From: an uncultured Rhodobacterales bacterium
GTDB taxonomy: Bacteria > Pseudomonadota > Alphaproteobacteria > Rhodobacterales > Rhodobacteraceae
Direction: 5' to 3'
Assembly (NCBI GenBank): GCA_903873585.1
Contig: CAIQOV010000007.1
Coordinates: 1,779 to 65,778 of the forward strand
Length of the DNA stretch: 64,000 nt
Shown: positions 1 to 64,000 of the stretch, one piece after another
How the letters are laid out: each line of letters begins with the position of its first letter
Position numbering within the stretch: position 1 is the stretch's first letter
The notes under the pieces: generated by a model
Databases searched by the model: none
What the model was told of the DNA's origin: nothing
The model's input: the letters and a program-made list of their open reading frames with translations, nothing else
Translations under genes and position numbers: made by a program

Positions 1-1340
1 GTGGCCATGTCGCCGTTTAGGGTAAAGCCCAAATCTTCCAAGGTCTTGCGCTGTACGGCTTCGGGAATATCCATTCCCACCAGCGAAATCAGGCGCGCTG
101 GATCAAGCTTGTAGGCGCGGCTGACATCCAAAGCTGCACCGTCTTGCACCACATCTGATGCTTGCCCACCGCACAGGTCCAAGATCATCTGTGTCGCAAG
201 GTCTAGTCCCGTTAGCGTGAAGGCCGGATCAACGCCACGCTCAAAGCGGTAGCGCGCGTCAGAGTTGATCTTCAGCGCACGGCCGGTGGCTGCGATGGTG
301 ATCGGGTCCCAAAAGGCGCTTTCTAGGAAGACATCTGTCGTGGCGTCACTACAGCCCGACACTTCGCCGCCCATAATGCCAGCCAGCGATTCCACGCCTG
401 CGTCATCGGAAATCGCCATCATGCCGGGGCGCAGGGTATAGGTTTTGCCGTCCAGCGCCAAAAACTCTTCCCCGCCTGCCGCCGCATGAATGCGCAGCGT
501 GCCTTTGACCTTGCCTGCATCAAAGACGTGCAGAGGGCGGTTCAGGCCGAAGGTGAAGTAGTTCGTCACATCGACCAGCGCCGAAATCGGGCGCAGGCCG
601 ATGGCCTTCAACCGCTGTTGCAGCCAATCGGGCGAGGGGCTGTTTTTCACGCCCGTGATCGTGCGGCCTGCAAAATGCGGGCAGCCTTTGGCCTTAAGGT
701 CAGCGTCAATCGCAACCGCGATGGGCGAGGGGAAGCCGCCTTTGATCACAGCCGCCGCCAGTGGTTTCAACACGCCCAAACCCCGCGCGGCTAGGTCGCG
801 CGCGACACCGCGCACGGCCAAGGCATCGGGGCGGTTGGGGGTGATTTTGATATGGATCATCGGGTCAACCGTGGCGGGGCGGTTCACGGCCAGCCAGTCG
901 ACAAAGCGATCCCCAACCTCGCCCGAGGGCAGTTCGATGATGCCGTTATGCTCGTCAGACAGTTCCAACTCGCGCTCGGATGCCATCATCCCGTGGCTTT
1001 CCACGCCGCGAATTTTGCCCACGCCCAAGGTCACGTCGATGCCCGGCACATAATCGCCCGGTTTGCACAGCACGACCGTGATGCCTTCGCGTGCGTTCGG
1101 CGCGCCGCAGACGATTTGCTTTTCGCCCTCATCCGTCAGCACACGGCAAACCCGCAGCTTGTCGGCGTCAGGGTGCTTTTCGGCGTGCACGATCTTGGCC
1201 AAGGTAAAGGTCGCCAGCTTGGCTGCGGGGTTCACCACCTCTTCCACCTCTAGCCCAAGGTCGGTCAGCGCCTCGGTCAAGACATCCAGCGGGGCGGATG
1301 TGTCAAGGTGATCCTTTAGCCAAGACAGGGTGAATTTCAT
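1..1340 (-). CDS. pheT: Phenylalanine--tRNA ligase beta subunit (3' part runs off the window start)
   Basis: ATG at 1340 reads MKFTLSWLKDHLDT, then HPDADKLRVC and IVCGAPNAR (tRNA-binding OB domain) and ITPNRPDALGVRG; directly downstream of pheS. Absent from the ORF track because it is truncated. Confidence 0.97.
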   Translation of the reverse strand, partial: MKFTLSWLKDHLDTSAPLDVLTEALTDLGLEVEEVVNPAAKLATFTLAKIVHAEKHPDADKLRVCRVLTDEGEKQIVCGAPNAREGITVVLCKPGDYVPGIDVTLGVGKIRGVESHGMMASERELELSDEHNGIIELPSGEVGDRFVDWLAVNRPATVDPMIHIKITPNRPDALAVRGVARDLAARGLGVLKPLAAAVIKGGFPSPIAVAIDADLKAKGCPHFAGRTITGVKNSPSPDWLQQRLKAIGLRPISALVDVTNYFTFGLNRPLHVFDAGKVKGTLRIHAAAGGEEFLALDGKTYTLRPGMMAISDDAGVESLAGIMGGEVSGCSDATTDVFLESAFWDPITIAATGRALKINSDARYRFERGVDPAFTLTGLDLATQMILDLCGGQASDVVQDGAALDVSRAYKLDPARLISLVGMDIPEAVQRKTLEDLGFTLNGDMA

Positions 1341-1434
1341 AACAGCCTCCGGGGCATGGAACCCTGTGCGCGGGTGCGCGGTGCAGGGCTAGGGATAAGC
1401 GGTGTGCAGGGGCCGCAAGCGGCCAAGCCTGCCG

Positions 1435-2517
1435 TTACGACGACAGGCCGCCGGGCAAATCGGGCATGTCTAGGGCGGCAAAGCCGTAGTGGCGCAGCCA
1501 GCGCAGATCGGATTCGAAAAAGGCGCGCAGGTCGGGGATGCCATATTTCAGCATGGCGATGCGGTCGATGCCCATGCCAAAGGCAAAGCCTTGCCATTGG
1601 GTGGGGTCAACGCCAGCGGCGGCCAGAACCTTGGGGTGCACCATGCCCGACCCCAGAATTTCCAGCCATGAATCGCCTTGCCCGATTTTCAACTGGCCAC
1701 CTTCCCATGAACAGCGAATGTCCACCTCGGCCGAGGGTTCGGTGAATGGGAAATGGCTGGCGCGAAAGCGCAGTTCAACCGAGGGCACTTCAAAGAAAGC
1801 GCGGCAGAATTCTTCCAGCGTCCATTTCAGGTTCGCCATCGAAATGTTGCGGTCAATCGCCAGACCTTCAACTTGGTGGAACATGGGGGCGTGGGTTTGG
1901 TCCATATCCATGCGGTACACACGGCCTGGTGCGATCACGCGGATCGGCGCGCCTTGGGCGGTCATCGCGCGAATTTGCACGGGCGAGGTGTGGGTGCGCA
2001 GCACATGGGGCGGGCGGGCATCATCGGCGGCGCGGGCCATGAAGAACGTGTCATGCTCTTGGCGGGCGGGGTGTTCGGGCGGGATGTTCAGCGCGTCGAA
2101 ATTATACCAGTCGCTTTCGATCTGCGGGCCTTCGGCGACGGCAAAGCCCATGTCGCCAAAAATCGCCGTCAACTCTTCCATCACTTGGCTGACCGGATGG
2201 ATAGAGCCGTGCGGGCGCGGGCGACCGGGCAGGGTGACATCCAGCCATTCGCTGCGCAGACGCTCGTCCAGCGCAGCATCGGCCAGCCCCGCCTTTTTGG
2301 CGCGCAGGGCGGCGTCAATTTCATCTTTCAGCAGGTTCAGGTTGGCCCCCGCGGCCTTGCGCGCATCAGGGTCCATCTTGCCCAAAGACGCCATCAGGGC
2401 CGAGATTTCGCCCTTTTTCCCCAAGGCTTGCAGGCGCACGTCTTCCAACGCAGATTCGTCAGAGGCACCCGCCACAGCGGTCAGATATTTGGCTTTCAGC
2501 GTGTCGAGCCCGTCCAT
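1435..2517 (-). CDS. pheS: Phenylalanine--tRNA ligase alpha subunit
   Basis: [55 protein letters not shown] motifs. Confidence 0.98.
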
Positions 2518-2707
2518 GGCAGTCTCCTTCAGGTCGGGTTGGTGCTAACGGGAAGGGGCGTGGGATTCAAGTGGGCAGGCTGGATGTGGTTTGGATTTGG
2601 CCCAAATTGCGGCGCTGCGCCTTGTTCCAAGCGGCTGTGTCGGCTTAAATGGGCGCGTAAGCCGTTGTTTGGCCGTGCTGCGTGTTTGACCAAAGGAATT
2701 GTGCCTT

Positions 2708-3322
2708 TTGCTGATTTTCTTCAAACCCAAACTGGTGCTGTTCGCCATCCCCAAAACGGCCACCTCGGCCCTGCATCTGGCCTTGCGCAACGAGGCTGAT
2801 GTAAAAGCCCTGCGCGTGGGGGAAAAGCCGGGCAAGCACATAGGCTTCGCCGACTTTCGCAACCGGTATGAGCAGGCTTTGCTGGGCGATCAGGCTGGGT
2901 CGTTTGACTATGTGGGCGTGATGCGCGAACCGGTCAGTTGGCTGTCAAGCTGGCACAGGTTTCGCCAAGCGGATCGGTTGGATGGCTTGCCCAAGTCGAC
3001 CAAGGGCGTTGGCTTTGACCAGTTCGTGCAAGATTTTTGCAGCCCCCATCCCCCCGCCCACGCCAAGATTCCCGCGCAATCCCAGCTTGTATGCGATGCG
3101 CAGGGCAAGGTGGGCATCAACCGGCTGTTTCGCTATGATGACATCGCCAGCCTGATTGGCTTTATGCAAGACCGCTTGGGCCATTCTATTGCTGTCGGGC
3201 AGGTGAACGTGTCGACCAACGTGGCGCGGGCGGATTTGTCGCCCAAGACCTTGGCCCTGTATCAATCCCGCTTTGCGCGCGACTTTGAAATCTATCACGG
3301 CCTGCCGCAACGCGCCTTGTGA
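2708..3322 (+). CDS. Sulfotransferase-fold hypothetical protein (probable TTG start at 2708)
   Basis: AIPKTATSA resembles the 5'-PSB loop and MREPVSWLSSW resembles the 3'-PB motif of PAPS-dependent sulfotransferases; AAAGGA upstream. Confidence 0.55.
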   Translation: MLIFFKPKLVLFAIPKTATSALHLALRNEADVKALRVGEKPGKHIGFADFRNRYEQALLGDQAGSFDYVGVMREPVSWLSSWHRFRQADRLDGLPKSTKGVGFDQFVQDFCSPHPPAHAKIPAQSQLVCDAQGKVGINRLFRYDDIASLIGFMQDRLGHSIAVGQVNVSTNVARADLSPKTLALYQSRFARDFEIYHGLPQRAL

Positions 3323-3328
3323 CAAACG

Positions 3329-3358
3329 AAAAGGCCCCGCCAAATGGCAGGGCCTTTT
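3329..3358. terminator. Bidirectional intrinsic terminator between the convergent sulfotransferase-like gene and rplT
   Basis: AAAAGGCCC-cgcc-aaat-ggca-GGGCCTTTT, with A/T tracts on both sides. Confidence 0.85.
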
Positions 3359-3380
3359 ACGAAATCTGACGCTTCCGATG

Positions 3381-3752
3381 TTAGGCGGATGCGGGCAAAG
3401 CGGCTTTGGCTTGGGCTGCGATGGCGTTGAACGCCTCGGGCTCATGCACGGCCAGATCGGCCAGAACTTTGCGGTCAACCATGATGCCAGCCTTGTTCAG
3501 GCCATCAATCAGGCGCGAATAGGTGAAGGCCGGGTCGAACAGGCGAACGGCAGCGTTGATACGCGCAATCCACAAGACGCGGAACTGACGCTTGCGGGCC
3601 TTACGGTCACGCGTTGCGTATTGTTGGGCCTTGTCGACGGCCTGTGTGGCTGTCTTGAAGTTGGTCGAGCGGGCGGCATAATAGCCAGCCGCTTTGGCGA
3701 TCACCTTACGGTGGCGGGCGTGGGTGACAACGCCGGATTTGACGCGGGACAT
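3381..3752 (-). CDS. rplT: 50S ribosomal protein L20
   Basis: [17 protein letters not shown]...[25 protein letters not shown]...[10 protein letters not shown]. Confidence 0.99.
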
Positions 3753-3764
3753 ATCTGGCTCTCC

Positions 3765-3965
3765 TTAGCGGTTGTACGGCATGTATTTTTTGACGATCTT
3801 TTCGTCCGACGCGTTGAGGATCATGGTCCCCGCCGAGTTGCGGACGAATTTCGCCGTGCGCTTGATCATGCCGTGACGCTTGCCTGCGGGGCCTGCGATC
3901 ACGTGGCCGTTGGCGGTAAAGCGGAAGCGCTTTTTGGCCGCCGATTTGGTCTTCATCTTGGGCAT
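3765..3965 (-). CDS. rpmI: 50S ribosomal protein L35
   Basis: [14 protein letters not shown]...GKRHGMIKR, 66 aa from ATG 3965, upstream of rplT. Confidence 0.98.
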
Positions 3966-4150
3966 TTCGATCTCCGTCGTTGCAGGCACGACTCGGCATG
4001 CCACGTGGGCCGGCCGTGCGGGGTATTCAGAGGCTGCCGTATAAGGGCAGGTAGGGGCGGGCGCAAGGACCTATGCGCAGGTTTGTCATCGGTCCGTCAC
4101 ATAGGGTGGGGCAGGCCAGCACTGGCCAGCTTGCCCCAGAATTTAAGCCA

Positions 4151-5596
4151 TCAGTCCGGATCAACGGCGGAAATCAACCGCTCGTCACACGGGGCCACGC
4201 GCAGCACGTTGGTGGTGCCTTTGACGTTAAAGGGCACGCCAGCGGTCAGCACGATCATGTCTTCGATACCGGCAAACCCATCATCGCGCGCGGCTTTGAC
4301 AGCGGCCAGAACGGCGCCTTTCAAACGCTCTTGCGGTTCAGAGATCACGCAATGCGTGCCCCATGTCAGCGCAAGGCGCCGCGCAGTCGACATCAAGGGC
4401 GTCAGCGCGATGATCGGAACCCGTGGCCGTTCACGCGATACCAAGGCCGCCGTTGTGCCAGATTGGCTGAACGAACAGATGGCTTTGATATTGGTCGCCT
4501 CGGCAATTTCGCGCGCGGCGGCCACGATGCCATCGGCAATCGATTCGCGGCGAATTTGGCGGCTGGCCTCGATCACTTGGCGATAGGTCGGGTCTTTTTC
4601 GACCGAGATGGCGACGTTGTTCATCGTCGTCACGGCTTCGATCGGGTATTTTCCAGCGGCAGATTCGGCCGACAGCATGATGGCGTCTGCGCCTTCATAA
4701 ATCGCGGTCGCCACGTCAGACACTTCGGCACGGGTGGGCACGGGCGCTTCGATCATCGATTCCAGCATCTGTGTCGCGACGATCACCGGCTTTGCCGCTG
4801 CGCGTGCGCCGCGGATCAGGCGTTTTTGAATCGGCGGCACGGTGTACACCGGCAGTTCGACCCCCAAATCGCCCCGCGCCACCATGATCCCGTCCGAGAC
4901 TTGCAAGATGGCGTCATAGGCTTTGACAGCGGCAGGCTTTTCAATCTTGGCCATCAGCGCGGCACGGCCACGCGCCAAAGTGCGCGCTTCGATCACGTCT
5001 TCGGGGCGCTGCACGAACGACAGCGCCAGCCAATCGACGCCCAATTCGCAAGCAAATTCCAGATCGACGCGGTCTTTGTCTGACAAAGCGGCCACGGGCA
5101 ACAGCACGTCTGGCACGTTCACGCCCTTGCGGTTGGAAATCGTGCCCCCCACGGTGACGGTGCAATTGGCATAATCCTTGCCGCAGTCATCCACCACAAC
5201 GCGGATTTTGCCATCGTTGACCAGCAAGGATGCGCCCGGTTCAAGGGCGGCAAAAATCTCGGGGTGGGGCAGTTGCACGCGGGTCACATCGCCCGGCGCT
5301 GCGGCCAGATCCATGCGGAACTTTGCTCCTTCAACCAGCTCTTCGCTGCCATTGGCAAAGGTGCCGACGCGCAGTTTGGGGCCCTGAAGGTCGGCCAAGA
5401 TGCCAATCGGGCGGCCTAGATCAGCCTCAACCTTGCGGATGATGGTGTGGCGGGCGCGAATGTCATCATGGGTGCCATGGCTCATGTTCAAGCGGAACAC
5501 ATCGGCCCCGGCTTCGAACAAAGCGCGGATGGTGGCGTAGTCGCTTGAGGCTGGGCCCAAAGTGGCCACGATCTTGACGTTCCGAAGGCGTCTCAT
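4151..5596 (-). CDS. pyk: Pyruvate kinase
   Basis: KIVATLGPAS, RLNMSHG, DLQGPKLR, MVARGDLGVE, ATQMLESM, DAIMLSAES. Confidence 0.98.
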   Translation of the reverse strand: MRRLRNVKIVATLGPASSDYATIRALFEAGADVFRLNMSHGTHDDIRARHTIIRKVEADLGRPIGILADLQGPKLRVGTFANGSEELVEGAKFRMDLAAAPGDVTRVQLPHPEIFAALEPGASLLVNDGKIRVVVDDCGKDYANCTVTVGGTISNRKGVNVPDVLLPVAALSDKDRVDLEFACELGVDWLALSFVQRPEDVIEARTLARGRAALMAKIEKPAAVKAYDAILQVSDGIMVARGDLGVELPVYTVPPIQKRLIRGARAAAKPVIVATQMLESMIEAPVPTRAEVSDVATAIYEGADAIMLSAESAAGKYPIEAVTTMNNVAISVEKDPTYRQVIEASRQIRRESIADGIVAAAREIAEATNIKAICSFSQSGTTAALVSRERPRVPIIALTPLMSTARRLALTWGTHCVISEPQERLKGAVLAAVKAARDDGFAGIEDMIVLTAGVPFNVKGTTNVLRVAPCDERLISAVDPD

Positions 5597-5835
5597 GCCT
5601 TGATCCTTTATGTCGCGTTCACAGGTTACGGTGGGCCGATGGCCTTATGGCCCAATTGCCCGAAAGGAGCAACTGGCCGCGGCAGGGATAAGTCACGCCG
5701 CGTGACGATTAAGCAAAGGTCCGGTGAAGCTTTGGGCGCGATGCAGGTTTTTTGGCCCCTTGGGGCGGTTTTTTGGCGGGCGGTGATTCCCTTTCGGGTG
5801 GGTGTTGGTTAGGATTGACGACCAAAGGAGACGCC

Positions 5836-6579
5836 ATGCCGCCGTTTCACATCCTTGGCGCTGACCGCCCCGGCCGCTGGCTGGTGACGTGCGACCACGC
5901 CACGAACCGTGTGCCGGACGATGTGTGTGGCGGTGATCTTGGAGTGTCCGCGCAAGACATGGCGCGGCACATCGCGTGGGATGTGGGTGCGCGCGGGCTG
6001 GCCGAGGCTTTGGGTGCGGCGCTGAACAGCCCCGTGATTTGCAGCGATTTCAGCCGTCTGGTGATTGATGCCAACAGGGGCGAAGAAGACCCCACGCTGG
6101 TGATGCAGCTTTATGACGGCACGATCATTCGCGGAAACGCGGGCATTGGTGAGGCCGAGGTGGCGCGCCGTCTGCAAACCCTGCACCGCCCCTATCACGC
6201 AGCGCTGGCCCAACTGGCGGCACGGCGGGCGGATACGGTGATTGTGGCGATCCATTCTTTCACCCCCTGCCTGCGCGGTCGCGCCCCGCGGCCTTGGGCG
6301 GTGGGGGTGCTGTATTCGCACCTTGACCCGCGCTTGTCGCAGGCGTTGATTGCGGGTCTGCGCGCTGACGGCGATCTGTGCGTGGGCGATAACGAACCCT
6401 ATGACGGCCATCTACCCGGCGATTCGATTGATATGCACGCGCTGCAAATGGGGCGGCACAACACGCTGATCGAACTGCGCTCTGATCTGATTGCTGATCG
6501 TGCTGCACAACACCACTGGGCCAAGCGACTGGCGCCCGCCCTGATACAAGCCTTGGAGGCTGTCGATGCACCTAGATGA
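5836..6579 (+). CDS. N-formylglutamate amidohydrolase family protein
   Basis: TCDHATN, HIAWDVGA, FSRLVIDANR, HSFTP, GDNEPY, IELRSDL; RBS AAGGAG before ATG 5836. Confidence 0.88.
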   Translation: MPPFHILGADRPGRWLVTCDHATNRVPDDVCGGDLGVSAQDMARHIAWDVGARGLAEALGAALNSPVICSDFSRLVIDANRGEEDPTLVMQLYDGTIIRGNAGIGEAEVARRLQTLHRPYHAALAQLAARRADTVIVAIHSFTPCLRGRAPRPWAVGVLYSHLDPRLSQALIAGLRADGDLCVGDNEPYDGHLPGDSIDMHALQMGRHNTLIELRSDLIADRAAQHHWAKRLAPALIQALEAVDAPR

Positions 6580-6898
6580 TGCGACCCGTGAAAAGCTGGA
6601 AGCCGCCGCCTTTCGCGCGCTGATGCACCACCTGCTCGAAAAGCGCCCCGATGTGCAAAACATCGACCTGATGAACCTTGCAGGCTTTTGCCGCAACTGC
6701 CTAAGCCGCTGGTATAATGAAGCCGCCACCGCCGAAGGCATCGCGATGACGAAAGACGAGGCCCGCGAAATCGTTTATGGTATGCCCTATGCCGATTGGG
6801 TGGCGCAAAACCAAACCCCCGCTGATGCTGGTAAGACAGCGGCGTTTGAAACGGCTTTCCGCACCAATGTTGGCGGCGAACCGCCCAAACACGGCTAA
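6566..6898 (+). CDS. DUF1244 family protein
   Basis: EAAAFRALMHHL...DVQNIDLMNLAGFCRNCLSRWY...REIVYGMPY. Confidence 0.9.
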   Translation: MHLDDATREKLEAAAFRALMHHLLEKRPDVQNIDLMNLAGFCRNCLSRWYNEAATAEGIAMTKDEAREIVYGMPYADWVAQNQTPADAGKTAAFETAFRTNVGGEPPKHG

Positions 6899-6922
6899 GG
6901 TTGCTGGCTGCCGCCGGCGTAG

Positions 6923-7143
6923 GCGGGGGGGGCAGCCCCCCCGATCGCCCCCGCCGAAGGGGCCTTTTGCCCCTCCGGACCTCCCCGAGGGTATGTTCGC
7001 CCAAGATGAAGCTGAAACAGGTTTGGGGGCCGAGGGCTGTAGCCTGCCCTTTGGCTATTTCATCTTGGCAAAACTACTCTACTGGGGGTGACGGGGGGGC
7101 GTAAGCCGCCCCCGTCGCGGGGGGTGCGGGAGGCAGCCCCCCG
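6923..7143. repeat. Inverted pair of REP-like GC-rich double-hairpin elements (6923-7011 reverse, 7058-7143 forward)
   Basis: Both begin (C/T)TTCATCTTGG..AA..TAC and continue with two GGGG-loop-CCCC hairpins; a related shorter copy lies at 56270-56314. Confidence 0.7.
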
Positions 7144-7160
7144 TGTGTGGGCCAGCGCTG

Positions 7161-7694
7161 CTAGCGCATCGCGTCTAGAACCGCCAAAGTCTCAGGCGCG
7201 CTCCAATCCGCGCCGCCGATTAAGCGCGCCACTTCCATCCCCTGAGGGTTCACGATCACCGTCACCGGCAACCCCATAATCCCCATCTGATGCGCCAAGT
7301 CTTGTGTCGGGTCGCGCAACACGGTCAGGGTATGAACCCCCGCCTGATCCAAAAAGCGCTGAATAGCGGGCAAGGGGTTTGGGCCTGTGGCCACTGCCAC
7401 CACGGCAATATCTGGCCGCAGGGTGGCCAAGCGGTCCAGCGCGGGCATCTCTTCGCGGCAGGGCACGCACCATGTGGCCCATAGGTTCAACACCAGCCAT
7501 TTGCCCTTGGCCGCTTCCAAACCCGCAGCTTCGTCTGCCAGCCCCACCAACGCCACCTGCGGCAGAGGCTTTGGCTCTTCCAGCGTCAGCTTGGCCATCG
7601 CCCCTGTCAGCAAGCTTGGGTCCACCCCCCCCGCCACCGCCATATTTGCGCAAGCCAGAAAGGCCGTATAAAGGAAAGCCCGAATGATCCGCAT
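7161..7694 (-). CDS. tlpA: TlpA-family thioredoxin-like disulfide reductase with N-terminal signal/anchor
   Basis: [16 protein letters not shown] (CXXC) and [24 protein letters not shown]; divergent from argH. Confidence 0.85.
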
Positions 7695-7717
7695 CACACC
7701 TCGCAAAGGGGGCCGCC

Positions 7718-9118
7718 ATGACCCAATCCGAAAAACCTGCCGCCAATACCATGTGGGGCGGGCGCTTTGCCAGCGGGCCGGATGCGATCATGACGGCGAT
7801 CAACGCCTCGATCGGCTTTGACCAGCGCCTTTACGCCCAAGACATCGCGGGCTCTCGTGCCCATGCCGCCATGCTGGCCGCCACGGGTATCATCACCGAT
7901 AGCGATGCGCAGGCCATTCGGGAAGGCCTGCTCACGGTCTTGTCAGAGATTGAGAGCGGCAATTTCACCTTTCGCACCGATTTGGAAGACATCCACCTCA
8001 ACATCGAATCCCGCCTGACCGAGATTGTGGGCGATGCGGGCAAGCGGGTGCACACGGGTCGTTCGCGCAACGATCAGGTCGCCGTCGACTTTCGCCTGTG
8101 GGTGCGCGACCAGTGCGATGCGGCGGTTGCGGGCCTAACCGCGCTGATGCACGCCTTTTTGGCGCAGGCAGAGGCTGGGGCCGATTGGGTCATGCCGGGT
8201 TTTACGCATCTGCAAGTGGCCCAACCCGTCACTTGGGGCCATCATATGCTGGCCTATGTCGAAATGCTGGGCCGTGATCGGTCGCGCTTTGCCGATGCGC
8301 GCCGTCGGATGAACGAATGCCCCTTGGGTGCTGCGGCCTTGGCGGGCACGGGCTTTCCAATCGACCGGCACATGACCGCCGCCGCCTTGGGGTTTGATCG
8401 GCCCACCGCCAACAGCCTTGATTCCGTATCAGACCGCGATTTCGCGCTGGAATTCCTGTCAGCCTCTGCCATCTGTGCCACTCACCTGTCGCGCTTTGCT
8501 GAAGAGCTGGTGATCTGGTCCACCGCGCAATTTCGCTTTGTCAAACTGTCTGACAAGTGGACAACCGGCTCATCCATCATGCCGCAGAAAAAGAACCCCG
8601 ATGCGGCCGAACTGCTGCGGGCCAAGATCGGGCGGATTTTGGGGGCTACCGTGGCGCTGTTCACCGTGATGAAGGGTCTGCCCCTGACCTATTCCAAGGA
8701 TATGCAGGAAGACAAAGAACAGGTCTTTGATGCCGCCGACACGCTGATGCTGTCGCTTGCCGCCATGACAGGCATGGTCAGCGATATGACGGCGCAAAAA
8801 GACACGCTCAAAACCGCCGCCGCATCGGGCTTTTCCACCGCCACCGATCTGGCCGATTGGCTGGTGCGCGCCCTTGGCCTGCCCTTTCGCGAAGCGCACC
8901 ACATCACTGGCCGCCTTGTCGCCTTGGCCGAAAGCAAGGGCTGTGATCTGCCCGATCTGACCTTGGCCGAGATGCAATCCGCCCATCCCAATATCAACCA
9001 AGAGGTTTATTCCGTGCTTGGCGTCGAAAACTCGGTCCGTTCGCGGCAATCTTACGGCGGAACCGCGCCCGATCAGGTGCGCGCCCAAATTGCCCGCTGG
9101 AAAGCCGCGCTGGCGTAA
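7718..9118 (+). CDS. argH: Argininosuccinate lyase
   Basis: [45 protein letters not shown]. Confidence 0.98.
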
Positions 9119-9153
9119 CCTACGCTTGCCGTGACCCGTTGAAAGGTGCCCCT

Positions 9154-9294
9154 ATGCCTCGCCTTGCCCTTCTTGCGCTTATAGCCCTAACAGCCTGCGG
9201 GGCGGAAGGTGCGCCACAGGCCCCGAAAGACCAGCCCGCCAACGGGATTTCCATCACAGGCACAGCGTCGATGGGCGTTGTGGTCAAGAGCTAG
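9154..9294 (+). CDS. Small lipoprotein (46 aa), LptM/YifL-like lipoprotein-attachment family; not in the ORF track
   Basis: MPRLALLALIALTAC-GAEGAPQAPKDQPANGISITGTASMGVVVKS*, lipobox LTAC, RBS GAAAGG, argH-lysA position. Confidence 0.75.
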   Translation: MPRLALLALIALTACGAEGAPQAPKDQPANGISITGTASMGVVVKS

Positions 9295-9383
9295 GCCCCT
9301 TGCCTAGAACCGATCCACAGCAATTGCACCCTTTCGCCCTTCTGCTATAGCTGCGGCCATCACTTCTTTGGGGTTTGCGGCGC

Positions 9384-10649
9384 ATGGACCATTTCCTTTA
9401 CAAAAACGGGCAGCTTATGGCCGAAGATGTCGCCCTAGCCGACATCGCTGCCGCCGTGGGCACGCCGTTTTACGCCTATTCTGCCGCCACGCTGACCCGC
9501 CATTACCAGTTGTTCACGCAAGCCCTTTCCCCCTTGCCGCATAACGTGTGCTTTGCGATCAAGTCGCTGTCCAATCTGGCGGTGCTCAAACTGCTGGGCG
9601 ATCTGGGCGCTGGCATGGATGTCGTGTCAGGCGGGGAATATATGCGCGCCAAGGCGGCAGGTGTTCCGGGCGAGCGGATCGTATTCTCTGGCGTGGGCAA
9701 AACGCGCGACGAGATGCGCTTGGCGCTGACAGGCGGTGTGCGGCAATTCAACGTGGAATCTGAACCAGAATTGCTGGTTCTGTCGGCGGTGGCGACCGAA
9801 TTGGGCCTAACCGCCCCCATCACCTTGCGCATCAACCCCGATGTCGATGCCAAAACCCATGAGAAAATCGCCACGGGCAAGAAAGAAAACAAGTTCGGCA
9901 TTCCAATCTCAAAGGCCCGCGAAGTCTATGCCCAAGCGGCCAGCCTGCCCGGCCTGCAAGTGGTGGGCATTGATGTGCATATCGGCAGCCAGTTGACAGA
10001 GCTTGCCCCGTTTGAAGCCGCCTTCCAGAAGGTGGCCGAACTGACCGAACAGTTGCGCGCCGATGGGCACACCATCACACGGCTTGATCTGGGCGGCGGG
10101 CTTGGCATTCCTTACACCCGTTCCAACGAAGCGCCCCCATTGCCCTTAGACTACGGCGCGCTGATCAAGCGCACCTTGGGGCATTTGGGGTGTGAGATTG
10201 AAATTGAACCGGGCCGCCTGATTTCGGGCAATTCCGGCGTGCTGGTGTCGGAAGTCATCTACGTCAAACAGGGCGAGGATCGCACCTTTTTGATCGTCGA
10301 TGCCGCGATGAACGACCTTGTGCGCCCGTCGATGTACGGCGCACATCATGACATTGTGCCGGTGATCGAGGCAGAGGCTGGCGCCGAGATGCAAGATTAT
10401 GACGTTGTCGGCCCCGTGTGCGAAACCGGCGATACCTTTGCCAAGGCCCGCGCTTTGCCTGCAATGGTGGCGGGGGATTTGCTGGCGTTTCGCTCGGCAG
10501 GGGCTTACGGCGCGGTTATGGCGTCAGAATACAACACCCGCCCCTTGGTGCCCGAGGTTCTGGTGCAAGGCGATCACTTCGCCGTCATCCGCGCCCGCCC
10601 GACCTTTGACGAAATCTTGAAGCGCGATAGCATTCCCGAATGGCTCTGA
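9384..10649 (+). CDS. lysA: Diaminopimelate decarboxylase
   Basis: FAIKSLSN (PLP Lys), DVVSGGE, HIGSQ, LDLGGG, EPGR, GPVCETGD, GAYG. Confidence 0.97.
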   Translation: MDHFLYKNGQLMAEDVALADIAAAVGTPFYAYSAATLTRHYQLFTQALSPLPHNVCFAIKSLSNLAVLKLLGDLGAGMDVVSGGEYMRAKAAGVPGERIVFSGVGKTRDEMRLALTGGVRQFNVESEPELLVLSAVATELGLTAPITLRINPDVDAKTHEKIATGKKENKFGIPISKAREVYAQAASLPGLQVVGIDVHIGSQLTELAPFEAAFQKVAELTEQLRADGHTITRLDLGGGLGIPYTRSNEAPPLPLDYGALIKRTLGHLGCEIEIEPGRLISGNSGVLVSEVIYVKQGEDRTFLIVDAAMNDLVRPSMYGAHHDIVPVIEAEAGAEMQDYDVVGPVCETGDTFAKARALPAMVAGDLLAFRSAGAYGAVMASEYNTRPLVPEVLVQGDHFAVIRARPTFDEILKRDSIPEWL

Positions 10650-10662
10650 CCGGGCGGGGGAT

Positions 10663-13089
10663 ATGACGCAAACCACGCCCGAAGGGGCCCTAAAGCGGAT
10701 CACTGTGCCGCTGCGCCTGACCCTGCTGGGGCTGTGGGCCGAGGCCGTGACGCGCGCTTTGTGGCCTTTGTGGAGCGTGCTTATCCTTGGGCTGGGGCTG
10801 GCAGCACTTGGCGTGCAAGACCACCTGCCGCTAGAGGCGGATTGGGCCGGCCTTGTTTTAGGCTGTGTGGGGCTGATCTGGGGCGCTGTTCACGCCCTGC
10901 GGACCTTTGCCAAACCCACGCGCGATCAAGCCCTTGCACGCCTTGACAGCCGCCTGCCCGGCCAACCCATCGCAGCCCTGCGCGATTCTCTGGCGATGGG
11001 CGCGCAAGACCCTGCCACCCAAGCCCTATGGGCGGTTCACCGCAGCCGCATGGCCCAACGCGCAAGTTCCGCCCAAGCAGTACAGCCCGACCTGCGCCTT
11101 GCCAGCCGCGACCCCTACGCGCTGCGCTATATGGCGCTGACGGTGCTGGTGCTGGCGCTGATCTTCGGCTCGGTCTGGCGCATCACCTCGGTTGCCAGCC
11201 TGCCCGGGCCGGCGGGGGCGGGCCAAGTGGCCGCTGGCCCTGCTTGGGAGGGATGGGCGCAGCCGCCCGCCTATACGGGCAAGCCCGCGCTGTATTTGAA
11301 CGATCAAACCGGCCCCACGCTGACCCTGCCCGCAGGCACGCGCATTCAACTGCGCTTTTACGGCGCACCGGGCGCGCTGATCTTGGCCGAAACCGTATCA
11401 GGGCGCACCGATGTGGCCGCAGCCTCTGACCCTGCGCAGGATTTCACGCTCACCCGCTCTGGCCGGTTGACGATTGACGGCGCAGGGGGGCGGTCTTGGG
11501 CTGTCACGGTGCAACCCGATGCACCGCCCAGCATTGCGCCTGCGGGTAAGATCGACCGCGACGCCGAGGGGCGCTTTAAACAGCCGTTTGAAGCGCGCGA
11601 TGATTACGGCGTGACCAAAGGGTGGGTGTCCATCGCGCTTGATCTGCCCGCCGTCGACCGCCGCTATGGCCTGAGTGCCGACCCAGAACCCCGCGCCCCC
11701 GTGGTGCTGGACCTACCCCTGCCCATGACGCGCGACCGCACCAAGGTCGCACAGGTGCTGGTTGATGACCTGTCTAAAGACGTCATGGCCAACCTGCCCG
11801 TCACGCTGACATTCACCGCCACCGATGGTGCAGGCCAAACCGCCAGCGCCGCACCTTTGCACGTCGTTCTGCCCGCACGGCGCTTTTTTGACCCGCTTGC
11901 CGCTGCTGTGGCGGAACTGCGCCGCGACCTGCTGTGGAACCGCAGCAATGCCCCCACGATTGTCGAGGTGCTAAAGGCGCTGACCTATAGGCCCGAAGGC
12001 CTGTTGCCCGACCAAAAGGCCTATCTGCGCCTGCGTGTGCTGATCACCGATTTGGACAAGACCGCAGCCGAACTAGACACGCCCAAGCGCGACGCGCTGG
12101 CCGAAGAGATGTGGTCCATCGCCCTTCTGATCGAGGATGGCGAGCTGTCCTCAGCCCTTGCGGCGATGAAGCGCGCGCAAGACCGACTGTCGCAAGCCAT
12201 TCGCAACGGCGCAAGCCCCGCCGAAATTGACCGCCTGATGCAAGAAATGCGGCAGGCTTTGGATGCCTATATGGCGCAAGAGGCGCAAAAGAACGCGCAA
12301 GGGCTAGATGAACCGAACCAGCCCGACCCCAACTCTCCCAAGATCACCCAAGACCAGTTGCAAGCCATGCTCGACCAGTTGCAATCGCTGATGCGACAAG
12401 GCCGCACGGCCGAAGCACAAGCGCTTATGCAGCAATTGCGCGATCTGATGAACACCATGAAAGTCACCAAAGGGGACGGGTCCGGCCAAGGTGGCGCGGG
12501 TCAAGGGGCGATGAAAGACCTTGGCCAAACCCTGCGCGACCAACAAAAACTGTCGGACGACAGTTTTCGTGATCTGCAAGATGGCGGGCCTGACGGCGAA
12601 AGCTTGGCTGACAGGCAAAAGCGCCTGAAAGACCACATCGACCAGTTGCGCCGCAGCGGCACCTTGCCCGGCGCGGGCGACCCGAAGGGAACCGAAGGCC
12701 GCAAATCCCTAGACGATGCGGGCCGCGCGATGGAGGATGCCGAAAAGGCCCTGCGCGATGGCAACCTGCCGCAAGCCTTGGACAAACAGGCCGAAGCGCT
12801 GGATGATTTGCGCCAAGGTATCAAGCACTTGGGCGATGCTATGGCGCAAAATCAGGCCGACACGTCTGATCCAAACGCAAAGCAGGCAGGCCCGCAAGGC
12901 CAACGCGATCCCTTGGGGCGCGATGGGGCAACGGGCACCGAAATGGCGCCTGATCACGGCTTGCTTCAGGGCCAAGATGTCTATCGCCGCGCGCAAGAAT
13001 TGCTGGACGAAATCCGCAAACGCGCAGGCCAGCAAGGGCGGCCGGATCAGGAACGCAGCTATCTCAAACGGCTGTTAGACCTGTTTTGA
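10663..13089 (+). CDS. TIGR02302/DUF4175 family membrane and coiled-coil protein
   Basis: N-terminal TM helices, WAQPPAYTGKP, DDYGV, C-terminal DPLGR...RRAQELLDEIRKR...ERSYLKRLL; downstream of lysA. Confidence 0.85.
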   Translation: MTQTTPEGALKRITVPLRLTLLGLWAEAVTRALWPLWSVLILGLGLAALGVQDHLPLEADWAGLVLGCVGLIWGAVHALRTFAKPTRDQALARLDSRLPGQPIAALRDSLAMGAQDPATQALWAVHRSRMAQRASSAQAVQPDLRLASRDPYALRYMALTVLVLALIFGSVWRITSVASLPGPAGAGQVAAGPAWEGWAQPPAYTGKPALYLNDQTGPTLTLPAGTRIQLRFYGAPGALILAETVSGRTDVAAASDPAQDFTLTRSGRLTIDGAGGRSWAVTVQPDAPPSIAPAGKIDRDAEGRFKQPFEARDDYGVTKGWVSIALDLPAVDRRYGLSADPEPRAPVVLDLPLPMTRDRTKVAQVLVDDLSKDVMANLPVTLTFTATDGAGQTASAAPLHVVLPARRFFDPLAAAVAELRRDLLWNRSNAPTIVEVLKALTYRPEGLLPDQKAYLRLRVLITDLDKTAAELDTPKRDALAEEMWSIALLIEDGELSSALAAMKRAQDRLSQAIRNGASPAEIDRLMQEMRQALDAYMAQEAQKNAQGLDEPNQPDPNSPKITQDQLQAMLDQLQSLMRQGRTAEAQALMQQLRDLMNTMKVTKGDGSGQGGAGQGAMKDLGQTLRDQQKLSDDSFRDLQDGGPDGESLADRQKRLKDHIDQLRRSGTLPGAGDPKGTEGRKSLDDAGRAMEDAEKALRDGNLPQALDKQAEALDDLRQGIKHLGDAMAQNQADTSDPNAKQAGPQGQRDPLGRDGATGTEMAPDHGLLQGQDVYRRAQELLDEIRKRAGQQGRPDQERSYLKRLLDLF

Positions 13090-13111
13090 TCCGCAACGAG
13101 TGCGGCAGCGC

Positions 13112-13825
13112 TTAGCCTGTCACGCGCAGCCAGACCGATTGCGCCCACTCCAAAGCCTGTCGCATATGAACCTGCGCCCAAAGCAAGGCGCGGTCCACCG
13201 CCGCGACATAGTCAGCACTGGTTTGGGCAAGGGCGGGGGCTTTTTCGGCAATAAGCGGCGCAAAGACATATAAGGCCAGCAAGATCACGGCTGCCAAGAT
13301 CAGCAAAAGAAACACGCGCATCGCGGCACTGGGGCGGGACTTGGGCGGAAACTGCCCGTCTAACTGTGGCGCGTCAGGGATCGGGCCGTCTTGCAGGGCG
13401 GCTGTTACCTCGTCAATCGCGGGCAGCAGATCACGGCGCGGGCGCGTCGGTTGCAGGTCGGGCGGCGCGTCATTTGACGCGCGCAAGGCGTATAACGGCT
13501 CAGCATCATCGCCGACAGGGGCCAAAGGCATCTGGCCTTCGGTTCCAAAGCGTTCCGTCTCGGCCTGCCGGGCTTGTGCTTCGCGGTCAGCCTCTTGGCG
13601 CAGCACGTCTAAAACAGCGCTATCGACGGGGCGGTGAAGATCGGGGCTGGTGGCATCTGGCGCGGCGTCGCCATCATCGGGCAGGGCTTCGTCAAGCGTC
13701 AGGTCGGCAAACGCCTGAAACCAGCCATGACCGCAGTTGGAACATTCCACCTCGCGGCCCGACCGCGGAATGGCCGTGCGCGCGATTTCATATTCAGCAT
13801 CGCAGGTGGGGCACACTAAGCGCAT
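13112..13825 (-). CDS. MJ0042-type zinc-ribbon domain protein with C-terminal TM helix
   Basis: MRLVCPTCDAEYEI...GREVECSNCGHGWFQ; LDVLRQEADRE. Confidence 0.85.
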   Translation of the reverse strand: MRLVCPTCDAEYEIARTAIPRSGREVECSNCGHGWFQAFADLTLDEALPDDGDAAPDATSPDLHRPVDSAVLDVLRQEADREAQARQAETERFGTEGQMPLAPVGDDAEPLYALRASNDAPPDLQPTRPRRDLLPAIDEVTAALQDGPIPDAPQLDGQFPPKSRPSAAMRVFLLLILAAVILLALYVFAPLIAEKAPALAQTSADYVAAVDRALLWAQVHMRQALEWAQSVWLRVTG

Positions 13826-14025
13826 GGCATTTTGTCCCGTTTGGGTTAAAGCGGCTCACTTAAGGTTTACCAACGAAACCTGCGGCGTCCAACACTTTGT
13901 CACCGTTTGGGGAAGACTTCTTCGGGCAAAGCCACTCTGCCCGTTGAAACCCGCCCCGCCTTGGGCAATGTTGGGGCAAAGTCGGGGCAGCAAAGCCCCC
14001 GCAAGCCCCTGCAAGGAATGACCCG

Positions 14026-14751
14026 ATGCCGCTGCGCTGGATTTTATCGCTGATCTTTTTGGTGCAGATGTATCTGATGATGGCCGTGGTGGCTGTGGTT
14101 TTTGCCATTCCCGCCCTGATCAGCCGCAAAGGCGCCTTTGCGGCGGTGCATTTTTACTGCGCTTGGGTGCGGGTAACGGCACGGCTGCTGGTCGGCCTGC
14201 GGTCAGAAGTGCGCGGAGAGGTGCCGCAGGGCGCTGTGCTGATTGCGTCGAAGCACCAAAGCTTTTTTGACATCATTATGCTGTGTTCGGCCCTGCCTGC
14301 GCCGAAGTTTATCATGAAGAAAGAACTGATCTGGGCACCGTTCTTGGGCCAATATGCCCTGCGGATCGGCTGCATTCCGGTGGATCGCGGCAAGCGGGGG
14401 GCGGCGATTGCCGCGATGAAGACCGCAGCGTCGCGCGGTGCGGCCCATCCGGGCCAGTTGGTGATTTACCCGCAAGGCACGCGCGTGGCACCGGGGGTCA
14501 GCCTGCCCTACAAGATCGGGGCGGGGCTGCTGTATCAGCACTTGGGGCAAACCTGCGTGCCCGTGGCCACCAATGTCGGTGTTTTTTGGCCCAAAGGCGG
14601 CATCTTGCGCAAACCAGGACTGGCAGTGATCGAGTTTTTACCGCCGATAGAACCTGGTCAACCCATGGCGGCGTTTATGACTTCGGTTGAAGCGCAGGTG
14701 GAAACGGCGTCAAACGCGCTGATGCGCGAGGCGGGATTTGCCGTTCACTAA
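14026..14751 (+). CDS. plsC: 1-acyl-sn-glycerol-3-phosphate acyltransferase family
   Basis: SKHQSFFD (HX4D), IPVDRG, IYPQGTR. Confidence 0.88.
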   Translation: MPLRWILSLIFLVQMYLMMAVVAVVFAIPALISRKGAFAAVHFYCAWVRVTARLLVGLRSEVRGEVPQGAVLIASKHQSFFDIIMLCSALPAPKFIMKKELIWAPFLGQYALRIGCIPVDRGKRGAAIAAMKTAASRGAAHPGQLVIYPQGTRVAPGVSLPYKIGAGLLYQHLGQTCVPVATNVGVFWPKGGILRKPGLAVIEFLPPIEPGQPMAAFMTSVEAQVETASNALMREAGFAVH

Positions 14752-14802
14752 CAAATGGTTCTGCGCAACCAAAAGCGAAATGTAAGAAAGCAAAGGTCTA
14801 AG

Positions 14803-15408
14803 ATGAACTGGATCACCACGCTTGACGACCTGCACAGCCATTACGGCACACCCGCCAAGCCTGCGGTGGCCAAAGTGACCCCCTACCTGACGCCCAGTTA
14901 CCGCACCTTCCTGACCCGCAGCCGTTTTTGCGTGCTGACCACTGTTGGGCCGGAAGGCACCGATGGTAGCCCGCGCGGTGATGCGGGGCCGGTGGTGGCT
15001 GTGCTAGATGACCGCACGTTGGCTCTGCCAGATTGGAATGGCAACGAACGCATCGATTCGCTGCGCAACATTGTGCGCGATGAACGGGTGAGCTTGATGT
15101 TTTTGATCGCGGGATCAACCAATGCGCTGCGGGTGAACGGGCGTGCACGGCTAACCGCCGACGCCGCGCTGCGTGAAACCTTTGCACGGGAAGGGGTTTC
15201 GCCCCGCACCGTCATCGTCATTGCGGTGGATGAGGCCTATCCCCAATGCGCCAAGGCGCTGCAAAGGTCGGCGCTGTGGACGGCGGGAGATCAAAGCGCG
15301 GGTCTGCCCTCGGTCGGGCAAATGCTGCAAGAGGCGACACAGGGCGGCATTAACGGCGCAGATTATGACAGCGAACGCGCCACGCGCGCGCATTTGGGCT
15401 GGTGGTAG
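14803..15408 (+). CDS. Pyridoxamine 5'-phosphate oxidase-like FMN-binding protein (MSMEG_1061 family)
   Basis: DGSPRGDAG, LPDWNGNERIDSLRNI, LRVNGRA, YPQCAKALQRS. Confidence 0.85.
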   Translation: MNWITTLDDLHSHYGTPAKPAVAKVTPYLTPSYRTFLTRSRFCVLTTVGPEGTDGSPRGDAGPVVAVLDDRTLALPDWNGNERIDSLRNIVRDERVSLMFLIAGSTNALRVNGRARLTADAALRETFAREGVSPRTVIVIAVDEAYPQCAKALQRSALWTAGDQSAGLPSVGQMLQEATQGGINGADYDSERATRAHLGWW

Positions 15409-15413
15409 GGCAC

Positions 15414-15500
15414 GATTTTTCTGCGAAAAATCACGTCTGCGCCAGATGACAGGTGCAAGGTTTAAGTGGCCCGCAGGGCTTGATTTTTCGCAGAAAAATC
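15414..15500. repeat. Inverted doublet of a 20-bp palindromic hairpin (REP-like) between convergent genes
   Basis: GATTTTTCTGCGAAAAATCA (15414-15433) and its exact reverse complement (15481-15500). Confidence 0.8.
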
Positions 15501-15514
15501 GGCGGTGCACCCGC

Positions 15515-16474
15515 TTAGGCGGCCAAGCCCTTCGTTCCCATCGTCAAGAACTTCTCACGCCGATCCTTGATCAACGCATCGGGTTTCTTGCCCGAAAGCT
15601 CTTTCAACATAGCCTCAATCGCCTTGCCCACTGCGGCGATGGTTTCCTTGCGCCCACGCTGAGCACCGCCCATCGGTTCTGTCACAATGCGGTCAATCAC
15701 GGCGAGTTTTTGCAAATCTTGTGCCGTCAGGCGCAAAGCCTCCGCCGCTTCGCGCATCTTTTCGGCGTCTTTCCACAGGATCGACGCACACCCTTCAGGG
15801 CTGATCACCGAATAGATCGAATGTTCCAGCATGGCGATGCGGTTGGCGGTGGCCAGCGCCACAGCGCCGCCTGATCCGCCTTCGCCCACGATCACCGCAA
15901 TCAGCGGCACGCCGATTTGCAGGCTTTTTTCCGTGGCCCGTGCAATAGCTTCCGCCTGCCCGCGCTCTTCTGCCCCTTTGCCCGGATAAGCGCCGGGGGT
16001 GTCAACCAAGGTGATCACCGGCAGGCGAAAGCGGTCAGCCAGATCCATCAGTCGGATGGCTTTGCGGTAGCCTTCGGGCCGCGCCATGCCAAAGTTGCGC
16101 TCGATACGGGTCTTGGTGTCATGGCCCTTTTCTTGGCCCATCACAAGCACGGGTTGATCGTTGAACCGCGCAAGGCCGCCCATGATGGCATGGTCGTCGG
16201 CAAAGTTGCGGTCGCCAGCGAGGGGGGTGAATTCGGTGAACAACGTCTCGATGTAATCGCGGCAATGGGGCCTGTCAGGGTGACGCGCCACTTGGCATTT
16301 CTGCCAAGGGTTCAAGCCCTTATACAGGTCTTTGAGCATCTGGTCGGCCTTGCGGTCCAGCGCCTCGGCCTCTTTCGATACATCCATCGCAGGGTTCGAC
16401 CGACCCATGGCGCGCAGCTCTTCGGCTTTGCCTTCAATCTCTGCGAGAGGTTTTTCGAATTCCAGATAGTTCAT
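15515..16474 (-). CDS. accA: Acetyl-CoA carboxylase carboxyltransferase alpha subunit
   Basis: [61 protein letters not shown]. Confidence 0.98.
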
Positions 16475-16566
16475 CGCGCGCTCCAAGAAGGTCGCTAAGG
16501 GGGCTGGCCCCTATATGGCGGCATGGGGGGCAAGATGCAACCAAGGCGCGTTGCATCGCCCTCGCC

Positions 16567-16609
16567 AAAAATGCACGCGCCCCGCACCGACGTGGGCGCA
16601 GGGCGCGTG
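16567..16609 (-). terminator. Probable intrinsic terminator of mcl
   Basis: Minus strand CACGCGCCC...GGGCGCGTG followed by CATTTTT. Confidence 0.6.
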
Positions 16610-16669
16610 TCCTCCCCTATGTGCTGCTTTGGGCCTCCCCTCCCTTAGCAGCAGGGTAACTTTTTGGCC

Positions 16670-17629
16670 TTAGGCCGTACCCACAAGATCAGATTGCGAC
16701 ACGATCACTTCGGCTTGCCGGATCGAGGCTATATCCACCAAGCGCCCCTTGTAAACAGCCGCCCCTTCCCCGCGCTCTTTGGCGGCTTGCATCGCGGCCA
16801 AGATTTCGCGCGCTTCGGCCACGGCTTCGGCAGAGGGGGTGAAAACCTCGTTCGCAAGCGCCACTTGCTTGGGGTGGATCGCCCATTTCCCCACCATGCC
16901 CAAAGTGGCCGACCGGCGGGCTTGGGCGCGAAAGCCTTCGTCGTCGGAAAAGTCGCCAAACGGGCCATCGACCGGCAGAATGCCGTGGGTGCGGCAGGCG
17001 GCGACGATGGCGGTTTGCGCCCAATGCCACGGGTCAGACCAGTGGCGCGCGCCGCCTTGCAGCATATAGTAATTCTCCTGCGTGCCACCGATGCCGGTGG
17101 TCTGCATGCCCATGCTGGCGGCGAAATCGGCAGCGCCCAAGCTCATCGCCGTCAGGCGCGGTGTAGCGGCGGCAATCGCTTCGACATGGCTGATCCCTGC
17201 GGCTGATTCGATAATCACCTCGAAGCCCAAAGGTTTCGTGCGGCCCATGGCGCGTTCTACCGCTGTCACAAGCGCATCGACGGCGTAAAGATCCTCGGCA
17301 CAGCCGACTTTGGGGATCATGATCATGTCCAAGCGCGGGCCTGCCTGTTCCAGCAAGTCAACGACATCGCGGTACCAATAGGGCGTGTCCAGCGCGTTGA
17401 TGCGCACGGACAGGGTCTTTTTGCCCCAATCGATCTCAGAAATCGCCTGAATCACATTGGCCCGCGCCTGCGGCTTGTCGGCGGGGGATACGGAATCCTC
17501 TAGATCAATATTGACCACATCCGCCGCCGAAGTCGCCATTTTGGCAAACAAAGCGGGGCGAGAGCCGGGGCCGAACAATTGGCAGCGGTTGGGGCGGGCG
17601 GGGGGGGCAGGTTGCAGGCGAAAGGACAA
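16670..17629 (-). CDS. mcl: L-malyl-CoA/beta-methylmalyl-CoA lyase (TTG start, 319 aa)
   Basis: (M)SFRLQPAPPARPNRCQLFGPGS, DLEDSV, IIESAAG, LGAADFAASMG, GKWAIHPKQ, GAAVYKGRLVDIASI. Confidence 0.93.
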   Translation of the reverse strand: MSFRLQPAPPARPNRCQLFGPGSRPALFAKMATSAADVVNIDLEDSVSPADKPQARANVIQAISEIDWGKKTLSVRINALDTPYWYRDVVDLLEQAGPRLDMIMIPKVGCAEDLYAVDALVTAVERAMGRTKPLGFEVIIESAAGISHVEAIAAATPRLTAMSLGAADFAASMGMQTTGIGGTQENYYMLQGGARHWSDPWHWAQTAIVAACRTHGILPVDGPFGDFSDDEGFRAQARRSATLGMVGKWAIHPKQVALANEVFTPSAEAVAEAREILAAMQAAKERGEGAAVYKGRLVDIASIRQAEVIVSQSDLVGTA

Positions 17630-17783
17630 GGGGGCCTCGCAAGGATGTTTCAAACTTTTGTGGGCTGGTGATATATAATTGCGCAAATAGCCGCAAGCAC
17701 TCTTCGCGGGCGCAGCATGATAAAAGGCTGGCGCAGGGCGCGCGAAGAAGGGCAAAATGGGCCAACCGTCGAAAGGCCGCTTT

Positions 17784-18746
17784 ATGATCACTGTCACCCC
17801 CGACACCTTTGCCCTCACGCGCACCTTCACCATCTCGCGCGGCAGCAAGACCCAAGCGCAGGTGCTGACCGTGCGGGTGACGCGCGGCGGGGTGACGGGC
17901 TGGGGCGAATGCGTGCCCTATGCGCGCTACGGCGAAAGCCTTGCGTCGGTGACACGGGCCATCTTGGCCCTGCCGCCCGACATCACCCGACACGCGCTGC
18001 AAACCGCGCTTCCCGCAGGGGCGGCGCGCAACGCATTGGACTGCGCGCTGTGGGATTATGAGGCGAAAGCGTCAGGCCAGCGCGCTTGGGCCTTGGCGGG
18101 CTTGGCCGAACCCCGCGCCGTGCAAATCGCCTACACCCTGTCGCTGGATACACCCGATGCGATGCGCGCCCATGCCGCCCAAAACGCGCATCGCCCGTTG
18201 CTAAAGCTGAAACTCGGCACGCCGGATGACATGCCAAGGCTAGAGGCCGTGCGCCAAGGGGCCCCGAAGGCACGGTTGATCGTGGATGCCAACGAAGGCT
18301 GGACACCCGAGGTTTACACCCACCTTGCCCCCCATCTGATCCGCCTTGGCGTGGCGATGGTGGAACAACCCTTGCCCGCTGGCGCGGATGATATGCTGGC
18401 CGAAATCGCAAGGCCCCTGCCGGTGGCGGCGGATGAATCCTGCCATGGTGCGGCCAGTTTAGCGGCGCTGAAGGGCAAATATGATCTGGTGAACCTCAAG
18501 CTTGATAAGACCGGCGGGTTGACCGAGGCGCTTGCCGCAAAGGCTGAAGCGCAGCGTTTGGGCTTTGGGCTGATGGTGGGGTGCATGGTTGGCTCGTCAC
18601 TGGCCATGGCCCCCGCCGTTTTGCTGGCGCAGGGTGCGCAATATTGCGATCTTGACGGGCCGTTGCTTCTGTCACAAGACCGCGAAAACCCGTTGGACTA
18701 TGACGCCCAAGGGGTCCACCCGCCCGTAAGGGCCCTTTGGGGATAG
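17784..18746 (+). CDS. dgcA: Enolase-superfamily dipeptide epimerase / N-acetyl-D-Glu racemase (DgcA-like)
   Basis: FTISRGSK, GECVPYARYGES, KLKLG, DANEG, EQP, ADES, KLDKTGG, GCMV, DLDGP. Confidence 0.8.
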   Translation: MITVTPDTFALTRTFTISRGSKTQAQVLTVRVTRGGVTGWGECVPYARYGESLASVTRAILALPPDITRHALQTALPAGAARNALDCALWDYEAKASGQRAWALAGLAEPRAVQIAYTLSLDTPDAMRAHAAQNAHRPLLKLKLGTPDDMPRLEAVRQGAPKARLIVDANEGWTPEVYTHLAPHLIRLGVAMVEQPLPAGADDMLAEIARPLPVAADESCHGAASLAALKGKYDLVNLKLDKTGGLTEALAAKAEAQRLGFGLMVGCMVGSSLAMAPAVLLAQGAQYCDLDGPLLLSQDRENPLDYDAQGVHPPVRALWG

Positions 18747-18749
18747 ATC

Positions 18750-19610
18750 ATGACACGGCAAGTTTATGTGAATGGTGCGTTTGTTGGGGAAGCCGAAGCC
18801 AAGGTGTCGGTGTTTGACCGGGGCTTTTTGATGGCGGATGGGGTCTATGAAGTAACCTCGGTTCTGGGCGGGAAGCTGTTGGATTTCCAAGGCCATTGTG
18901 TGCGCCTGTCGCGCAGCTTGGCCGAGCTGGACATCACCAACCCGCACAGCGATGCCGAATGGCTGGCGCTGTTTCGCCAAGCGGTCGCGTTGAATGCGGT
19001 GGTCGACGGGATGGTCTATTTGCAAGTGACACGTGGCAATCCGGGCGACCGTGATTTTGCCTATCCCAACCCGCCCGTACCGCCGACCGTGGTGATCTTT
19101 ACCCAATCCAAACTTGGTCTGGCCGAAAACCCCGCCGCCCTTGCCGGATGGAAGGTGATCTCGGTTCCAGACATCCGCTGGGGTCGGCGCGATATCAAAA
19201 CGGTGCAACTGCTCTACCCGTCGATGGCCAAGATGGCGGCCAAGGCGGCGCATGTTGATGACGCTTGGCTGGTCGAGGATGGGATGGTGACAGAAGGCAC
19301 CTCGAACAACGCTTATATCGTCAAGGGCAACCGCATCATCACGCGCCAGTTGTCGCATGACATTTTGCACGGCATCACCCGCGCCGCCGTGCTGCGCTTT
19401 GCCCGCGAAGCACAAATGGAGATCGAAGAACGCCCTTTCACCATCGCCGAAGCCCAAAGCGCGGATGAGGCGTTCATCACCTCGGCCAGCGCTTTTGTCA
19501 CGCCCGTGATCGAGGTTGACGGTGCCCCCGTGGGCCACGGCAAAGCCGGTCCCTTGGCGCTGCGCTTGCGCGAAATCTATCTGGAAGAGATGCGCAAAAG
19601 TGCCATCTGA
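18750..19610 (+). CDS. dat: D-amino-acid transaminase (class IV PLP enzyme)
   Basis: FDRGFLMADGVYEV, YLQVTRG, RWGRRDIKTVQLL, EGTSNN, ILHGITR, FITSA. Confidence 0.88.
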   Translation: MTRQVYVNGAFVGEAEAKVSVFDRGFLMADGVYEVTSVLGGKLLDFQGHCVRLSRSLAELDITNPHSDAEWLALFRQAVALNAVVDGMVYLQVTRGNPGDRDFAYPNPPVPPTVVIFTQSKLGLAENPAALAGWKVISVPDIRWGRRDIKTVQLLYPSMAKMAAKAAHVDDAWLVEDGMVTEGTSNNAYIVKGNRIITRQLSHDILHGITRAAVLRFAREAQMEIEERPFTIAEAQSADEAFITSASAFVTPVIEVDGAPVGHGKAGPLALRLREIYLEEMRKSAI

Positions 19611-19728
19611 CTCCTCTTAGCCATTGGGGGCAGCAAGGTGGGGTCGCCAAAGTGCTGGTGATTGGTCAGGGTTCCTTTCGGCAGGCGCGCCCAAAGGCAC
19701 AAGTGCTGTGATCGTGCCATCTAGGGCG

Positions 19729-20316
19729 TTAGGTTTTAGGGTGCCTTGTGGCTAGGGCTGCAACACTTGCATGGGCGGGGCAGGTGATCAGGTGGTCGTT
19801 GACCAAGCCGCAGGCCTGCATGAAGGCGTAGACGATGGTGGGGCCGACAAAACTAAAGCCTGCGGCTTTCAGCATCTTTGACATGGCCAAAGATTCGCGG
19901 CTTTGGGTCGGGATGTCTGCGGGGGTTAGGGGGCGGTTTTGCTTTGGCGCACCATCAACAAAATCCCACAGCATTGCGGCGAAATCGCCTTTTTCTTGCA
20001 GGGCTAGATAGGCGCGGGCGTTCTTGACTGTGGCTTCGATTTTGCCCCTGTGGCGGATGATGGCGGGGTTGGCAAGTGCGGCTGTTACCTGCGCCTCTTC
20101 CCAATTTGCCACAAAAGCCGGATCAAACCCGTCAAACGCCGCGCGAAAAGCGTCACGCTTTTTCAAGATGGTGATCCACGACAGCCCAGCCTGAAACCCG
20201 TCAAGCACCAGCTTTTCCCACAAAGCGCGGCTGTCCCATTCGGGTACGCCCCACTCGTGGTCGTGATAGGCCACATACAGCGGGTCTTGGCCACACCAAG
20301 GGCAGCGGTCGGTCAT
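19729..20316 (-). CDS. tag: DNA-3-methyladenine glycosylase I
   Basis: RCPWC, YHDHEWG, FQAGLSWITIL, IIRHRGKIEA, FVGPTIVYAFMQACGLVNDH. Confidence 0.95.
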   Translation of the reverse strand: MTDRCPWCGQDPLYVAYHDHEWGVPEWDSRALWEKLVLDGFQAGLSWITILKKRDAFRAAFDGFDPAFVANWEEAQVTAALANPAIIRHRGKIEATVKNARAYLALQEKGDFAAMLWDFVDGAPKQNRPLTPADIPTQSRESLAMSKMLKAAGFSFVGPTIVYAFMQACGLVNDHLITCPAHASVAALATRHPKT

Positions 20317-20472
20317 GGGCGCTCCTGTCGCGATGCGCGCCAAGTTAGCTTGTCGCCTACGAATTGTCATCGGGCAGGGCGTTGATTTTGGCGTGAATTT
20401 GCCGCTGATGGGTGCCAAAGGGTCGCCCTTCTGCTTGGCAAGTTGCAAAAGCCGCGATTAGCGGCTAGGGAA

Positions 20473-20487
20473 TGCTGCAAAGCAGCA
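20473..20487. promoter_or_regulatory. Candidate PhaR operator upstream of phaA
   Basis: TGCTGC-AAA-GCAGCA fits the CTGC-N3/4-GCAG type of PhaR site. Confidence 0.45.
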
Positions 20488-20530
20488 AGGTGGACTTGGC
20501 TGCAATATTTTTCTGAAAGGGCAGGGCACT

Positions 20531-21706
20531 ATGACCAATGTCGTGATCGTTTCAGCGGCGCGGACCGCTGTGGGCAGCTTTAACGGGGCTTTTGCTGCGA
20601 CCCCTGCGCACGAACTGGGCGCTGCGGTGATTGAGGCGGTCGTGGCGCGCGCCGGTATTGATAAGGCAGAAGTCAGCGAAACGATCTTGGGCCAAGTTCT
20701 GACCGCAGGGCAGGGCCAAAACCCCGCCCGCCAAGCTGCGATCCGCGCGGGTCTGGCCAAGGAAGCCAGCGCTTGGGGGCTGAACCAAGTGTGCGGGTCG
20801 GGTCTGCGCGCTGTCGCTTTGGGCGCTATGCACGTGCAGCTTGGCGATGCGTCGATTGTCATCGCCGGTGGCCAAGAAAGCATGAGCCTGTCGCCCCATG
20901 TCGCGCACATGCGCGCAGGCACGAAAATGGGCGATGTGGCTTTCATCGATTCGATGATCCGCGACGGTCTTTGGGATGCGTTCAACGGCTATCACATGGG
21001 CCAGACGGCAGAGAACGTCGCCAACCAATGGCAGATCAGCCGCGAGATGCAGGATGCTTTCGCCGTAGGCAGCCAGAACAAGGCCGAAGCCGCGCAAAAG
21101 GCTGGCAAGTTCAAGGATGAGATTGTTCCCTTTATTGTCAAAAGTCGTAAGGGCGACATCGTGGTAGATGCCGACGAATACATTCGCCACGGCGCAACAC
21201 TGGAATCGATGCAAAAGCTGCGCGCCGCCTTTGCCAAGGATGGGTCGGTGACGGCGGGCAATGCCTCGGGCCTGAATGATGGCGCTGCGGCTGTGTTGCT
21301 GATGACCGAGGCTGATGCCGCCAAGCGCGGCCTGAAGGTTTTGGCGCGGATTGCCAGCTATGCCACGGCTGGCTTGGACCCGTCGATCATGGGCGTGGGG
21401 CCGATCTATGCCAGCCGCAAGGCGCTGGAAAAGGCGGGCTGGAAGGTGGCCGATCTGGACTTGGTCGAAGCGAACGAGGCCTTTGCCGCCCAAGCCTGTG
21501 CGGTCAACAAAGACATGGGCTGGGATCCGGCGATTGTGAACGTAAACGGCGGGGCGATTGCGATTGGCCACCCGATCGGTGCTTCGGGCGCGCGCATCTT
21601 GAACACGTTGATCCACGAAATGGGCCGCAGCGGTGCCAAAAAGGGTCTGGCGACCCTGTGCATCGGCGGGGGCATGGGTGTGGCCATGTGTCTGGAACGC
21701 GCCTAA
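20531..21706 (+). CDS. phaA: Acetyl-CoA acetyltransferase (beta-ketothiolase)
   Basis: NQVCGSGL, GDGLWDAFNGYHMG, EANEAFAAQ, NGGAIAIGHPIGASG, LCIGGGMG. Confidence 0.95.
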   Translation: MTNVVIVSAARTAVGSFNGAFAATPAHELGAAVIEAVVARAGIDKAEVSETILGQVLTAGQGQNPARQAAIRAGLAKEASAWGLNQVCGSGLRAVALGAMHVQLGDASIVIAGGQESMSLSPHVAHMRAGTKMGDVAFIDSMIRDGLWDAFNGYHMGQTAENVANQWQISREMQDAFAVGSQNKAEAAQKAGKFKDEIVPFIVKSRKGDIVVDADEYIRHGATLESMQKLRAAFAKDGSVTAGNASGLNDGAAAVLLMTEADAAKRGLKVLARIASYATAGLDPSIMGVGPIYASRKALEKAGWKVADLDLVEANEAFAAQACAVNKDMGWDPAIVNVNGGAIAIGHPIGASGARILNTLIHEMGRSGAKKGLATLCIGGGMGVAMCLERA

Positions 21707-21740
21707 GTGGTCTTGCGGCTCTGCTCACGTTTAAGAAATT

Positions 21741-21765
21741 TGCCGCGCAATAATGTTGCGCGGCA
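21741..21765. promoter_or_regulatory. Perfect 10-bp inverted repeat upstream of phaB (candidate PhaR site or RNA hairpin)
   Basis: TGCCGCGCAA-TAATG-TTGCGCGGCA. Confidence 0.45.
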
Positions 21766-21812
21766 CTTCTATTTTGGGTAACAGAATTCCAACGAAGTTG
21801 GAGGAGGACAGA

Positions 21813-22538
21813 ATGTCGAAAGTGGCTTTGGTGACCGGCGGGTCGCGTGGAATTGGGGCGGCGATTTCGGTCGCGCTGAAAGCGGCGGGCTATACGGTGG
21901 CGGCGAACTATGCTGGCAACGATGCGGCGGCGGCGGCGTTTACCGCTGAGACGGGGATCAAGACCTATAAATGGTCGGTCGCCGATTATGACGCCTGCAA
22001 AGCAGGCATAGCACAGGTCGAGGCTGACTTGGGGCCGGTGGCCGTGCTGGTCAACAACGCAGGCATCACCCGCGATTCGATGTTTCACAAGATGACACCC
22101 GAATCGTGGAAAGAGGTGATCGACACCAACCTGTCGGGCCTGTTCAACATGACCCATCCGTTGTGGAACGGCATGCGCGACCGCAAGTTTGGCCGTGTCA
22201 TCAACATCTCGTCGATCAACGGGCAAAAGGGGCAGGCGGGGCAGGTGAACTATTCTGCCGCGAAGTCGGGCGATCTGGGCTTTACCAAGGCGCTGGCCGC
22301 TGAAGGCGCGCGCGCTGGCATCACGGTGAACGCGGTTTGCCCCGGCTATATCGCCACCGACATGGTCAAGGCGATTGACGAAAAAGTGCTGAACGAGCGG
22401 ATCATCCCCCTGATCCCCGTGGGCCGCTTGGGCGAGCCGGAAGAGATTGCGCGGGTTGTGGTGTTCTTGGCGTCGGATGATGCGGGCTTTATCACGGGGT
22501 CAACCATCTCGGCCAACGGTGGGCAGTTCGTCGTTTAA
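21813..22538 (+). CDS. phaB: Acetoacetyl-CoA reductase
   Basis: VTGGSRGIG, NNAGITRD, SSINGQKGQAGQVNYSAAK; RBS GGAGGAGG; follows phaA. Confidence 0.95.
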   Translation: MSKVALVTGGSRGIGAAISVALKAAGYTVAANYAGNDAAAAAFTAETGIKTYKWSVADYDACKAGIAQVEADLGPVAVLVNNAGITRDSMFHKMTPESWKEVIDTNLSGLFNMTHPLWNGMRDRKFGRVINISSINGQKGQAGQVNYSAAKSGDLGFTKALAAEGARAGITVNAVCPGYIATDMVKAIDEKVLNERIIPLIPVGRLGEPEEIARVVVFLASDDAGFITGSTISANGGQFVV

Positions 22539-22564
22539 GCCGCGGCGACAGGTTTAGACTTAGG

Positions 22565-22590
22565 GGCCTGCCGGATGCGGCGGGCCTTTT
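22565..22590 (+). terminator. Intrinsic terminator after phaB
   Basis: GGCCTGCCG-GATG-CGGCGGGCC-TTTT. Confidence 0.75.
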
Positions 22591-22634
22591 CCTTTTGGGG
22601 CGGCGCTGCTAGGCCAAGCCAAAAGGGGGGCCAT

Positions 22635-23516
22635 ATGACACGCAACCGCGCCACGATCATCGGAGCTTCGGCCATCTTGATGTGGTCGCTGCTGGCCGCC
22701 TTGACGATCGGTACAGCCCCCGTGCCGCCCTTGCTGCTGAACGCGCTGTGCTTTGCCATGGGCGGGGTGCTGGGCCTGATCTGGACAGGCTTTGGGCGTG
22801 GCTTTGGCGTGCTGCGCGGCATTCGCTGGCAGGTCTATGCCTTTGGCACCTTGGGGCTGTTTGGCTACCATCTGTTGTATTTCACGGCATTCCGTCTGGC
22901 ACCCTATGCCCAAACCGGCCTGATCGCCTATCTGTGGCCCTTGTTCATTGTGCTGTTGTCGGGCCTGCTTCCGGGGGAACGCTTGCGCCCGCTGCACCTG
23001 ATTGGGGCTGCGCTGGCCTTTGGTGGGGCGGCGGTGATTGTGCTGGGCGGTGGTTTGGGCGGCGGGCCGGGGGCAGGTGCGGGGCTGGGGCTGGCCTTTG
23101 CCTGTGCGCTGACTTGGTCGGTTTATTCCGTGCTGTCGCGCTGGATGGGCGATGTGCCAACCGAGGCTGTGACGGTCTTTTGCCTTGCCACCGCAGCCCT
23201 TTCAGCCCTGACCCATCTGGGGTTTGAGACGACCCTTTGGCCCACAGGGCTGATCGGGTGGGCGAGTGTGGCGGCTTTGGGGCTGGGGCCGGTGGGCTTG
23301 GCGTTTTTCACTTGGGATGTCGGCATGAAGCGCGGCGATATTCAGATGTTGGGCACGCTGTCTTATGCGGCCCCCTTGCTGTCAACGCTGGTGCTGATTG
23401 CCACCGGTCAGGCCAAAGCCAGCCCGATGCTGGGCGTTGCGGCCCTTGCGATCACTGGCGGGGCGGCCCTAGCCGCCCGCGCCAGCCGCAAAGAACCTAT
23501 TGCGTCAGGCGGGTGA
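22635..23516 (+). CDS. yddG: EamA/DMT transporter, YddG-like
   Basis: About 10 hydrophobic helices; GLFGYHLLYF, LIAYLWP, WDVGMKRGDI, SYAAPLLS. Confidence 0.75.
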   Translation: MTRNRATIIGASAILMWSLLAALTIGTAPVPPLLLNALCFAMGGVLGLIWTGFGRGFGVLRGIRWQVYAFGTLGLFGYHLLYFTAFRLAPYAQTGLIAYLWPLFIVLLSGLLPGERLRPLHLIGAALAFGGAAVIVLGGGLGGGPGAGAGLGLAFACALTWSVYSVLSRWMGDVPTEAVTVFCLATAALSALTHLGFETTLWPTGLIGWASVAALGLGPVGLAFFTWDVGMKRGDIQMLGTLSYAAPLLSTLVLIATGQAKASPMLGVAALAITGGAALAARASRKEPIASGG

Positions 23517-23661
23517 TTTCTTCCTTGAGCCGCAGCTTTTGCTTTTTAAGCGCTGCAATTTCCAGATCGTCGGCGGCAGGTTGGCGCTGGGCCAATTCTA
23601 CCACGGTAGAGAGGTGTTCGTGCTTCCGCTGCAAAGCGGAGACGTGCGAAGAGATGCTCAT
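23497..23661 (-). CDS. YdcH/DUF465 family small coiled-coil protein (54 aa); not in the ORF track
   Basis: MSISSHVSALQRKHEHLSTVVELAQRQPAADDLEIAALKKQKLRLKEEITRLTQ*. Confidence 0.85.
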   Translation of the reverse strand: MSISSHVSALQRKHEHLSTVVELAQRQPAADDLEIAALKKQKLRLKEEITRLTQ

Positions 23662-23761
23662 CTTAACCCTCATATGACAGTTTCTAGGATCTTCAGTGGA
23701 GCATGAATTTGCGAGTCTGTCACGAAATCTTCACAGTTTAATGCGCGGCATTTTAAGCTAA

Positions 23762-24514
23762 TCAGCCAAACTCAGCCGACAGATCGGCGCCTTCTCGCAA
23801 CACCGCATTGGCCCGGGCGGTATAGCTTTCGCGGTCGCCGTCATGCGCTGCACCTTGATGCGTGACCAAGGGCGCAAGCAGCCGAAACGCCGCCCTCCCG
23901 CCCTTGCGCGCGCGCAAGATCACCCGCAGCGCAGGCCGCCCTTCGCGCGCGGCGAGGGGCAGCACCACGGCGGAGCCAAGGCGGGGGGCAAGGGCTGACA
24001 GCACCTCTGGCAGGCCATCGGTGCCAAAGATCATGGTCAGCCACCCACCCGGTTCCAACCGCTTTGACGCCGCCGCCACCCAGTCAGCCAAGGGCAATTC
24101 CGCCCGCAAAGCCATGTCGCGCCCTAAGATGGGCGAGGGCGAGCCTGCGCGCGGGTACCACGGCGGGTTGGCGATCACATGGTCAAACCCGACGCGCAGG
24201 GCGGCGGGCATGGCCGTCAGGTCGCCCACAACCACGTTCAGCGCCACACCGTTTTCCGTCGCATTTTGCCGCGCCAAAGCGGCGTAATCTTCTTGCAGCT
24301 CTAACCCCGTTTGCGCCAAACCCGCCACGCGCGATGCCAAACACAGGCTGGCCGCCCCCACACCGCAGCCCAGATCCAGCACGCTTTGCCCCGCTTTGGC
24401 TGGACAAGCCGCCGCCAGCAACACGGCATCGGTCGCGGCGCGGTAGCCGTGTTTGGGTTGCCACAGGTGCAGCTTGCCGCACAAAAAGGCATCGTGGGTC
24501 AATTCAGCGGTCAT
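23762..24514 (-). CDS. tRNA1(Val) A37 N6-methyltransferase-like SAM methyltransferase
   Basis: GYRAATDAVLLAA, VLDLGCGVG, VIANPPWY; ATGA overlap with the DUF2007 gene. Confidence 0.82.
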   Translation of the reverse strand: MTAELTHDAFLCGKLHLWQPKHGYRAATDAVLLAAACPAKAGQSVLDLGCGVGAASLCLASRVAGLAQTGLELQEDYAALARQNATENGVALNVVVGDLTAMPAALRVGFDHVIANPPWYPRAGSPSPILGRDMALRAELPLADWVAAASKRLEPGGWLTMIFGTDGLPEVLSALAPRLGSAVVLPLAAREGRPALRVILRARKGGRAAFRLLAPLVTHQGAAHDGDRESYTARANAVLREGADLSAEFG

Positions 24515-24735
24515 TGTGGCAAGCAATCGGGCGGGAAATCGTTGTCGACCAACACCGCCCGCGCCAGAAAATGATCGCGCTCTGCCACCATAAGGCGGCG
24601 GGGTAGGAGAAAGCTTGATCCGCCTAGGATGCTCATGTGGACGTCCATTTCAAAGGCCGCTATACCCTCGCCCGAAAGCAAGGCTTGGGCGAAAGCAATC
24701 AGGGTCGGGTCGGTGGTGCGTAACAACAAGCGCAT
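24511..24735 (-). CDS. DUF2007 family protein
   Basis: MRLLLRTTDPTLIAFAQALL...DVHMSILGGS...LPRRLMV. Confidence 0.85.
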   Translation of the reverse strand: MRLLLRTTDPTLIAFAQALLSGEGIAAFEMDVHMSILGGSSFLLPRRLMVAERDHFLARAVLVDNDFPPDCLPQ

Positions 24736-24785
24736 CGGTCAGATTTACGGCGCTATAGACCCCATGTCGAGACGCAGGAATTGCA

Positions 24786-25793
24786 ATGCAAGTAACGACC
24801 CCTTTCCCCGATCCAAAACCGCAAGACACGCTGGCAGCGGCTTTGGCCGGTGATATGACGGCGGTGAATGCGCTGATCCGTGACCGCATGGCATCACGCT
24901 ACGCGCCGCGCATTCCCGAAGTGACAGCGCATTTGGTGGAAGCGGGGGGCAAACGCCTGCGCCCGATGCTGACCTTGGCCGCAGCCACGATTTGCGGGTA
25001 TCAGGGCGACAACCACATCAAACTCGCCGCCACGGTAGAGTTTATTCACACCGCCACCTTGCTGCATGACGATGTGGTCGATGAAAGCAGCCAGCGGCGG
25101 GGGCGGCCGACGGCGAACCTGTTGTGGGATAACAAATCTTCGGTTCTGGTCGGCGACTATCTGTTTTCGCGCAGCTTTCAGTTGATGGTGGAAACCGGAT
25201 CGCTGCGCGTGATGGATATTCTGGCCAACGCCAGCGCCACGATTGCCGAAGGCGAGGTGCTGCAACTGACCGCAGCACAGGATCTGAAAACCGACGAGGC
25301 GATTTATCTGCAAGTGGTGCGCGGCAAAACTGCCGCCCTGTTTTCTGCCGCAACCGAAGTGGGCGGCGTGATCGCGGGTGTTGGCGAAGATCAGGTGCGC
25401 GCCTTGTTTGATTACGGCGATGCCTTGGGGATTGCGTTCCAGATCGCCGATGATCTTTTGGATTACGGCGGATCCTCGGCCCAGATTGGCAAGAACACCG
25501 GCGATGATTTCCGCGAACGCAAGGTCACGCTGCCCGTGATCCGCGCCTATGCGGCGGCAGATGCCGAGGGCCGTGCGTTTTGGCAGCGGGTCATCGAAAA
25601 GGGCCAGCAGCAAGACGGCGATTTGGATCACGCCATGGCGCTGCTAACCCAAGCCGGCGCGCTGACTGCGGCGCGGGACGAGGCGTTTTCTTGGGCTGCA
25701 AAGGCGCGTGCGGCGCTCAGCGTGTTGCCCGACCATCCGCTGCGCCAAACCTTGTCAGACCTGACCCATTACGTTGTCAGTCGCGTCAGCTAG
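24786..25793 (+). CDS. ispB: Long-chain polyprenyl diphosphate synthase (IspB/DdsA)
   Basis: GGKRLRP, LLHDDVVD (FARM), RRGRPTA, GKTAALF, FQIADD (SARM). Confidence 0.93.
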   Translation: MQVTTPFPDPKPQDTLAAALAGDMTAVNALIRDRMASRYAPRIPEVTAHLVEAGGKRLRPMLTLAAATICGYQGDNHIKLAATVEFIHTATLLHDDVVDESSQRRGRPTANLLWDNKSSVLVGDYLFSRSFQLMVETGSLRVMDILANASATIAEGEVLQLTAAQDLKTDEAIYLQVVRGKTAALFSAATEVGGVIAGVGEDQVRALFDYGDALGIAFQIADDLLDYGGSSAQIGKNTGDDFRERKVTLPVIRAYAAADAEGRAFWQRVIEKGQQQDGDLDHAMALLTQAGALTAARDEAFSWAAKARAALSVLPDHPLRQTLSDLTHYVVSRVS

Positions 25794-25801
25794 GAAAACC
25801 C

Positions 25802-26692
25802 CTAATCAAAGGTGCCCGTCACCCGCCCCAGCAGCATAAAGGCGCGGGCGGTACGGGTATCTGATAGGGCGGTCAGGTCGCTGTCACTGGTGCCAGGCAC
25901 CATCGAATCGACCAGTTTGTCGAAACTGCGCAGAAAATGATGGGCTGCATCGCGAAACACGATGTCGTTTCGCATGCGGTTGGCTGTTAGGGCAAGGCAA
26001 GACTGATCTCGAACCCCGCCCAAGTCGGCAATCCCCTCGCCCCGCTCACCGGTCGCAAATTTGCGCCACAGCCTTGGCCTTGGGCGCTCATACTCTAGCG
26101 CGTCCATGAAAATGCCGTCTTGGGCCATAAGGGTCAGCACATCTTGCGCCGAACGGATCAGTTTGGCGGTGGTGTGGTCTGCCAAAGCCAAGCGCAGGGC
26201 GCGAAAGCCTTCTTTATCTTCGGGGCCATCGGGGAAATGCAACGCGCGCAGCAGGTCGGCCATTGCAAGAGGGGCGCTTGGCGCAAGCGTTGCTGGGTCA
26301 AGCGCCAACCCCGGCTGACCCTCAGCGCCCGCCGCGGGGGGCGGTAAAAGAGCGAGGGCAGGTGCATTTTTCCGCAAAACCGTCTGACGCGATTGGGCCG
26401 CGCGCAGGCCGTCAATGGTTTTTTGCAAGGCTGCGGTTTGCGCGCGCAAGCGGCGGATCGACACAATCGTGCCCACCAAGACCCAAGCCAATAGCACGGG
26501 TAAACCCGCCGCCAGCCCAGATAGAGCTAACCGCAACGACCCCTCGGCCTGCCAGCCCTCAACGGTATAAAGACCCGCAGCCCCAAGCCACACGGCGCTG
26601 AAAGCCAAGGCTGACAGGCGCAGCAAAAGATCTGGCGCGCCGCTTTGTTCAGCGGGGAAGACGCCTGTGATCTTGGAGGAGCTTTTTGGCAT
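25802..26692 (-). CDS. Hypothetical membrane-anchored protein
   Basis: Two N-terminal TM helices, a coiled segment and a helical C-terminal domain ending RTARAFMLLGRVTGTFD. Confidence 0.7.
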   Translation of the reverse strand: MPKSSSKITGVFPAEQSGAPDLLLRLSALAFSAVWLGAAGLYTVEGWQAEGSLRLALSGLAAGLPVLLAWVLVGTIVSIRRLRAQTAALQKTIDGLRAAQSRQTVLRKNAPALALLPPPAAGAEGQPGLALDPATLAPSAPLAMADLLRALHFPDGPEDKEGFRALRLALADHTTAKLIRSAQDVLTLMAQDGIFMDALEYERPRPRLWRKFATGERGEGIADLGGVRDQSCLALTANRMRNDIVFRDAAHHFLRSFDKLVDSMVPGTSDSDLTALSDTRTARAFMLLGRVTGTFD

Positions 26693-26730
26693 TGTATCCC
26701 CGCCTTGCGCGTTCGGCGCGAAACGTCCGG

Positions 26731-27201
26731 TCAGATGAACCGAACGCTGATGATTTCATAGCTTTTCTGCCCGCCGGGGGTGCGCACCTCGACCGTGTCG
26801 CCTTCATCCTTGCCGATCATGGCGCGCGCAAGGGGCGAGCGGATGTTCAAAAGCCCGCGTTCCAGATCGGCCTCGACCTCGCCCACGATCTGATAGGTTT
26901 TTTCTTCGCCGCTGTCGTCGTCGGCCACCACCACATGCGCGCCGAACTTGACCGAGCCTGTGAATTTCGACGGATCAATCACCTCGGCCCGCGACAGGAT
27001 GGCTTCCAGTTCTTTCACGCGGCCTTCGATGAAGCTCTGCTTTTCGCGGGCGGCGTGGTATTCGGCGTTTTCCGACAGGTCGCCATGTTCGCGTGCCTCC
27101 GCAATAGCGCGGATCACGGCGGGGCGTTCCACCGATTTTAGCTGCTTTAGCTCTTCATCCAGCAAGGTGAACCCTGCCCGCGTCAACGGAATCTTTTCCA
27201 T
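26731..27201 (-). CDS. greA: Transcription elongation factor GreA
   Basis: AREHGDLSENAEYHAA, YQIVG, SPLARAMIGK. Confidence 0.98.
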   Translation of the reverse strand: MEKIPLTRAGFTLLDEELKQLKSVERPAVIRAIAEAREHGDLSENAEYHAAREKQSFIEGRVKELEAILSRAEVIDPSKFTGSVKFGAHVVVADDDSGEEKTYQIVGEVEADLERGLLNIRSPLARAMIGKDEGDTVEVRTPGGQKSYEIISVRFI

Positions 27202-27215
27202 AGCCTCACTCTGTC

Positions 27216-27254
27216 AAACAACAAGGTCATGGCCCTTGGCGGACCATGACCTTG
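27216..27254 (-). terminator. Leader hairpin plus U-tract upstream of greA (attenuator candidate)
   Basis: Minus strand CAAGGTCATGG-tccgccaaggg-CCATGACCTTG-TTGTTT, ending 14 nt before the ATG. Confidence 0.6.
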
Positions 27255-27466
27255 CTTCCGCCTTAGACAAAGCGCGGCAGGGGCTAAAATGCAAGGGGGC
27301 GGGCGTGAATTAGGCTGCGAATAATCACGCAATAGGGTCGCTTGCGTTAGAATCTTGCCGCCAAGGGGCCAGAATACGGCCTTTCGTTGCGCCATGCCCT
27401 TTGCGCGGCGTTGACGCTTGGCCGCAGTTCGGGCAAGGACGGGCAAAGGGTTTTGAGGGGATTAGC

Positions 27467-29119
27467 ATGGCACAAGACATCGCGCGCGAAGAGATGGAGT
27501 ATGACGTGGTCATCGTGGGGGCCGGTCCCTCTGGCCTGTCGGCGGCGATCCGGTTGAAGCAACTGGATGCCAACCTGTCGGTTGTGGTGCTTGAAAAAGG
27601 GTCCGAAGTGGGGGCACATATCCTGTCGGGCGCAGTGCTGGACCCGTCGGGCCTTGATGCTTTGCTGCCCGATTGGCGCACCATGGGCGCGCCGATCAAG
27701 ACCGAAGTGACAGAGGATAACTTCTACATCCTTGGGCCAGCCGGTCAAATGCGCATCCCGAACTGGCCCATGCCGCCCTTGATGAACAACCACGGCAATT
27801 ACATCGTCTCGATGGCCAATGTCTGCCGCTGGCTGGCGCAACAGGCCGAAGCCTTGGGGGTCGAGATTTTCCCCGGCATGTCGTGTTCTGAACTGGTGTA
27901 CGGTGCAAGCGGCGAAGTGCGCGGCGTGGTGGCGGGCGAGTTTGGCAAGAACGCCGATGGCACCCCGGGATCGTCCTATGAACCGGGAATGGTGCTGGCG
28001 GGCAAGTATGTCTTCCTGTCAGAAGGCGTGCGCGGCAGCTTGGCCAAGGAAGTTATCGCCAAATACGATCTTTCCGCTGGCAAATCGCCGCAGAAGTTTG
28101 GCCTTGGCATGAAAGAGATCTGGCAGATTGACCCCGCCAAGCACCACGAAGGCCGTGTGACCCACACGATGGGTTGGCCCTTGGGGTCGAATGCGGGCGG
28201 TGGGTCGTTTATCTACCACCTTGAAAACAATCAGGTCTATGTGGGCTTCGTGGTGCACCTGAACTACGAAAACCCGCATCTTTATCCGTACATGGAATTC
28301 CAGCGCTTCAAGCATCACCCGATGGTGGCTGACTTGCTAAAGGGCGGCAAACGGGTGGCTTACGGCGCGCGCGCGATTTCCGAAGGCGGTTGGCAGTCGA
28401 TCCCCAAGATGGTTGCCCCCGGTGTCGCGCTATTGGGTTGCACCGCAGGCTTGGTCAACGTGCCGCGCATCAAGGGCAACCACAACGCCATGCTGTCGGG
28501 CAAAGCGGCGGCAGAGGCGGCCTTTGCCGCGATCAGCGCGGGTCGCAGGGGCGATGAGCTTTCCGCCTACGAGGCCGATGTGCGCGGTGGGGCCATTGGG
28601 CGCGATCTGAAAAAGGTGCGCAATGTCAAACCCTTGTGGTCGAACTATGGGCTTGTTGCCTCACTTATGGGGGGCGGTTTGGATATGTGGCTGAACACCT
28701 TTGGCCTGACCGCCTTTGGCACGCTAAAGCACCGCAAGACCGATGCTGCCGCCACGGGCCTTGCGACCAAGTTCAAGCCGATCGACTACCCCAAGCCTGA
28801 CGGCGTGCTGTCATTCGACCGGCTGACCAACATTTCCTTTTCCGCCACCAACCACGATCCTGACCAACCCGCCCACCTAAAGCTGCGCGATGCGTCGGTG
28901 CCGATTGCGGTGAACCTGCGCGATTATGACGAACCCGCGCAGCGCTATTGTCCGGCAGGGGTGTACGAGGTGGTCAGGGAAGACGGCAAAGACCCGCGCT
29001 TTCAGATCAACTTCCAAAACTGCGTGCATTGCAAAACCTGCGATATCAAAGACCCCAGCCAGAACATCACATGGACCACGCCGCAGGGCGGGGGCGGGCC
29101 GAACTATCCCAACATGTAA
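27467..29119 (+). CDS. Electron transfer flavoprotein-ubiquinone oxidoreductase
   Basis: VGAGPSGLSAA, EKGSEVGAHILSGA, RYCPAGVYE, NCVHCKTCDIKDP, GGGPNYPNM. Confidence 0.96.
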   Translation: MAQDIAREEMEYDVVIVGAGPSGLSAAIRLKQLDANLSVVVLEKGSEVGAHILSGAVLDPSGLDALLPDWRTMGAPIKTEVTEDNFYILGPAGQMRIPNWPMPPLMNNHGNYIVSMANVCRWLAQQAEALGVEIFPGMSCSELVYGASGEVRGVVAGEFGKNADGTPGSSYEPGMVLAGKYVFLSEGVRGSLAKEVIAKYDLSAGKSPQKFGLGMKEIWQIDPAKHHEGRVTHTMGWPLGSNAGGGSFIYHLENNQVYVGFVVHLNYENPHLYPYMEFQRFKHHPMVADLLKGGKRVAYGARAISEGGWQSIPKMVAPGVALLGCTAGLVNVPRIKGNHNAMLSGKAAAEAAFAAISAGRRGDELSAYEADVRGGAIGRDLKKVRNVKPLWSNYGLVASLMGGGLDMWLNTFGLTAFGTLKHRKTDAAATGLATKFKPIDYPKPDGVLSFDRLTNISFSATNHDPDQPAHLKLRDASVPIAVNLRDYDEPAQRYCPAGVYEVVREDGKDPRFQINFQNCVHCKTCDIKDPSQNITWTTPQGGGGPNYPNM

Positions 29120-29230
29120 GGGCGGGTGGCTCACTCAAACGTCATAAAAATGCGGAGCTGTTTCTAACGGCCCCGCATTGCGCATCATGGCGCGGCACCT
29201 TAGCGTGGTTTCATGCCAAAGGAGCCTTGA

Positions 29231-30955
29231 ATGCCGCGTTTGACCCCAAGCTTTGCGCTGATCTGTGTTCTGGCAGCCCTCGCCAGCCCCGCTTTGGCTG
29301 GCACCACCGCCAAAAGCACCAGCGCGGATGCCGTGGGCCTGCCTGATAGCGCGGGGGCGTACCTTGCGGCGCGCGCTGCCGCCGCGCAGAACGACTTTGC
29401 CTTGGCGGCGCAGTGGTACGGCGTGGCCTTGCAAGCCGATCCGACCAACCCCGATCTGTTGCAGGGCGCCTTGGTGGCGGATGTGGCGCTCGGCGATATG
29501 CCGTCTGCGGCCAAGCGGGCCCGCGCGTTGAAAAAGACCGGCGCGGTCAGCCAAGTCGGGCAGATGGTGATCGTCGCTGACGACGTGATCAAGGGCGACT
29601 TCGGCGCGATTTTGCAAGATCAGGCGGGCGGGGCGTCGATTGGCAAGCTGATGGATGCTTTGGTGACAGCTTGGGCGCAAGTGGGCAGCGGCAAGATGTC
29701 ACAGGCTGAAAGCACGTTTGACACCATGATCACCTCGTCAGGGATGGAGCCGTTCGGGGTTTACCACAAGGCGCTGGCGCTGGCGCAGACCGGCGATTTT
29801 GATGGGGCCGAAACGCTGTTCGAGCGGCCAGAATCTGCCGCGATCCACGGGCTGCGGCGCGGCGTTTTGGCGCAGGTGCAGGTTCTGTCGCAGCTTGACC
29901 GGAACGCTGATGCGATCACCCTGATCGACCATGTCTATCGCAGCGCGCCTGATGCGGGCATGGTCGCGATCAAGCACAGGCTGGCGCAGGGCGAAAAGAT
30001 TGCCTTTGACGTTGCGCGCACCCCGCAAGATGGCATGGCCGAGGCGTATTTCACCCTTGCCACCCTGCTGGTGGGCCAAACGAACGACACCTTCACCCTG
30101 CTCAACGCCCGCCTTGCCACAACGCTGCGCCCTGACCATGTCGAGGCACTGCTGATGTCGGCGCGGGTGTTGGACAAGTTGGGCCAATACGATCTGGCGA
30201 GCAGCACCTTTGCGCAGGTGCCCAAAAGCGATCCTGCCTATGTCTCGGCCATCATCGGGCAAGCGGGGTCAGCGCAATCGGCGGGCAAGCTTGACGAGGC
30301 GGTGGCCTTGCTAAAGGTCTTGGCCGCTGAAAACCCCGACAATGCCGGCGTGTTAAGCGCCTACGGCGACAGCCTGCGCCGCCAAGATCACTGCGATGCG
30401 GCGATTGGCGTTTACGCGCAAGCCATCGCCCTGATCCAAACCCCCGTGCCCGCCGACTGGGCGCTGTTTTACCGGCGCGGCGGGTGCTATCTGAACCAAA
30501 GCAATTGGCCCAAGGCCGAGGCGGATTACACCCAAGCCCTGTCTCTTGCCCCCAATGAACCGCGCATTTTGAACGAGCTGGGCTACAGCTATGTTGATCG
30601 CGGCGAGAATTTGCCCCAAGCCCTTGCCATGATCCAGAAAGCCGTCAGCGCAGCACCGGACGAGGGCTATATCATCGACAGTCTGGCATGGGCCTATTTC
30701 CGCCTTGGCCGCTATGACGAAGCGGTCGCCCCGATGGAGAAAGCCTCGCTTTTGATGCCGGTCGATGCTGTGGTGACAGATCACCTTGGCGATGTGTATT
30801 GGATGGTCGGCCGCAAGCGCGAGGCGCAGTTTCAATGGCACCGCGCCTTGACGTTTCACCCCGAAGCCAAGGATGCCGCCCGTATCCAGTTGAAGCTGGA
30901 CAAGGGCTTGGATCAGGTGCTGCAAGACGAAAAGACGCAAGGCAATGGCGGGTAA
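29231..30955 (+). CDS. Exported tetratricopeptide-repeat protein
   Basis: Signal peptide, repeated TPR helices, [30 protein letters not shown]; upstream of ispE. Confidence 0.88.
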
Positions 30956-31799
30956 GGGGCAGATGCCAAGGGCGGTGCAGCGTGTGGCGCGGGCCAAGGT
31001 GAACCTTGCCCTGCACGTGACAGGCCGGCGCGGCGATGGGTATCACCTGCTGGACAGTCTGGTGGCCTTTACCGATTTTGGCGATGTTATCGGTGTTGAA
31101 CCTGCCCCTTCGCTCAGCTTGGCGATCACTGGGCCTATGGCGGCGGGCCTGTCCGCGGGGCCGGACAACCTTGTTGTAAAGGCCGCACAGGCGCTTGTCA
31201 GCCCGCTTGGGGCGGCGATTACGCTGGATAAGCGGTTGCCGGTCGCGTCGGGCATCGGCGGCGGGTCGGCAGATGCGGCGGCGACTTTGCAAGCGCTGTG
31301 CGCCTTGTGGGGCTGTGATTTGCCAGATGCGGGCAAGGTGCTGGCCTTGGGCGCTGATGTGCCTGTGTGTTTGGCGGGGCAATCGTGCCGAATGGCTGGC
31401 ATTGGCGACGAGATTTCACCCGTTGCCCTGCCTGCGGCCCATCTTGTGCTGGTCAATCTTGGTGTCGGCCTAAGCACCGCTGCGGTTTTTGGTGCTTTAA
31501 CGCGCCGCGACAATCCACCGCTGCCCCCGCCCGAACCCATGCCCGATGCAGCAGCCTTGGCTGAGTATCTGCACCGCTGCCGCAATGACTTGGAAGCGCC
31601 CGCAATGGCACTTGTGCCGCTGATTGCAGAGGTTATCGCCGCTTTGAGCGCACAGGACGGTTGCTTGGTGGCGCGGATGTCAGGGTCGGGGGCGACCTGC
31701 TTTGGCCTTTTTGCCACCGCGACCAAGGCGGAACGCGCCGTAACAGTCCTGCAAGGGCGTTCCCCAGCGTGGTGGATACAAGCGGCGGCGATGGCATAG
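30945..31799 (+). CDS. ispE: 4-(cytidine 5'-diphospho)-2-C-methyl-D-erythritol kinase
   Basis: [48 protein letters not shown]. Confidence 0.96.
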
Positions 31800-31804
31800 G
31801 CTCG

Positions 31805-32395
31805 CTAAAGTCGGCGCAGCATGGTGATCGAGCGGGTGAAGCCGAAGATATAGCGCAGCAACCCGATGTCGTGATGGCCAGTTTGAACAAAGCCCTCGCG
31901 GCGGTAAAGCCGTTGCGCGCGGGTGTTGGTGGCGACCACATCCAGCCGCACGGCGGGGTAGCCGCGCGCTTGGCCTTGGTCGTACAGGCCGCTCAACAGC
32001 GCCGTGCCAATGCCTTGGCCGCGCGCTTGGGGTGCGACACAGATGCCGTCGATCAGGAAGTTGTCGTTGTCGACCTCGCTCGACAGCAGGCCCGGCAGGT
32101 GCTTGCGCCAAAACCCGCCCCAAGGCCCGTAAAACTGGCGCAGGGCTGCGGGGTTGCCCATGGCAAAGCTGCCCTTGGGCGTTTTGAAGCCAGCTAGGCC
32201 CAGCAACTGGCCGTCTTTGCTGGTGACGATCAGCACATGATCGGCGCGAATGACACTTTCCAGAAAGGCCAAGGCACGGCGTTCGGGGCCCAGCACCATG
32301 CCCAGTTTTGGGCCAAAGGCCTGCCAGTAAAGCCGCGCTGCATCATGACGCAGGGTCTTTGGCAGGCCAAGCGACAGCGACCAATCGCCCGTCAT
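31805..32395 (-). CDS. GNAT-family N-acetyltransferase
   Basis: IDGICVAPQARGQGIGTALL, NTRAQRLYRREGF; ATGA overlap with the upstream gene. Confidence 0.85.
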   Translation of the reverse strand: MTGDWSLSLGLPKTLRHDAARLYWQAFGPKLGMVLGPERRALAFLESVIRADHVLIVTSKDGQLLGLAGFKTPKGSFAMGNPAALRQFYGPWGGFWRKHLPGLLSSEVDNDNFLIDGICVAPQARGQGIGTALLSGLYDQGQARGYPAVRLDVVATNTRAQRLYRREGFVQTGHHDIGLLRYIFGFTRSITMLRRL

Positions 32396-33252
32396 AGCGC
32401 TGCCAGCAGGGCGGCGGCGGCGGTGGCGCCCAGTATCCAACCCTCTTCATCGCGCACCGCAGCGGGGGCTTCGGCCAACAGCCCCGCCAGATCGCCGCTT
32501 TGCCCCAACCTGTGCAGCGCTTGCGCCAGAAGGCGCACTTGCACCTCATCCTTGATGCTTGCAGGCCCTAGGGCGGCGGTAACGGCAGGGGCTAAGAGCG
32601 AGGGGTAAACTTCCGCCACCGTCACAGCCGAGGGCGCATCAAACGGCCACACGCTGGCCCCGTGCTGCGTGGCCAAGCGGTGGATCATCGGCAGGCCCAT
32701 CAGGCTTTGCCCACCAACCGACCCTGTGGTGAACAGCTTCCACACCGGTTGCGCGCGGGGAACCACCTGTTCCACCTGTCGGCGTTCTGAAAGCCCTAGG
32801 GCGGGGTAATCAACCGTTTTGCGCGGTGACAGATGGGCAAAGCTTTGGCTCTGCGGGTGGCCCCAAAACGGGCCTTGCCCACCGAACTGGCGGTTGATCG
32901 CATCGGCCACGGCGAAGCGGTTGTTGAGATTGGCGGGGCTGTCGGTGATCTGCCCCGCCAGCCAGCGCCACACGGCAAAGGCGCGGGCTTGGCCTGTCAG
33001 GCGGGGGGCAAAGCCTGCGGGGTAGCCTAGGGCAAAGTCGACGCCGATCAGCAGGCTTTCGCCCGCTTGGCGGGTTTGGGCAATCAACGCGACGATGGCC
33101 TGTTCGGCCAGATGGCGGCTGGGGTGGTAGGTTGTGGTCACGCCCGTGCAATCCGCCAGCCCGATCCAGATGGCATCGGCCTTGGGCGTGCGGCGTGGTG
33201 GTGCGCTGGCGGCTGACCAATCAACCACGGCGATGCGGTCAAAGCGGGTCAT
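32392..33252 (-). CDS. DUF429-like (RNase H-like fold) protein in the mobA operon
   Basis: AVVDWSAA, IGVDFALGYP, WKLFTTGSVGGQSLMG, VWPF, AEVYPS, EEGWILG. Confidence 0.55.
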   Translation of the reverse strand: MTRFDRIAVVDWSAASAPPRRTPKADAIWIGLADCTGVTTTYHPSRHLAEQAIVALIAQTRQAGESLLIGVDFALGYPAGFAPRLTGQARAFAVWRWLAGQITDSPANLNNRFAVADAINRQFGGQGPFWGHPQSQSFAHLSPRKTVDYPALGLSERRQVEQVVPRAQPVWKLFTTGSVGGQSLMGLPMIHRLATQHGASVWPFDAPSAVTVAEVYPSLLAPAVTAALGPASIKDEVQVRLLAQALHRLGQSGDLAGLLAEAPAAVRDEEGWILGATAAAALLAAL

Positions 33253-33830
33253 GTGCCTTGGGCCAAGCGCGCGGCCAAGGCCGCAAGGTCTTGCGGGGTG
33301 TTGGCATTGGCAAAGCTGCCTGCGGGAAAGCTGGCCCAAGTGCCGCCCTGCAGTCGGGCAAAGTCGCGCAAGCGCGCCGCCACGCCAGAGGTGAGGAAGC
33401 CTTCCAGCGCAGGCAGGCTAGCGATGGGCCAAAGGCCATAGGTCGGCAGCAGATCGTCACCACTTTGCGCTAGGGCGGGGTGCCCACCTTCGGCGGCAAG
33501 GCACAAGCGCGGCACAAGGTCGGGGGGCACAAACGGGCCATCGCAGGGCACGGTGGCAAGGGCCGTTGCCCCCCGCGCCGCAGCCCAGTGCAAGCCAGCC
33601 AGCACGCCCGACAGGGGGCCTTGCACTTGGCTGTCGGGCAAGACGGGCAGGCCCATAAACGCAAACCGCTGCGGATCGCCGTTGGCCGACAGTGCCAAGT
33701 CTTCCACCTGCGGGCCAAAGCTGTCGGCCACCCACTGCACCAAGGGCCGCCCGCCCAAGGGCATCAGCGCCTTATCTGCGCCCATGCGCCGCCCCGCGCC
33801 GCCTGCCAGTATAATGCCGAAAATGCGCAA
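33249..33830 (-). CDS. mobA: Molybdenum cofactor guanylyltransferase (TTG start)
   Basis: ILAGGAGRRMGADK, QGPLSGVLAGL, VPCDGPF, NANTPQDL. Confidence 0.92.
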   Translation of the reverse strand: MRIFGIILAGGAGRRMGADKALMPLGGRPLVQWVADSFGPQVEDLALSANGDPQRFAFMGLPVLPDSQVQGPLSGVLAGLHWAAARGATALATVPCDGPFVPPDLVPRLCLAAEGGHPALAQSGDDLLPTYGLWPIASLPALEGFLTSGVAARLRDFARLQGGTWASFPAGSFANANTPQDLAALAARLAQGT

Positions 33831-33866
33831 GGCTTGGCCTTTGCTGTTAGCGAAAGAAGCGCCCGA

Positions 33867-34436
33867 TTACTCGGCCGTTGTCCCCTCGATCCGGGTTTCG
33901 ACGACGCCGGGAAGCTTGGCAAACTCGCGCGCGATGGCTTTGGGGAAATAGGCCACGTTCAGGCTTTCAAACCCCGGCAGTTTGGCCAGAACGGTCGACA
34001 CCGAATGGCCACACAAAGCCTTGGGGGTTGCGCCTTGGGCCTTTGCTTCGGCAATGGCTTGGTCGGCTACAGCCAAAGGCACGACGATGGTCTGCTCGGT
34101 CGCATAAAAGACGCCGTTGCTTTGGAAGGCGATGTAATTGTCCAAGGCGGCGGGGAACATGCCGTAGTGCATATCATCCCGCTCGGGGGCAACACCGTCT
34201 TGCAACTCCCACGATCCGGCGGGGTCGTAGAGCACGCGCTCTGATCCGTTGATGACCAAGGCACTATGCGCCCCCGCATCGCTGCGCCCGTTGATCGACG
34301 TGATCAGCGTGATCGTCGCAGGCCCTTGGGCCACATAGGGTGTATAGGCCAAGGGCGATTGGCTGGCCGCTTGGTGTTCGCCAGCACAACCGGCCAGAAC
34401 GACCAATGAGACACAGACACAAAAACGGGTCAGCAT
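33867..34436 (-). CDS. Hypothetical lipoprotein
   Basis: Lipobox LAGC at residues 14-17; AHSAL, YDPAGS, ALCGHSVS. Confidence 0.7.
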   Translation of the reverse strand: MLTRFCVCVSLVVLAGCAGEHQAASQSPLAYTPYVAQGPATITLITSINGRSDAGAHSALVINGSERVLYDPAGSWELQDGVAPERDDMHYGMFPAALDNYIAFQSNGVFYATEQTIVVPLAVADQAIAEAKAQGATPKALCGHSVSTVLAKLPGFESLNVAYFPKAIAREFAKLPGVVETRIEGTTAE

Positions 34437-34491
34437 TGCGACACCTGTGGGCCAAGGAGGATGCCGCGCCGGTCTGGCGCGGCCTTTGGAG

Positions 34492-34626
34492 TCAGGCGTT
34501 TGACAGCGCCATAATGATCAGCACAAGAATGCTGATCACAGCGCCCCAAGTTGCAAACTTGATAAAGGCGGCAAAGGTTTTTTCCTGTGCGCGGATGTCC
34601 ATGCTGCCTTGTTTGTGATCGCTCAT
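34492..34626 (-). CDS. aa3-type cytochrome c oxidase subunit IV (44 aa); not in the ORF track
   Basis: MSDHKQGSMDIRAQEKTFAAFIKFATWGAVISILVLIIMALSNA*. Confidence 0.9.
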   Translation of the reverse strand: MSDHKQGSMDIRAQEKTFAAFIKFATWGAVISILVLIIMALSNA

Positions 34627-34738
34627 CGTGCCCGTCTCCTGAGTGCAAAGTCATCTGATCCGCAGACCTTTGGTTGGCATTACCCGATAAGTGCCGCCCT
34701 GTCACGGGTGCTTGTGGGGTGTGATTGGGTAATCCGCG

Positions 34739-35767
34739 TTAGGCGCGCTGCCATGCCCAAGCGCCGTCAGGTGACAGGTGGCGGGTGATTTTGCCCTGTC
34801 GGTGCAAGCAGTTCAGGTGGGCCAAGGTTTCGGCCAAGGCCAGCCCAAAGTCATCCGGCCCAAGGCTGCGTCGGTATAGGGCGGAAAAGCAATCCACCGC
34901 GCGGGTGGGGGCAGACAGGTGATCTAACAGCCGCGCCAAAGCAGCGTCATGCGAGGCGATCTTTTGCATAAGGCGCAGGGGCAGGCCGGTGAAGGGCAGT
35001 TTATGGCCGGGTAAGATCAGCTGGTCGGGCTGCGCTATCGTTTGAAAGCTGCGGCAACTTGTCAGCCAATCGGTCAAAGGGTCAGCATCGGGTTCGGTGG
35101 CATAGACGCCGATGTTGGGGGTGATGGTGGCCAAGAACTGGTCGCCGCCCAGAACGAGAGCGTCATCAAGGCTCCACAATGTCGCATGGTCAGGCGCGTG
35201 GCCTTGGCCTAGGCGCACCTGCCAGCGGCGGCCAGCAGCTTGCAAAACTGTGCCCTCTTCAAGGCGAGAGAAGCCCAAGGGCAGGGGGTCGACGACATCA
35301 CAAAAGTTGAATGGCCGCTCGGCTGCCTTTTGTGCCAGCGCCTCGCCGCTTAACCCCGCGCGGGTTAGGAACAGGGTTGATTCGGGCGATCTGGTGGCTT
35401 GTTCATCCAGCGTTAACATGCGCGCGTACAGCCACGCCGTGCGGGTCATCAGCAACTCGGCCCCTTGGTCTTGGAACCAACCGGCAAGGCCCACATGGTC
35501 GGGGTGATGGTGGGTGACGATCACGCGCGAGACGGGTTTGCCGCGCAAAGGCCCCGCCAGCGCCGCCTGCCAGATGGCCTTGGTGCGCTTTGACGACAGG
35601 CCCGTATCGACCAGCGTCCAGCTTTGCCCATCGTCCAGCAAATAGGCGTTGACATGGTCAAGCGCACCTGGAAGCGGCAGGCGCAGCCATAAGACGCCTT
35701 GGGCGACTTCGACCGCTTGCCCCTCGGCCGGAGGATCGGGGAAAGGGTAGCGCAAGGCTTGGGTCAC
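34739..35767 (-). CDS. MBL-fold metallo-hydrolase
   Basis: LVDTG, THHHPDHVG (HxHxDH), GHAPDH, LPGH. Confidence 0.9.
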   Translation of the reverse strand: MTQALRYPFPDPPAEGQAVEVAQGVLWLRLPLPGALDHVNAYLLDDGQSWTLVDTGLSSKRTKAIWQAALAGPLRGKPVSRVIVTHHHPDHVGLAGWFQDQGAELLMTRTAWLYARMLTLDEQATRSPESTLFLTRAGLSGEALAQKAAERPFNFCDVVDPLPLGFSRLEEGTVLQAAGRRWQVRLGQGHAPDHATLWSLDDALVLGGDQFLATITPNIGVYATEPDADPLTDWLTSCRSFQTIAQPDQLILPGHKLPFTGLPLRLMQKIASHDAALARLLDHLSAPTRAVDCFSALYRRSLGPDDFGLALAETLAHLNCLHRQGKITRHLSPDGAWAWQRA

Positions 35768-37452
35768 GCGCGCAACATTTCCGCTGACAGGTCAGAAAGC
35801 CCCTGCGCGCCGTGCTGTGCTTCGGCGATCCATGCCGCATGGCGGGGCAGAAGGCGGGTGATGGCAAAGCGCGCAAGGGGCAGGCGTGTGGCATCAGCCT
35901 GTGCCGCTTTCAGGTGAAAACCCGCGCCCAGAACCTGCGCAAAGGCGCGTTGATAGGCCACGGCGGCCCCCGCGCGATCTATCGCGTCTTGCGCCAAAAG
36001 CGTGGCGGTCGCATCGCGCAGGGCCTGCACGGCAGCCAACACGGGCTGGCCAAGGTCGGGCGGTGACAGGGCGGCGGTCTGTGCGACCTCGTCCAGCAGG
36101 GCGAAGGCTGTAGCGCCGTTGTCCACCATCTTGCGGCCGACCAGATCCAGCGCCTGAATGCCGTTGGTGCCTTCGTAAATCTGCGTCACCCGCACATCGC
36201 GGGCGAACTGCGCCGCCCCGCTGTCTTCGATGAACCCCAACCCGCCATGCACCTGAATGCCCAACTGCGCCACATGGTGGCCGGTATCGGTGCCGTAAGC
36301 CTTGGCGATGGGGGTTAGAAAGGCCGCGCGGGCCTGCCATGCGCCGTCATCTGTGGCGCGGGCCATGTCGATGGCCACGGCACAAGCCAGCCCAATCGCG
36401 CGGGCGGCAAAGGTTTCAGCGCGCATCTCGGCCAGCATCCGGCGCACATCGGGGTGGCCGATCACGCCCGGCCCATCCAGCGCCGTGCGGCCCTGCACGC
36501 GTGCTTCGCCGTAGGTCAGGGCTTGTTGCAGGGCCGCTTCTGCCACGCAAACGCCCTGCATCCCCACGCCCAGCCTTGCGTTGTTCATCATGGTGAACAT
36601 CGCGGCCATGCCCTTGTGCGGTTCGCCCACAAGCCAGCCTGTAGCCCCTTCATAGGCCATCACGGCGGTGGGGGAGCCGTGCAGGCCCAGCTTATGTTCT
36701 AACCTGACCACCCGCAGCGCATTCCTCGCGCCAAGGTTGCCCGCCGCATCGGGCAGGAATTTGGGCACCATGAACAGGCTGATCCCCTTGGTGCCAGCCC
36801 CGCCATCAGGCAGGCGGGCCAGCACAAGGTGGCAGGTGTTTTGCGTGAAATCATTATCGGCCCACGAGATGTAAATCTTCTCGCCCGTGATGGCAAAGGT
36901 GTCGTCGCCCAAGGGTTCGGCCTTGGTGCGCAGCGCGCCCACATCCGATCCGGCCTGTGGTTCGGTCAGGTTCATCGTGCCGTTCCACTGGCCCGAGATC
37001 AGCTTGGGAATATACAGGGCCTGCATTTGGGGGCTGGCGTGATGCTCTAGCGCGTCAATTTGGCCTTGGGTCATCAGGGGGCACAGTTGCAGCGACAGAC
37101 AGGCCGATCCCATCATCTCGCCCACGCAGGTCGCCAAGGCCAAGGGCAAGCCCATGCCGCCGTGGTCGGGCGATGCACTGATGCCGATCCACCCGCCGTC
37201 GGCCACCGCGCGAAAGGCTGCGGCAAAGCCCGGAGAGGTGCGCACAACCCCGTCGACCAAGACCGCCGGATGCAAGTCGCCTGCGCGGTTGAGCGGCGCG
37301 AGGGTGGTTTGCGACAACCGCGCGGCTTCGGTCAGGATGGCGTCAACCGTGTCAGGCGTGGCGTGGCCAAAGCGGTCGGTGGCGGCGACTTGGTCAAAGC
37401 CAAGGGTCGCAAGCAACAGGCGGTAGTCTGACAGGGGGGCGGTGTAGGGCAT
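35764..37452 (-). CDS. Acyl-CoA dehydrogenase
   Basis: MPYTAP, MNLTEPQAGSDVG, GEKIYIS, EHKLGLHGSPT, QVHGGLGF, QIYEGTNGIQALDL. Confidence 0.93.
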   Translation of the reverse strand: MPYTAPLSDYRLLLATLGFDQVAATDRFGHATPDTVDAILTEAARLSQTTLAPLNRAGDLHPAVLVDGVVRTSPGFAAAFRAVADGGWIGISASPDHGGMGLPLALATCVGEMMGSACLSLQLCPLMTQGQIDALEHHASPQMQALYIPKLISGQWNGTMNLTEPQAGSDVGALRTKAEPLGDDTFAITGEKIYISWADNDFTQNTCHLVLARLPDGGAGTKGISLFMVPKFLPDAAGNLGARNALRVVRLEHKLGLHGSPTAVMAYEGATGWLVGEPHKGMAAMFTMMNNARLGVGMQGVCVAEAALQQALTYGEARVQGRTALDGPGVIGHPDVRRMLAEMRAETFAARAIGLACAVAIDMARATDDGAWQARAAFLTPIAKAYGTDTGHHVAQLGIQVHGGLGFIEDSGAAQFARDVRVTQIYEGTNGIQALDLVGRKMVDNGATAFALLDEVAQTAALSPPDLGQPVLAAVQALRDATATLLAQDAIDRAGAAVAYQRAFAQVLGAGFHLKAAQADATRLPLARFAITRLLPRHAAWIAEAQHGAQGLSDLSAEMLRA

Positions 37453-38186
37453 GGGCGCTCCTTCACAAGGGCGATGGCGCGGGATTGGACAGGGCAAGGA
37501 TACCGCGACCCAAGGCCGATGATCCAGCCCGAAAGACGAACAGCCCCAAATGGAGCCTGTGCAATCCTCGCCCCGATGCCGATGGCATCCAGCGCGCCGG
37601 AGAGCTTGTCACATTCCTGACCGAACCGCGCTATGGCCGTGGCGGCGCTCTGGACAAAGCCAAGGGCCACCATCAGCGCACGTTCGTCTGACAAGCGGGC
37701 GGCCTAGGGCTTGTGCGCTGCCTCGCAAGGCGATGGCGCGGGATAGAACAGGGCAAGGGCATTCCGACCCAAGCTCGATGACCCCGCCCGAAAGACGAAC
37801 GGCCCCAAATGGAACCCATGCAAATCTTCACCCCCATTGCTCATGGCGCGCTGCGCGCCGGAGAACTTGTCACATTCCGGACCGAACCGCGCTATGGCCG
37901 TGGCGGCGCTCTGGGCAAAGCCAAGGGCCACCATCAGCGCACGTTCGTCTGACAAGCGGGCGGCCTAGGGTTTGTGCGCTGCTTCACAAGGACGATGGCG
38001 CGCGATAGGACAGGGCAGGTGCATTCCGACCCAAGCCCGATGATCCAGCCCGAAAGGCGAACAGCCCCAAATGGAACCCATGCAAATCCTAGCCCCCGAT
38101 GCCGATGGCATCCAGCGCGCCGTGGCTTTGCTGCGCGGTGGCCTGCTTGTCGCCTTCCCGACCGAAACGGTTTACGGGCTTGGCGG
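37379..38186. repeat. Threefold tandem repeat (260, 261 and 280 bp units) of the divergent acd/sua5 junction; the inner gene halves are degenerate
   Basis: TGGCGG at 37380/37640/37901/38181, GTCTGACA at 37426/37686/37947, CCCCAAATGGA with ATG at 37550/37809/38071. Confidence 0.92.
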
Positions 38187-39012
38187 TGATGCCATGTCTG
38201 ATCTGGCGGTGGCGCGGATTTATGCGGCCAAGGGGCGGCCACGGTTCAACCCGCTGATCGCCCATGTGTCAGACATGGCGATGGCGCGGCGATTGGCCGT
38301 GTTTGACGACAAGGCCGAGGCGCTTGCGGCGCGGTTCTGGCCCGGCCCGCTGACCTTGGTGTTGCCGCTGCGTATGGATGCGGGCCTGTCGCCCTATGTC
38401 ACCGCAGAACTGCCCACTGTCGCAATCCGCCTGCCCGCCCATCCCGTAGCGCGTGCCCTGATTGCGGCGTTCGGCGGGCCATTGGCTGCCCCTTCGGCCA
38501 ACCCTTCGGGGCGGGTGTCACCGACAAGGGCGGATCATGTGGTGGACGGATTGCAGGGCCGCATTGCCGCGGTGATTGACGGGGGGGCCTGTGAAGTGGG
38601 GGTTGAATCGACCATCCTTGGGCTGTTTGCGCGCACCGAATTGCTGCGCCCCGGTGGTGTAACGGTGGAAGCGATCGAGGCTCTGACGGGGCCTTTGGCA
38701 ATCGGCGGCGATACAGCGCGCCCCAATGCGCCGGGCCAGTTGGCCAGCCACTACGCCCCGAATGCTCCGGTGCGGTTGAAGGCGGTGGACACGCGCGCAG
38801 GCGAAGTGCGCATCGGCTTTGGAGATGGGCCTTGTGATCTGAACCTGTCGCCCAAAGCCGACCTGATCGAAGCCGCCGCCAACCTGTTTCACCTGTTGCG
38901 CGCCGCCGATGCCTTGTCCCAAGGCCGCCCCATCGCCATCGCCCCCATCCCCGACACGGGCCTTGGCCGTGCCATCAACGACCGCTTGCGCCGCGCCGCC
39001 GCCCCTCGTTAA
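38071..39012 (+). CDS. sua5: L-threonylcarbamoyladenylate synthase, Sua5 type
   Basis: VAFPTETVYGLG, KGRPRFNPLIAH, FWPGPLT, AAPSANPSG, GVESTI, APGQLASHYAP. Confidence 0.96.
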   Translation: MEPMQILAPDADGIQRAVALLRGGLLVAFPTETVYGLGGDAMSDLAVARIYAAKGRPRFNPLIAHVSDMAMARRLAVFDDKAEALAARFWPGPLTLVLPLRMDAGLSPYVTAELPTVAIRLPAHPVARALIAAFGGPLAAPSANPSGRVSPTRADHVVDGLQGRIAAVIDGGACEVGVESTILGLFARTELLRPGGVTVEAIEALTGPLAIGGDTARPNAPGQLASHYAPNAPVRLKAVDTRAGEVRIGFGDGPCDLNLSPKADLIEAAANLFHLLRAADALSQGRPIAIAPIPDTGLGRAINDRLRRAAAPR

Positions 39013-39103
39013 TGCCGCTGGGCGACCTGTTGCGTCGCGGGCAGACCTGTGCGCGGTGTGACTTGGCCCTATCTACTCCCAGAACTGATACAGGAATGCG
39101 CGA

Positions 39104-41134
39104 ATGGCCTATCTTTTGGGTGTGGATACCGGCGGCACCTACACCGATGCCGTGATCTTGGATGAAGCGGCCGATGCCGTGATCGGCAAGGCCAAATCGC
39201 TGACCACCCGCGCCGATCTGGCCTTGGGCATTGGCCGCGCTGTCGATGCGGCTTTGGCGGGGGCGGGGGTGCAGCCTGCGCAAATCGCCATGGTGTCGCT
39301 TTCGACCACCTTGGCCACCAATGCGCTGGTCGAAGGGCAGGGGGGCCGTGTGGCGCTGATTTTCATCGGCTTTGACGCCGATGATCTGGAACGCGGCGGC
39401 TTGGTTGAGGCGCTTAAGGGCGACCCTGTTGTGCGGCTGGCGGGGGGGCATAACCACGCGGGCGGTCAGGCGCAGGCGTTGGATATGGCGGCTTTGGAAC
39501 AGGCCGTGCGCGAACTGTCAGGCGATGTGATGGGCTTTGCCGTGGCTTCGCGCTTTGCCACCCGCAACCCTGCGCATGAAGTGGCTGCACGCGATTTGAT
39601 CCGGCGGGTGTCGGGGCGGCCTGTGACCTGTTCGCACGAGTTATCCGCCAAGCTGAACGGGCCAAAGCGCGCCTTGACGGCGGTGTTGAATGCACGGCTG
39701 ATCGGGATGATCGACCGGCTGGTTGCGGCCTGCGAGCGGCATTTGGAAGCTGTGGGTATCACCGCGCCCTTGATGGTGGTGCGCGGCGATGGGGCGCTGA
39801 TCTCGGCCGCGATGGTGCGCGAACGGCCGATTGAAACGATCCTGTCCGGCCCTGCCGCCAGCATCGTGGGGGCACGTTGGCTGACGGGGGCAAGCGATGC
39901 CTTGGTCAGCGATATTGGCGGCACGACCACCGATGTCGCCCTGCTGCGCAATGGCTTGCCCGAGATTGACCCCGAAGGGGCCCGCGTTGGCGGTTTGCGC
40001 ACGATGGTCGAGGCGGTCGCGATGCGCACATCGGGCCTTGGTGGCGACAGTGAAGTGCATGTGCTGGCCACGGGGCTAACGGGCGGGCTGCGCCTTGGCC
40101 CGCGCCGGTTGATACCGGTGTCGTTGCTGGCGGTGGACCATGGGCCAATGGTGCATGCAGCCCTTGATCGGTGGCTGTCATCAGATACGGCGGGCGAGTT
40201 TGACGGGCGCTTTGTGATCCCGATGCAGGGCCAAACTGGCGGGTTGACAGCGCGTGAGGCGACGGTGCTGGAACGTGTGACCAAGCCGATGCCGCTGTCA
40301 CTGGCGCTGACATCGCGCCTTGAAGTGGCGGCGATGGAGCGCTTGGTGGCGCGCGGCTTGGTGATGATTTCGGGCGTCACCCCATCGGATGCCAGCCATG
40401 TTCTGGGGCGGTTGGAGGCTTGGGATGGCACAGCCTCGGTCAAGGCGCTGAAGCTGCTGGCCAAGCGGCGCAACGGGTCGGGCGACCGGATTGCCCTTGA
40501 CGGTGCGGTGCTGGCACAGGCGGTGATTGACCAGTTGACGGCACAGACGGTGGAATGCCTGCTGGAAGCGGCCTTTGATGAAGACGGCGGCTTTGACGAA
40601 CAGGCCGAGACGCTGGCCCGCCACCCGCTGACCACGGCAGGGCTAAACCGCCACCGCGGTGTGGTGGAAGTGACCCTGCGCCTTGGCGTGCCGGTGATCG
40701 GCCTTGGCGCATCCGCCCCCAGCTACTACGGCGCGGTGGGCGAGCGGTTGGGGTGCAAGATGATCTTGCCCGAACACGCCGGTGTCGCCAACGCCATCGG
40801 CGCAGTCGTGGGCCAAGTCAGCCAACGCGCCCAAGGCTTGGTCAGCAGCCCCGGAGAGGGGCGCTTTACGGCCCACCTGCCCGAGGGGTTGCAAACCTTC
40901 AACACCCGCGATCTGGCACTTGATACGCTGCAAGCAGCCCTTGTCGCCGAAGCCACCGCACGCGCCCAAGCCGCAGGTGCCGCCGACCTGCGCGTGACAA
41001 CCACCCGCGACATCCGCGAAGCGCAGGTAGAGGGCAACCCGATGTTCATCGAAGCCACAGTGACAGTAACGGCATCTGGCAGGCCAAGGGTGGCGCACGA
41101 AACCCGCGCCGAGGATACTACGATTTCGCCTTGA
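39104..41134 (+). CDS. Hydantoinase A/oxoprolinase family protein
   Basis: GVDTGGTYTD, STTLATNAL, ETILSGPAAS, DIGGTTTD, GLGGDS, ANAIGA. Confidence 0.88.
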   Translation: MAYLLGVDTGGTYTDAVILDEAADAVIGKAKSLTTRADLALGIGRAVDAALAGAGVQPAQIAMVSLSTTLATNALVEGQGGRVALIFIGFDADDLERGGLVEALKGDPVVRLAGGHNHAGGQAQALDMAALEQAVRELSGDVMGFAVASRFATRNPAHEVAARDLIRRVSGRPVTCSHELSAKLNGPKRALTAVLNARLIGMIDRLVAACERHLEAVGITAPLMVVRGDGALISAAMVRERPIETILSGPAASIVGARWLTGASDALVSDIGGTTTDVALLRNGLPEIDPEGARVGGLRTMVEAVAMRTSGLGGDSEVHVLATGLTGGLRLGPRRLIPVSLLAVDHGPMVHAALDRWLSSDTAGEFDGRFVIPMQGQTGGLTAREATVLERVTKPMPLSLALTSRLEVAAMERLVARGLVMISGVTPSDASHVLGRLEAWDGTASVKALKLLAKRRNGSGDRIALDGAVLAQAVIDQLTAQTVECLLEAAFDEDGGFDEQAETLARHPLTTAGLNRHRGVVEVTLRLGVPVIGLGASAPSYYGAVGERLGCKMILPEHAGVANAIGAVVGQVSQRAQGLVSSPGEGRFTAHLPEGLQTFNTRDLALDTLQAALVAEATARAQAAGAADLRVTTTRDIREAQVEGNPMFIEATVTVTASGRPRVAHETRAEDTTISP

Positions 41135-41159
41135 CGCCTAAGGCGCGGTCCAGTACCTC
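41131..41159 (+). promoter_or_regulatory. Probable sigma70 promoter of the tRNA
   Basis: TTGACG-17 nt-TACCTC ending 10 nt upstream of tRNA G1; the -35 overlaps the stop codon of the upstream gene. Confidence 0.45.
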
Positions 41160-41169
41160 GACGCGCAGT

Positions 41170-41246
41170 GGCTAGGTAGCTCAGTTGGTTAGAGCATGCG
41201 ACTCATAATCGCAGGGTCGGGGGTTCGAGTCCCCCCCTCGCCACCA
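41170..41246 (+). tRNA. tRNA-Met (CAT), elongator type, encoded CCA; U4-C69 acceptor-stem mismatch
   Basis: GGCTAGG TA GCTC AGTTGGTTA GAGC A TGCGA CTCATAA TCGCA GGGTC GGGGG TTCGAGT CCCCC CCTCGCC A CCA; G1-C72 is paired, so it is not the initiator. Confidence 0.93.
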
Positions 41247-41391
41247 ATTTCACATCCGAAATGGTCTGGTCACAATAACCCTGTGATGGATCGGAGTGTT
41301 CGCGGCTGATTTGCGCGACACACTTCTGCCCAATATCGTGTGATGCCCCACTTTTGGGGAGCCGTTGGGGGCAACAGCCATACTCCAAAAA

Positions 41392-41610
41392 GTGGCACCC
41401 CAGAAGCCTTTGACCGATGCTGGGATTCGAGGTTTGAAGCCAAGAGCGAAGCCCTACGAGGTTTTCGACTTTGTCGCCTTGTTCCTGACGGTCAAGCCGA
41501 CCGGCTTAAAACGATGGCATTTAACGGGCCGGAAGAACGGGAGCGATAAGCTTTTTTCGATCAGCGTTTGTCTAAAAACCTCCTCGTCCTTTGCCCCCAA
41601 TCAAGAATGA
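41392..41610 (+). pseudogene. Remnant of a P4-type tyrosine integrase (arm-DNA-binding N-terminal domain only)
   Basis: PLTDAGIRGLKPRAKPYEVFD...LFLTVKPTGLKRWHL matches the pattern PLTD.AIR..KP..KPY...D..GL.L.V.P.G.K.W; no catalytic domain follows; 145 nt after the tRNA. Confidence 0.75.
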
Positions 41611-41856
41611 CAAACGCAGCGCCTTGCTGGGGCGCTGGCGCGGGGCATGGGTTACACCTTTTTGCGCCCCCTATGTCCTTCAAGACCTGCCCCCCGCCGG
41701 ATGGGCGTCTTACAGACTGTCAGCCGGTGCGCGGGGCGAAGGGGGCTTTGGGCGCTGAACTATCAAGGGCCAAGGGTGAAGTCATGGCTGCAAATCGGCG
41801 TCGTTTGTGCTTTATGGGGGGCAGGGCCAGCATTTGCAGCGGCCGAGGGGGTGGGA

Positions 41857-42888
41857 ATGGACGAACTTGAAAAGGCGCTGGTCCTGAGCGTGCCAGAGCC
41901 TCGCACGTTAGAGCTGATTTTCTCGGCGGCGAACCTTGCCAAACTGCGTGCCACATATGATGTGGTTGAAACGACTTCCGATCATTTGGCCTCTTTGGGC
42001 GACGATCTGCTGGGGCGGGTGCGCTACATCATCGGCCAACCGCCGCTTTCGGCCGAAACTTTGGGCCGTTTGCGCAATTTGAAAGCCGTGCTGAATGTTG
42101 AAAGCAACCTGCTCAATAACATGCCTTATGATCAGGTGTTTGCGCGCGGCATTTATGTGCTGACAACGGGCCAAGTTTTCGCGGAACCTGTGGCCGAAAT
42201 GGGGCTGGCGATGGCGCTGAACCTTGCGCGGGGGATCGTTGACGCCGATCTGGCCTTTCGCAACGGGGCAGAACTGTGGGGCGGTGATGGCAATGGCAGT
42301 GCCCGTTTGCTGACCGGATCAGACATCGGGATCGTTGGCTTTGGCGATCTGGGCAAAGCGCTGCACCGCGTGCTGTCGGGGTTTCGCGCGAAGATCAAGG
42401 TTTATGATCCGTGGTTGCCCGAAAGCATTTTGAAAGACGCGGGCGTGCAACCGGCCAGTCTTGAAAGCGTCATGGCGCAAAGTGATTTCGTTTTTGTGGT
42501 GGCGGCTGTTACCAGTGAAAACAAGGGGTTTCTTGGCGCGCAAGGGTTCGCGGCGATGCGCAAAGGGGCGGCTTTTATCTTGTTAAGCCGTGCGGATGTG
42601 GTGGATTTTGATGCGCTGATGGCGGCGGTGAAAAGCGGCCATATCGTGGCGGCCTCTGATGTTTTCCCGCAAGAACCTTTGGCCGCTGACCATCCGATCC
42701 GCACGCTGTCCGGCTTCTTACGCTCGGCCCACCGTGCCGGAGCCTTGGATGTGGCGTTCAAGAAGATGGGCGAGATGGTGCTGGACGATATGGCGTTTAT
42801 GGAACGCGGCCTGCCCCCGATGCGCCTAAAACGGGCAGAGCGTGAGACGGTCAGCCGGATGCGGTCTAAGCCGGTCGACAAGAATTAA
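41857..42888 (+). CDS. D-isomer-specific 2-hydroxyacid dehydrogenase family
   Basis: VGFGDLG (GxGxxG), SRADVVD, DVFPQEP, SAHRAG. Confidence 0.85.
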   Translation: MDELEKALVLSVPEPRTLELIFSAANLAKLRATYDVVETTSDHLASLGDDLLGRVRYIIGQPPLSAETLGRLRNLKAVLNVESNLLNNMPYDQVFARGIYVLTTGQVFAEPVAEMGLAMALNLARGIVDADLAFRNGAELWGGDGNGSARLLTGSDIGIVGFGDLGKALHRVLSGFRAKIKVYDPWLPESILKDAGVQPASLESVMAQSDFVFVVAAVTSENKGFLGAQGFAAMRKGAAFILLSRADVVDFDALMAAVKSGHIVAASDVFPQEPLAADHPIRTLSGFLRSAHRAGALDVAFKKMGEMVLDDMAFMERGLPPMRLKRAERETVSRMRSKPVDKN

Positions 42889-42909
42889 GCGCACCGCTGT
42901 CGGGGTGCC

Positions 42910-43767
42910 TTAGTGCCCCGACACATGGCGTGCTGCGGCGGCAGAGGCGGCGCGGCAGGCTTGTTCAAGGGGCGCTGTGTTGGCAATTTGTGCTGCCAGC
43001 GCCCCGATGAACGCATCGCCCGCGCCGTGGCTGCTGACGACCTGCACCTTTTGGGCAGGAATTTGCAGGCCTTCGTCATGGGCACCCCATGCGGCTAAGC
43101 CTATGCTGCCAGCCGTCACGATCACGGTTTCGAACTGGTCCGCCAGACGTTTGGCAGCCTCGGCGGCGCTGGGCAGGCTACAGACGGGTTGGGTGCCCAT
43201 CATCTCGGCCTCGACCGCGTTCACGACCAGAATATCAACAAGGCGGCAAAACTCGGCCCCCAAGGGCCGCCACGGGGCGGCGTTGAGCACGGTTTTCACA
43301 CCGCGCTTGCGCGCTTCGCGCGCTGCGGCAAGGTTTGTCGCCTCGGTCACTTCGTTTTGCAAGATCAGCACGCTGACACCGGCCCAGACGGCATCGTGGG
43401 CCAAAGCCGTGGCGGCAATGTGCAGGTTTGCGCCCGAAACTATGGTCGCGGCATAATCGCCCGCGGCATCTTGGATTGCCACGCTCATCCCTGACCCAAC
43501 ATCTGGCACGGTGGCGATGAAGCGATCATCAACGCCGCCCTTTAGCAGGTTTGCCCGCAGGAAACTGCCAAAGTCGTCGTTGCCCACGGCCCCGACCATC
43601 CGGCTTTCGATGCCTGCTTTGGCGGCTGAAACGGCCTGATTGCCCCCCTTGCCACCGAATTTTGGAAACCAGCGGCTGCCAATCGCCGTTTCATCTTTGC
43701 GGGGCAAATGGTCGGCGTCGACCATGATGTCATAATGCAGGCTTCCGACGGTGAGAACGATGGGCAT
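42910..43767 (-). CDS. PfkB/ribokinase-family carbohydrate kinase
   Basis: FGGKGGNQA, GAVGNDDFG, LQNE, LNAAP, GAGDAFIG. Confidence 0.9.
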   Translation of the reverse strand: MPIVLTVGSLHYDIMVDADHLPRKDETAIGSRWFPKFGGKGGNQAVSAAKAGIESRMVGAVGNDDFGSFLRANLLKGGVDDRFIATVPDVGSGMSVAIQDAAGDYAATIVSGANLHIAATALAHDAVWAGVSVLILQNEVTEATNLAAAREARKRGVKTVLNAAPWRPLGAEFCRLVDILVVNAVEAEMMGTQPVCSLPSAAEAAKRLADQFETVIVTAGSIGLAAWGAHDEGLQIPAQKVQVVSSHGAGDAFIGALAAQIANTAPLEQACRAASAAAARHVSGH

Positions 43768-43774
43768 GGTGAAT

Positions 43775-44629
43775 TTACAATCTGCGTTTGGATTGAACCG
43801 CGCGCATGGTGCGGTTCAGGTTGGCATCTGCGGCTTTGCGGTCACGCTGGGCGACGGCGACGAACAGGGCATCGAGCAGGTTCAGTTGGGCGATGCGGGC
43901 GGTCGCGTTCTCTCCAAGCAGGGGTGAGTTTTGGGCGGTGGAACACAGCACCACATCCACCAGTTTGGCCAAGGGGCTTTGCGGATAGTTGGTCACAGCA
44001 ATTGTGCGCGCGCCGTTGCGGCGGGCCATCTCTGCCGCTTCCAGCACGGCTGCGGTAGAGCCAGAGTGCGAAAAGGCAATCGCCACATCGTCGGGGCCAA
44101 GCAGGGCCGCCGACATCATCATCATATGCGCATCATCAAAGACTGACGTGCGAATGCCGATGCGCAGGAACTTGTGGCTGACATCGCGCGCAATCTGGGC
44201 AGAGCCGCCAAAGCCATAAAAGTCGCGCTGTTTGGCGCGGGCAAGGTAGTCTGCGGCGCGGTCGAAGGCTTCCAGATCCAGAATGGCAAAGGTTTCTTCC
44301 AGCGCCTGCATGGCGGTGCGAAACACTTTCTGCACGATTTCGCCCGCCGTATCATCCTCGCCGATCTCGGCGTGCAGGCCTGCGGTGTCTGAGCGGTAAT
44401 AGTCGACCAGCCCTTGGCGGAAATCGCGAAAGCCTTCAAAGCCCAGTTTTTTGGCAACTTTCACGACCATTGCTTCGGACACCGCCGATTTCAGGGCGAT
44501 TTCGCGCAGGGGCGTTGCCTCGTCTATGTCTTTGCGGGCAAGAATTTCGGCGGCCACCTTGCCCTCTAGCGGGGTGAGGCTTGGCAACCTCATGCGTATT
44601 TGCGCGCCAACAGCCCTTGGATCACCCAT
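43775..44629 (-). CDS. RpiR/MurR-family regulator, AlsR-like
   Basis: HTH VSEAMVVKVAKKLGFEGF and SIS domain HKFLRIG, DAHMMMMSA, FSHSG, PLLGENATARIAQL. Confidence 0.9.
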   Translation of the reverse strand: MGDPRAVGAQIRMRLPSLTPLEGKVAAEILARKDIDEATPLREIALKSAVSEAMVVKVAKKLGFEGFRDFRQGLVDYYRSDTAGLHAEIGEDDTAGEIVQKVFRTAMQALEETFAILDLEAFDRAADYLARAKQRDFYGFGGSAQIARDVSHKFLRIGIRTSVFDDAHMMMMSAALLGPDDVAIAFSHSGSTAAVLEAAEMARRNGARTIAVTNYPQSPLAKLVDVVLCSTAQNSPLLGENATARIAQLNLLDALFVAVAQRDRKAADANLNRTMRAVQSKRRL

Positions 44630-44631
44630 GC

Positions 44632-45588
44632 TTACCCCTGCTTTCCACCACCCACGCCCGATGCGAACTTGTCGATCAGCATCGCAACAATGATGATGAT
44701 ACCCGTGGCAAGCAGTTGATAGAAGGCCTGTACGTTAAGAAGTGTTAATCCGTTGCGCAATGTGCCCAGAATGATGCACCCGATCAGCGTGCCGGGAATT
44801 GACCCGCGCCCCCCCATCAGCGATGCCCCCCCGATGGCCGAGGCGGCGATGGCGTCAAGTTCCCACAGGGTGCCCATGGTGGGTTCGGCAGCACCTAAGC
44901 GACCAATCAGGATCATCGCGGCGACGGCGGCCATGAAGCCTGAAATCATATAGGCGGCCAGTTTGGTCAGCACCACCGGCACACCCGCAATGCGCGCGGC
45001 TTCAGGGTTGCCGCCGATGGCCATGAAATACTCGCCCAAGGGGGTTTTGTTCAGGATCACCCAAGCCACCACCGCTAGGGATGCGACGATAATGACGGGG
45101 GTGGGCACATCAAGGAAGGTGCCGTTGGTCAGGGCGCGAAACCCATCGGGCAAGCCAAAGATCGGTTGGCCGCCGGTGTAAATCAGCGCCAAAGCCCGAT
45201 AAAGCGACAAGCCGCCGAGTGTCACGATAAAAGGCTGCAACCCGCCCCAAGCGATCAGCGCGCCATTCACAAAGCCGCAAACCACCCCCGCGGCCAGCGC
45301 GCCAAAGATGGCCAGCGGTATCGGCACGCCTGCCACCAGCATGGCCGCGCCCAAAATTGCGGTCAATGCGGCTACCGGCCCCACCGACAGGTCAATCCCG
45401 CCCGAGATGATCACCAAAGTCATCCCAAGGGCGATGCAGGCGTTGATCGAGGATTGCTGCAAAATGTTCAGCAGGTTCGGCGCGGTCAGGAACACCGGCG
45501 ACATTAAGGCGAAGACGATCGAGATCAAGATCAGCCCGATCAAGGTTCCCGCATCGCGGAATTTGATGCTTTTGAAATAGGTGCGCAT
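44632..45588 (-). CDS. Monosaccharide ABC transporter permease (RbsC/AlsC type)
   Basis: GMTLVIISGGIDLSVG, QPFIVTLG, GGNPEAARIAG, ELDAIAASAIGGASLMGGRG. Confidence 0.93.
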   Translation of the reverse strand: MRTYFKSIKFRDAGTLIGLILISIVFALMSPVFLTAPNLLNILQQSSINACIALGMTLVIISGGIDLSVGPVAALTAILGAAMLVAGVPIPLAIFGALAAGVVCGFVNGALIAWGGLQPFIVTLGGLSLYRALALIYTGGQPIFGLPDGFRALTNGTFLDVPTPVIIVASLAVVAWVILNKTPLGEYFMAIGGNPEAARIAGVPVVLTKLAAYMISGFMAAVAAMILIGRLGAAEPTMGTLWELDAIAASAIGGASLMGGRGSIPGTLIGCIILGTLRNGLTLLNVQAFYQLLATGIIIIVAMLIDKFASGVGGGKQG

Positions 45589-45595
45589 GGGATCC

Positions 45596-47074
45596 TCAGG
45601 TAGACGGAATGGCGTGGCGGGCGATATGCGCCTCGGTGATCTGGTCGGGGCCTAGGGTGGCGCTGATCTTGCCCTCACGCATGACCAAGACGCGGTCGGC
45701 AAGGCGGATCACCTCGGGCAGTTCGGAAGATACGAACAAAACGGCCTTGCCCTCTGCAGCCAGCCGTTCGATCAGGTCGTAAATCTCAGCCTTAGCGCCC
45801 ACGTCGATGCCGCGTGTGGGTTCGTCAAACAGGAAAATCTGGGTGCCCGCGGCCAGCCAACGCCCGATGATGGCCTTTTGCTGGTTGCCGCCTGAAAAGC
45901 TGCCGATCGGGCGCGCCACATCCAAGGGGCGCAGGTTGACTTGGCGCATCAGATCTTCGGTTTTCGCACGCAGCATCGCCCTGCGGATCACCCCAAGGCG
46001 CGAAAAGCGGCGCATCGCGGGCAGGCCGGTGTTCGAGGTGACGGGGCGGTGGCGGATGATGCCGTCGCGCTTGCGTTCTTCGGGCACAAGGCCCAAGCCG
46101 GCCGTGATGCGCGCACGCGGGCCAGCGGGAATAACTGCGCCCGCAACCTCGATGTGACCTGTGTCAGCCCGGTCAACCCCGGCAATCAGGCGCATCAGTT
46201 CGGTGCGGCCAGAGCCTACAAGCCCCGCGATGCCAAGCACCTCTCCGGCGCGCAGGTCAAAGGTTGCGTCTTGCACAGCGCGGCCACGGCTTAGGCCGAT
46301 AACTTTAAGAAGTGTGCGGTTGGTGGCATGGGACTGGTGGGTGGATTTGGCAAGTTCACGCCCCACCATCAGTTCGATCACATCGGAAACTGGCGTGGCG
46401 GGGATAGGCACCTGCGCAATCAAACGACCATCGCGCAGGATGGTGGCGGTCTGGCAAACGCGAAACACCTCATCCATCTTGTGGCTGACGTAGATCACGC
46501 TGACCCCTTGTGCCGACAGCTTGGCAATCACCGCCACCAGCTTTTCAAACTCGGCAGGTGTCAGCGACGAGGTCGGCTCATCCATGGCGATAATCTTGGC
46601 ATTGCCGCGCAAGGCCTTGGCGATTTCCACGATCTGGCGCTGCGCCACGCGCAGGCTGCGGATCGGGGCCGTCACGTCAATCGCGGGATCAAGGGCCGAT
46701 AGCAGGCGTTTGGCTTCAGCCTCTTGTCGGGCGCGGTCGACGAAGATGCCGCGCCGCAGGGCGTGGCCCAGAAAGATGTTCTGCGTAACCGTCAATTCAG
46801 GCACTTGTTGCAGTTCCTGATGGATCATCGCAATGCCCGCCGTCGTTGCATCGCGCGGCGAGGCGATGTGCACCGCGGCCCCGTCAATCGCGATCTGACC
46901 GCTGTCACAGGTAAGAACACCGCACAGGATGTTTAAAAGCGTCGATTTGCCTGCGCCATTCTCGCCCAACAGCCCATGCACTTCGCCGGGTTGCACGGTT
47001 AACGCCACGCCGTGCAAGACTTTGGTTAGCCCGAAGGTTTTTTGCACGTCAGTCAGGGAAAGGCGGGGGGGCAT
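45596..47074 (-). CDS. Monosaccharide ABC transporter ATPase (tandem ABC domains)
   Basis: GENGAGKST, MDEPTSSL, GLVGSGRTE, FSGGNQQK, FDEPTRGIDVGAK. Confidence 0.95.
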   Translation of the reverse strand: MPPRLSLTDVQKTFGLTKVLHGVALTVQPGEVHGLLGENGAGKSTLLNILCGVLTCDSGQIAIDGAAVHIASPRDATTAGIAMIHQELQQVPELTVTQNIFLGHALRRGIFVDRARQEAEAKRLLSALDPAIDVTAPIRSLRVAQRQIVEIAKALRGNAKIIAMDEPTSSLTPAEFEKLVAVIAKLSAQGVSVIYVSHKMDEVFRVCQTATILRDGRLIAQVPIPATPVSDVIELMVGRELAKSTHQSHATNRTLLKVIGLSRGRAVQDATFDLRAGEVLGIAGLVGSGRTELMRLIAGVDRADTGHIEVAGAVIPAGPRARITAGLGLVPEERKRDGIIRHRPVTSNTGLPAMRRFSRLGVIRRAMLRAKTEDLMRQVNLRPLDVARPIGSFSGGNQQKAIIGRWLAAGTQIFLFDEPTRGIDVGAKAEIYDLIERLAAEGKAVLFVSSELPEVIRLADRVLVMREGKISATLGPDQITEAHIARHAIPST

Positions 47075-47131
47075 GGGATAATCCGCAAGGAAAGGGTCTG
47101 CCCGAAACGGTGTTCGGGCAGACCGGTTGGC

Positions 47132-48175
47132 TTACTTCAGCAAAGCGGCGCGCAGGGCGGCCATGTCGCTGGTGGCATAGGTGTCGATATTGTCTTTGGT
47201 GATCAGGGCTTGCGGCGTTGCCACAACGCGGGGCAGCTTTTGCCCCGCCAGCAGGCGCAAGCTTACTTCCAGCGCGATTTCACCGGTCAGAACCGGGAAG
47301 GAGTCAACGGTGCCAGTCAGATCACCCGCTTTGATCGCGGCATAGGCATCTGAAATCCCGTCCGTGCCGAAAACCGCGACTTGGTCTTGCTTGCCAGCGG
47401 CTTTGACAGCTTCAACCACACCCAAAGCCATGCCGTCGTTGTTGGCATAAAAGCCAATCATGTCGGGGTATTGTTGCAAAATGGTGGTGGCGGCGTTGAA
47501 CGCCTCTTCGCGCGACCAGTTGGCAGGCACGGAAGCGACGACTTCAAACTTGCCGTTGGCGTTGATCGTCTCGGTGAAACCGGCGGTGCGCTGGCCTGCG
47601 GCGTAAACGCCCGGCTGCCCTTCGATCACGGCGACTTTGCCGCCTTCGGGGCGGTTGGCGATGAACCAATTGGCCACGTTCACGCCGTTGCCCTTTTGCA
47701 CGTTGCCAACATAATGCTCGGCCGAGGGGATCACGGCGTCATTGACGTTCAGAACCGGAATGCCAGCCGCCTTGGCCTTTTCAACCGCCGGAATCAGGTT
47801 GGCGTCGGTCTGCGGCGACAAAAGCAGGGTCGCAAAGCCTTGGTTGATCAGGTCTTCGGCGATCGAAAGCTGGCCCAGTTGGTCGCCTTCGTTCGCGGCG
47901 GCTTGGTAGACCAGCGTGATGCCCAGCTTGTCAGCGACGTTCTGGTAGCCTTGGCCCAGCGAGCGCCAGTATTCGTTGGTCAGCGTCTTGGACACGCCAC
48001 CGATCTTGGTGCCAGCGGGCGGGGCTGCCAGCGGGCCGAACTTGGCGTCAAGTTCCGACCAATCCATCCGATCCGGCTCAGAGTCGGAATTCAGCGCGGC
48101 AAGGTCAGCATGGGCTGCGCCCATCGACAAAGCCAAGACACCAGCAGCGAGTGCGCCTTTTAGAAAGTGTTGCAT
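47132..48175 (-). CDS. Sugar ABC substrate-binding protein, AlsB/RbsB-like
   Basis: Signal peptide, KTLTNEYW, EGDQLGQL, IEGQPG, ANWSRE, NNDGMALG, GTDG; RBS GGGAGG. Confidence 0.92.
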   Translation of the reverse strand: MQHFLKGALAAGVLALSMGAAHADLAALNSDSEPDRMDWSELDAKFGPLAAPPAGTKIGGVSKTLTNEYWRSLGQGYQNVADKLGITLVYQAAANEGDQLGQLSIAEDLINQGFATLLLSPQTDANLIPAVEKAKAAGIPVLNVNDAVIPSAEHYVGNVQKGNGVNVANWFIANRPEGGKVAVIEGQPGVYAAGQRTAGFTETINANGKFEVVASVPANWSREEAFNAATTILQQYPDMIGFYANNDGMALGVVEAVKAAGKQDQVAVFGTDGISDAYAAIKAGDLTGTVDSFPVLTGEIALEVSLRLLAGQKLPRVVATPQALITKDNIDTYATSDMAALRAALLK

Positions 48176-48220
48176 TTGGATCCTCCCGTTTTCAACACAA
48201 ATTAACAAGATATGGTAAAG

Positions 48221-49216
48221 TTAAGCCGCCAGCGCCCCCTTTGCGACGGCAAGCCGCGCAATATCCAAGGCGATGACGGGGTCTTGGGCAGATTGCGCAT
48301 GGGTCAGGCGGTTGTCGCCCGCCATGGCATGAACGCCCGCCATCAGGCGGCGGACGGTGCGGATATTGGCGGCGCATTCGGCCACCGGATCTAGGCCCGA
48401 CGCATCGGGGAAGGTGTCAAAATAGATCGCCCCGTCAAAGCCCGCGCGGTGCACTTCGCGCAGCAACTCCAGCGTTGCAACTTCGTGAACCGAGGCGACC
48501 ATCAAGCCGTCATCGCGCTTGGCGTAGCCATCGTTCAGGTGCAAACCCAGCAGCTTGCTTTTGCGTGCAATCAAGGCGGCGGCAAAGGCGGGTTGTTCGT
48601 CAGCATACAGCGAATGGGCAAAGTCGATTGTAACGCCCAGGTTGGCAGCCCCCACTTCGCCAATCGCCAAAAGCGTGGTCGATGCATCGTTCAGCAGGCT
48701 GTACGACCGTGGTTCGTTGGGCTTGTATTCTATGGAAATCATGCAGTTGGGATCATGCGCGCACACTTCTGCGATGCCTGAAATCTCGGCCTCCCATAAG
48801 GATGTGTAATCGCATTGAAAAGCGTAGTCGTAGCCATCTTGGCCCAACCACAGCGTCATCATCGGTGCGCCCATCTCGCGTGCGGCATCAATGCCGCGCT
48901 TGGTCAGATCAATCGCCTCGCGTCGCACCGCAGGGTCGGCGTTGGTAAAAGCGCCGCGCATAAATGCGGGGTTGGTGTAAAAGCGCATGGCAAGGCCCGA
49001 AACACCAAGGCCGTGATCCCGCACCATTTGCGCAACCGCTTTTGGATCTGCGCTCACGTGATCGGGATAGTTTAGGTCAAGTTCTGACAACCCATCCACC
49101 GTTGCCGCGCGTGCGACCATTTGCGCAAGCGAGGGCTTGCCCGTCAGCTCTGGCCAATAGGCCAAGGCATTGGAGGCAAACGAATTGATCCGCGTGGCAA
49201 AGCGCTGTCCCAGCAT
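48221..49216 (-). CDS. Xylose-isomerase-family TIM-barrel sugar isomerase
   Basis: GAFTNADPAVRREAI, WLGQDG, IEYKPNEPR, DFAH, HLNDGYAKRDD, YFDTFP metal-ligand motifs. Confidence 0.85.
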   Translation of the reverse strand: MLGQRFATRINSFASNALAYWPELTGKPSLAQMVARAATVDGLSELDLNYPDHVSADPKAVAQMVRDHGLGVSGLAMRFYTNPAFMRGAFTNADPAVRREAIDLTKRGIDAAREMGAPMMTLWLGQDGYDYAFQCDYTSLWEAEISGIAEVCAHDPNCMISIEYKPNEPRSYSLLNDASTTLLAIGEVGAANLGVTIDFAHSLYADEQPAFAAALIARKSKLLGLHLNDGYAKRDDGLMVASVHEVATLELLREVHRAGFDGAIYFDTFPDASGLDPVAECAANIRTVRRLMAGVHAMAGDNRLTHAQSAQDPVIALDIARLAVAKGALAA

Positions 49217-49232
49217 ATGATTCTCCCCTAAA

Positions 49233-49260
49233 CTTCACAAATAAATCAAATTTTGTGAAG
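49233..49260. promoter_or_regulatory. AT-rich palindrome upstream of the sugar operon (candidate RpiR/AlsR operator)
   Basis: CTTCACAAA-N10-TTTGTGAAG, 17-44 nt upstream of the isomerase ATG. Confidence 0.55.
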
Positions 49261-49436
49261 AGGCAAAGAAATTCTGATGCGGCTGTGGCGTAAAAAGACA
49301 GCGCGCACCGCGCCAAGGCGGGGTGGATTGGGCCACGACCCGCCACCTTCGGGGCTAAACCCGTGGCCGCTTGCCCCGTGATCAGGGGCGGTTGGATGTC
49401 ACACGTCTGTTACATCTCTTCGATATTTCCCGAATT

Positions 49437-49769
49437 ATGGATATGCCAAACGCCCTTGCCGCCTTTGATGCGCTGGGTCAGCCCAGTCGGCTGACGGTGT
49501 TTCGTTTGCTGGTGCAAACGGGCGGTGCGGGGCTGGCTGCGGGCGACATTGCCACGCGGCTGGATATGAAACCCAACACCCTATCGACCCATCTGGGCAT
49601 CTTGGAAAGCGCAGGGCTGATTGCGGCGCAACGGCAGGGCCGCTCGATCCGCTATTTCGCCCAGATGGAGGGTCTGCGCGGCCTGATGGCGTGGATGTTG
49701 CAAGATTGTTGCGGCGGCAACCCCGACGCCTGCGCCCCCTTGTTAGATATGATCACTCAAAAAGGCTGA
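49437..49769 (+). CDS. arsR: ArsR-family repressor with C-terminal CC-X6-C arsenite site
   Basis: ALGQPSRLTVFRLL, NTLSTHLGILESAGL, QDCCGGNPDAC. Confidence 0.88.
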   Translation: MDMPNALAAFDALGQPSRLTVFRLLVQTGGAGLAAGDIATRLDMKPNTLSTHLGILESAGLIAAQRQGRSIRYFAQMEGLRGLMAWMLQDCCGGNPDACAPLLDMITQKG

Positions 49770-49773
49770 AAAA

Positions 49774-50274
49774 ATGCAAACCAAACCTTACAACGTGCTG
49801 TTCTTGTGCACCGGCAACTCTGCCCGCTCGATTTTGGCCGAAGCGGTCTTGAACCGCGAGGGCAAGGGTCGCTTTGCCGCCTATTCGGCAGGCTCGCTCC
49901 CCGCAGGTGTGCCCCATCCGCTGGCCATCAGCCTGTTGGAACGCGAAGGCATCGACACGGCCTTTGCCCGTTCCAAAAGCTGGGATGAGTTTGCCACCCC
50001 CGATGCGCCGAAAATGGATTTTGTCTTTACCGTCTGCGACAATGCCGCCGCAGAAGAATGCCCCTACTGGCCCGGTCAGCCGATGACCGCGCATTGGGGC
50101 TTGCCTGATCCGGCGGCAGCCACCGGAACCGATGCTGAAAAGTCATTGGCTTTCGCGGCAACCTACGCCTCGCTGTTGCGCCGCATCCAAGCCTTTTGCG
50201 CCTTGCCCTTGGCCACGATTGACGCGCTTAGCCTGAAATCGCACTTGAAAGACATCGGGGAGAACATCCAGTGA
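49774..50274 (+). CDS. arsC: Arsenate reductase, LMW-PTP (thioredoxin-coupled) type
   Basis: LFLCTGNSARS (CX5R), TVCDNAAAEECPYWPG, HWGLPDP. Confidence 0.9.
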   Translation: MQTKPYNVLFLCTGNSARSILAEAVLNREGKGRFAAYSAGSLPAGVPHPLAISLLEREGIDTAFARSKSWDEFATPDAPKMDFVFTVCDNAAAEECPYWPGQPMTAHWGLPDPAAATGTDAEKSLAFAATYASLLRRIQAFCALPLATIDALSLKSHLKDIGENIQ

Positions 50275-50921
50275 CCCCCCGCGCCATAGTATCCGAGGCG
50301 CTGGGCACGGCCCTGCTGGTGGCCACTGTGATCGGCTCTGCGATCATGGCGCAGGCCCTGACGCAGGATGTGGGCGTGCTTTTGCTGGCCAATGCGCTGG
50401 TAACGGGCGCGATGCTGTTTGTGCTGATCACCGTCTTGGGGCCTTTATCGGGTGCGCATTTCAACCCGCTGGTGACGCTGATCATGGCCGCGCGCCGCGA
50501 TCTGGCTTGGGGCGCGGTGCTGCCCTATATCGGCGCACAGGTCGCGGGGGCCTTGGCGGGGTTGGTTTTGACCCATGCGATGTTTGACCTGTCGCTGGTG
50601 CAAATTTCAACCCATGTGCGCGGCGGGCAGGGGCAGGTCTTGGCCGAAGCTGTGGCGACCTTTGGCCTGATCTTCACGATCTTCGGCGGCATCCATGCCC
50701 GCGCCAATGTGCCTGCCTTGGTGGGCGGCTATATTACGGCGGCTTACTGGTTCACCTCTTCCACCAGTTTTGCCAACCCGATCATGTTGCTGGCGCGGTC
50801 GATGACCAACACACCGTCGGGCATCATCCCCACCGCCACCCCGTCGTTCTTGCTGGCCGAGGTGGTGGGCGGTGCTTTGGCGGCGGTTCTGGCGGGCTGG
50901 CTGTTTGCCAAAGACGCCTAA
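50271..50921 (+). CDS. MIP-family aquaglyceroporin, AqpS-like arsenite channel, with altered NPA motifs
   Basis: SEALGTALL, SGAHFNPLVT, YWFTSSTSFANPIMLLAR; GTGA overlap with arsC. Confidence 0.82.
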   Translation: MTPRAIVSEALGTALLVATVIGSAIMAQALTQDVGVLLLANALVTGAMLFVLITVLGPLSGAHFNPLVTLIMAARRDLAWGAVLPYIGAQVAGALAGLVLTHAMFDLSLVQISTHVRGGQGQVLAEAVATFGLIFTIFGGIHARANVPALVGGYITAAYWFTSSTSFANPIMLLARSMTNTPSGIIPTATPSFLLAEVVGGALAAVLAGWLFAKDA

Positions 50922-50930
50922 GGTCAAAAG

Positions 50931-50958
50931 AAAAACCCCCGGCCTTGCGGACGGGGGT
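50931..50958 (-). terminator. Intrinsic terminator for rpsU
   Basis: Plus strand AAAAACCCCCG-gccttgcgga-CGGGGGT; U-tract on the minus strand. Confidence 0.7.
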
Positions 50959-51046
50959 CAATCGGGTGGGGCCTTGTTTCACAACAAATCCCCCAGTGTT
51001 CGCTGCGTCGGCCTTTGCTCAAGACCGGCGATGTTCAAGCAAAAGC

Positions 51047-51253
51047 TTAAACGCCGCCTTCACGCTGAAGCTTCTTACGCGCAAGTTTCCTTGCACGGCG
51101 GACGGCTTCGGCTTGCTCGCGCGCTTTTTTGACGGAGGGCTTCTCGAAATGTTGCTTAAGCTTCATTTCGCGGAACACGCCTTCGCGCTGCAGCTTTTTC
51201 TTGAGAGCCCGAAGGGCTTGCTCGACGTTGTTGTCACGGACGCTGACCTGCAT
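51047..51253 (-). CDS. rpsU: 30S ribosomal protein S21
   Basis: [25 protein letters not shown]...FEKPS. Confidence 0.98.
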
Positions 51254-51349
51254 GTGGTTGTCACCACCTTCCTAAGTTAGAGTTGCACTAGATGTGCAGG
51301 CTGGACGCGCTTAGCAAAGCCTGCGCAGTTTGTCCACAAGTTCTGGGCG

Positions 51350-52051
51350 GTGGGGGTGATGATGACAGGCGTGGATATGGGTAAAGCGTTGGAAAATCTG
51401 GTGGAATGCGCCCTGCCACATGTGGCGTTTGATGGGTGGTCGCAGGCAGCACTGACGGCGGCTGCGGCTGATTCGGGGCTGTCATTGGCCGATGTGCAAG
51501 CCTTGGTGCCGCGCGGCGGGGTTGATCTGGCGCTGGCCTATCACCGCTTGGGCGATGCGCGCATGGTGGCGGCCCTTGCCTCGCATGATTTACAAGCGCT
51601 GCGCTTTCGCGACCGTGTGACCTTGGCCATCCACCTGCGCTTGGAAGGTGCCGATGCCGAGGCGGTGCGCCGTGGCACTGCCCTGTTCGCTTTGCCGCTA
51701 TATGCCGCCGACGGCGCGCGCGCTTTGTGGGGCACGGCGGATGCGATCTGGGTGGCTTTGGGTGATACATCGACGGATGTGAACTGGTATTCCAAACGCG
51801 CCACCTTGTCAGCGGTCTATGCCGCGACAGTGCTGTATTGGCTGGGCGATGACAGTGCCGATCACGAAGCAACTTGGGCGTTTCTCGACCGCCGGATTGC
51901 CAATGTCATGGCCTTTGAAAAGGCCAAGGCGGGCTTCACCGCCACCCCCTTGGGCAAGGCTTTGATGGCAGGGCCATTGGCCTTGTTTGACCGCATCCGC
52001 GCGCCAAGTGCTGCGCAAGATTTGCCCGGCTATCACTCAAAGGGCCTATAA
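51350..52051 (+). CDS. COQ9 family protein (start uncertain; ATGs at 51359 and 51377)
   Basis: HVAFDGWS, RFRDRV, ADAIWVALGDTSTDVNWYSKRATLSAVY, FLDRRIANVMAFEK. Confidence 0.9.
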   Translation: MGVMMTGVDMGKALENLVECALPHVAFDGWSQAALTAAAADSGLSLADVQALVPRGGVDLALAYHRLGDARMVAALASHDLQALRFRDRVTLAIHLRLEGADAEAVRRGTALFALPLYAADGARALWGTADAIWVALGDTSTDVNWYSKRATLSAVYAATVLYWLGDDSADHEATWAFLDRRIANVMAFEKAKAGFTATPLGKALMAGPLALFDRIRAPSAAQDLPGYHSKGL

Positions 52052-53044
52052 ATGACGATGTCTCATGAAATGCGCGCAATTGCGATCACCGAATCCGGCG
52101 GGCCAGAGGTGTTGCAGCCCTGCCTTGTGCCCGTTCCCGTGCCTAGCCATGGGCAAATCATCATCCGTTTGGCCTATGCCGGTGTGAACCGCCCCGATGC
52201 ACTGCAACGCGCGGGGTCTTATGCGCCCCCCGTTGGGGCATCGCCGTTGCCGGGGTTGGAATGTTCGGGCACGGTGGTGGCTGTGGGGCCGGGTTGCACG
52301 CGCTATACAGAGGGCGATCAGGTTTGCGCCCTGCTGCCCGGTGGCGGTTACGCCGAATACGCCGCCTGTGCCGAGGCGCACGCCCTACCCATCCCGCAGG
52401 GCCTGTCGCTGCGCGATGCGGCCTGTTTGCCGGAAACCTGCTTTACCGTCTGGTCGAATGTGGTGATGCGCGGCGGGCTAAAGGCGGGTGAGCGGTTCTT
52501 GGTGCATGGCGGCACTTCTGGCATTGGGGTTACGGCCATTCAGATTGCCAAAGCCCTAGGCGCGCGGGTGTTTGCCACGGCGGGCAGTGATGACAAAGTG
52601 CGCATCTGCGAAGAGCTGGGCGCGGAATCTGCCCTGAACTACCGCACGCAAGACTGGGCGCAAATTCTGCGCAAGGCGGGCGGGATGAACCTGATCCTCG
52701 ATATGGTGGGCGGCACCTACCTGCCGCAAAACCTGCGCAGCTTGGCCGATGACGGGCGGCTGGTGCAAATCGCCTTCCTGCAAGGGGCCAAGGTCGAGGT
52801 GAACTTTGCCGAACTGATGATGCGCCGCCTGACGCTGACGGGATCAACCCTGCGCCCGCAATCCGACCTTGCCAAAGCCCGCATCGCCGCCGAAGTCGAG
52901 GCGCATGTCTGGCCCTTGGTTGCCGCTGGCAAGGTCAAAGTCGTGCTGGATAGCGAATTCCCCCTGACCGAAGCCGCCGCCGCCCATGCCCGTATCGAAG
53001 CCCCGGGGCATATCGGCAAGATCGTGCTAAAGGTGCAGGGCTAG
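52052..53044 (+). CDS. NAD(P)H-quinone oxidoreductase, PIG3 family (zinc-independent MDR)
   Basis: GVNRPDALQRAG, PGLECSG, GGGYAEY, HGGTSGIG, GSTLRP, GKIVL. Confidence 0.9.
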   Translation: MTMSHEMRAIAITESGGPEVLQPCLVPVPVPSHGQIIIRLAYAGVNRPDALQRAGSYAPPVGASPLPGLECSGTVVAVGPGCTRYTEGDQVCALLPGGGYAEYAACAEAHALPIPQGLSLRDAACLPETCFTVWSNVVMRGGLKAGERFLVHGGTSGIGVTAIQIAKALGARVFATAGSDDKVRICEELGAESALNYRTQDWAQILRKAGGMNLILDMVGGTYLPQNLRSLADDGRLVQIAFLQGAKVEVNFAELMMRRLTLTGSTLRPQSDLAKARIAAEVEAHVWPLVAAGKVKVVLDSEFPLTEAAAAHARIEAPGHIGKIVLKVQG

Positions 53045-53182
53045 CCCGCAGGCCCTACCACCAAAGCGGACACGCTTTCGCCAAAACGGGTCCGCTTGAT
53101 TGGTGTCGGATTGTTAACAAAAGTGCTATTGAAAGGTATTTCAATTCGGTGAAAGATACCAAAAACCCTGCTACCAGATAGA

Positions 53183-53210
53183 TTGACCTGTTACATTTAA
53201 AGGCTAAAAG
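53183..53210 (+). promoter_or_regulatory. Candidate sigma70 promoter of the secreted-protein gene
   Basis: TTGACC-16 nt-TAAAAG within an AT-rich block (53101-53210) that also carries palindromes TTGTTAACAA and ATTGAAA-N4-TTTCAAT. Confidence 0.4.
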
Positions 53211-53257
53211 CGGCGCGCGTTCCATCTTGGATGCTCTGAACACACGGAAATGATATC

Positions 53258-53656
53258 ATGAAAAAATTCCTCTTGGTTGCTGGCGTTGCCGCTGTCGCAA
53301 CAATCGGCGCTTCGGCTGCTATGGCTGGCGAATGCTCGGTCGCGTCGCTGAAAGGCCACTACACCTATTGGCTGCAAGGCTATGACGCCGAAGGCAAGCC
53401 CTACGCTGAAGTCGGTCAAGAACACTTCGACGGCGCTGGCGCTGTTGCGACCATCACCGGCGTTGCTGGCGCTGCCGAGCCGACCGCTGACAAAGGCACT
53501 TACACCGTTGCTGACGATTGCACCGGCACCGTGACCTACGAGTCGGGCGCTATCGACAAGATCTTCATCGCACCGTCGGGCGACAGCTTCGTGTTCTCCA
53601 GCGCTGTTGCAGGCGTGATCCAGTCGGGTGAAGACACCCGCGTGGACATGGACTGA
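53258..53656 (+). CDS. Small secreted beta-rich hypothetical protein with a Cys pair
   Basis: Signal peptide ending AMA/GE, ECSVASLKGHY...FDGAG...GTYTVADDCTGT, strong codon bias, own terminator. Confidence 0.85.
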   Translation: MKKFLLVAGVAAVATIGASAAMAGECSVASLKGHYTYWLQGYDAEGKPYAEVGQEHFDGAGAVATITGVAGAAEPTADKGTYTVADDCTGTVTYESGAIDKIFIAPSGDSFVFSSAVAGVIQSGEDTRVDMD

Positions 53657-53667
53657 TCTAAGACTTG

Positions 53668-53704
53668 CCCTGCCGCGCCCGTGAAGGGGGCGGCAGGGAG
53701 TTTT
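53668..53704 (+). terminator. Intrinsic terminator after the secreted-protein gene
   Basis: CCCTGCCG...CGGCAGGG-AG-TTTT. Confidence 0.75.
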
Positions 53705-53834
53705 GCGTCATCCGACCTATTCCCGACCGATTTGTCCATTCAAGTCTGCTGGCGCGCGTCAAGCGCATGATCCTTTCCCCGCGCCGTTGCATCGCCCTTT
53801 GGCCCGTGCAACGATGGCTTGTTAAGGGGGGGCT

Positions 53835-54761
53835 ATGTCGAAAATCATCATCTCTTGCGCTATCACAGGCTCTATCCATGTGCCCAGCCAATCGCCCTAT
53901 CTGCCGGTAACGGCGGCGCAGATTGCGGCATCTGCCATAGGTGCGGCGCAAGCGGGGGCCGCGATCTTGCACCTGCACGCACGCCACCCCGACACGGGCC
54001 GCCCCTCGGCTGACCCTGAACATTGGGCGGGGTTTTTGCCCGCGATCAAGGCGGGCACCGATGCCGTGGTGAACATGACCACCGGCGGATCGGCTGTGAT
54101 GACGCTGGACCAGCGCCTAGCCGCCCCCAAGGCCAACGCGCCCGAGATGTGCAGCCTGAACATGGGGTCGATGAACTTTGCCCTTTACCCGATGATTGAC
54201 CGGATTGCCCAGTTCAAGCACGACTGGGAAAAGCCCTTCTTAGAAAACTCTGACGATCTGGTGTTCAAAAACACACCCCGCGACATTGCCCATGTCTTGG
54301 CCGAAATGGGCCAAGCGCGCGGCGCAAGGTTCGAGTTTGAGTGTTATGACATCAGCCATCTGACGATGCTAAAGCATTTCGTCGATCGTGGCCTGATCCA
54401 ATGCCCGCTGTTCTTGCAGTTCGTCTTTGGTGTGTTGGGCGGAATGCCAGCGGAACCTGAGATTCTGACCCTGCTCAAACGCACCGCCGACCGGATGTTT
54501 GGCGACGGCTACCAGTTTTCCGTCCTCGCCGCAGGTCGTGCGCAGATGCCCATGGCGACGATGGCTGCGGCGATGGGCGGCCATGTTCGGGTTGGGCTAG
54601 AGGATAACTTGTACATCTCAAAGGGTGTGCTGGCCGAGTCGAACGCGCAACAGGTGGAATTGATCACCCAAATTGTCACCCGCCTAGGGCGCACCATCGC
54701 CACCCCCGATGAGGCGCGCGCGATGCTGGGCCTGAAAGGCCGCGACAAGGTGGCCTTTTGA
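53835..54761 (+). CDS. Beta-keto acid cleavage enzyme (BKACE/DUF849, Kce family)
   Basis: IISCAITGSIH, AGAAILHLHAR, CSLNMGSMNF, FEFECYD, GHVRVGLED. Confidence 0.92.
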   Translation: MSKIIISCAITGSIHVPSQSPYLPVTAAQIAASAIGAAQAGAAILHLHARHPDTGRPSADPEHWAGFLPAIKAGTDAVVNMTTGGSAVMTLDQRLAAPKANAPEMCSLNMGSMNFALYPMIDRIAQFKHDWEKPFLENSDDLVFKNTPRDIAHVLAEMGQARGARFEFECYDISHLTMLKHFVDRGLIQCPLFLQFVFGVLGGMPAEPEILTLLKRTADRMFGDGYQFSVLAAGRAQMPMATMAAAMGGHVRVGLEDNLYISKGVLAESNAQQVELITQIVTRLGRTIATPDEARAMLGLKGRDKVAF

Positions 54762-55252
54762 GCGACGCAATCTGCCCCAACGCAATCCGCACCGTCACCC
54801 CCGCCGATGTGCCCCGCCTGCGCGCACTGTTGCAGGCCCTATCAGACGAAGACGGCGGCACCTACCAAGTGGGGTCTCAAGCCGCCCTATCCCGCGCGCT
54901 TTTCGCCCCCGCCCCCCTGATCTTCGCCCTAATCGCCGACCAAGGCATGGCCTTTTACTACCCCGATTTCTCAACCCATCGAGGAGAGGCGGGGGTTTAC
55001 ATCCAAGACCTCTACGTCACCCCCCAAGCGCGCGGCACGGGCCTCGCCCGCGCTTTGCTGGCCGCTGTGATGCACCACCAAGCCTGGGGCGCGCGGTTCA
55101 TGACGCTGGGTGTCAGCCCCGAAAACATCGCCGCCACAAGGTTTTACGCCAAAACAGGCTTTACCCCGCGCGGCTACGCTATGATGATCCTTGACGGCTT
55201 ATCCCTGAAAGAACTGGCCCCGAAAGACTTGGCCCCGAAAGACTTGGCATGA
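54758..55252 (+). CDS. GNAT acetyltransferase, spermidine/spermine N1-acetyltransferase-like (TTG start)
   Basis: FYYPDFSTHRGEAGVYIQDLYVTPQARGTGLARALL, NIAATRFY. Confidence 0.82.
   Translation: MSDAICPNAIRTVTPADVPRLRALLQALSDEDGGTYQVGSQAALSRALFAPAPLIFALIADQGMAFYYPDFSTHRGEAGVYIQDLYVTPQARGTGLARALLAAVMHHQAWGARFMTLGVSPENIAATRFYAKTGFTPRGYAMMILDGLSLKELAPKDLAPKDLA
55215..55248 (+). repeat. In-frame 15-bp tandem repeat at the 3' end of the GNAT gene
   Basis: TGGCCCCGAAAGACT x2 plus TGGC, encoding ...ELAPKDLAPKDLA. Confidence 0.9.
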
Positions 55253-56265
55253 TCACCTTCTATAACCCCGACCAACGTGCGCATGACCCCAAGTTCTTCC
55301 TGTCGTCGGGCGCGCCTATGGCGTGCCCCGAACAGCCCACCCGCATCGACGCCCTGTTGGCAGGTGTGGCCACCCTTGGGCTGCAAGTGCAAACCCCCGC
55401 CGACCAAGGCATAGGCCCGATCGCCGCCATCCACCCGCAGCGCTATCTGACGTTTTTGCAAACGATCCACGCCCGCTGGCAACATATTCCGGGCGCAAGT
55501 TCCGAGGTGATCCCCAACATCCACCCCGCCAACCGCACCGATGGCTACCCGCTGTCCGCCGTAGGACAGGCGGGCTTTCATATGACTGACACCTCCTGCC
55601 CGATCAGCGAGCAAACGTGGGGGGCGGCCTATGCCTCGGCCCAAACCGCCATCGCGGGCAGCGAGGCTGTCTTGCAAGGCGCGCGCTCTGCCTATGCGCT
55701 TTGCCGCCCGCCGGGCCATCATGCCTTTGGCGAACTGGCCGGCGGGTTTTGCTATCTGAACAACACCGCGATTGCCGCACAGCAACTGGTCCTGTCGGGT
55801 CGCAAAGTGGCGATCTTGGATGTCGACCTGCACCATGGCAACGGCACCCAAGGCATCTTTTACGACCGCCCCGATGTGCTGACGGTATCAATTCACGCCC
55901 ACCCCGAACGCTACTATCCCTTCTTCTGGGGCTATCCGGATGAGCGCGGCAGCGGCGCGGGCGAAGGTGCCAACCTCAACCTCTGCCTACCCCGTGGCAG
56001 CGCTGATGCCGCCTTCTTGGCCGAACTTGACCGCGCCTTGCACGCCATCACCCTGTGGGGCGCGGATACGCTGGTTCTGGCCCTTGGCCTTGATGCGTTT
56101 GAAGGCGATCCCTTCGCGGGCCTTGCCGTCACCACCCAAGGCTTTGCCCAAATAGGCCAACAAATCGCGGCCCTCAACCTGCCCACCCTGATCGTGCAAG
56201 AAGGCGGCTATCTGTGCCCAGAATTGGGCCAAAACCTGTCAGCCGTCCTAAATGCCTTCCTCTAA
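55249..56265 (+). CDS. Histone deacetylase-family protein, acetylpolyamine amidohydrolase-like
   Basis: PEQPTR, PNIHP, DTSCPI, CRPPGHHA, DVDLHHGNGTQ, GLDAFEGDP, QEGGY. Confidence 0.9.
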   Translation: MITFYNPDQRAHDPKFFLSSGAPMACPEQPTRIDALLAGVATLGLQVQTPADQGIGPIAAIHPQRYLTFLQTIHARWQHIPGASSEVIPNIHPANRTDGYPLSAVGQAGFHMTDTSCPISEQTWGAAYASAQTAIAGSEAVLQGARSAYALCRPPGHHAFGELAGGFCYLNNTAIAAQQLVLSGRKVAILDVDLHHGNGTQGIFYDRPDVLTVSIHAHPERYYPFFWGYPDERGSGAGEGANLNLCLPRGSADAAFLAELDRALHAITLWGADTLVLALGLDAFEGDPFAGLAVTTQGFAQIGQQIAALNLPTLIVQEGGYLCPELGQNLSAVLNAFL

Positions 56266-56269
56266 TCCC

Positions 56270-56314
56270 TTTCATACGTGCCCAAATATCCCGGGGTCCG
56301 GGGCAGCGCCCCGG
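56270..56314 (+). repeat. Short copy of the REP-like family seen at 6923-7143
   Basis: TTTCATACGTGCCCAAATATCCCGGGGT-CCGGGGC-AGC-GCCCCGG. Confidence 0.6.
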
Positions 56315-56362
56315 CTTTGCCAACTCTGCCTTTTCCAGCCCCAAACCCCAGAAAGATAACAC

Positions 56363-57229
56363 TTGCGCACCTCAACCCCCTTAAAGGGCATCGCCCTGAT
56401 GCTGGCCGCCATGGCGATTTTGCCCGGCATTGATGTCTTGGCCAAGTTCTTGGGCCAAGAGGGTGTGCCCGTGATGCAAATCGTCTGGGCGCGGTTGACC
56501 TTTGGGGCGCTGCTGACCTTGCCCTTCGCCGCCCGCCACACCGGTGTGCGCGGCCTGATGCCAGATCAACCCGGCATTCACACCTTGCGCGCCAGCCTGT
56601 TGATGGCCGCCACTTTCTTTTTCTTCTGTGCGCTCAAATACCTGCCCATTGCCGATGCGCTGGCGATTTTCTTTGTTCAGCCGCTCGTGGTAACAGCCCT
56701 TTCGCCGCTGATCTTGAAAGAAACCGTAGGCCCCCGCCGCTGGGCCGCCGTTTGCGTGGGCTTTATCGGCACGCTGATCATCATCCGCCCCGGCATCACC
56801 GCGATCAATCCCGGCAGCCTGTTTGCCTTGGCCGCAGGCACCAGCCTTGCGCTGTATTTCCTGCTGACACGGCGCATATCGGGCCGCGCCAAGGCCATTG
56901 TCACCACGTTTCACACCAACGCCTTGGGCTGCTTGCTTGCCTCGGTTCTCGTCACCTTTGTCTGGCAAACCCCCACGCTGTCGCAATGGGGCCAGTTCCT
57001 AGCGCTCGCCGCCATCGCCAACGTCGGCCATTATTGCATCGTGCGCGCCTATGACCATGCCGAGGCATCGCTCCTCGCCCCGCTGGCCTATACCGAGATG
57101 GTCACCTCAACCCTCATGGGCCTGATCTTCTTTGGCGATTTTCCCGACCGCTGGACATTCCTAGGCGTGGCCATCTTGATCGCCTGCGCCATCTACATCT
57201 CAACCCGCAGCCACAAGACCCAAACCTAA
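56363..57229 (+). CDS. DMT/EamA-family transporter
   Basis: About 10 TM helices; LKYLPIADA, ETVGPRRWAAV, AYDHAEASLLAPLAY, FGDFPD. Confidence 0.87.
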   Translation: MRTSTPLKGIALMLAAMAILPGIDVLAKFLGQEGVPVMQIVWARLTFGALLTLPFAARHTGVRGLMPDQPGIHTLRASLLMAATFFFFCALKYLPIADALAIFFVQPLVVTALSPLILKETVGPRRWAAVCVGFIGTLIIIRPGITAINPGSLFALAAGTSLALYFLLTRRISGRAKAIVTTFHTNALGCLLASVLVTFVWQTPTLSQWGQFLALAAIANVGHYCIVRAYDHAEASLLAPLAYTEMVTSTLMGLIFFGDFPDRWTFLGVAILIACAIYISTRSHKTQT

Positions 57230-57242
57230 CGCCCCCCGTGTC

Positions 57243-59459
57243 TCACGGGCGGCTTGGGCTGTCCGATAAGCGGATCTCAACAGGCCCCGCCGTCACCCGC
57301 CCAATCAGGGCCGCGCTGACATCTCCCGCTGCGTGCAATTGCGCGGTCAAACCTTCCGCCTGATCCCACGGCACCGACGCCAGCAAACCGCCACAAGTTT
57401 GCGGATCAAACAACAAAGCCCCCCGCGCGCTGGCCAACCCTGCGCCACGTATCCGCCCCAAAAGGGCGGCGCGGTTGGCGGGGGCGAGGTAAGAGTGTTC
57501 GCCCAAATCCGCCAAAGCCTCTGCCCCCATCATCAGCGGCACAGCGTCCAACCAAAGCTGCGCCCCCGTGGCCGAGGCGTCCATCATCTCCATCACATGC
57601 CCCGCCAAGCCAAAGCCTGTCACGTCCGTCATCGCATGGGCGGGGGGGGCGAGAATGGCAGAGGCTGGCCCCAAAGGACGGCGCATTTGGGCAAAACACG
57701 CGGCCACCACCTCGCCCAGCATCAGGGGGGGCACCTGCGCCATGGCCATCTCTGCCGCAAGGATCGTTCCTGATCCCAGCGCTTTGGTCAGAATAAGCGC
57801 ATCGCCCACCTGCGCCCCCGCTTTCGTTAGCGCGCGGCTTGCAAGCCCTGTTACGGTGAACCCCAGCGTCAGTTCCGCCCCTTGGCTGGTATGCCCGCCC
57901 ACCACATCGGCCCCGGCCTTGGCAAAGACGGCAGAGGCTGCGCCCATCACCTCGGCCAAGGTGCGGGCCTGTAAGGTGGGCGACAGGCGCGGCAGGATCA
58001 CTTGGGCCAAAGCCACTTGCGGCTGTGCCCCCATCGCCCAGATGTCACCCAAGGCATGAACCGCTGTCAGTTCAGCCATCAGGCGCGGGTCGCAGGTGAA
58101 GCTGCGCAGATGGTCGGTGGTCAGCACCTGCACACCGTGATCGGTGCGCAAAATCGCGGCATCATCGCCCGCACCCGCCACCACCTCGGCCCGTTGCGGC
58201 GGGGGCAGGGCCTGCATCATGGCCGCAAGCCCCGCCGACCCCACCTTGGCTCCGCAGCCACCGCACAGCGGCTTGTCGCCCAAAGCGTCAGCCAGCCCCA
58301 CAACGGCGGGTAAGGGCAGCGCGGGCGCGGGCATCGCGGGATAATCAGCGAACTTCGCCATAAAACGGCGGTCGATGCGGTCTTTCATCCGCCACAGCCA
58401 AGCCCCCCCGCTGCGCAGGCCCCATTTGTCGGCCAAGGCCGAGCGGTCACCTAGCGAGATCAGCTTGAGATAATCGCGCTGCGGTTGGAAGCTTTGCAAC
58501 GCATCGCCTGTCAGCGCGGCGCGCAGGTTGGCCAAAAGCACAGGGGCTGCGCGCACGGCATAGACACCGGCCTTAGGGCGCGGCGCGTGGGTTAGGTGGG
58601 CGCAATCGCCTGCGGCAAAGATCATTGGGTCAGACGAGCGCAGATGCGCGTCGACTGCCACAAAACCGTCGGTTAGCGTCAGCCCCGTGCTTTGCACCCA
58701 AGCCTGCGGGCGTGCGCCTGCGACTGTCAGCGTGAAATCCGATGCAATCCTTCGCCCGTCAGACAAAACCACCGCCCCCGCCTCGGCCCGCATCGGGCTT
58801 AGGTTGGACAACACCTCGACCTGATAGGCCTTTAGCGCCGCCATCAGCCCCGCACGGCTGGCGGGGGCCATCTGTGCCAAAAGCTGCGCGCCACGGTCAA
58901 CCAGCGTGACATGCGGCGCGGCCCCCATCGACCGCAACCGATGGGCTGATGCCAGTGCCAGTTCCACCCCGCCAATGCCGCCGCCAATCACCACCACCCG
59001 CGGTGCAGGCAAAGCGCGGGCCACAAACGCCTCCCATGCGCGGGCGTAATCGCCCAAGGGCTTGGCCGAGCGGGTAAAGTCGCCAAACCCCGCAAGGTCG
59101 GGCAAGTCAGAGGTGATGCCGATGTCAATACTTGCCAGATCATAGGGCAGGGGGGGGCGGCTTTGCAGGATCACGGTTTGGGCATCGCGGTCGATGCCAA
59201 TGGCGCGGTCTAATATCAACCGCGCACCGGCAAAGCGGGCCAGTCGCACAAGGTCGATCATTATGTCAGCGCGCTGGTAATGCCCCGCGATCAGGCCGGG
59301 TAACATGCCGGTATAGGGGGCCACCGGATCGGGGTTGATCAGTGTCAGCCGCACGCCGGCCAAGGGCTTCATTGCCCACATCCGCGCCACCAACGCATGG
59401 GTGTGCCCGCCGCCAATTAGCACAAGGTCGCGTATCTGGGGCAGGTTTGGGTCTTGCAT
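57243..59459 (-). CDS. selD: Selenide, water dikinase with an N-terminal FAD/NAD(P)-dependent oxidoreductase domain
   Basis: N-terminal GGGHTH, YTGMLPG, GGGIGGVE, FAAGDC, KAGVYAVR; C-terminal LCGGCGAKV, GDDAA, TTDHL, GGHT, TDVTGFGLAGH, FDPQTCGGLL. Confidence 0.9.
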   Translation of the reverse strand: MQDPNLPQIRDLVLIGGGHTHALVARMWAMKPLAGVRLTLINPDPVAPYTGMLPGLIAGHYQRADIMIDLVRLARFAGARLILDRAIGIDRDAQTVILQSRPPLPYDLASIDIGITSDLPDLAGFGDFTRSAKPLGDYARAWEAFVARALPAPRVVVIGGGIGGVELALASAHRLRSMGAAPHVTLVDRGAQLLAQMAPASRAGLMAALKAYQVEVLSNLSPMRAEAGAVVLSDGRRIASDFTLTVAGARPQAWVQSTGLTLTDGFVAVDAHLRSSDPMIFAAGDCAHLTHAPRPKAGVYAVRAAPVLLANLRAALTGDALQSFQPQRDYLKLISLGDRSALADKWGLRSGGAWLWRMKDRIDRRFMAKFADYPAMPAPALPLPAVVGLADALGDKPLCGGCGAKVGSAGLAAMMQALPPPQRAEVVAGAGDDAAILRTDHGVQVLTTDHLRSFTCDPRLMAELTAVHALGDIWAMGAQPQVALAQVILPRLSPTLQARTLAEVMGAASAVFAKAGADVVGGHTSQGAELTLGFTVTGLASRALTKAGAQVGDALILTKALGSGTILAAEMAMAQVPPLMLGEVVAACFAQMRRPLGPASAILAPPAHAMTDVTGFGLAGHVMEMMDASATGAQLWLDAVPLMMGAEALADLGEHSYLAPANRAALLGRIRGAGLASARGALLFDPQTCGGLLASVPWDQAEGLTAQLHAAGDVSAALIGRVTAGPVEIRLSDSPSRP

Positions 59460-59603
59460 CGGGGTTTGATCCTTGGGCTGGGCCACCCTACCGCGCGGCG
59501 CTGCCACATGAAAGCGGGCGATGGCGGCGCGGGCTTGCTTGACAGACCTGCGCTTTTGCTGAACATTTGTATAGCAGGCACATGGCCCGCGACAGGAGAC
59601 CCG

Positions 59604-61625
59604 ATGGATCCCGCCCACGCCATTTTGTTAGAGCCGGTCAAGATCGGCCCCGTCACGGCCCCGAACCGCTTTTACCAAACCCCGCACGCCACCGGCTTTG
59701 GTTGGCAAAGGCCGCAAGCCTCTGCCGCGTTGCGCGGGGTGAAGGCGGAAGGTGGCTGGGGGGTGGTGTGTACCGAGTACTGCTCGATCCATCCCACGTC
59801 GGATGATAGCCCTTCGGCCTATCTGACGCTGTGGGGCGAAGAAGATGTTGCCCCCTTGGCGGCCACGGCGGATGCCATCCATGCCCACGGCGCGCTGGCG
59901 GGGGTGGAACTGTGGCACGGCGGGGCCCATGCGTCTAACCGCATGACTCGACTGCCCACGATTGCCCCGCAAAGCCAACCGGCGCTGTATCACCTGCCCA
60001 CGGCAGCGTGCGCGATGGATCTGTCTGACATTCGCGAATTTCGCCAATGGCAGCGCGCGGCCGCCCTGCGGGCTAAGCGGGCGGGGTTTGACATTGTCTA
60101 TGTCTACGCCGGCCACGATTACCTGCCCTTCCAATTCCTATCCCGCCGCACCAACCAGCGCAGCGATGCTTACGGCGGATCGTTGGAAAACCGTGTGCGC
60201 TTGCTGCGCGAGATGATCGAGGAAACCAAAGAGGCCGTGGGCGACACCTGTGCTGTCGCCCTGCGCATGGCGGTGGATGAATTGCACGGCCCCCTTGGCA
60301 TCACCGCCGAAGGCGAGGGCCGCGACATCGTCGCCATGCTGGCCGACCTGCCCGACCTGTGGGATGTGAACTTGGCGGGCGCTTTGGGCAATGACAGCAA
60401 ATCGGCGCGCTTCTCGCCTGAAGGGTATCAGGAAGACTATATCCGCTTTGTCAAAGGGCTGACGGGCAAGCCTGTGGTGTCGGTGGGGCGGTTCACCTCT
60501 CCGGACAGGATGGTCGCGCAGATCAAGCGCGGGGTGCAAGATTTCATCGGCGCGGCGCGCCCCTCGATTGCCGACCCCTTCCTGCCAGCCAAGATCCGCG
60601 AAGGGCGGGCGGATGAAATCCGTGAATGCATCGGCTGCAACATTTGCCGCGCGGCCAATAACGAAGGCGTCAGCCTGCGCTGCACCCAGAACCCGACGAT
60701 GGGGGAAGAATGGCGCAAGGGCTGGCATCCTGAACGCATAGCGCCCCATGCGCCCGATAAGGTGCTGGTGGTGGGCGCCGGCCCTGCGGGGCTTGAAGCG
60801 GCGCTGAGTTTGGGGCGGCGCGGGCTGAACGTGTCGGTGGCCTTTGCCGAACGCCAAGCGGGGGGCCGGATCAACCGCGAAAGCACCTTGCCGGGGCTGG
60901 CCACATGGGGCCGTGTGCGCGATTGGCGGCTGACGATGCTGGCCAAGCTGCCCAACGTGACGCTGTATCCTGAAAGCGCCATGACGGCTGACGATGTGGC
61001 GGGCTTTGGCGCGGATCATGTCGTGCTGGCCACGGGGTCGGTCTGGCGGCGTGACGGGGTGGGCGTGCTGGGCATGACGCCGCGCGCCTTTGCGGGGGCT
61101 TTGACGCCGGATGATATCTTTGCAGGGGCCAAGGTAAGCGGCCCCGTGGTGATCTATGATGACGAGCATTATTTCATGGCAGGGGCCTTGGCCGAACGGC
61201 TGGCGGGGCAGGGCCATGACGTCACCTATGTGACGCCGCAAAACATGGCCTCGGCTTGGACGGTGTATACTGACGAACAGGGCTTTGTGCAGGCACGGTT
61301 GATCGAAGCGGGGGTGAAGCTGCAAGTGGCGCGCTATGTCACGGGCTGGGCCGATGGCGCGGTGGTGGCAGAATGTGCTTACACAGGTCGCGCCTTGCCC
61401 GCCGTGCCCTGCGGCACGCTTATCTTGGCGACAGGCCGTGTGCCGGTGGATGGGCTGTATCAAACGCTTGTCGGGCGCGTGGCGTCGTTGGCGCGGGTGG
61501 GCGATTGTTTGATGCCCTCGTCAATGGCCGATGCGATCTATTCCGCCCATGCCTATGCCCGCGAGCTTGGCGCGGCCCCCCAGCCCCTGCGCCGCGAACT
61601 GCCGCCCCACCGTGCTGCGCTATGA
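59604..61625 (+). CDS. Trimethylamine/histamine dehydrogenase-family Fe-S flavoenzyme
   Basis: NRFYQTPH, KAEGGW, TEYCSI, GFDIVYVY, YGGSLENR, ARPSIADPFLP, CIGCNIC-X11-C [4Fe-4S], GEEWRKGWHPE; RBS AGGAGA. Confidence 0.9.
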   Translation: MDPAHAILLEPVKIGPVTAPNRFYQTPHATGFGWQRPQASAALRGVKAEGGWGVVCTEYCSIHPTSDDSPSAYLTLWGEEDVAPLAATADAIHAHGALAGVELWHGGAHASNRMTRLPTIAPQSQPALYHLPTAACAMDLSDIREFRQWQRAAALRAKRAGFDIVYVYAGHDYLPFQFLSRRTNQRSDAYGGSLENRVRLLREMIEETKEAVGDTCAVALRMAVDELHGPLGITAEGEGRDIVAMLADLPDLWDVNLAGALGNDSKSARFSPEGYQEDYIRFVKGLTGKPVVSVGRFTSPDRMVAQIKRGVQDFIGAARPSIADPFLPAKIREGRADEIRECIGCNICRAANNEGVSLRCTQNPTMGEEWRKGWHPERIAPHAPDKVLVVGAGPAGLEAALSLGRRGLNVSVAFAERQAGGRINRESTLPGLATWGRVRDWRLTMLAKLPNVTLYPESAMTADDVAGFGADHVVLATGSVWRRDGVGVLGMTPRAFAGALTPDDIFAGAKVSGPVVIYDDEHYFMAGALAERLAGQGHDVTYVTPQNMASAWTVYTDEQGFVQARLIEAGVKLQVARYVTGWADGAVVAECAYTGRALPAVPCGTLILATGRVPVDGLYQTLVGRVASLARVGDCLMPSSMADAIYSAHAYARELGAAPQPLRRELPPHRAAL

Positions 61626-63112
61626 GACGACCACGCTCTACCGCCACACCCCAGCGCCCCTTTGGCCAGGTGCCGCTGGGAATTGCGCCGGTTGAGGTGA
61701 TCTCGACCGATCAGGTCGAAGCCATTCACGGGGCTGCGTTAAAACTGCTGGCGGGCACGGGGATCAAGGTTCTGCACCCCCCCGCCCGCGCGCTGTTTCA
61801 GGCGGCGGGGGCGGTGGTGGCGGATGAGATGGTTCGCCTTGACCCCGATCTGGTGATGGACCTGATGTCTAGCGTTCCGCCAACCTTCACCCTCGCCGCC
61901 CGCAACCCCGCTAAATCCTTGCGCTTCGGCGGGAGGGATATGGTCTTCACCTCGGTCGGCGGGCCTGCCTATGTGATGGATATCGACGGCGGGCGGCGCG
62001 ATGGTACCTTTGCCGAACTGTGCGAGTTTCTAAAGCTGATCCAAGGCATCAACGTGATCCACCAAGAAGGTGGTGGCCCGTTTGAACCGATGGACCTGCC
62101 CGCCGCCACGCGACATCTGGATATGTATCTGGCGCAGATCACCTATCTGGACAAAAGCTGGCAAACCCAAACCCTTGGCCATGCCCGCACGATGGATGGG
62201 ATCGAGATGGCCGCGATCATGTTCGGCTGTGCGCCTGAAGCTTTGCCGCTTAGCTTGCTTGGCATCATCAACACCAACTCACCCCTGCAACTCGATGTGC
62301 CCATGGCCGAAGGGCTGATTGCCATGGCCACCCACGGGCAGGTCAACGTCATCACGCCCTTCACGCTGGCAGGGGCCATGGCGCCTGTGTCCATCGCCGG
62401 TGCGCTGGTGCTCCAACACGCCGAGGCGATGGCGGGCATTTGCCTGACCCAGATCGTGAAAAAGGGTGTGCCGGTGATGTATGGCGGCTTCACCTCAAAC
62501 GTAGATATGCGCTCGGGCGCGCCGGCGTTTGGCACGCCGGAATATGCCAAGGCGGCGCAAGCCTCGGGCCAATTGGCGCGGCGGATCGGGGTGCCGTTTC
62601 GATCTAGCAATGTCACATCGGCCAATGCGGTCGATGCGCAGGCGGCTTATGAAAGCCAGATGGCGCTGTGGGGGGCGATCACCGGCGGTGCACACCTGAT
62701 CGAACACGCCGCAGGCTGGATGCACGGCGGGCTGACGGCCAGCTATGAAAAGCTGATATTGGATGCCGAGATGCTGCAAATGATGCAGGCTTGGATGGAA
62801 CCCATGGCCACCGATGACGCCGCCTTGGGGCTAGACGCGATTGCCGAGGCTGGCCCCGGTGGCCATTTTTTCGGTACGGCGCAAACCATGGGCAGTTATC
62901 AGACGGCCTTTCACCAACCCATGCTGTCAAACTGGGACAATTACCCCAACTGGCTGGAAAAAGGGTCCGAAGAAGCGCCGCGCCGCGCCAACCGGATCTG
63001 GAAAGAGGTGATCGCCGCCTATGATGAACCCAAGCTGGACGCAGGCACAGCCGAAGCATTGGCCGATTATGTTGCGCAGCGCAAAGCCGAGGGTGGGGCA
63101 CCGATGAACTAA
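61622..63112 (+). CDS. Trimethylamine methyltransferase (MttB) superfamily protein, non-pyrrolysine
   Basis: IINTNSPLQLD, TPFTLAGAMAPV, YGGFTSNVDMRSGAPAFGTPE, HAAGWMHGGL, GPGGHFFG; ATGA overlap with the upstream gene. Confidence 0.92.
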   Translation: MRRPRSTATPQRPFGQVPLGIAPVEVISTDQVEAIHGAALKLLAGTGIKVLHPPARALFQAAGAVVADEMVRLDPDLVMDLMSSVPPTFTLAARNPAKSLRFGGRDMVFTSVGGPAYVMDIDGGRRDGTFAELCEFLKLIQGINVIHQEGGGPFEPMDLPAATRHLDMYLAQITYLDKSWQTQTLGHARTMDGIEMAAIMFGCAPEALPLSLLGIINTNSPLQLDVPMAEGLIAMATHGQVNVITPFTLAGAMAPVSIAGALVLQHAEAMAGICLTQIVKKGVPVMYGGFTSNVDMRSGAPAFGTPEYAKAAQASGQLARRIGVPFRSSNVTSANAVDAQAAYESQMALWGAITGGAHLIEHAAGWMHGGLTASYEKLILDAEMLQMMQAWMEPMATDDAALGLDAIAEAGPGGHFFGTAQTMGSYQTAFHQPMLSNWDNYPNWLEKGSEEAPRRANRIWKEVIAAYDEPKLDAGTAEALADYVAQRKAEGGAPMN

Positions 63113-63125
63113 GGCGATGACGCGC

Positions 63126-64000
63126 TTATCCGCCCCAAGTGCGGCCCAAAAGCGCCAACCAGTTGTCGCAGCACAGTTTCTTCACCAGAGCCTCGCCATA
63201 TTGATGGTCCAGCATGGCTTGCTGCAAGGCGGGCAGGCCGGCCACATCGCCGATGCCTTGGGGGATGGTTGCGCCGTCAAAGTCAGACCCAAGGCCGACA
63301 TTGTCTTCGCCCAAGTGGGTGATCAGGTGGTCAAGGTGCGACAGCACATCCTCCCACCCCATATCCGCCGATTGCTTGCCATCGCGGCGCAGGAAAGAGG
63401 TGGCGAAGTTTAGGCCCACCATGCCGTTGGATGCCTTGACCACCGCCAGTTGCCGGTCGGTCAGGTTGCGGCTGGATTGGGTGATGGCATGGGCGTTGGA
63501 ATGCGTGGCGACCAAGGGCGCGGTCGAAAGGGCCGCGACATCGTCAAAGCCCTTTTCGGTCATGTGGCTTAGATCGAGCATGATTTTTAGCTCGTTACAG
63601 GCCACCACCAAGCGCTTGCCCGCATCGGTCAACCCGCCGCCGGTGTCGGGCGACGAGGGGTAGGCAAAGGGCACGCCGTGGCCAAAGATCGTGGGGCGCG
63701 ACCAGACGGGGCCAAGCGAGCGCAGGCCCATCGCGTGAAAGCCGTAGAGCGCATCCAGATCGGGGCCAATCGCCTCGGCCCCTTCCATATGCAGGATGCC
63801 CGAAATCACGCCTGCCGCCATATTGGCGCGAATCTCGGCCACGGAACGCACGATTTTGAACTTGCCCTGCGAGGCGCGCTCCATCCACAGCATATGGTTC
63901 GCCATGGCCCAAGCCGTGGGCAAAGCGCCTTCGGCAGAAATCAGCGCGGGCAGGGGCAGGCGGTAGGGCGGGTTTTCCATCAACTGGTGATAGTCGATGC
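63126..64000 (-). CDS. Membrane dipeptidase (peptidase M19) family; 5' end lies beyond the window
   Basis: HMEGAE, GPVWSR, DLSHM, ATHSNA, SRNLTD, GLGSDFDG; frame open to the window edge. Confidence 0.9.
   Translation of the reverse strand, partial: IDYHQLMENPPYRLPLPALISAEGALPTAWAMANHMLWMERASQGKFKIVRSVAEIRANMAAGVISGILHMEGAEAIGPDLDALYGFHAMGLRSLGPVWSRPTIFGHGVPFAYPSSPDTGGGLTDAGKRLVVACNELKIMLDLSHMTEKGFDDVAALSTAPLVATHSNAHAITQSSRNLTDRQLAVVKASNGMVGLNFATSFLRRDGKQSADMGWEDVLSHLDHLITHLGEDNVGLGSDFDGATIPQGIGDVAGLPALQQAMLDHQYGEALVKKLCCDNWLALLGRTWGG

Follow-up and report, generated by a model that had tools for sequence, protein, structure and literature searches.

A copy-number-variable tandem array between the divergent genes acd and sua5, probably a decaying duplication scar

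In the window (the whole stretch of 64,000 nucleotides that was analysed), the junction between two divergent genes, acd and sua5, is present as a tandem array. Does such an array multiply working promoter sites for the two genes, or is it the remnant of a duplication? We examined its structure, its unit number among relatives, its joints and the decay of its copies.

Structure of the array and unit number among relatives

Positions 37379-38186 comprise three head-to-tail units of 260, 261 and 281-287 nt, the length of the last depending on the chosen end point (Table 1). Each unit contains, in order, an acd 5' piece, a spacer of 96-97 bp and a sua5 5' piece, and intact gene pieces are found at the outer ends only. 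Tandem Repeats Finder (TRF) reported the array at 37379-38122 with a period of 261, 2.8 copies, 84% matches and a score of 1037. A MAFFT alignment of 37379-37638, 37639-37899 and 37900-38186 gave a mean column identity of 85%, and segments of the units were 73-97% alike in the window. No foreign DNA was detected between the copies by TRF or in the alignments; the units directly adjoin at the joints. No second occurrence of the repeat was found in its own genome, in which it is unique. These results confirm the threefold tandem structure proposed in the initial annotation. Its placement of the acd ATG in unit 1 only and of an open sua5 in unit 3 only was also correct, as was that of a sua5-type ATG (ATGGA) in all three units, at 37550, 37809 and 38071. 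The 18-bp deletion common to the sua5 copies of units 1 and 2 was found as described; its position between GCGCG-type repeats is alignment-ambiguous. Of the sizes given there, those of the first two units stand, but the third unit exceeds the 280 bp assigned to it; likewise, all three units keep the spacer of ~97 bp, but that of unit 2 is 96 nt.

The intact acd is full-length and colinear with its orthologs, with a dN/dS of ~0.1 relative to three relatives (L034, L066 and L070). The database entry for Sua5, reached via cluster members, is a 310-aa product called from Met4.

Table 1. Features of the acd/sua5 junction, in window coordinates.
Feature	Position	Strand	Description
Intact acd (acyl-CoA dehydrogenase)	35764-37452	-	ORF of 562 aa, ATG at 37452; Acyl-CoA_dh_N/M/1/C domains (Pfam)
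Unit 1	37379-37638		260 bp; real acd 5' 74 nt, spacer s1, sua5 pseudo-piece
Microhomology arm in acd	37380-37385		TGGCGG; extended arm TGGCGGCGAC
Spacer s1	37453-37549		adjoins real acd; acd RBS GAAGGAG (minus strand) and putative sua5-promoter copy with mutated -10
sua5 pseudo-piece 1	37550-37638	+	ATG kept; 2-nt deletion (frameshift); 18-nt deletion
Joint 1	37632-37647		TATGGCC/GTGGCGGCG; sua5 piece fused to acd piece at TGGCGG arm
Unit 2	37639-37899		261 bp; acd pseudo-piece, spacer s2, sua5 pseudo-piece; without functional gene end
acd pseudo-piece 2	37639-37712	-	ATG to AAG, TAC to TAG stop, RBS lost
83-aa ORF	37707-37955	-	candidate chimeric product
Spacer s2	37713-37808		degraded copy of putative sua5 promoter: CTCGCA 37722-37727, N16, TAGAAC 37744-37749
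sua5 pseudo-piece 2	37809-37899	+	ATG kept; 18-nt deletion; opens the 47-aa ORF
47-aa ORF	37809-37952	+	candidate chimeric product
Joint 2	37893-37908		TATGGCC/GTGGCGGCG
Unit 3	37900-38186		acd pseudo-piece 37900-37973, spacer s3, real sua5 5' end to TGGCGG arm
Spacer s3	37974-38070	+	sole intact sua5 footprint: TTCACA 37983-37988, N17, TAGGAC 38006-38011
Intact sua5 (threonylcarbamoyl-AMP synthase)	38071-39012	+	313 aa; Sua5_yciO_yrdC and Sua5_C domains
Microhomology arm in sua5	38181-38186		TGGCGG; extended arm TGGCGGTGAT

The separate 158-kb ENA scaffold L063 was 100% identical to the window over 36900-38700 and had three units, and an 83-aa ORF lying wholly inside the array was found on five NCBI/ENA contigs. 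Independent assemblies therefore carry the identical array, which supports the earlier view that simple misassembly is unlikely. Two conspecific loci, L066 and L070, in which acd and sua5 had 96-98% nucleotide identity (dS 0.05-0.11), had four units each, of 279/260/261/287 nt and 278/261/257/287 nt, respectively; unit 1 of both keeps an undeleted sua5 piece. A single unit was found in L034, whose acd is 97% identical, and in each of the nearest "DGEL"-type relatives. A survey of the genus gave a match in 29 of 33 genomes, among them G000 (the three-unit genome); all matched genomes other than G000 had a single-copy junction with properly spaced arms. ENA contigs with 91-94% Sua5 identity were also single-copy. 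Independent junction duplications were not found in other genus genomes (TRF was empty on all fetched junction loci), and no array-bearing contig with fewer than three units was seen. Unit number is thus polymorphic within the species (three in G000 and L063, four in L066 and L070), and the copy-number variation anticipated on comparison with relatives was observed, with 1, 3 and 4 units.

Joints of the units and proposed order of events

TGGCGG occurs at 37380, 37640, 37901 and 38181, and each joint has exactly one hybrid arm; the window joints read TATGGCC/GTGGCGGCGCTCTGG. The oldest joint survives in the four-unit L066 and L070, in which sua5 ...CTTGGCGGTGAT is followed by TTGCGCAAAGCC... 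of acd. In single-unit relatives (L034, G008 and others), the acd arm is TGGCGGCGAC and the sua5 arm, ~279 bp away, is TGGCGGTGAT or TGGCGGCGAT. The oldest joint of the four-unit forms thus points to TGGCGGYGAY as the microhomology at which a 279-bp segment was duplicated. The initial annotation had proposed that the units join at a TGGCGG found in both genes, and that a microhomology-mediated duplication was followed by re-amplification; the two arms bear out the former proposal, and the oldest joint kept in the four-unit relatives agrees with the latter. A joint 35-mer had no match in JGI metagenome contigs, and a 26-mer had none in GTDB genome contigs; a 21-mer matched 10 loci, all of them chance matches of 21-23 nt.

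Over its left ~210 nt, window unit 1 is almost the same as unit 1 of the four-unit relatives, down to a private 2-nt deletion; its right 40 nt match unit 2 of these relatives. Window unit 1 is therefore a mosaic of the relatives' units 1 and 2, indicating a contraction from four units to three. Joint cores within the window were 96.5% alike, in comparison with 85% for the remainder of unit 2 and its twin (Fisher p = 0.003), a higher likeness that we attribute to probable gene conversion.

We infer the following order of events. The array would have begun with the tandem duplication of a 279-bp segment in an ancestor of this species-level lineage, which is that of a Paracoccaceae bacterium close to Cypionkella. 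The segment extended from acd codon 25, through the 97-bp divergent spacer, to approximately codon 38 of sua5, and its ends would have lain at a 10-nt imperfect microhomology, TGGCGGCGAC on the acd side and TGGCGGTGAT on the sua5 side. Because acd and sua5 are divergent, the duplication would have left each gene one intact copy with its native upstream DNA; it would therefore have had no cost and been tolerated. The array may then have grown via unequal crossing-over or slippage. Loss of 18 nt from one inner joint piece, and multiplication of that unit, would have given four units. The window lineage would then have lost one unit, through crossing-over of unit 1 with unit 2, leaving three; short gene conversions probably turned the units into mosaics. 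What is kept today would be limited to the elements adjoining a real gene, namely RBS and start of acd in unit 1 and, in the last unit, promoter and start of sua5; the remaining copies would presumably drift as non-functional DNA. On this evidence, the locus is very probably a home-grown, copy-number-variable tandem array that represents a decaying duplication scar.

Near-identical direct repeats of 260-280 bp collapse in E. coli far faster than point mutations accumulate. The survival of the array to the point of stabilising divergence suggests either early selection for its retention or an unusually low rate of collapse. Loss of RecA or MutS was considered as a source of repeat tolerance and rejected, both genes being present. 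The same genome contains other lineage-specific arrays of ~3 copies, located at gene 3' ends without promoter involvement.

Decay of the extra copies and alternative readings

In the pseudo gene pieces, the start codon, RBS and frame have been lost. Units 2 and 3 have CTT or TTT in place of the acd start CAT and a TAG stop in place of TAC; the RBS GAAGGAG has become GAGGCAG in unit 2 and GAAGCAG in unit 3. Among polarised acd-piece sites, 15 of 66 had changed on the pseudo lineage vs. 2 on the real lineage. Changes in pseudo-pieces were distributed evenly over codon positions (8/6/5 for acd pseudo-piece 2 vs. real; 7/5/9 and 9/6/9 in the other comparisons); differences between orthologs were biased to the third position (e.g., 4/3/15). 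Identity of acd pieces between units was as low as 66-74%, and pseudo pieces differed by 9-17% between conspecific strains, at least as much as the flanking dS. Spacer copies were 83-88% alike, vs. 73-77% for pseudo and real coding pieces, and there were seven private derived changes in s2 vs. one in s3. Judged from these sequence comparisons, the decay of the pseudo gene pieces is of the pseudogene type. Import of diverged donor copies (homology-facilitated illegitimate recombination) was rejected as their source: the pseudo-vs-real differences are distributed evenly among codon positions, and no relative has a gene to which the pseudo pieces are nearer.

A phylogenetic footprint, TT[CG][AG]CA-N17-TA...., was present with the same spacing in 16 of 19 distinct genus junctions, and its conservation identifies it as the putative sua5 promoter. 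In s3 it stands 59 nt 5' of the ATG. The last unit of L066 and of L070 also has it intact, so that in the window and in both of these relatives only the sua5-proximal copy is intact. All other copies are altered at -35 T1, at -10 A2 or in the 17-nt spacing, each of which is invariant in the 16 junctions. Unit 1 has TTGGAC; in the inner units, CTCGCA or CTCACA is combined with N16 or N17, and in most of them with TTGGTG. The s1 copy reads TTCACA (37462-37467), N17, TTGGAC (37485-37490); the A-to-T change at -10 position 2 of unit 1 is common to all three array-bearing lineages. A scan for the sigma-70 consensus gave no promoter match, and terminator-like matches were at chance level. No operator-like palindrome was found. 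No minus-strand motif was conserved across the genus junctions, and the acd promoter was not located.

If the array were a working promoter array, extra spacers would fire or bind a regulator, and unit number would adaptively tune sua5 and/or acd. Unit numbers of 1, 3 and 4 among close relatives and the greater likeness of spacers than of coding pieces are consistent with this reading, and long persistence of a repeat is easier to explain under selection. However, the footprint copies other than the sua5-proximal one are altered at invariant features, private changes are concentrated in the middle spacer rather than the functional one, the like arrays of this genome are at gene 3' ends, and neither an operator-like palindrome nor a sigma-70 consensus match was found. 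We consider a working promoter array unlikely from the sequences. The initial proposal that multiplied promoter/operator sites serve as an expression rheostat or regulator sink is accordingly not upheld, since the footprint is intact only beside the real sua5 and the pseudo pieces are decaying. Less probable still is a selected decoupling, in which overlapping, mutually exclusive divergent promoters each received a private copy by the duplication and collapse was disfavoured. The acd RBS region and the putative sua5 -35 hexamer overlap; the unit 1 spacer is without the sua5 -10 in three lineages, yet is 99-100% conserved between them; and the last unit retains the sua5 promoter without the acd RBS and start. 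Neutral decay, however, likewise predicts loss of unused elements, an acd promoter or genus-wide minus-strand motif was not detected, and single-unit relatives have intact acd and sua5 on one shared spacer. If such decoupling is true, the spacer of unit 1 would by now serve acd alone and that of the last unit sua5 alone, and a return to one unit would couple the genes again, to the cell's disadvantage. It would be a natural case in which tandem duplication subfunctionalised a bidirectional promoter, and would explain how 260-280-bp repeats outlasted the unstable near-identical phase.

It is very improbable that the inner units encode a new product, be it a small chimeric protein or a structured joint-core RNA. 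The likeness of the window joint cores would fit such a product, and the ORFs are open across the joints and are called by gene callers; however, the joints are 10-15% diverged in L066 and L070. In the alignments, most differences between the two joint cores are nonsynonymous, whichever frame is read; the unit 1 ORF is frameshifted, and ORF length is 83 vs. 76 aa between strains. Selection on a small ORF was rejected on the first two of these points. Fold energies matched those of shuffles (z between -0.5 and +1.1), the observed joint folds less well than its reconstructed ancestor, and Rfam gave a chance match alone (E = 0.55). We also rejected selection on the joint core for a hairpin, terminator or sRNA, with fold z ~0 and an inverted-repeat score and MFE at best equal to those of the ancestral joint. 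The probability that the assembler stacked strain variants or repeat k-mers is negligible. The genome is a 55-contig draft and a Logan contig breaks within unit 3, but the joints lie at 6-10-nt microhomology, far below assembly k-mers, and the stops, frameshifts and 18-nt deletion of the inner copies are not expected in alleles of an essential gene. The array recurs identically in the separate scaffold and on the five contigs, and several samples yielded four-unit arrays, on contigs named in two styles, k141_... and ...-scaffold_....

As a decaying duplication scar, the locus would provide a clean, datable natural case of the birth and ageing of a tandem repeat in a bacterial chromosome. Its stages are readable in close relatives: single copy, original joint, intermediate deletion, four-unit expansion and three-unit contraction. 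It would also show why duplications ending in two divergent genes are tolerated: the genes and their upstream DNA stay whole. In annotation, the inner ATGs and the ORFs of 47, 76 and 83 aa in the array are best treated as pseudo-fragments. The array indicates nothing special about t6A biology or acd regulation. Its wider interest lies in how long direct repeats, of which this genome has several, avoided collapsing until they had diverged.

Comparison with known systems

Bacterial VNTR loci, which serve strain typing (e.g., MIRU-VNTR), usually consist of nearly identical units of 10-100 bp. Like a VNTR or minisatellite, the array described here is largely intergenic and its unit number varies between strains of one species; unlike these, its units are 257-287 bp, visibly derived from two flanking genes and strongly diverged. 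The idea of a rheostat is modelled on promoter tandem repeats with an expression-raising effect, such as TR34/TR46, which lie upstream of cyp51A in Aspergillus fumigatus; in such repeats the duplicated sites are intact and active. Promoter DNA is tandemly duplicated upstream of a gene in both cases; here, however, mutations have altered conserved positions of the duplicated promoter elements, and in the window, L066 and L070 the repeats do not each keep the putative active elements.

A junction-spanning evolutionary unit was described by Tsuru and Kobayashi (2008, PMC2568036) for the lpl tandem paralog cluster of Staphylococcus aureus. As outlined there, the lpl repeat unit does not coincide with a gene; like ours, it starts within one ORF, crosses the intergenic region and extends into the following ORF. 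In that account the lpl units are co-directional and rebuild whole functional paralogs, whereas the present array yields only dead 5' fragments of two unrelated divergent genes.

Microhomology-mediated tandem duplication (MTD) expanding to tandem repeats has been documented (Dan et al. 2021, PMC8639346), and MTD expansion was also reported by Wei et al. (2026, bioRxiv 10.64898/2026.02.28.708716). The array shares with MTD the head-to-tail duplication of a single-copy segment between short direct microhomologies, with one hybrid arm per joint, as well as expansion to 3-4 copies and a copy number that is variable among close relatives. It differs in that the 279-bp unit is long and covers two gene starts and a divergent promoter. 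De novo MTDs are near-identical and rapidly reverting; in contrast, the present array is common to lineages with dS of 0.05-0.11, and its copies are old and 3-30% diverged.

Structure and authenticity of the array

Tandem Repeats Finder (TRF) detected a direct repeat of period 261 and 2.8 copies (84% matches, score 1037), and MAFFT alignment of 37379-37638, 37639-37899 and 37900-38186 gave a mean column identity of 85%. These results bear out the initial annotation, which had described a three-unit direct tandem repeat at 37379-38186 between the divergently transcribed genes acd and sua5; the gene identities that it gave agree with the domains found (see table). Each unit combines the acd 5′ end (74 nt), a spacer of 96-97 nt (s1, s2 and s3 in units 1, 2 and 3) and the sua5 5′ end (~90 nt). 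TGGCGG occurs at 37380, 37640, 37901 and 38181, and both internal joints read TATGGCC followed by GTGGCGGCG. The acd start is kept only in unit 1. In units 2 and 3, the acd ATG is replaced by AAG/AAA, a TAG stop stands in place of the third codon, and the RBS has changed from GAAGGAG to GAGGCAG (unit 2) or GAAGCAG (unit 3). The sua5 piece of unit 1 has a 2-nt deletion, and an 18-nt deletion is common to units 1 and 2. The array was found once in its own genome (G000; 3.2 Mb, 55 contigs). At 37845-37859, unit 2 carries GGCGCGCTGCGCGCC, a 15-nt perfect palindrome, where units 1 and 3 have GGCATCCAGCGCGCC and relatives have GGCGTGCAACGCGC; template switching at a quasi-palindrome would be expected to leave such a cluster of changes, one that perfects an inverted repeat.

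The exact 313-aa Sua5 had no database record. A 310-aa entry, P0131, represents the window's Sua5 called from Met4 (in the cluster of its 94% relative) and was found on several contigs. One of these, an independent 158-kb ENA scaffold (L063), was 100% identical to window 36900-38700, array included, and an 83-aa ORF lying wholly within units 2-3 was present on 5 NCBI/ENA contigs. Several other samples yielded related four-unit arrays, on contigs named in two styles. An assembly artefact would also have to account for joints on microhomology of just 6-10 nt and for inner copies with stops, frameshifts and a deletion, and is extremely improbable. The earlier view that simple misassembly is unlikely therefore holds, since independent assemblies carry the array.

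Features of the acd/sua5 junction and other arrays in G000
Feature	Location	Strand	Details
Acyl-CoA dehydrogenase (acd)	35764-37452	minus	ACAD N, M, 1 and C domains
Sua5/TsaC-type threonylcarbamoyl-AMP synthase (sua5)	38071-39012	plus	Sua5_yciO_yrdC + Sua5_C
Putative promoter copy, s1 (unit 1)	37462-37490	plus	-35 TTCACA, spacing 17, -10 TTGGAC
Putative promoter copy, s2 (unit 2)	37722-37749	plus	-35 CTCGCA, spacing 16, -10 TAGAAC
Putative sua5 promoter copy, s3 (adjoins real sua5)	37983-38011	plus	-35 TTCACA, spacing 17, -10 TAGGAC
Putative promoter copy, L066/L070 unit 1		plus	-35 TTCACA, spacing 17, -10 TTGGAC
Putative promoter copies, L066/L070 inner units		plus	-35 CTCGCA or CTCACA, spacing 16 or 17, -10 TTGGTG in 3/4
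Putative promoter copy, L066/L070 last unit		plus	-35 TTCACA, spacing 17, -10 TAGGAC; canonical
248-nt x 3.2 array, 90% matches	G000:C37:158879-159678 (L038 1880-2679), outside window		Pseudopilin 3′ end/approach to next pseudopilin gene
142-nt ~3-copy array, 94%	G000:C25:12885-13303 (L040 1586-2004)		FAD-linked oxidase 3′ end + REP-like palindromes (REP pair)
175-nt ~3-copy array, 93%	G000:C26:182445-182977 (L039 1646-2178)		MR/MLE enolase-like 3′ end + REP-like palindromes

Unit number in relatives and history of the array

Synteny of the divergent acd/sua5 pair extends across the genus. Of 33 genus genomes searched at the DNA level, 29 gave a match, G000 among them; all 28 others had a single junction, and TRF found no repeat in any fetched junction locus. 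One 96-97-nt spacer was present in ENA contigs L034-L037 (Sua5 91-94% identical) and in "DGEL"-type contigs L073-L075. In L065-L072, the contigs bearing Sua5 entries P0132 and P0133, the acd-sua5 gap was 893-897 nt, equal to four units (279/260/261/287 nt and 278/261/257/287 nt). With 96-98% identity to the window in both acd and sua5 (dS 0.05-0.11), these contigs are conspecific with it or nearly so. The one-unit contig L034 had an acd 97% identical to that of the window (dS 0.09) and a sua5 only 90.5% identical (dS 0.31). Its acd identity of 96-100% over most of the gene dropped within about 350 nt of the start, a pattern that points to a mosaic made by homologous recombination, with its breakpoint close to the junction. 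Unit number among very close relatives is 1, 3 or 4. Just downstream of sua5, L065-L069 have a 244-nt x 1.9 repeat containing a Sua5_C fragment ORF; beyond the repeat lies an ORF with an Arm-DNA-bind_3 (integrase N-terminal) domain, and L065 has its hydantoinase gene inverted. The arrangement resembles a scar left by an integrative element that targeted the sua5 3′ end, and is absent from the window.

Microhomology-mediated duplication followed by re-amplification had been proposed for the array; the oldest joint and its arms in relatives supported and extended this proposal. In unit 1 of the four-unit forms, the sua5 piece is undeleted and diverged (81% identical to the real gene), and the first joint runs from ...CTACGGCCTTGGCGGTGAT of sua5 to TTGCGCAAAGCC... 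of acd. In single-copy relatives, about 279 bp separates the acd arm, TGGCGGCGAC, from the sua5 arm, TGGCGGTGAT or TGGCGGCGAT. The old joint and arms are the signature of microhomology-mediated tandem duplication. The array would have grown to three units before the 18-nt deletion arose in one joint piece and the deleted unit multiplied, because all inner joints carry this deletion. Window unit 1 equals L070 unit 1 up to about column 210, private 2-nt deletion included, and beyond that point matches L066 unit 2 (39/40 nt). Because window unit 1 follows unit 1 and then unit 2 of the relatives, the three-unit form would be a four-unit form less one unit, via unequal crossover. Short tracts shared in conflict with the unit tree (e.g. 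29 nt identical in window units 1 and 3) point to gene conversion.

Pseudo acd pieces (non-functional 5′ copies in the array) differed from the real gene at 26-34% of sites, and polarised acd changes were 15/66 on the pseudo lineage versus 2 on the real lineage. The first duplication is evidently old, because this divergence exceeds synonymous divergence between array-bearing strains several-fold. The two joint cores of the window differed at 4/120 sites, versus 18/120 for the rest of unit 2 and its twin (Fisher p = 0.003); joints were 10-15% apart in L066/L070. The similarity of the window joint cores would be explained most simply by conversion that took place recently in this lineage.

Functional state of the copies

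Differences between pseudo and real sequences fell evenly on the three codon positions (acd 8/6/5; sua5 7/5/9 and 9/6/9); ortholog comparisons were biased to the third position, e.g. 4/3/15. The pseudo-pieces decay as non-coding DNA does, and the even spread excludes the import of a functional copy that had diverged beforehand. Alignment of 19 distinct genus junctions revealed a plus-strand motif, TT[CG][AG]CA-N17-TA...., in 16 of them, 52-63 nt before the sua5 ATG, which we infer to be the putative sua5 promoter. A sigma-70 consensus scan gave no match. All copies but the sua5-proximal one were altered at -35 T1, -10 A2 or the 17-nt spacing, which are invariant in the 16 junctions. The middle spacer of the window had 7 private derived changes versus 1 in the functional spacer, and pseudo and inner segments were 9-17% apart between conspecific strains, at or above flanking dS. 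Because of these alterations and this divergence, the extra putative promoter copies are evidently not maintained, and this is the main evidence against the suggested expression rheostat or regulator sink, a functional reading that is not supported.

The joint core forms a long imperfect hairpin; however, its energy was that of shuffles (z -0.5 to +1.1) and the reconstructed ancestral joint folds better than the observed one, so a selected fold was rejected. An Rfam search gave no match. Chimeric ORFs were rejected as coding, since their differences were mostly nonsynonymous and their lengths vary between strains. Joint-specific patterns had no further copies, and 21-mer matches in JGI contigs were due to chance.

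In L034-L037, gene callers have chosen an in-frame ATG that precedes the sua5 start by 30 nt, giving 323-aa products. A 1-nt insertion in window 38041-38071 shifts this ATG out of frame, and it is not kept across the genus. Both observations support 38071 as the true sua5 start; the 323-aa calls are probably too long.

Persistence and comparison with known systems

In laboratory work, point mutations build up orders of magnitude more slowly than identical direct repeats of such length are lost. That the repeats survived until they were diverged and stable therefore argues for selection early on or for a low rate of collapse. The genome has both RecA and MutS. G000 has three other ~3-copy arrays at gene boundaries (see table). 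The C37 array lies in a type II secretion cluster (T2SSG, N_methyl); its flanks are adjacent in G047, G048, G012 and G024, leaving about 726 nt extra in G000. The C25 locus is about 286 nt shorter in the closest genome, G008, which thus has a single unit there. Both arrays compared with relatives were thus absent or single-copy there (2/2). Because promoters are not involved in the C37, C25 and C26 arrays, the comparison favours a lineage-wide tolerance of, or propensity for, short junction duplications over selection specific to sua5/acd.

Microhomology-mediated tandem duplication and expansion into tandem repeats have been described (PMC8639346; bioRxiv 10.64898/2026.02.28.708716), and such an origin, with later expansion, fits the array. 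Three of its features were tested and found here: copies in direct orientation, a single hybrid arm at each joint and, where only one copy exists, the two arms. Unlike the described duplications, which are rapidly reversible and near-identical, the array is old and diverged. Its unit number varies within the species, as in a VNTR, but typical VNTR units are far shorter and less diverged. The locus is an unusually well-documented case of a known class of duplication.

Follow-up and report, generated by a model that had tools for sequence, protein, structure and literature searches.

Genes and features of the locus

The window, i.e., the whole 64-kb stretch of DNA analyzed, contains at positions 42910-49216 six minus-strand genes that encode an isomerase, a CUT2-type ABC importer, an RpiR/AlsR-like regulator, and a PfkB kinase. 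The open reading frames are separated by gaps of 2 to 57 nucleotides and have strong Pfam and NCBIfam matches, and they form a tight operon, which confirms the preliminary description of the region as one minus-strand operon. The motifs quoted in that description, namely, EYKPNEPR, DFAH, HLND, GSLHYD, HKFLRIG, DAHMMMMSA, PLLGENATARIAQL, KTLTNEYW, ANWSR, and GTDG, are all present. The operon is one for sugar import and breakdown; our best guess for the substrate is a ribose- or allose-like rare sugar.

The isomerase gene (48221..49216) encodes a xylose-isomerase-like TIM barrel of 331 amino acids (PF01261 [AP_endonuc_2], 3e-21). It is followed by the gene for a periplasmic sugar-binding protein (SBP) of the CUT2/Peripla_BP_4 type (47132..48178; PF13407, 8e-53). 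The open reading frame of the latter extends to a TTG at 48208 (47132-48208), and gene callers report 347 amino acids; the true start is likely the ATG at 48178, which gives this length. The SBP carries a signal peptide (MQHFLKG...AHA), and its canonical fold is preceded by a conserved extension of ~40 amino acids. The importer further comprises a CUT2-type ABC ATPase with two nucleotide-binding domains (45596..47074; two matches to PF00005 [ABC_tran]) and an ABC permease of the RbsC/AlsC type (44632..45588; PF02653 [BPD_transp_2]). The last two genes encode the RpiR-family regulator, for which Pfam and NCBIfam matches identify HTH_6 and SIS domains (43775..44629), and the ribokinase-like PfkB sugar kinase (42910..43767; PF00294, 2e-43). 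A scan for terminator-like structures detected a GC-rich 12-bp minus-strand hairpin between the SBP and ATPase genes (47095..47124), which may be an intraoperon attenuator or an mRNA stabilizer that lifts SBP expression over that of the other genes. The weak minus-strand hairpin at 42891..42908, located directly 3' of the kinase stop codon and facing the convergent 2-hydroxyacid dehydrogenase gene, carries little weight because terminator-like sites in this region do not outnumber the expectation from shuffled sequences.

Regulator and probable operator

The regulator is probably the repressor of the operon. It scores 429 bits on NF008458 (PRK11337; cut-off, 378), which we take to be the E. 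coli RpiR-type model, and 330 bits on the AlsR model NF040776, which is below the cut-off of 400. Its motifs HKFLRIG, DAHMMMMSA, and PLLGENATARIAQL correspond to HKFLRIG (identical), DAHIMMMSA, and PLLGRNASARILQL in E. coli AlsR, a protein that responds to D-allose and D-ribose (PMC5934670). A 28-bp palindrome, CTTCACAAA-N10-TTTGTGAAG, is found at 49233..49260, ~44 nucleotides upstream of the isomerase ATG, where it overlaps the promoter region. It occurs once in the window, compared to a chance expectation of 0. Of 77 loci, 66 have the degenerate motif CTTyAyr-N8-16-yrTrAAG within the 200 nucleotides that precede the isomerase, versus 10 matches in 2.8 Mb elsewhere. This conserved palindrome is the probable RpiR operator.

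Conservation of the cassette and missing counterparts of E. coli AlsK, RpiB, and AlsE

Eighty related genome loci were compared. Fifty of them have all six genes in identical order, and contig ends interrupt the cassette in 10 others. A transporter-less short version (isomerase-RpiR-kinase) is present in 16 loci; the isomerase is retained there as in the 50 complete copies. The hosts belong to the Paracoccaceae, Rhizobiaceae, Phyllobacteriaceae, and Methylobacteriaceae and include one gammaproteobacterium, and the flanks of the cassette are not conserved. There are 102 plasmid records with the isomerase gene, and the three plasmid loci inspected all contain the whole six-gene cassette. The cassette is conserved as a unit across many bacteria and is often plasmid-borne.

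No third catabolic enzyme accompanies the cassette in any of the 80 loci. Three loci have an RbsD/FucU-family gene immediately upstream of the isomerase, and ~13 have one within 10 kb; these neighbors score 70 bits on the FucU model versus 30 bits on the RbsD model. RbsD acts on ribose and allose. As had been described, the window encodes no AlsK, RpiB, or AlsE, and RpiB is also missing from the whole 3.2-Mb assembly. In the 80 loci, no AlsE-like or RpiB-like gene was found within 10 kb of the cassette and no AlsK beside it.

Predicted specificity of the importer and the enzymes

The SBP scores 178 bits on the AlsB model (cut-off, 335) and 128 bits on the RbsB model. Its top natural relatives in the PDB include 8WL5 ("Allose ABC transporter") and 1GUB (E. 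coli AlsB), as well as, near the top, 5DTE, which is presumably an allose complex. Comparison of the pockets revealed AlsB-type Trp residues at two stacking positions; however, Asn and Ser replace the Asp and Gln of AlsB, 8WL5, and 5DTE. The replaced residues correspond to the sugar contacts D89 and Q235 of the ribose-binding protein, to whose R90 the SBP has no equivalent Arg. Judged by these data, the SBP resembles allose binders more than ribose binders, but the two altered sugar-contact positions imply that its ligand may not be allose. The permease scores 275 bits on the RbsC and 230 bits on the AlsC model, and the ATPase scores 512, 469, 439, and 418 bits on the AraG, XylG, RbsA, and AlsA models, respectively. 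No NCBIfam model for a named sugar reaches its cut-off with the SBP, permease, ATPase, or kinase. Importer and regulator nevertheless belong to the allose/ribose type, as had been described. Their identities to E. coli proteins are 43% (AlsR), 34% (AlsB), 38% (AlsA), and 38% (AlsC), and the earlier wording that regulator and SBP "closely resemble" AlsR and AlsB was too strong.

The proposed assignment of the isomerase to the xylose isomerase (XI) family is borne out by an alignment of 91 sequences in which the catalytic Lys and all columns of predicted metal ligands are invariant. The protein keeps the XI-type Glu and Lys, in EYKPNEPR, and has the residues of an XI/ApsI-type bimetal site (E163, K165, D198, H201, H226, D235/D236, and D267), and in a profile alignment to E. 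coli XylA, E163/K165, D198/H201, H226, D235, and D267 fall on metal or catalytic positions of XI. Its top match in the PDB is 3KTC (164 bits), followed by scores of ~55 bits for xylose isomerases and ~43 bits for L-rhamnose isomerase. NCBIfam matches include fructoselysine 3-epimerase and IolO, but epimerase models score far below isomerases. The nearest characterized relative, the D-apiose isomerase ApsI of P. atrosepticum (33% identity), is a true aldose-ketose isomerase that uses the free sugar. The data thus support the prediction of an XI-type bimetal aldose-ketose isomerase. It does not cluster with a characterized enzyme of a fitting pathway, the outcome that the preliminary description had named as a refutation: the cassette isomerase forms a long branch separate from ApsI, and the other enzymes of the ApsI pathway are missing here.

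The kinase scores 208 bits on the ribokinase model TIGR02152 (cut-off, 300), supporting its classification as a ribokinase-like enzyme that is no ribokinase by model cut-off. It is 32% identical to E. coli RbsK and retains D16, K43, N46, E143, and D255; the retained polar residues presumably hold the cis-diol and 5-OH of ribofuranose. Changes with respect to RbsK are N14 to H, A98 to S, I100 to A, I110 to A, and I251 to H; residues at lid positions are smaller, and four pocket positions carry side chains that are smaller or more polar. D-Psicofuranose corresponds to ribofuranose that bears one additional CH2OH at its anomeric carbon. The kinase has the motifs GSLHYD and SHGAGD. GSLHYD, to which the preliminary description had drawn attention, is a conserved feature of the family, but by itself it says little, since V occupies this position in a kinase accepted by the ribokinase model. 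In Agrobacterium vitis S4, the cassette kinase shares its locus with a separate kinase that scores 302, above the ribokinase cut-off. The presence of a true ribokinase in this locus implies that the two kinases are not redundant.

Proposed pathway and alternative substrates

The best reading of these data is that the six genes form a self-regulated uptake and catabolism module for a rare ribo-configured sugar. After capture by the periplasmic binding protein, the sugar would enter the cell through the ABC importer. There, the XI/ApsI-type metal-dependent isomerase would convert the free aldose to a 2-ketose and the ribokinase-like PfkB kinase would add a phosphate to the primary hydroxyl of the ketofuranose. 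The RpiR-type repressor would occupy the 28-bp palindrome before the isomerase gene and be released once the sugar or its phosphate is bound by the SIS domain. We infer this reaction order and phosphorylation site, as well as the substrate and final step considered below, and we estimate a probability of about 80% that the module isomerizes and then phosphorylates an uncharacterized rare sugar. The preliminary interpretation is thus partly supported: its general scheme has much better support than its D-allose/D-allulose assignment, which is not established, three allose binders having other residues than the SBP at two sugar-contact positions. The literature search retrieved no paper describing the cassette and no published pathway or characterized enzyme for this six-gene set.

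D-Allose is our preferred substrate. The isomerase would convert it to D-psicose (D-allulose), and the D-psicose-6-phosphate formed by the kinase would be converted to fructose-6-phosphate by the housekeeping ribulose-phosphate 3-epimerase (Rpe), to which this step is given because the module encodes no epimerase. We propose this route tentatively, at somewhat less than even odds. Only one RPE-family gene is present in 11 of 29 carrier genomes, and the known allose/psicose loci checked (E. coli als and K. pneumoniae) each encode their own epimerase, so that the route needs a putative side activity of Rpe. RPE and AlsE reportedly each accept the other's substrate. Two further observations count against D-allose: the isomerase is only weakly similar (~43 bits) to the L-rhamnose isomerase of P. 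stutzeri, to our knowledge the sole enzyme type that interconverts allose and psicose, and the cassette is frequent among bacteria of soils, plants, the sea, and fresh water, although D-allose is rare in nature.

Alternatively, an aldopentose (D-arabinose, D-ribose, D-lyxose, or D-xylose-like) could be imported, isomerized to D-ribulose or D-xylulose, and phosphorylated to a pentulose-5-phosphate that requires no further dedicated enzyme. Such a route, which we regard as rather unlikely, would agree with the self-sufficient movement of a cassette that has no third enzyme in any locus, the housekeeping Rpe standing alone in 11 of 29 carriers, the preference of the RbsD/FucU-family neighbors for the FucU model (FucU-type sugars include D-arabinose), RbsC as the closest match of the permease, and the linkage of a true ribokinase to the cassette in Rhizobiaceae. 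The PfkB kinase, however, is unlike the FGGY pentulose 5-kinases, and all pentulose 5-kinases known to us are FGGY and none PfkB. As the pentulofuranose ring uses O5, a ribokinase-like furanose pocket would, on general chemical grounds, fit 5-phosphorylation poorly; in addition, the SBP is nearer to allose than to ribose binders and lacks the R90-equivalent Arg. An ordinary D-ribose operon (SBP, ABC importer, and ribokinase) with an accessory TIM-barrel gene is hardly credible: the kinase remains at 208 to 213 bits versus a cut-off of 300 while the separate A. vitis kinase in the same locus reaches 302, the SBP lacks equivalents of R90, D89, and Q235 of the ribose-binding protein, and the isomerase is the first gene behind the operator and is kept in 16 short and 50 complete copies. 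These features outweigh the PGAP label "ribokinase" on the kinase in some records, the RbsC-like permease, and the ribose response of E. coli AlsR (PMC5934670).

A plant or algal branched-chain or unusual sugar might also be the substrate, either in a second, transketolase-independent D-apiose route or with D-hamamelose (2-C-hydroxymethyl-D-ribose) converted to a ketohexose for the kinase. The nearest characterized homologue of the isomerase acts on a branched plant sugar, many carriers are plant associated (Rhizobium, Agrobacterium vitis, Mesorhizobium, Phyllobacterium, and Pantoea), the kinase pocket, which resembles an enlarged, more polar ribokinase pocket, would suit ribose with an extra hydroxymethyl, and fructose as the product would make the module self-sufficient, matching the missing epimerase and the single-RPE carriers. 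We nevertheless judge it unlikely, since a very long branch and clade-specific positions (D52-H53 versus F-P/T, KPNEPR versus KPREPR, and H226 versus D) set the isomerase apart from ApsI, the SBP reaches only ~83 bits against 5IBQ/4RY0, which we take to be the R. etli apiose-binding protein, and a transketolase is missing from the cassette. Hamamelose has no H on C2, so that a hydride-shift isomerase would need a carbon shift, for which we know of no precedent in the XI-like family; the literature search yielded no publication on hamamelose catabolic genes. Finally, a ketose such as D-psicose could be imported and the TIM-barrel protein could be a 3-epimerase of the free ketose or its phosphate instead of an aldose-ketose isomerase, yielding fructose or fructose-6-phosphate without an outside enzyme. 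Ketose 3-epimerases have a catalytic Glu at the last metal position, whereas this position is Asp here; the protein also has the XI hallmark E-x-K-P-x-E-P-R with its invariant Lys and is closest by score to ApsI, XI, and L-rhamnose isomerase, with epimerase models far lower. An epimerase is therefore quite improbable, even though PF01261 also covers ketose 3-epimerases and sugar-phosphate epimerases, the missing AlsE would be accounted for, and a kinase-plus-epimerase logic exists in the K. pneumoniae psicose locus (PMC6020474).

Comparison with known systems

The cassette, read as a module that would isomerize and then phosphorylate a rare sugar, shares with the D-allose regulon of E. coli K-12 (alsR/rpiR, alsBAC, alsE, alsK, and rpiB) an RpiR-family repressor (43% identical, with SIS-domain motifs in common), a CUT2 ABC importer with an AlsB-type binding protein (34% identical), and the organization as a single regulated catabolic operon. 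Whereas the E. coli regulon phosphorylates first (ROK kinase AlsK), after which RpiB isomerizes the phosphate and AlsE epimerizes, a predicted free-sugar XI-type isomerase and a PfkB kinase replace AlsK/RpiB/AlsE here, and the SBP and regulator remain below the cut-offs of the AlsB and AlsR models. The D-apiose "transketolase" pathway of Pectobacterium reportedly consists of ApsI, an FGGY apulose kinase, and the split transketolase AptA/B (Carter et al. 2018). ApsI (PDB 3KTC) belongs to the same subfamily of ~330-amino-acid XI-like TIM barrels as the cassette isomerase (33% identity, 164 bits), and both systems would follow an isomerize-then-phosphorylate logic adjoining an ABC importer. The cassette differs in its PfkB instead of FGGY kinase, the missing transketolase genes, a different SBP type, and an isomerase on a separate long branch with clade-specific residues. 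With XI and the Pseudomonas stutzeri-type L-rhamnose isomerase, the cassette isomerase shares the E-x-K-P-x-E-P motif, the bimetal ligand set, and the (beta/alpha)8 barrel; however, it is ~60 to 100 residues shorter, scores only 43 to 55 bits, and, compared to XI, has His at the Asp245-equivalent ligand and Gly at the Asp257 equivalent.

The rbs operon (RbsDACBK) has the same SBP/permease/ATPase architecture and a kinase with the ribokinase fold, and an RbsD/FucU-family gene is present in some cassette loci. The cassette, in contrast, has a kinase below the equivalog cut-off with altered pocket residues, an extra isomerase, and an RpiR-type regulator in place of the LacI-type RbsR, and in A. 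vitis it occurs alongside a true RbsK. The psicose utilization locus of K. pneumoniae (KP1_RS12820-12850), in which a ribokinase-family kinase occurs together with an allulose-6-P 3-epimerase (PMC6020474), is a precedent for the proposed D-psicose route. It resembles the cassette in that a ribokinase-family carbohydrate kinase is genetically tied to the use of a ribo-configured ketohexose but differs in its single permease, DeoR regulator, and own allulose-6-P 3-epimerase and in having no isomerase.

Composition and distribution of the six-gene cassette

Six minus-strand ORFs, separated by intergenic gaps of 2 to 57 nt, were identified between positions 42910 and 49216 of the window. They encode (i) an isomerase (48221-49216; Pfam AP_endonuc_2, a xylose-isomerase-like TIM barrel), (ii) a binding protein, or SBP (47132-48208; Peripla_BP_4), (iii) an ATPase (45596-47074; two ABC_tran domains), (iv) a permease (44632-45588; BPD_transp_2), (v) an RpiR-family regulator (43775-44629; HTH_6 and SIS), and (vi) a kinase (42910-43767; PfkB). 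Translation of the SBP probably begins with the ATG at 48178; the resulting product of 347 amino acids agrees with that of gene callers. A 12-bp hairpin is located between the SBP and ATPase genes. The six-gene operon put forward in the preliminary description is real; every motif quoted there was found in the sequence, and those of the regulator are common to Escherichia coli AlsR.

A scan of species-representative genomes retrieved 80 loci with homologues of the isomerase gene, the products of which are 67 to 90% identical to the window isomerase. The complete cassette, in the same gene order, was present in 50 of the 80 loci, and a further 10 loci were of the cassette type and interrupted by contig ends. 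Another 16 contained a short form composed of the isomerase, RpiR regulator, and kinase genes (L003, L004, L005, L016, L018, L019, L026, L028, L029, L041, L042, L060, L062, L070, L072, and L080), which keeps the same probable operator and has no ABC importer. This short form arose several times in the tree, and both forms co-occur in some genomes (L001/L003 and L002/L005). The same six genes were also found in a gammaproteobacterium, where the isomerase is 57% identical to that of the window. In addition, the isomerase gene was detected on 102 plasmid records, with Rhizobium, Agrobacterium, Sinorhizobium, Roseibium/Labrenzia, Paracoccus, Pantoea, Duffyella, Klebsiella, and Vibrio as hosts; the complete cassette is annotated, for example, in A. 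vitis S4 (pAtS4e, AVI_RS27180-27205) and in S. meliloti GR4 (pRmeGR4a, C770_RS33615-33640). Other carriers include Cypionkella aquatica NBRC 111766, Rhodobacter sp. SW2, Paracoccus pantotrophus, and Mesorhizobium ciceri LMG 14989. The cassette is thus a conserved, mobile unit. Its flanks are not conserved among the loci, and clustering of all ORFs within 10 kb in the 80 loci revealed no recurrent further enzyme beyond the six genes. The isomerase family had more than 5,000 members at an E value of ≤1e-20 among the candidates scored, and the database names of the cassette proteins are exclusively generic ("TIM barrel protein," "sugar phosphate isomerase/epimerase," and "ribokinase").

Downstream of the kinase gene and convergent with it, at a distance of 21 nt, is a gene for a D-isomer 2-hydroxyacid dehydrogenase (41647-42888), for which gene callers give a later start and a product of 343 amino acids. 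It was considered as a cassette member and rejected; since it is not kept next to the cassette in other genomes, it is probably unrelated. Divergent from the cassette is an ordinary arsenic-resistance trio (49371-50921) that encodes an ArsR-type HTH regulator, a low-molecular-weight phosphatase-type arsenate reductase, and a MIP-family channel; this trio is not conserved beside the cassette elsewhere.

Isomerase and kinase

The isomerase matched PF01261 with 76.8 bits and contains an E-x-K-P-x-E-P motif as well as the complete carboxylate/His set of metal ligands. In an alignment of 91 sequences, E163, K165, D198, H201, D235, D236, and D267 were invariant and aligned with the metal and catalytic positions of xylose isomerase, whereas position 226 was occupied by His in 87 sequences and by Asp in the other 4. 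These features place the protein in the aldose-ketose isomerase branch of the xylose-isomerase-like TIM barrels, which comprises xylose isomerase, L-rhamnose isomerase, and ApsI. The profile alignment to xylose isomerase begins at residue 78 and does not reach H53, a possible counterpart of the ring-opening His of xylose isomerase. Its best solved relative was the Pectobacterium atrosepticum protein 3KTC (164 bits), followed by class I xylose isomerases (~55 bits) and the P. stutzeri L-rhamnose isomerase (~43 bits). The P. atrosepticum protein, ApsI, is named D-apiose isomerase in UniRef, and a preprint that cites Carter et al. 2018 places apsI in the Pectobacterium apiose cluster of that study. 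The cassette isomerase shares 33% identity with ApsI, the longest branch of the tree of the 91 sequences splits ApsI-like sequences from the cassette clade, and ApsI-like sequences have F-P/T, R, and D, respectively, in place of its D52-H53, N167, and H226. On these grounds, the possibility of an ApsI orthologue was ruled out. The invariant ligand residues and this divergence together make it very probable that the cassette protein isomerizes a free aldose to its ketose with a bimetal site and differs from ApsI in specificity.

The kinase scored 208.3 bits against the ribokinase model TIGR02152, below the cutoff of 299.65. In A. vitis, the cassette kinase reached 213.4 bits and the neighboring rbsK product 301.8 bits. 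We compared the kinase with the pocket residues of E. coli RbsK, which we take from structure 1RKD to be N14, D16, K43, N46, A98, I100, I110, I112, E143, I251, and D255. Of these, D16, K43, N46, I112, E143, and D255 are kept, whereas N14 is replaced by His, A98 by Ser, I100 and I110 by Ala, and I251 by His; cassette kinases of four lineages share these five substitutions. The GSLHYD motif is present but proves little about a new specificity when taken alone, because Val occupies position 14 in the A. vitis kinase that scores above the ribokinase cutoff. Stronger points are the subthreshold score, the larger and more polar predicted pocket, and the occurrence of a true ribokinase in the same locus in A. 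vitis.

Binding protein

Among the best natural structural relatives of the SBP are E. coli AlsB (1GUB) and 8WL5 ("Allose ABC transporter"); 5DTE, which we take to be an allose complex, was also near the top. Residues were mapped onto what are presumably the sugar contacts of the E. coli ribose-binding protein, the numbering of which is used here. The SBP keeps N13, R141, N190, and D215 and has an AlsB-type Trp at both stacking positions, with D89 replaced by Asn, R90 by Asp, and Q235 by Ser. The Asp at position 89 and the Gln at position 235 are kept in AlsB, 8WL5, and 5DTE, in contrast to the Asn and Ser of the cassette SBP. The structural relatives and the kept contacts indicate that the predicted ligand is of the allose/ribose kind, and the Asn and Ser changes suggest that it may be other than allose itself. 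The SBP also carries an extension of ~40 amino acids after the signal peptide (DLAALNSDSEPDRMDWSELDAKFGPLAAPPAGTK...; 48058-48178, minus strand) and a C-terminal tail that is lacking in AlsB and RbsB; orthologues from Rhodobacterales and Rhizobiales retain the two features.

Probable operator and neighboring modules

A perfect 28-bp palindrome, CTTCACAAA-N10-TTTGTGAAG, is located at positions 49233-49260, where it precedes the isomerase ATG by ~44 nt, and is unique within the window. In 66 of 77 loci, a degenerate form, CTTyAyr-N8-16-yrTrAAG, was present in the 200 nt that precede the isomerase gene; the remainder of those loci gave 10 matches in 2.8 Mb. We interpret the palindrome as the putative operator of the cassette RpiR protein. 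When the genome of the window was scanned with the motif, the right geometry occurred solely at the cassette site, and three further hits had other spacing and were chance-like.

Pseudoprimorskyibacter and several Rhizobium loci have a second copy of the palindrome, located in front of a neighboring CUT1 ABC importer and an RbsD/FucU-family gene. Because of this second copy, the CUT1 module is likely part of the same regulon. The loci with the second 28-bp palindrome are L046, L051, L054, L057, and L059. The CUT1 importer precedes the cassette in Rhizobiaceae and Pseudoprimorskyibacter (L096:1643-8885 on A. vitis S4 pAtS4e; ~4700-9900 in L051, L054, L057, and L059; and L046:4400-9900) and is followed by one or two RbsD/FucU-family genes, to which the A. 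vitis module adds a true ribokinase. The 553-amino-acid CUT1 binding protein of A. vitis had no Pfam or NCBIfam match and, in the PDB, only a 30-bit match.

A paralogue of the isomerase (~51% identical) belongs to a second uncharacterized cluster, found in the assembly of the window (L091 at G000:C33:99342-103223, and G000:C33:100026-109966) and at L024:1-8600, L035:200-6700, and L038:790-9730. This cluster encodes a GntR regulator, the isomerase paralogue, a BtpA/SgcQ-family protein, an M42 peptidase-like protein, an FGGY kinase that is XylB-like and under the cutoff, an amidohydrolase, a FucU-like protein, and CUT1 ABC permeases. Since it directly adjoins the six-gene cassette in three Paracoccaceae genomes, the two modules are probably functionally linked.

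Proposed pathway and alternatives

In the pathway that we propose, the SBP and the ABC importer would bring the sugar in, the free aldose would be isomerized to its 2-ketose, the ketofuranose would then be phosphorylated by the PfkB kinase, and the RpiR repressor would act on the operon from the palindrome. We estimate the probability of this general scheme, isomerization followed by phosphorylation, at about 80%. As to the substrate, D-allose, metabolized via psicose, agrees best with all the components and is a tentative assignment. It is favored because the SBP and the regulator are of the allose type, because D-psicofuranose is ribofuranose plus a hydroxymethyl group and would fit the enlarged ribokinase pocket, and because a ribokinase-family kinase is part of the psicose locus that was defined genetically in K. 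pneumoniae (PMC6020474). The weak point of the allose route is its last step, for which psicose-6-phosphate needs a 3-epimerase. Since no epimerase accompanies the cassette in the 80 loci and a single RPE-family gene was counted in 11 of 29 carrier genomes, such as those of Aquimixticola soesokkakensis CECT 8620 and Rhodobacter sp. KR11, the route would require the housekeeping Rpe to accept psicose-6-phosphate; the same counts gave no indication of an obligatory second epimerase. Cross-activity of RPE and AlsE was reportedly described by Chan et al. in 2008. That the cassette represents the first isomerase-first, nonphosphorylative D-allose pathway, with a dedicated psicose 6-kinase, is possible and on balance doubtful.

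Several other readings were weighed against D-allose. A pentose route, which would end directly in a pentulose-5-phosphate, is considered unlikely. A plant or algal sugar of branched or other structure is quite unlikely; a second apiose route and hamamelose belong to this group. Neither the window nor the set of recurrent neighbors in the 80 loci contained an FGGY apulose kinase or the split transketolase AptA/AptB. The searchable literature contained nothing on genes for apulose or hamamelose. In a most improbable version, the cassette would serve the catabolism of the branched-chain plant sugar D-hamamelose (2-C-hydroxymethyl-D-ribose), with the isomerase carrying out a metal-assisted 1,2-carbon shift (an alpha-ketol rearrangement) instead of a hydride shift to yield a straight-chain 2-ketohexose (fructose or psicose), which the enlarged kinase would phosphorylate at O6; the two-enzyme module would then be self-sufficient. 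We know of no assigned bacterial genes for D-hamamelose. The TIM barrel might also act as an epimerase, in a kinase-plus-epimerase logic. Ketose 3-epimerases (DTE/DPE) have an E-D-H-E metal/catalytic tetrad with two catalytic Glu residues. In the cassette protein, the last ligand is the invariant D267 and the xylose isomerase-type Lys165 is present, and among NCBIfam models the epimerases scored 21 to 32 bits versus 72 bits for xylose isomerase; assignment to the ketose 3-epimerase family was rejected, and an epimerase function is very unlikely. Finally, a plain ribose operon is scarcely probable. By NCBIfam models, the permease is nearer RbsC, which would favor this reading, and the kinase stays below the ribokinase cutoff, which speaks against it.

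Significance and comparison with known systems

No characterization of the enzyme set, the isomerase clade, or the kinase clade was found in NCBIfam, the PDB, or the searchable literature. The literature found on allose or psicose utilization concerned E. coli, Listeria, and Klebsiella only, with no description outside E. coli of allose in combination with an RpiR regulator, a xylose isomerase-like enzyme, and a ribokinase. No paper was found on a psicose or allulose kinase or on PDB entries 3KTC and 8WL5, and the literature contained no experiments on the cassette proteins. The cassette is a solid, widespread, and well-defined target for the discovery of enzymes and functions. The identity of the sugar would assign two enzyme subfamilies together, namely, the sister clade of D-apiose isomerase and the ribokinase-like kinase, along with an AlsB-like SBP and an RpiR regulator whose probable operator is clearly delimited. 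Were it D-allose or D-psicose, this would be a second, isomerase-first route, and an allose isomerase and a psicose kinase would be useful for rare-sugar production and biosensors; another plant or algal sugar would reveal a nutrient important to rhizosphere, phycosphere, and freshwater bacteria.

The E. coli allose enzymes AlsK, AlsE, and RpiB are missing from the window, as the preliminary description had noted. A tblastn search with E. coli AlsK gave no hit in the window and, in its genome, just weak ROK matches (22 to 29%) on other contigs; no AlsK orthologue adjoins the cassette in the 80 loci, three of which have unrelated ROK genes (27 to 30% identity). RpiB had no match anywhere in the 3.2-Mb assembly, and no AlsE-like or RpiB-like gene lay 10 kb or less from the cassette in any of the 80 loci. 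The only AlsE-like genes of the assembly are a true Rpe on contig C51 and a divergent RPE-like gene on contig C48. The latter (132 bits on the rpe model; cutoff, 212) lies outside the window in a minus-strand cluster (G000:C48:33428-37272) with a ROK-family regulator, a transaldolase, and a ROK sugar kinase; the kinase-epimerase pair resembles AlsK/AlsE, and about half of the cassette carriers have a divergent RPE paralogue of this kind.

The proteins shared with the E. coli K-12 allose system are 43% (AlsR), 34% (AlsB), 38% (AlsA), and 38% (AlsC) identical to their counterparts. AlsB was the best model for the SBP (NF007254, 178 bits), which fell well short of its cutoff of 335, does not rank as an AlsB equivalent, and scored 128 bits on the RbsB model. 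The ATPase models gave no signal for any particular sugar. The regulator exceeded the cutoff of NF008458 (PRK11337; 429 versus 378 bits), which we take to be the E. coli RpiR-type model, and was below that of the dedicated AlsR model NF040776 (330 versus 400 bits). In the known apiose transketolase pathway, exemplified by the Pectobacterium-type locus L095, the isomerase gene is instead found with genes for an FGGY kinase, a split transketolase, which is also present in L094, and an ABC importer. Import, isomerization, and phosphorylation, as proposed for the cassette, constitute a classical pathway type that is not surprising in kind.

Follow-up and report, generated by a model that had tools for sequence, protein, structure and literature searches.

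The aerobic pathway of L-beta-lysine breakdown in Pseudomonas B4 was reportedly worked out, together with its enzymes, by the Barker laboratory in about 1973–81. It consists of N6-acetylation of beta-lysine, an N6-acetyl-beta-lysine transaminase (EC 2.6.1.65), a 3-keto-6-acetamidohexanoate cleavage enzyme and a 4-acetamidobutyryl-CoA deacetylase-thiolesterase (EC 3.5.1.51). EC 2.6.1.65 exists in KEGG. No genes assigned to the pathway were found in the papers searched, an earlier proposal in Bastard et al. 2014 or Bellinzoni et al. 2011 being possible, and the NetSyn preprint on the genomic contexts of beta-keto acid cleavage enzymes (BKACEs) makes no mention of a deacetylase, acetyltransferase, lysine or transaminase. 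In M. ramosa ApaH, one of the acetylpolyamine amidohydrolases (APAHs), the polyamine's distal ammonium is bound by Glu106 (PMC11532494).

The window analysed here, a 64,000-nt stretch of DNA from an uncultured Rhodobacterales bacterium (contig CAIQOV010000007.1, positions 1,779 to 65,778), encodes a BKACE, a GNAT acetyltransferase and an APAH-type deacetylase in that order, followed by an EamA transporter (Table 1). A preliminary description of the locus had not recognised this combination as a described pathway. That holds for the genes, none of which was found assigned to such a route, but not for the enzymes, which as a set match those of the B4 pathway. The cassette is proposed, with a probability of about one half, to be the core of an acetyl-protected catabolic route for beta-amino acids, with L-beta-lysine or N6-acetyl-beta-lysine as the best-guess substrate.

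Layout and enzymes of the cassette

The open reading frames lie in the window exactly where they were first described, and the sequence at both junctions bears out the 4-bp overlaps, TTGA and ATGA, that had been noted between them. At the BKACE/GNAT junction (CTTTTGAGC) the TTG start of the GNAT gene overlies the TGA stop of the BKACE gene (54758–54761), and at the GNAT/deacetylase junction (GGCATGATC) an ATG overlies a TGA (55249–55252). No ATG, GTG or TTG start other than this TTG lies 5' of the I-R motif that is conserved at the N terminus in the GNAT family. The two overlaps are predicted to couple translation of BKACE, GNAT and deacetylase, and its recurrence in dozens of genomes puts the arrangement far beyond chance. 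The DMT transporter said to follow the trio was likewise recovered, as an EamA protein matching PF00892.

Table 1. Positions of genes and sequence elements of the cassette within the window
Feature	Position	Strand	Length	Family or location
TTGCAT box, candidate -35 element or operator of cassette promoter	53787..53792	+		43–48 nt 5' of BKACE ATG
BKACE, beta-keto acid cleavage enzyme	53835..54761	+	308 aa	PF05853
GNAT N-acetyltransferase, SSAT/thialysine type, TTG start	54758..55252	+	164 aa	PF00583
15-bp tandem repeat, 3.1 copies	55203..55248	+		inside GNAT 3' end
APAH-type HDAC-family deacetylase	55249..56265	+	338 aa	PF00850
GC-rich hairpin motif, dispersed repeat	56291..56314	+	24 nt	between deacetylase and EamA
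EamA/DMT transporter	56363..57229	+	288 aa	PF00892, 2 domains

The BKACE matches PF05853 with 361 bits (gathering score 24.8), residues 3–300 covering profile positions 1–274 of 274, and aligns over its full length with BKACE15 of Paracoccus denitrificans (E 3e-110, 371 bits). Residues H46, H48, E169, R252, E256 and D257 do not vary among 80 relatives and have counterparts in the alignment with BKACE15, for which E171 and R254 were used as the catalytic residues in the comparison. The His-x-His motif and a Glu presumably serve as the BKACE zinc ligands, as in the Kce structure.

The GNAT protein matches PF00583 with 46 bits and carries the acetyl-CoA motif (R-x-x-G-x-G/A) as RGTGLAR at residues 92–98. 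Among solved structures it comes closest to thialysine N-epsilon-acetyltransferase 12jc (E 5e-13) and to 2fe7 (E 2e-12); 2bei (E 5e-4) and diamine acetyltransferase 2 are also represented, in agreement with the SSAT-like label given to it at first. The AblB model TIGR03827 was not among its NCBIfam matches at E 0.01 or better, and no AblB was found anywhere in the window's genome, while control genomes matched. GNAT evolves fast; the 15-bp tandem repeat adds about 10 C-terminal residues that its relatives lack in the alignment.

The deacetylase matches PF00850 with 233 bits, and its nearest solved relatives are the acetylpolyamine amidohydrolases 3men, 9gkz, 6phr and 3q9b, as its original designation as APAH-type had implied. 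The motifs RPPGHH (153–158), DVDLHH (191–196) and EGGY (318–321) and residue D282 are present, with the catalytic and zinc residues intact. At the end of the L2 loop, Val105 occupies the place of Glu106 of M. ramosa ApaH. The equivalent residue is V, T, A, I or L, never acidic, in 57 of 57 BKACE-linked deacetylases and is E or D in five of eight unlinked homologues; the feature is indicative rather than absolute, as PsApaH has a His at this position yet deacetylates polyamines. A homologue search with the deacetylase returned close relatives under generic names only. At two further loci a 49% identical deacetylase lies 1.7 kb 5' of a sister-clade BKACE, with an M20 gene and a peptide ABC transporter, and the ORFs between deacetylase and BKACE have no Pfam match.

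Upstream of the cassette, CGTTGCATC is preserved in the otherwise diverged upstream regions of five of eight aminotransferase-less relatives, and the preceding 132-aa gene terminates in its own hairpin. A simple sigma-70 scan gave nothing at the site of the TTGCAT box, a simple promoter and terminator scan of the locus gave no more than chance, and no Rfam families were found in 53000–57400. The 24-nt motif is invariant at the deacetylase-EamA site in six relatives and has seven copies genome-wide, against none for a reversed-pattern control; the hairpin between deacetylase and EamA folds no better than its shuffles. In comparisons within the window's clade at identity above about 60%, dN/dS is 0.05–0.2 for all four genes (0.06–0.15 for EamA), which are thus under purifying selection. 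The same values rule out a decaying remnant.

Conservation of the trio and the full operon in relatives

Among 44 loci, defined as BKACE relatives at 67% identity or more with enough flank, the deacetylase lies directly 3' of the BKACE in 42. A GNAT of a single orthologous family stands between them in 37 and is missing in seven. The trio is co-conserved. With the deacetylase as query, 24 of 33 Rhodobacterales loci contain the BKACE and 25 of 33 an aminotransferase; beside about a quarter of the deacetylase orthologues the BKACE is absent. The deacetylase-linked BKACEs, including that of the window, form one clade (SH-aLRT 100) apart from 33 BKACE15-like rows of 56–62% identity, in none of which a deacetylase is adjacent; BKACE15 itself is not in this tree. 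Eight fixed differences mark the linked clade (A116, D140, P148, F196, V200, F228, H250 and R286), three of which adjoin invariant catalytic-motif residues.

The usual operon consists of a LysR regulator gene, an ABC importer, a class III aminotransferase (for example L046:6637-7998), the BKACE, in most cases the GNAT, and the deacetylase, sometimes with an FAD oxidase and RidA at its end. The aminotransferase ends at the BKACE start in most relatives. Such operons occur in 31 of 200 sampled Rhodobacterales species (about one in six) and in 24 of 85 genera, the window's own counted. Culturable carriers include Stagnihabitans tardus CYK-10, which has the trimmed form, Hoeflea marina DSM 16791, Thalassovita taeanensis DSM 22007, Cribrihabitans marinus DSM 29340 and Pelagimonas varians DSM 23678, which has no GNAT. 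The trio of the window, together with the transporter, is a pared-down core of a catabolic operon that many alphaproteobacteria carry. In four loci (L037, L045, L050 and L043) the same slot holds a second, non-orthologous class III aminotransferase, and in four relatives this type-2 enzyme is fused to the BKACE. That a non-orthologous aminotransferase fills the same slot argues for a transaminase being needed just before the BKACE. The binding proteins of the importers vary among operons, being either PotD/F-like (SBP_bac_8) or of amino-acid type (SBP_bac_3); the similarity of the PotD/F-like protein to PotD/PotF (E about 1e-11) is too remote for a ligand to be named.

The freshwater Paracoccaceae clade to which the window belongs has lost the linked aminotransferase and the ABC importer and has gained EamA. 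No orthologue of the linked aminotransferase is present in the window or its genome, where the best match has 38% identity, and the ABC importer is absent from both. An orthologue of the type-2 aminotransferase (82%) is encoded elsewhere in the genome (G000:C26:66678-67997), unlinked to the cassette. In 10 of 13 same-genus loci, as well as in L033–L036 and L057, the deacetylase is followed by EamA, which is partial at a contig end in one more; in this clade it takes the place of the ABC importer. Genes for a TMADH-like amine dehydrogenase and an MttB methyltransferase adjoin the BKACE divergently, or lie within 3 kb of it, in the window and nine relatives, and this linkage was kept even though the BKACE-to-SelD segment is inverted in the window relative to L057. 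In L035 an M19 dipeptidase and a Dpp-type ABC transporter immediately precede the BKACE, and they are also found close to it in L057, L036 and the window.

A proposed acetyl-protected route and its alternatives

In the proposed route, GNAT would acetylate the distal amino group, so that the later amino-keto acid cannot cyclise, and a class III aminotransferase would then turn the beta-amino group into a beta-keto group. With acetyl-CoA, the BKACE would cleave the resulting acetamido beta-keto acid, yielding acetoacetate and an acetamido-acyl-CoA, which would be 4-acetamidobutanoyl-CoA if the substrate is beta-lysine, as the enzyme set suggests. The APAH-type enzyme would finally deacetylate the acetamido-acyl-CoA or acid, giving 4-aminobutanoyl-CoA or GABA. 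The preliminary description had suggested a protect/deprotect catabolic route for a diamino acid among other options, and this gains support from the relatives, in which the trio is part of a regulated import-and-breakdown operon with a class III aminotransferase. At the window locus the pathway is incomplete because the linked aminotransferase and ABC importer are absent: the operon would be cut to the first, third and fourth steps plus the EamA permease, and transamination would occur in trans, the unlinked class III enzyme being the most plausible candidate for it. Neither the window's genome nor four genomes that bear the operon yielded a lysine 2,3-aminomutase, KamA (TIGR00238), so an external supply of beta-lysine would be needed; we know of no abundant aquatic source of it.

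The same chemical logic applied to another amino-beta-amino acid, such as 3,5-diaminohexanoate, a homologue of different chain length, or a beta-amino acid derived from a peptide or polyamine, is a possible though unlikely alternative. It would account for carriers in which no KamA was found, for the variation in importer type and for that in add-on genes, which comprise FAD oxidase and RidA, M20 amidohydrolase and racemase, or, in the window's clade, the M19 dipeptidase and Dpp-type transporter. Against it, biochemical work has, to our knowledge, shown precisely this set of four activities for beta-lysine only. Moreover, the BKACE family screen by Bastard et al. included a 6-acetamido beta-keto acid on which group G1 enzymes were active (PMC4922564, Table S1), and this compound is the beta-lysine-derived one.

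It is rather doubtful that the trimmed cassette has become part of a new pathway with TMADH/MttB or with M19 and the Dpp-type importer. Here a dehydrogenase would replace the transaminase, and a different, possibly methylated or peptide-bound, amine would be demethylated or released and then split via an acetyl-protected beta-keto acid. The persistence of the TMADH/MttB linkage through the inversion, the position of the M19 and Dpp-type genes and the loss of linked aminotransferase and importer in just this clade would fit such a pathway. However, the linkage does not extend beyond one genus-level clade and may be inherited synteny, and L034 and L035 lack TMADH/MttB. Outside the clade the pair is absent, with only a distant (46% identical) MttB homologue 3' of the deacetylase at a single locus. 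TMADH-family enzymes act on N-methyl groups or on amines of primary carbons and are not known to oxidise beta-amino acids.

Handling of polyamines or diamines (putrescine, cadaverine or diaminopropane), with GNAT and APAH as a writer/eraser pair or an acetylation route and the BKACE unrelated or in a side reaction, is improbable. The resemblance of the GNAT to diamine and thialysine acetyltransferases and of the deacetylase to APAHs, the PotD/F-like binding protein of many full operons and three stand-alone deacetylase-FAD oxidase pairs (L132, L135 and L150) point in its direction. Yet breakdown of polyamines gives no beta-keto acid, whereas no gene is linked to the deacetylase more tightly than the BKACE and GNAT is the dispensable member, and none of the linked deacetylases has the acidic residue for binding the distal ammonium. 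A writer/eraser pair controlling an amine pool, raised when the locus was first described, finds no support, the deacetylase being tied to the BKACE and aminotransferase rather than to polyamine genes and devoid of that residue.

That the BKACE is a 3,5-dioxohexanoate:acetyl-CoA acetone transferase acting on neutral polyketide-like beta-keto acids, with GNAT and deacetylase as bystanders, is highly improbable: it does match the corresponding equivalog NF053538 (493.1 bits, cut-off 430) and is clearly similar to BKACE15, which acts on 3,5-dioxohexanoate, but the physiological role of BKACE15 is not itself established, its genomic context being reported as aromatic degradation (PMC11961710), the linked BKACEs fall into a clade of their own, marked by fixed differences, and no triacetate or phloroglucinol genes lie nearby.

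If the acetyl-protected beta-amino-acid route is correct, it would provide genes for an N6-acetyl-beta-lysine transaminase, a 3-keto-6-acetamidohexanoate cleavage enzyme and a 4-acetamidobutyryl-CoA deacetylase, three activities so far known only from biochemistry of the 1970s and 1980s. The BKACE sub-clade now labelled automatically as '3,5-dioxohexanoate transferase' would need re-annotation, and an APAH-family deacetylase would have a small acyl-CoA or acid as its substrate instead of polyamines or proteins. Given its frequency among the sampled Rhodobacterales species, the operon would define a source of nitrogen and carbon that has so far gone unrecognised in aquatic alphaproteobacteria. 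The trimmed form of the window illustrates the dismantling and rewiring of such operons, with a DMT permease in place of the importer and a transaminase that has been lost or has given way to a paralogue.

Comparison with known systems

Kce shares with the window BKACE the fold, the zinc site and the type of reaction, in which acetyl-CoA is used and acetoacetate formed. It is only a distant relative (E 7e-43; NF052387 248 bits, cut-off 382), and its substrate is a free cationic amine in a lysine fermentation that involves neither acetylation nor deacetylation. BKACE15 (PDB 8RIO, 8RIP and 9HNF; NF053538) is among the closest solved relatives and has the catalytic Glu and Arg in common with the window BKACE. 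Its group is active on neutral polar and hydrophobic beta-keto acids. The window enzyme belongs to the deacetylase-linked clade with its eight fixed differences, which the tree sets apart from the BKACE15-like rows, and its genomic context is different.

The SSAT/thialysine GNATs (12jc, 8yv7 and 2bei) have the same fold and acetyl-CoA motif as the window GNAT, and the nearest of them acetylate the omega-amine of lysine-like compounds, although identity is low. AblB of methanogens is biosynthetic and makes an osmolyte, whereas the window GNAT lies in a catabolic setting. The bacterial acetylpolyamine amidohydrolases (M. ramosa ApaH, 3q9b; Pseudomonas PsApaH, 9gkz; P. aeruginosa PA0321 and PA1409), cluster 4 of Graf et al. 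2024 (PMC11532494), share with the window deacetylase the HDAC fold, RPPGHH, EGGY, all zinc and catalytic residues and about 40–50% identity. The window enzyme departs from them in Val105, in the clade-specific Ser103 and His111, in being encoded with BKACE and aminotransferase in operons rather than with polyamine genes, and in its proposed substrate, an acetamido-acyl-CoA or acid.

The B4 pathway belongs to a Pseudomonas, and the substrate of the window cassette is putative. At the window locus its transaminase and an importer are absent, the transaminase lying directly 5' of the BKACE in most relatives, while acetyltransferase, cleavage enzyme and deacetylase are encoded together, as conserved in 37–42 of 44 loci. 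In the full operon the four enzyme types of the B4 pathway correspond step for step, in the same order and with the same logic of protection and deprotection.

Genes and junctions of the cassette

The boundaries assigned to the first three ORFs in the preliminary description were exact, both 4-bp overlaps it had claimed (TTGA between BKACE and the GNAT, ATGA between the GNAT and the deacetylase) are present, and the DMT transporter placed after the trio is an EamA protein. The GNAT starts with TTG, the sole possible start 5' of the family's conserved N-terminus, and the BKACE and deacetylase start codons are consistent with solved homologues aligning from residue 1–2. The family labels also stood. 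The top solved relatives of the GNAT, called SSAT-like, are a thialysine N-epsilon-acetyltransferase and a Pseudomonas GNAT, with diamine acetyltransferase 2 further down the list, and those of the deacetylase, called APAH-type, are four acetylpolyamine amidohydrolases. All catalytic residues of BKACE and the deacetylase are intact.

Features at and near the cassette (window positions)
Feature	Position	Strand	Detail
BKACE	53835-54761	+	PF05853, full length, 361 bits
Small GNAT	54758-55252	+	PF00583
HDAC-family deacetylase	55249-56265	+	PF00850, 233 bits
EamA/DMT transporter	56363-57229	+	
TTGA overlap	54758-54761		BKACE/GNAT
ATGA overlap	55249-55252		GNAT/deacetylase
Tandem repeat	55203-55248		unit CCCCGAAAGACTTGG, 15 bp, 3.1 copies
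Hairpin motif	56291-56314		CCGGGGTCCGGGGCAGCGCCCCGG, 24 nt, GC-rich
Fusion protein	57243-59618	-	791 aa
BKACE-to-fusion segment	53258-59618		inverted relative to L057
M19 membrane dipeptidase	63126-63983	-	cut by window end

The tandem repeat lies within the 3' end of the GNAT gene and adds about 10 residues (…APKDLAPKDLA) that are absent from the nearest relatives; it is in frame, and the overlap with the deacetylase is preserved. In six relatives with diverged flanks, the hairpin motif that separates the deacetylase gene from EamA is unchanged at this site. Because it is found 7 times in the genome (5 copies exact), it is a dispersed REP-like element.

Co-conservation and the full operon

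The order BKACE-GNAT-deacetylase was kept in 13/13 same-genus genomes examined despite rearranged flanks, with EamA next in 10. A BKACE scan with one genome per species yielded 80 loci. Where BKACE identity was at least 67% and enough downstream sequence was available, the deacetylase lay immediately 3' of BKACE in 42/44 loci (exceptions L070 and L077), and none of the 32 loci at 56–62% identity with enough flank had an adjacent deacetylase; the two sets form separate clades of the BKACE tree (SH-aLRT 100 each). An ORF of 143–202 aa separates the two genes in 37 of the 44 loci, all 26 aligned examples belonging to one GNAT family, and the remaining seven have a gap of 25–116 nt in its place. 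From the other side, of 200 Rhodobacterales species genomes sampled apart from the window's own, 31 held deacetylase orthologues (at least 57% identity); with the window's own counted, 24/85 genera did. The 33 loci found in this way include BKACE in 24 and an aminotransferase in 25; about a quarter of the orthologues are without BKACE, several as deacetylase-FAD oxidase pairs. By these two-way counts the trio is co-conserved, contrary to the refuting condition set in the preliminary description. BKACE and the deacetylase are tightly paired, with the GNAT as a third member that is common but dispensable.

The stand-alone pairs, with a DAO-family oxidase, are at L132, L135 and L150 (genomes G156, G144 and G077), and G144 and G156 carry one on top of a full operon copy. 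In Azospirillum formosense (L110 and L112, about 2800-8920) a 49% identical deacetylase lies 1.7 kb upstream of a sister-clade BKACE, beside a ketopantoate-reductase-like gene, an M20 peptidase and a peptide ABC transporter, and this association may have arisen separately.

Operon architecture was drawn from clustered neighbouring ORFs and from Pfam and NCBIfam scans. Outside the window's clade the usual operon begins with a divergent LysR regulator and includes an ABC importer, either PotD/F-like (SBP_bac_8) or amino-acid-type (SBP_bac_3), and a class III aminotransferase (about 450 aa) whose gene runs up to the BKACE start. BKACE, the GNAT where present, and the deacetylase follow, often with a DAO-family FAD oxidoreductase and RidA; GNAT-less roseobacter loci instead have a gene for an M20 amidohydrolase and one resembling alanine racemase. 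The differences in importers and add-on genes between lineages suggest that separate lineages may take different, related substrates.

The linked aminotransferase falls with omega-transaminases of the amine:pyruvate type. Since these can take amines on secondary carbons, it would be suited to converting a beta-amino acid to a beta-keto acid, which is exactly what BKACE requires. At four loci, which span two BKACE sub-clades (L037, 6661-8001; L045; L050; L043), the slot directly upstream of BKACE is filled by a second kind of class III aminotransferase (type 2), 37–40% identical to the usual one and 85–86% identical among the four. Such non-orthologous displacement argues that a transaminase would be functionally required there.

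The trimmed form in the window's clade

The window (G000:C7:1779-65778) is part of a 3.2-Mb freshwater Paracoccaceae genome that shares its GTDB genus with Stagnihabitans tardus CYK-10. In the window's clade (the window, loci L033-L036, L039, L047 and L057, and same-genus genomes) neither an aminotransferase nor the ABC importer was found at the cassette locus; EamA is present in most members. The window's genome lacks an orthologue of the usual linked aminotransferase (best match 38%); it has an 82% identical type-2 orthologue at G000:C26:66678-67997 (L120:10649-12001), a candidate for acting in trans. This gene is single-copy in 28/31 genus genomes, lies on another contig than BKACE wherever both were mapped in the genus, and has unrelated neighbours in the window's genome (carbonic anhydrase, SbtA and a TPR protein). 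Purifying selection acts on each of the four cassette genes (dN/dS 0.05–0.2, in comparisons above about 60% identity), and a TTGCAT box 43–48 nt upstream of the BKACE start is conserved in 5/8 trimmed loci. Judged from these sequence signals, the trimmed cassette appears to be a functional unit, with a conserved upstream region of its own, and not a wreck.

The clade also has a pair of genes for a TMADH-like dehydrogenase and an MttB methyltransferase near the cassette, together with an M19 dipeptidase and a Dpp-type ABC system, company that may be plain inherited synteny or new wiring. Owing to the segment inversion relative to L057 (BKACE identity 93.5%), the TMADH/MttB pair is divergent beside BKACE in that close relative and downstream in the window. 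The fusion protein, conserved beside the cassette in close relatives, joins a pyridine nucleotide-disulphide oxidoreductase domain (residues 64–355) to AIRS/AIRS_C as in selenophosphate synthetase (484–780). The M19 gene of the window is convergent with MttB; directly upstream of BKACE, L035:1383-7713 holds an M19 gene with the genes of a Dpp-type ABC importer (SBP_bac_5 plus two permeases and two ATPases). Genes for DMFA2_C (N,N-dimethylformamidase beta-like) and an S9 peptidase recur shortly 3' of EamA in several relatives of the trimmed clade (L034:4319-7824, L036, L044, L035).

Proposed substrate and probable correspondence with the beta-lysine pathway

The interpretation in the preliminary description was supported in part: of its two proposed roles, a writer/eraser pair controlling an amine pool was not upheld, and protect/deprotect catabolism was supported by the enzyme set and by operon architecture in relatives. 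The latter role had been put forward for a polyamine, a diamino acid or an amino-keto acid. In M. ramosa ApaH, Glu106 salt-bridges the distal ammonium of the polyamine (PMC11532494), whereas the window's deacetylase has Val105 there; no acidic residue occupies this position in any of 57 linked deacetylases (V/T/A/I/L in all), and Glu or Asp does in 5/8 unlinked homologues. This absence makes a polyamine an unlikely substrate. Ser103 and His111 are likewise specific to the linked clade. Eight fixed differences separate the linked BKACEs from the BKACE15-like clade, of which F196, F228 and H250 adjoin the invariant active-site residues Q195, S229 and R252. The NCBIfam equivalog label, 3,5-dioxohexanoate:acetyl-CoA acetone transferase, derives from what BKACE15 does in vitro; the physiological role of that enzyme is given as unknown (PMC11961710). 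The label probably over-reaches for the linked clade.

The genes would fit an order in which an amine is acetylated, a beta-amine transaminated, the beta-keto acid cleaved with acetyl-CoA, and the acetyl group removed. Acetylation is chemically sensible, since cyclisation would be expected of a 6-amino-3-oxo acid with its amine left free. With neither lysine 2,3-aminomutase in the window's genome or four operon-bearing genomes (TIGR00238) nor AblB in the window's genome (TIGR03827), a beta-lysine-type substrate must be imported; no plentiful supply of beta-lysine or its acetyl derivative in aquatic settings is known to us.

The enzyme set of cassette and full operon presumably corresponds to the aerobic L-beta-lysine pathway of Pseudomonas B4, reportedly established by Barker's group, the likeness lying in acetylation, transamination, acetyl-CoA cleavage and deacetylation. 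There, beta-lysine is said to be converted to N6-acetyl-beta-lysine and, by EC 2.6.1.65, to 6-acetamido-3-oxohexanoate, which a cleavage enzyme reportedly splits with acetyl-CoA into acetoacetate and 4-acetamidobutanoyl-CoA; a deacetylase-thiolesterase (EC 3.5.1.51) is said to yield acetate, GABA and CoA. EC 2.6.1.65 exists in KEGG (R04029). Bastard et al. screened BKACEs on substrates that included a 6-acetamido beta-keto acid, and group G1 is listed as active on it (PMC4922564, Table S1); G1 is the group whose substrates are neutral polar and hydrophobic compounds, 3,5-dioxohexanoate among them. This activity, the absence of the acidic residue from the linked deacetylases and the BKACE clade differences independently support a beta-lysine-type reading. 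We put the probability of acetyl-protected beta-amino-acid cleavage, with beta-lysine as best guess, at roughly 0.5; beta-lysine or N6-acetyl-beta-lysine specifically is somewhat less likely and would be a tentative assignment.

The literature search, which left Bastard et al. 2014 outside its scope, found no gene assignment for a pathway of the Pseudomonas B4 type. The cassette's parts all come from known families (BKACE, SSAT-like GNAT, APAH-like HDAC, EamA) and the pathway logic is already known from old enzymology; contributed here are the trimmed form without the aminotransferase and with EamA, along with the evidence on how selection acts on it, the replacement of one aminotransferase type by another and the in-trans candidate, the BKACE clade split, the deacetylase's absent acidic residue and the two-way co-conservation counts.
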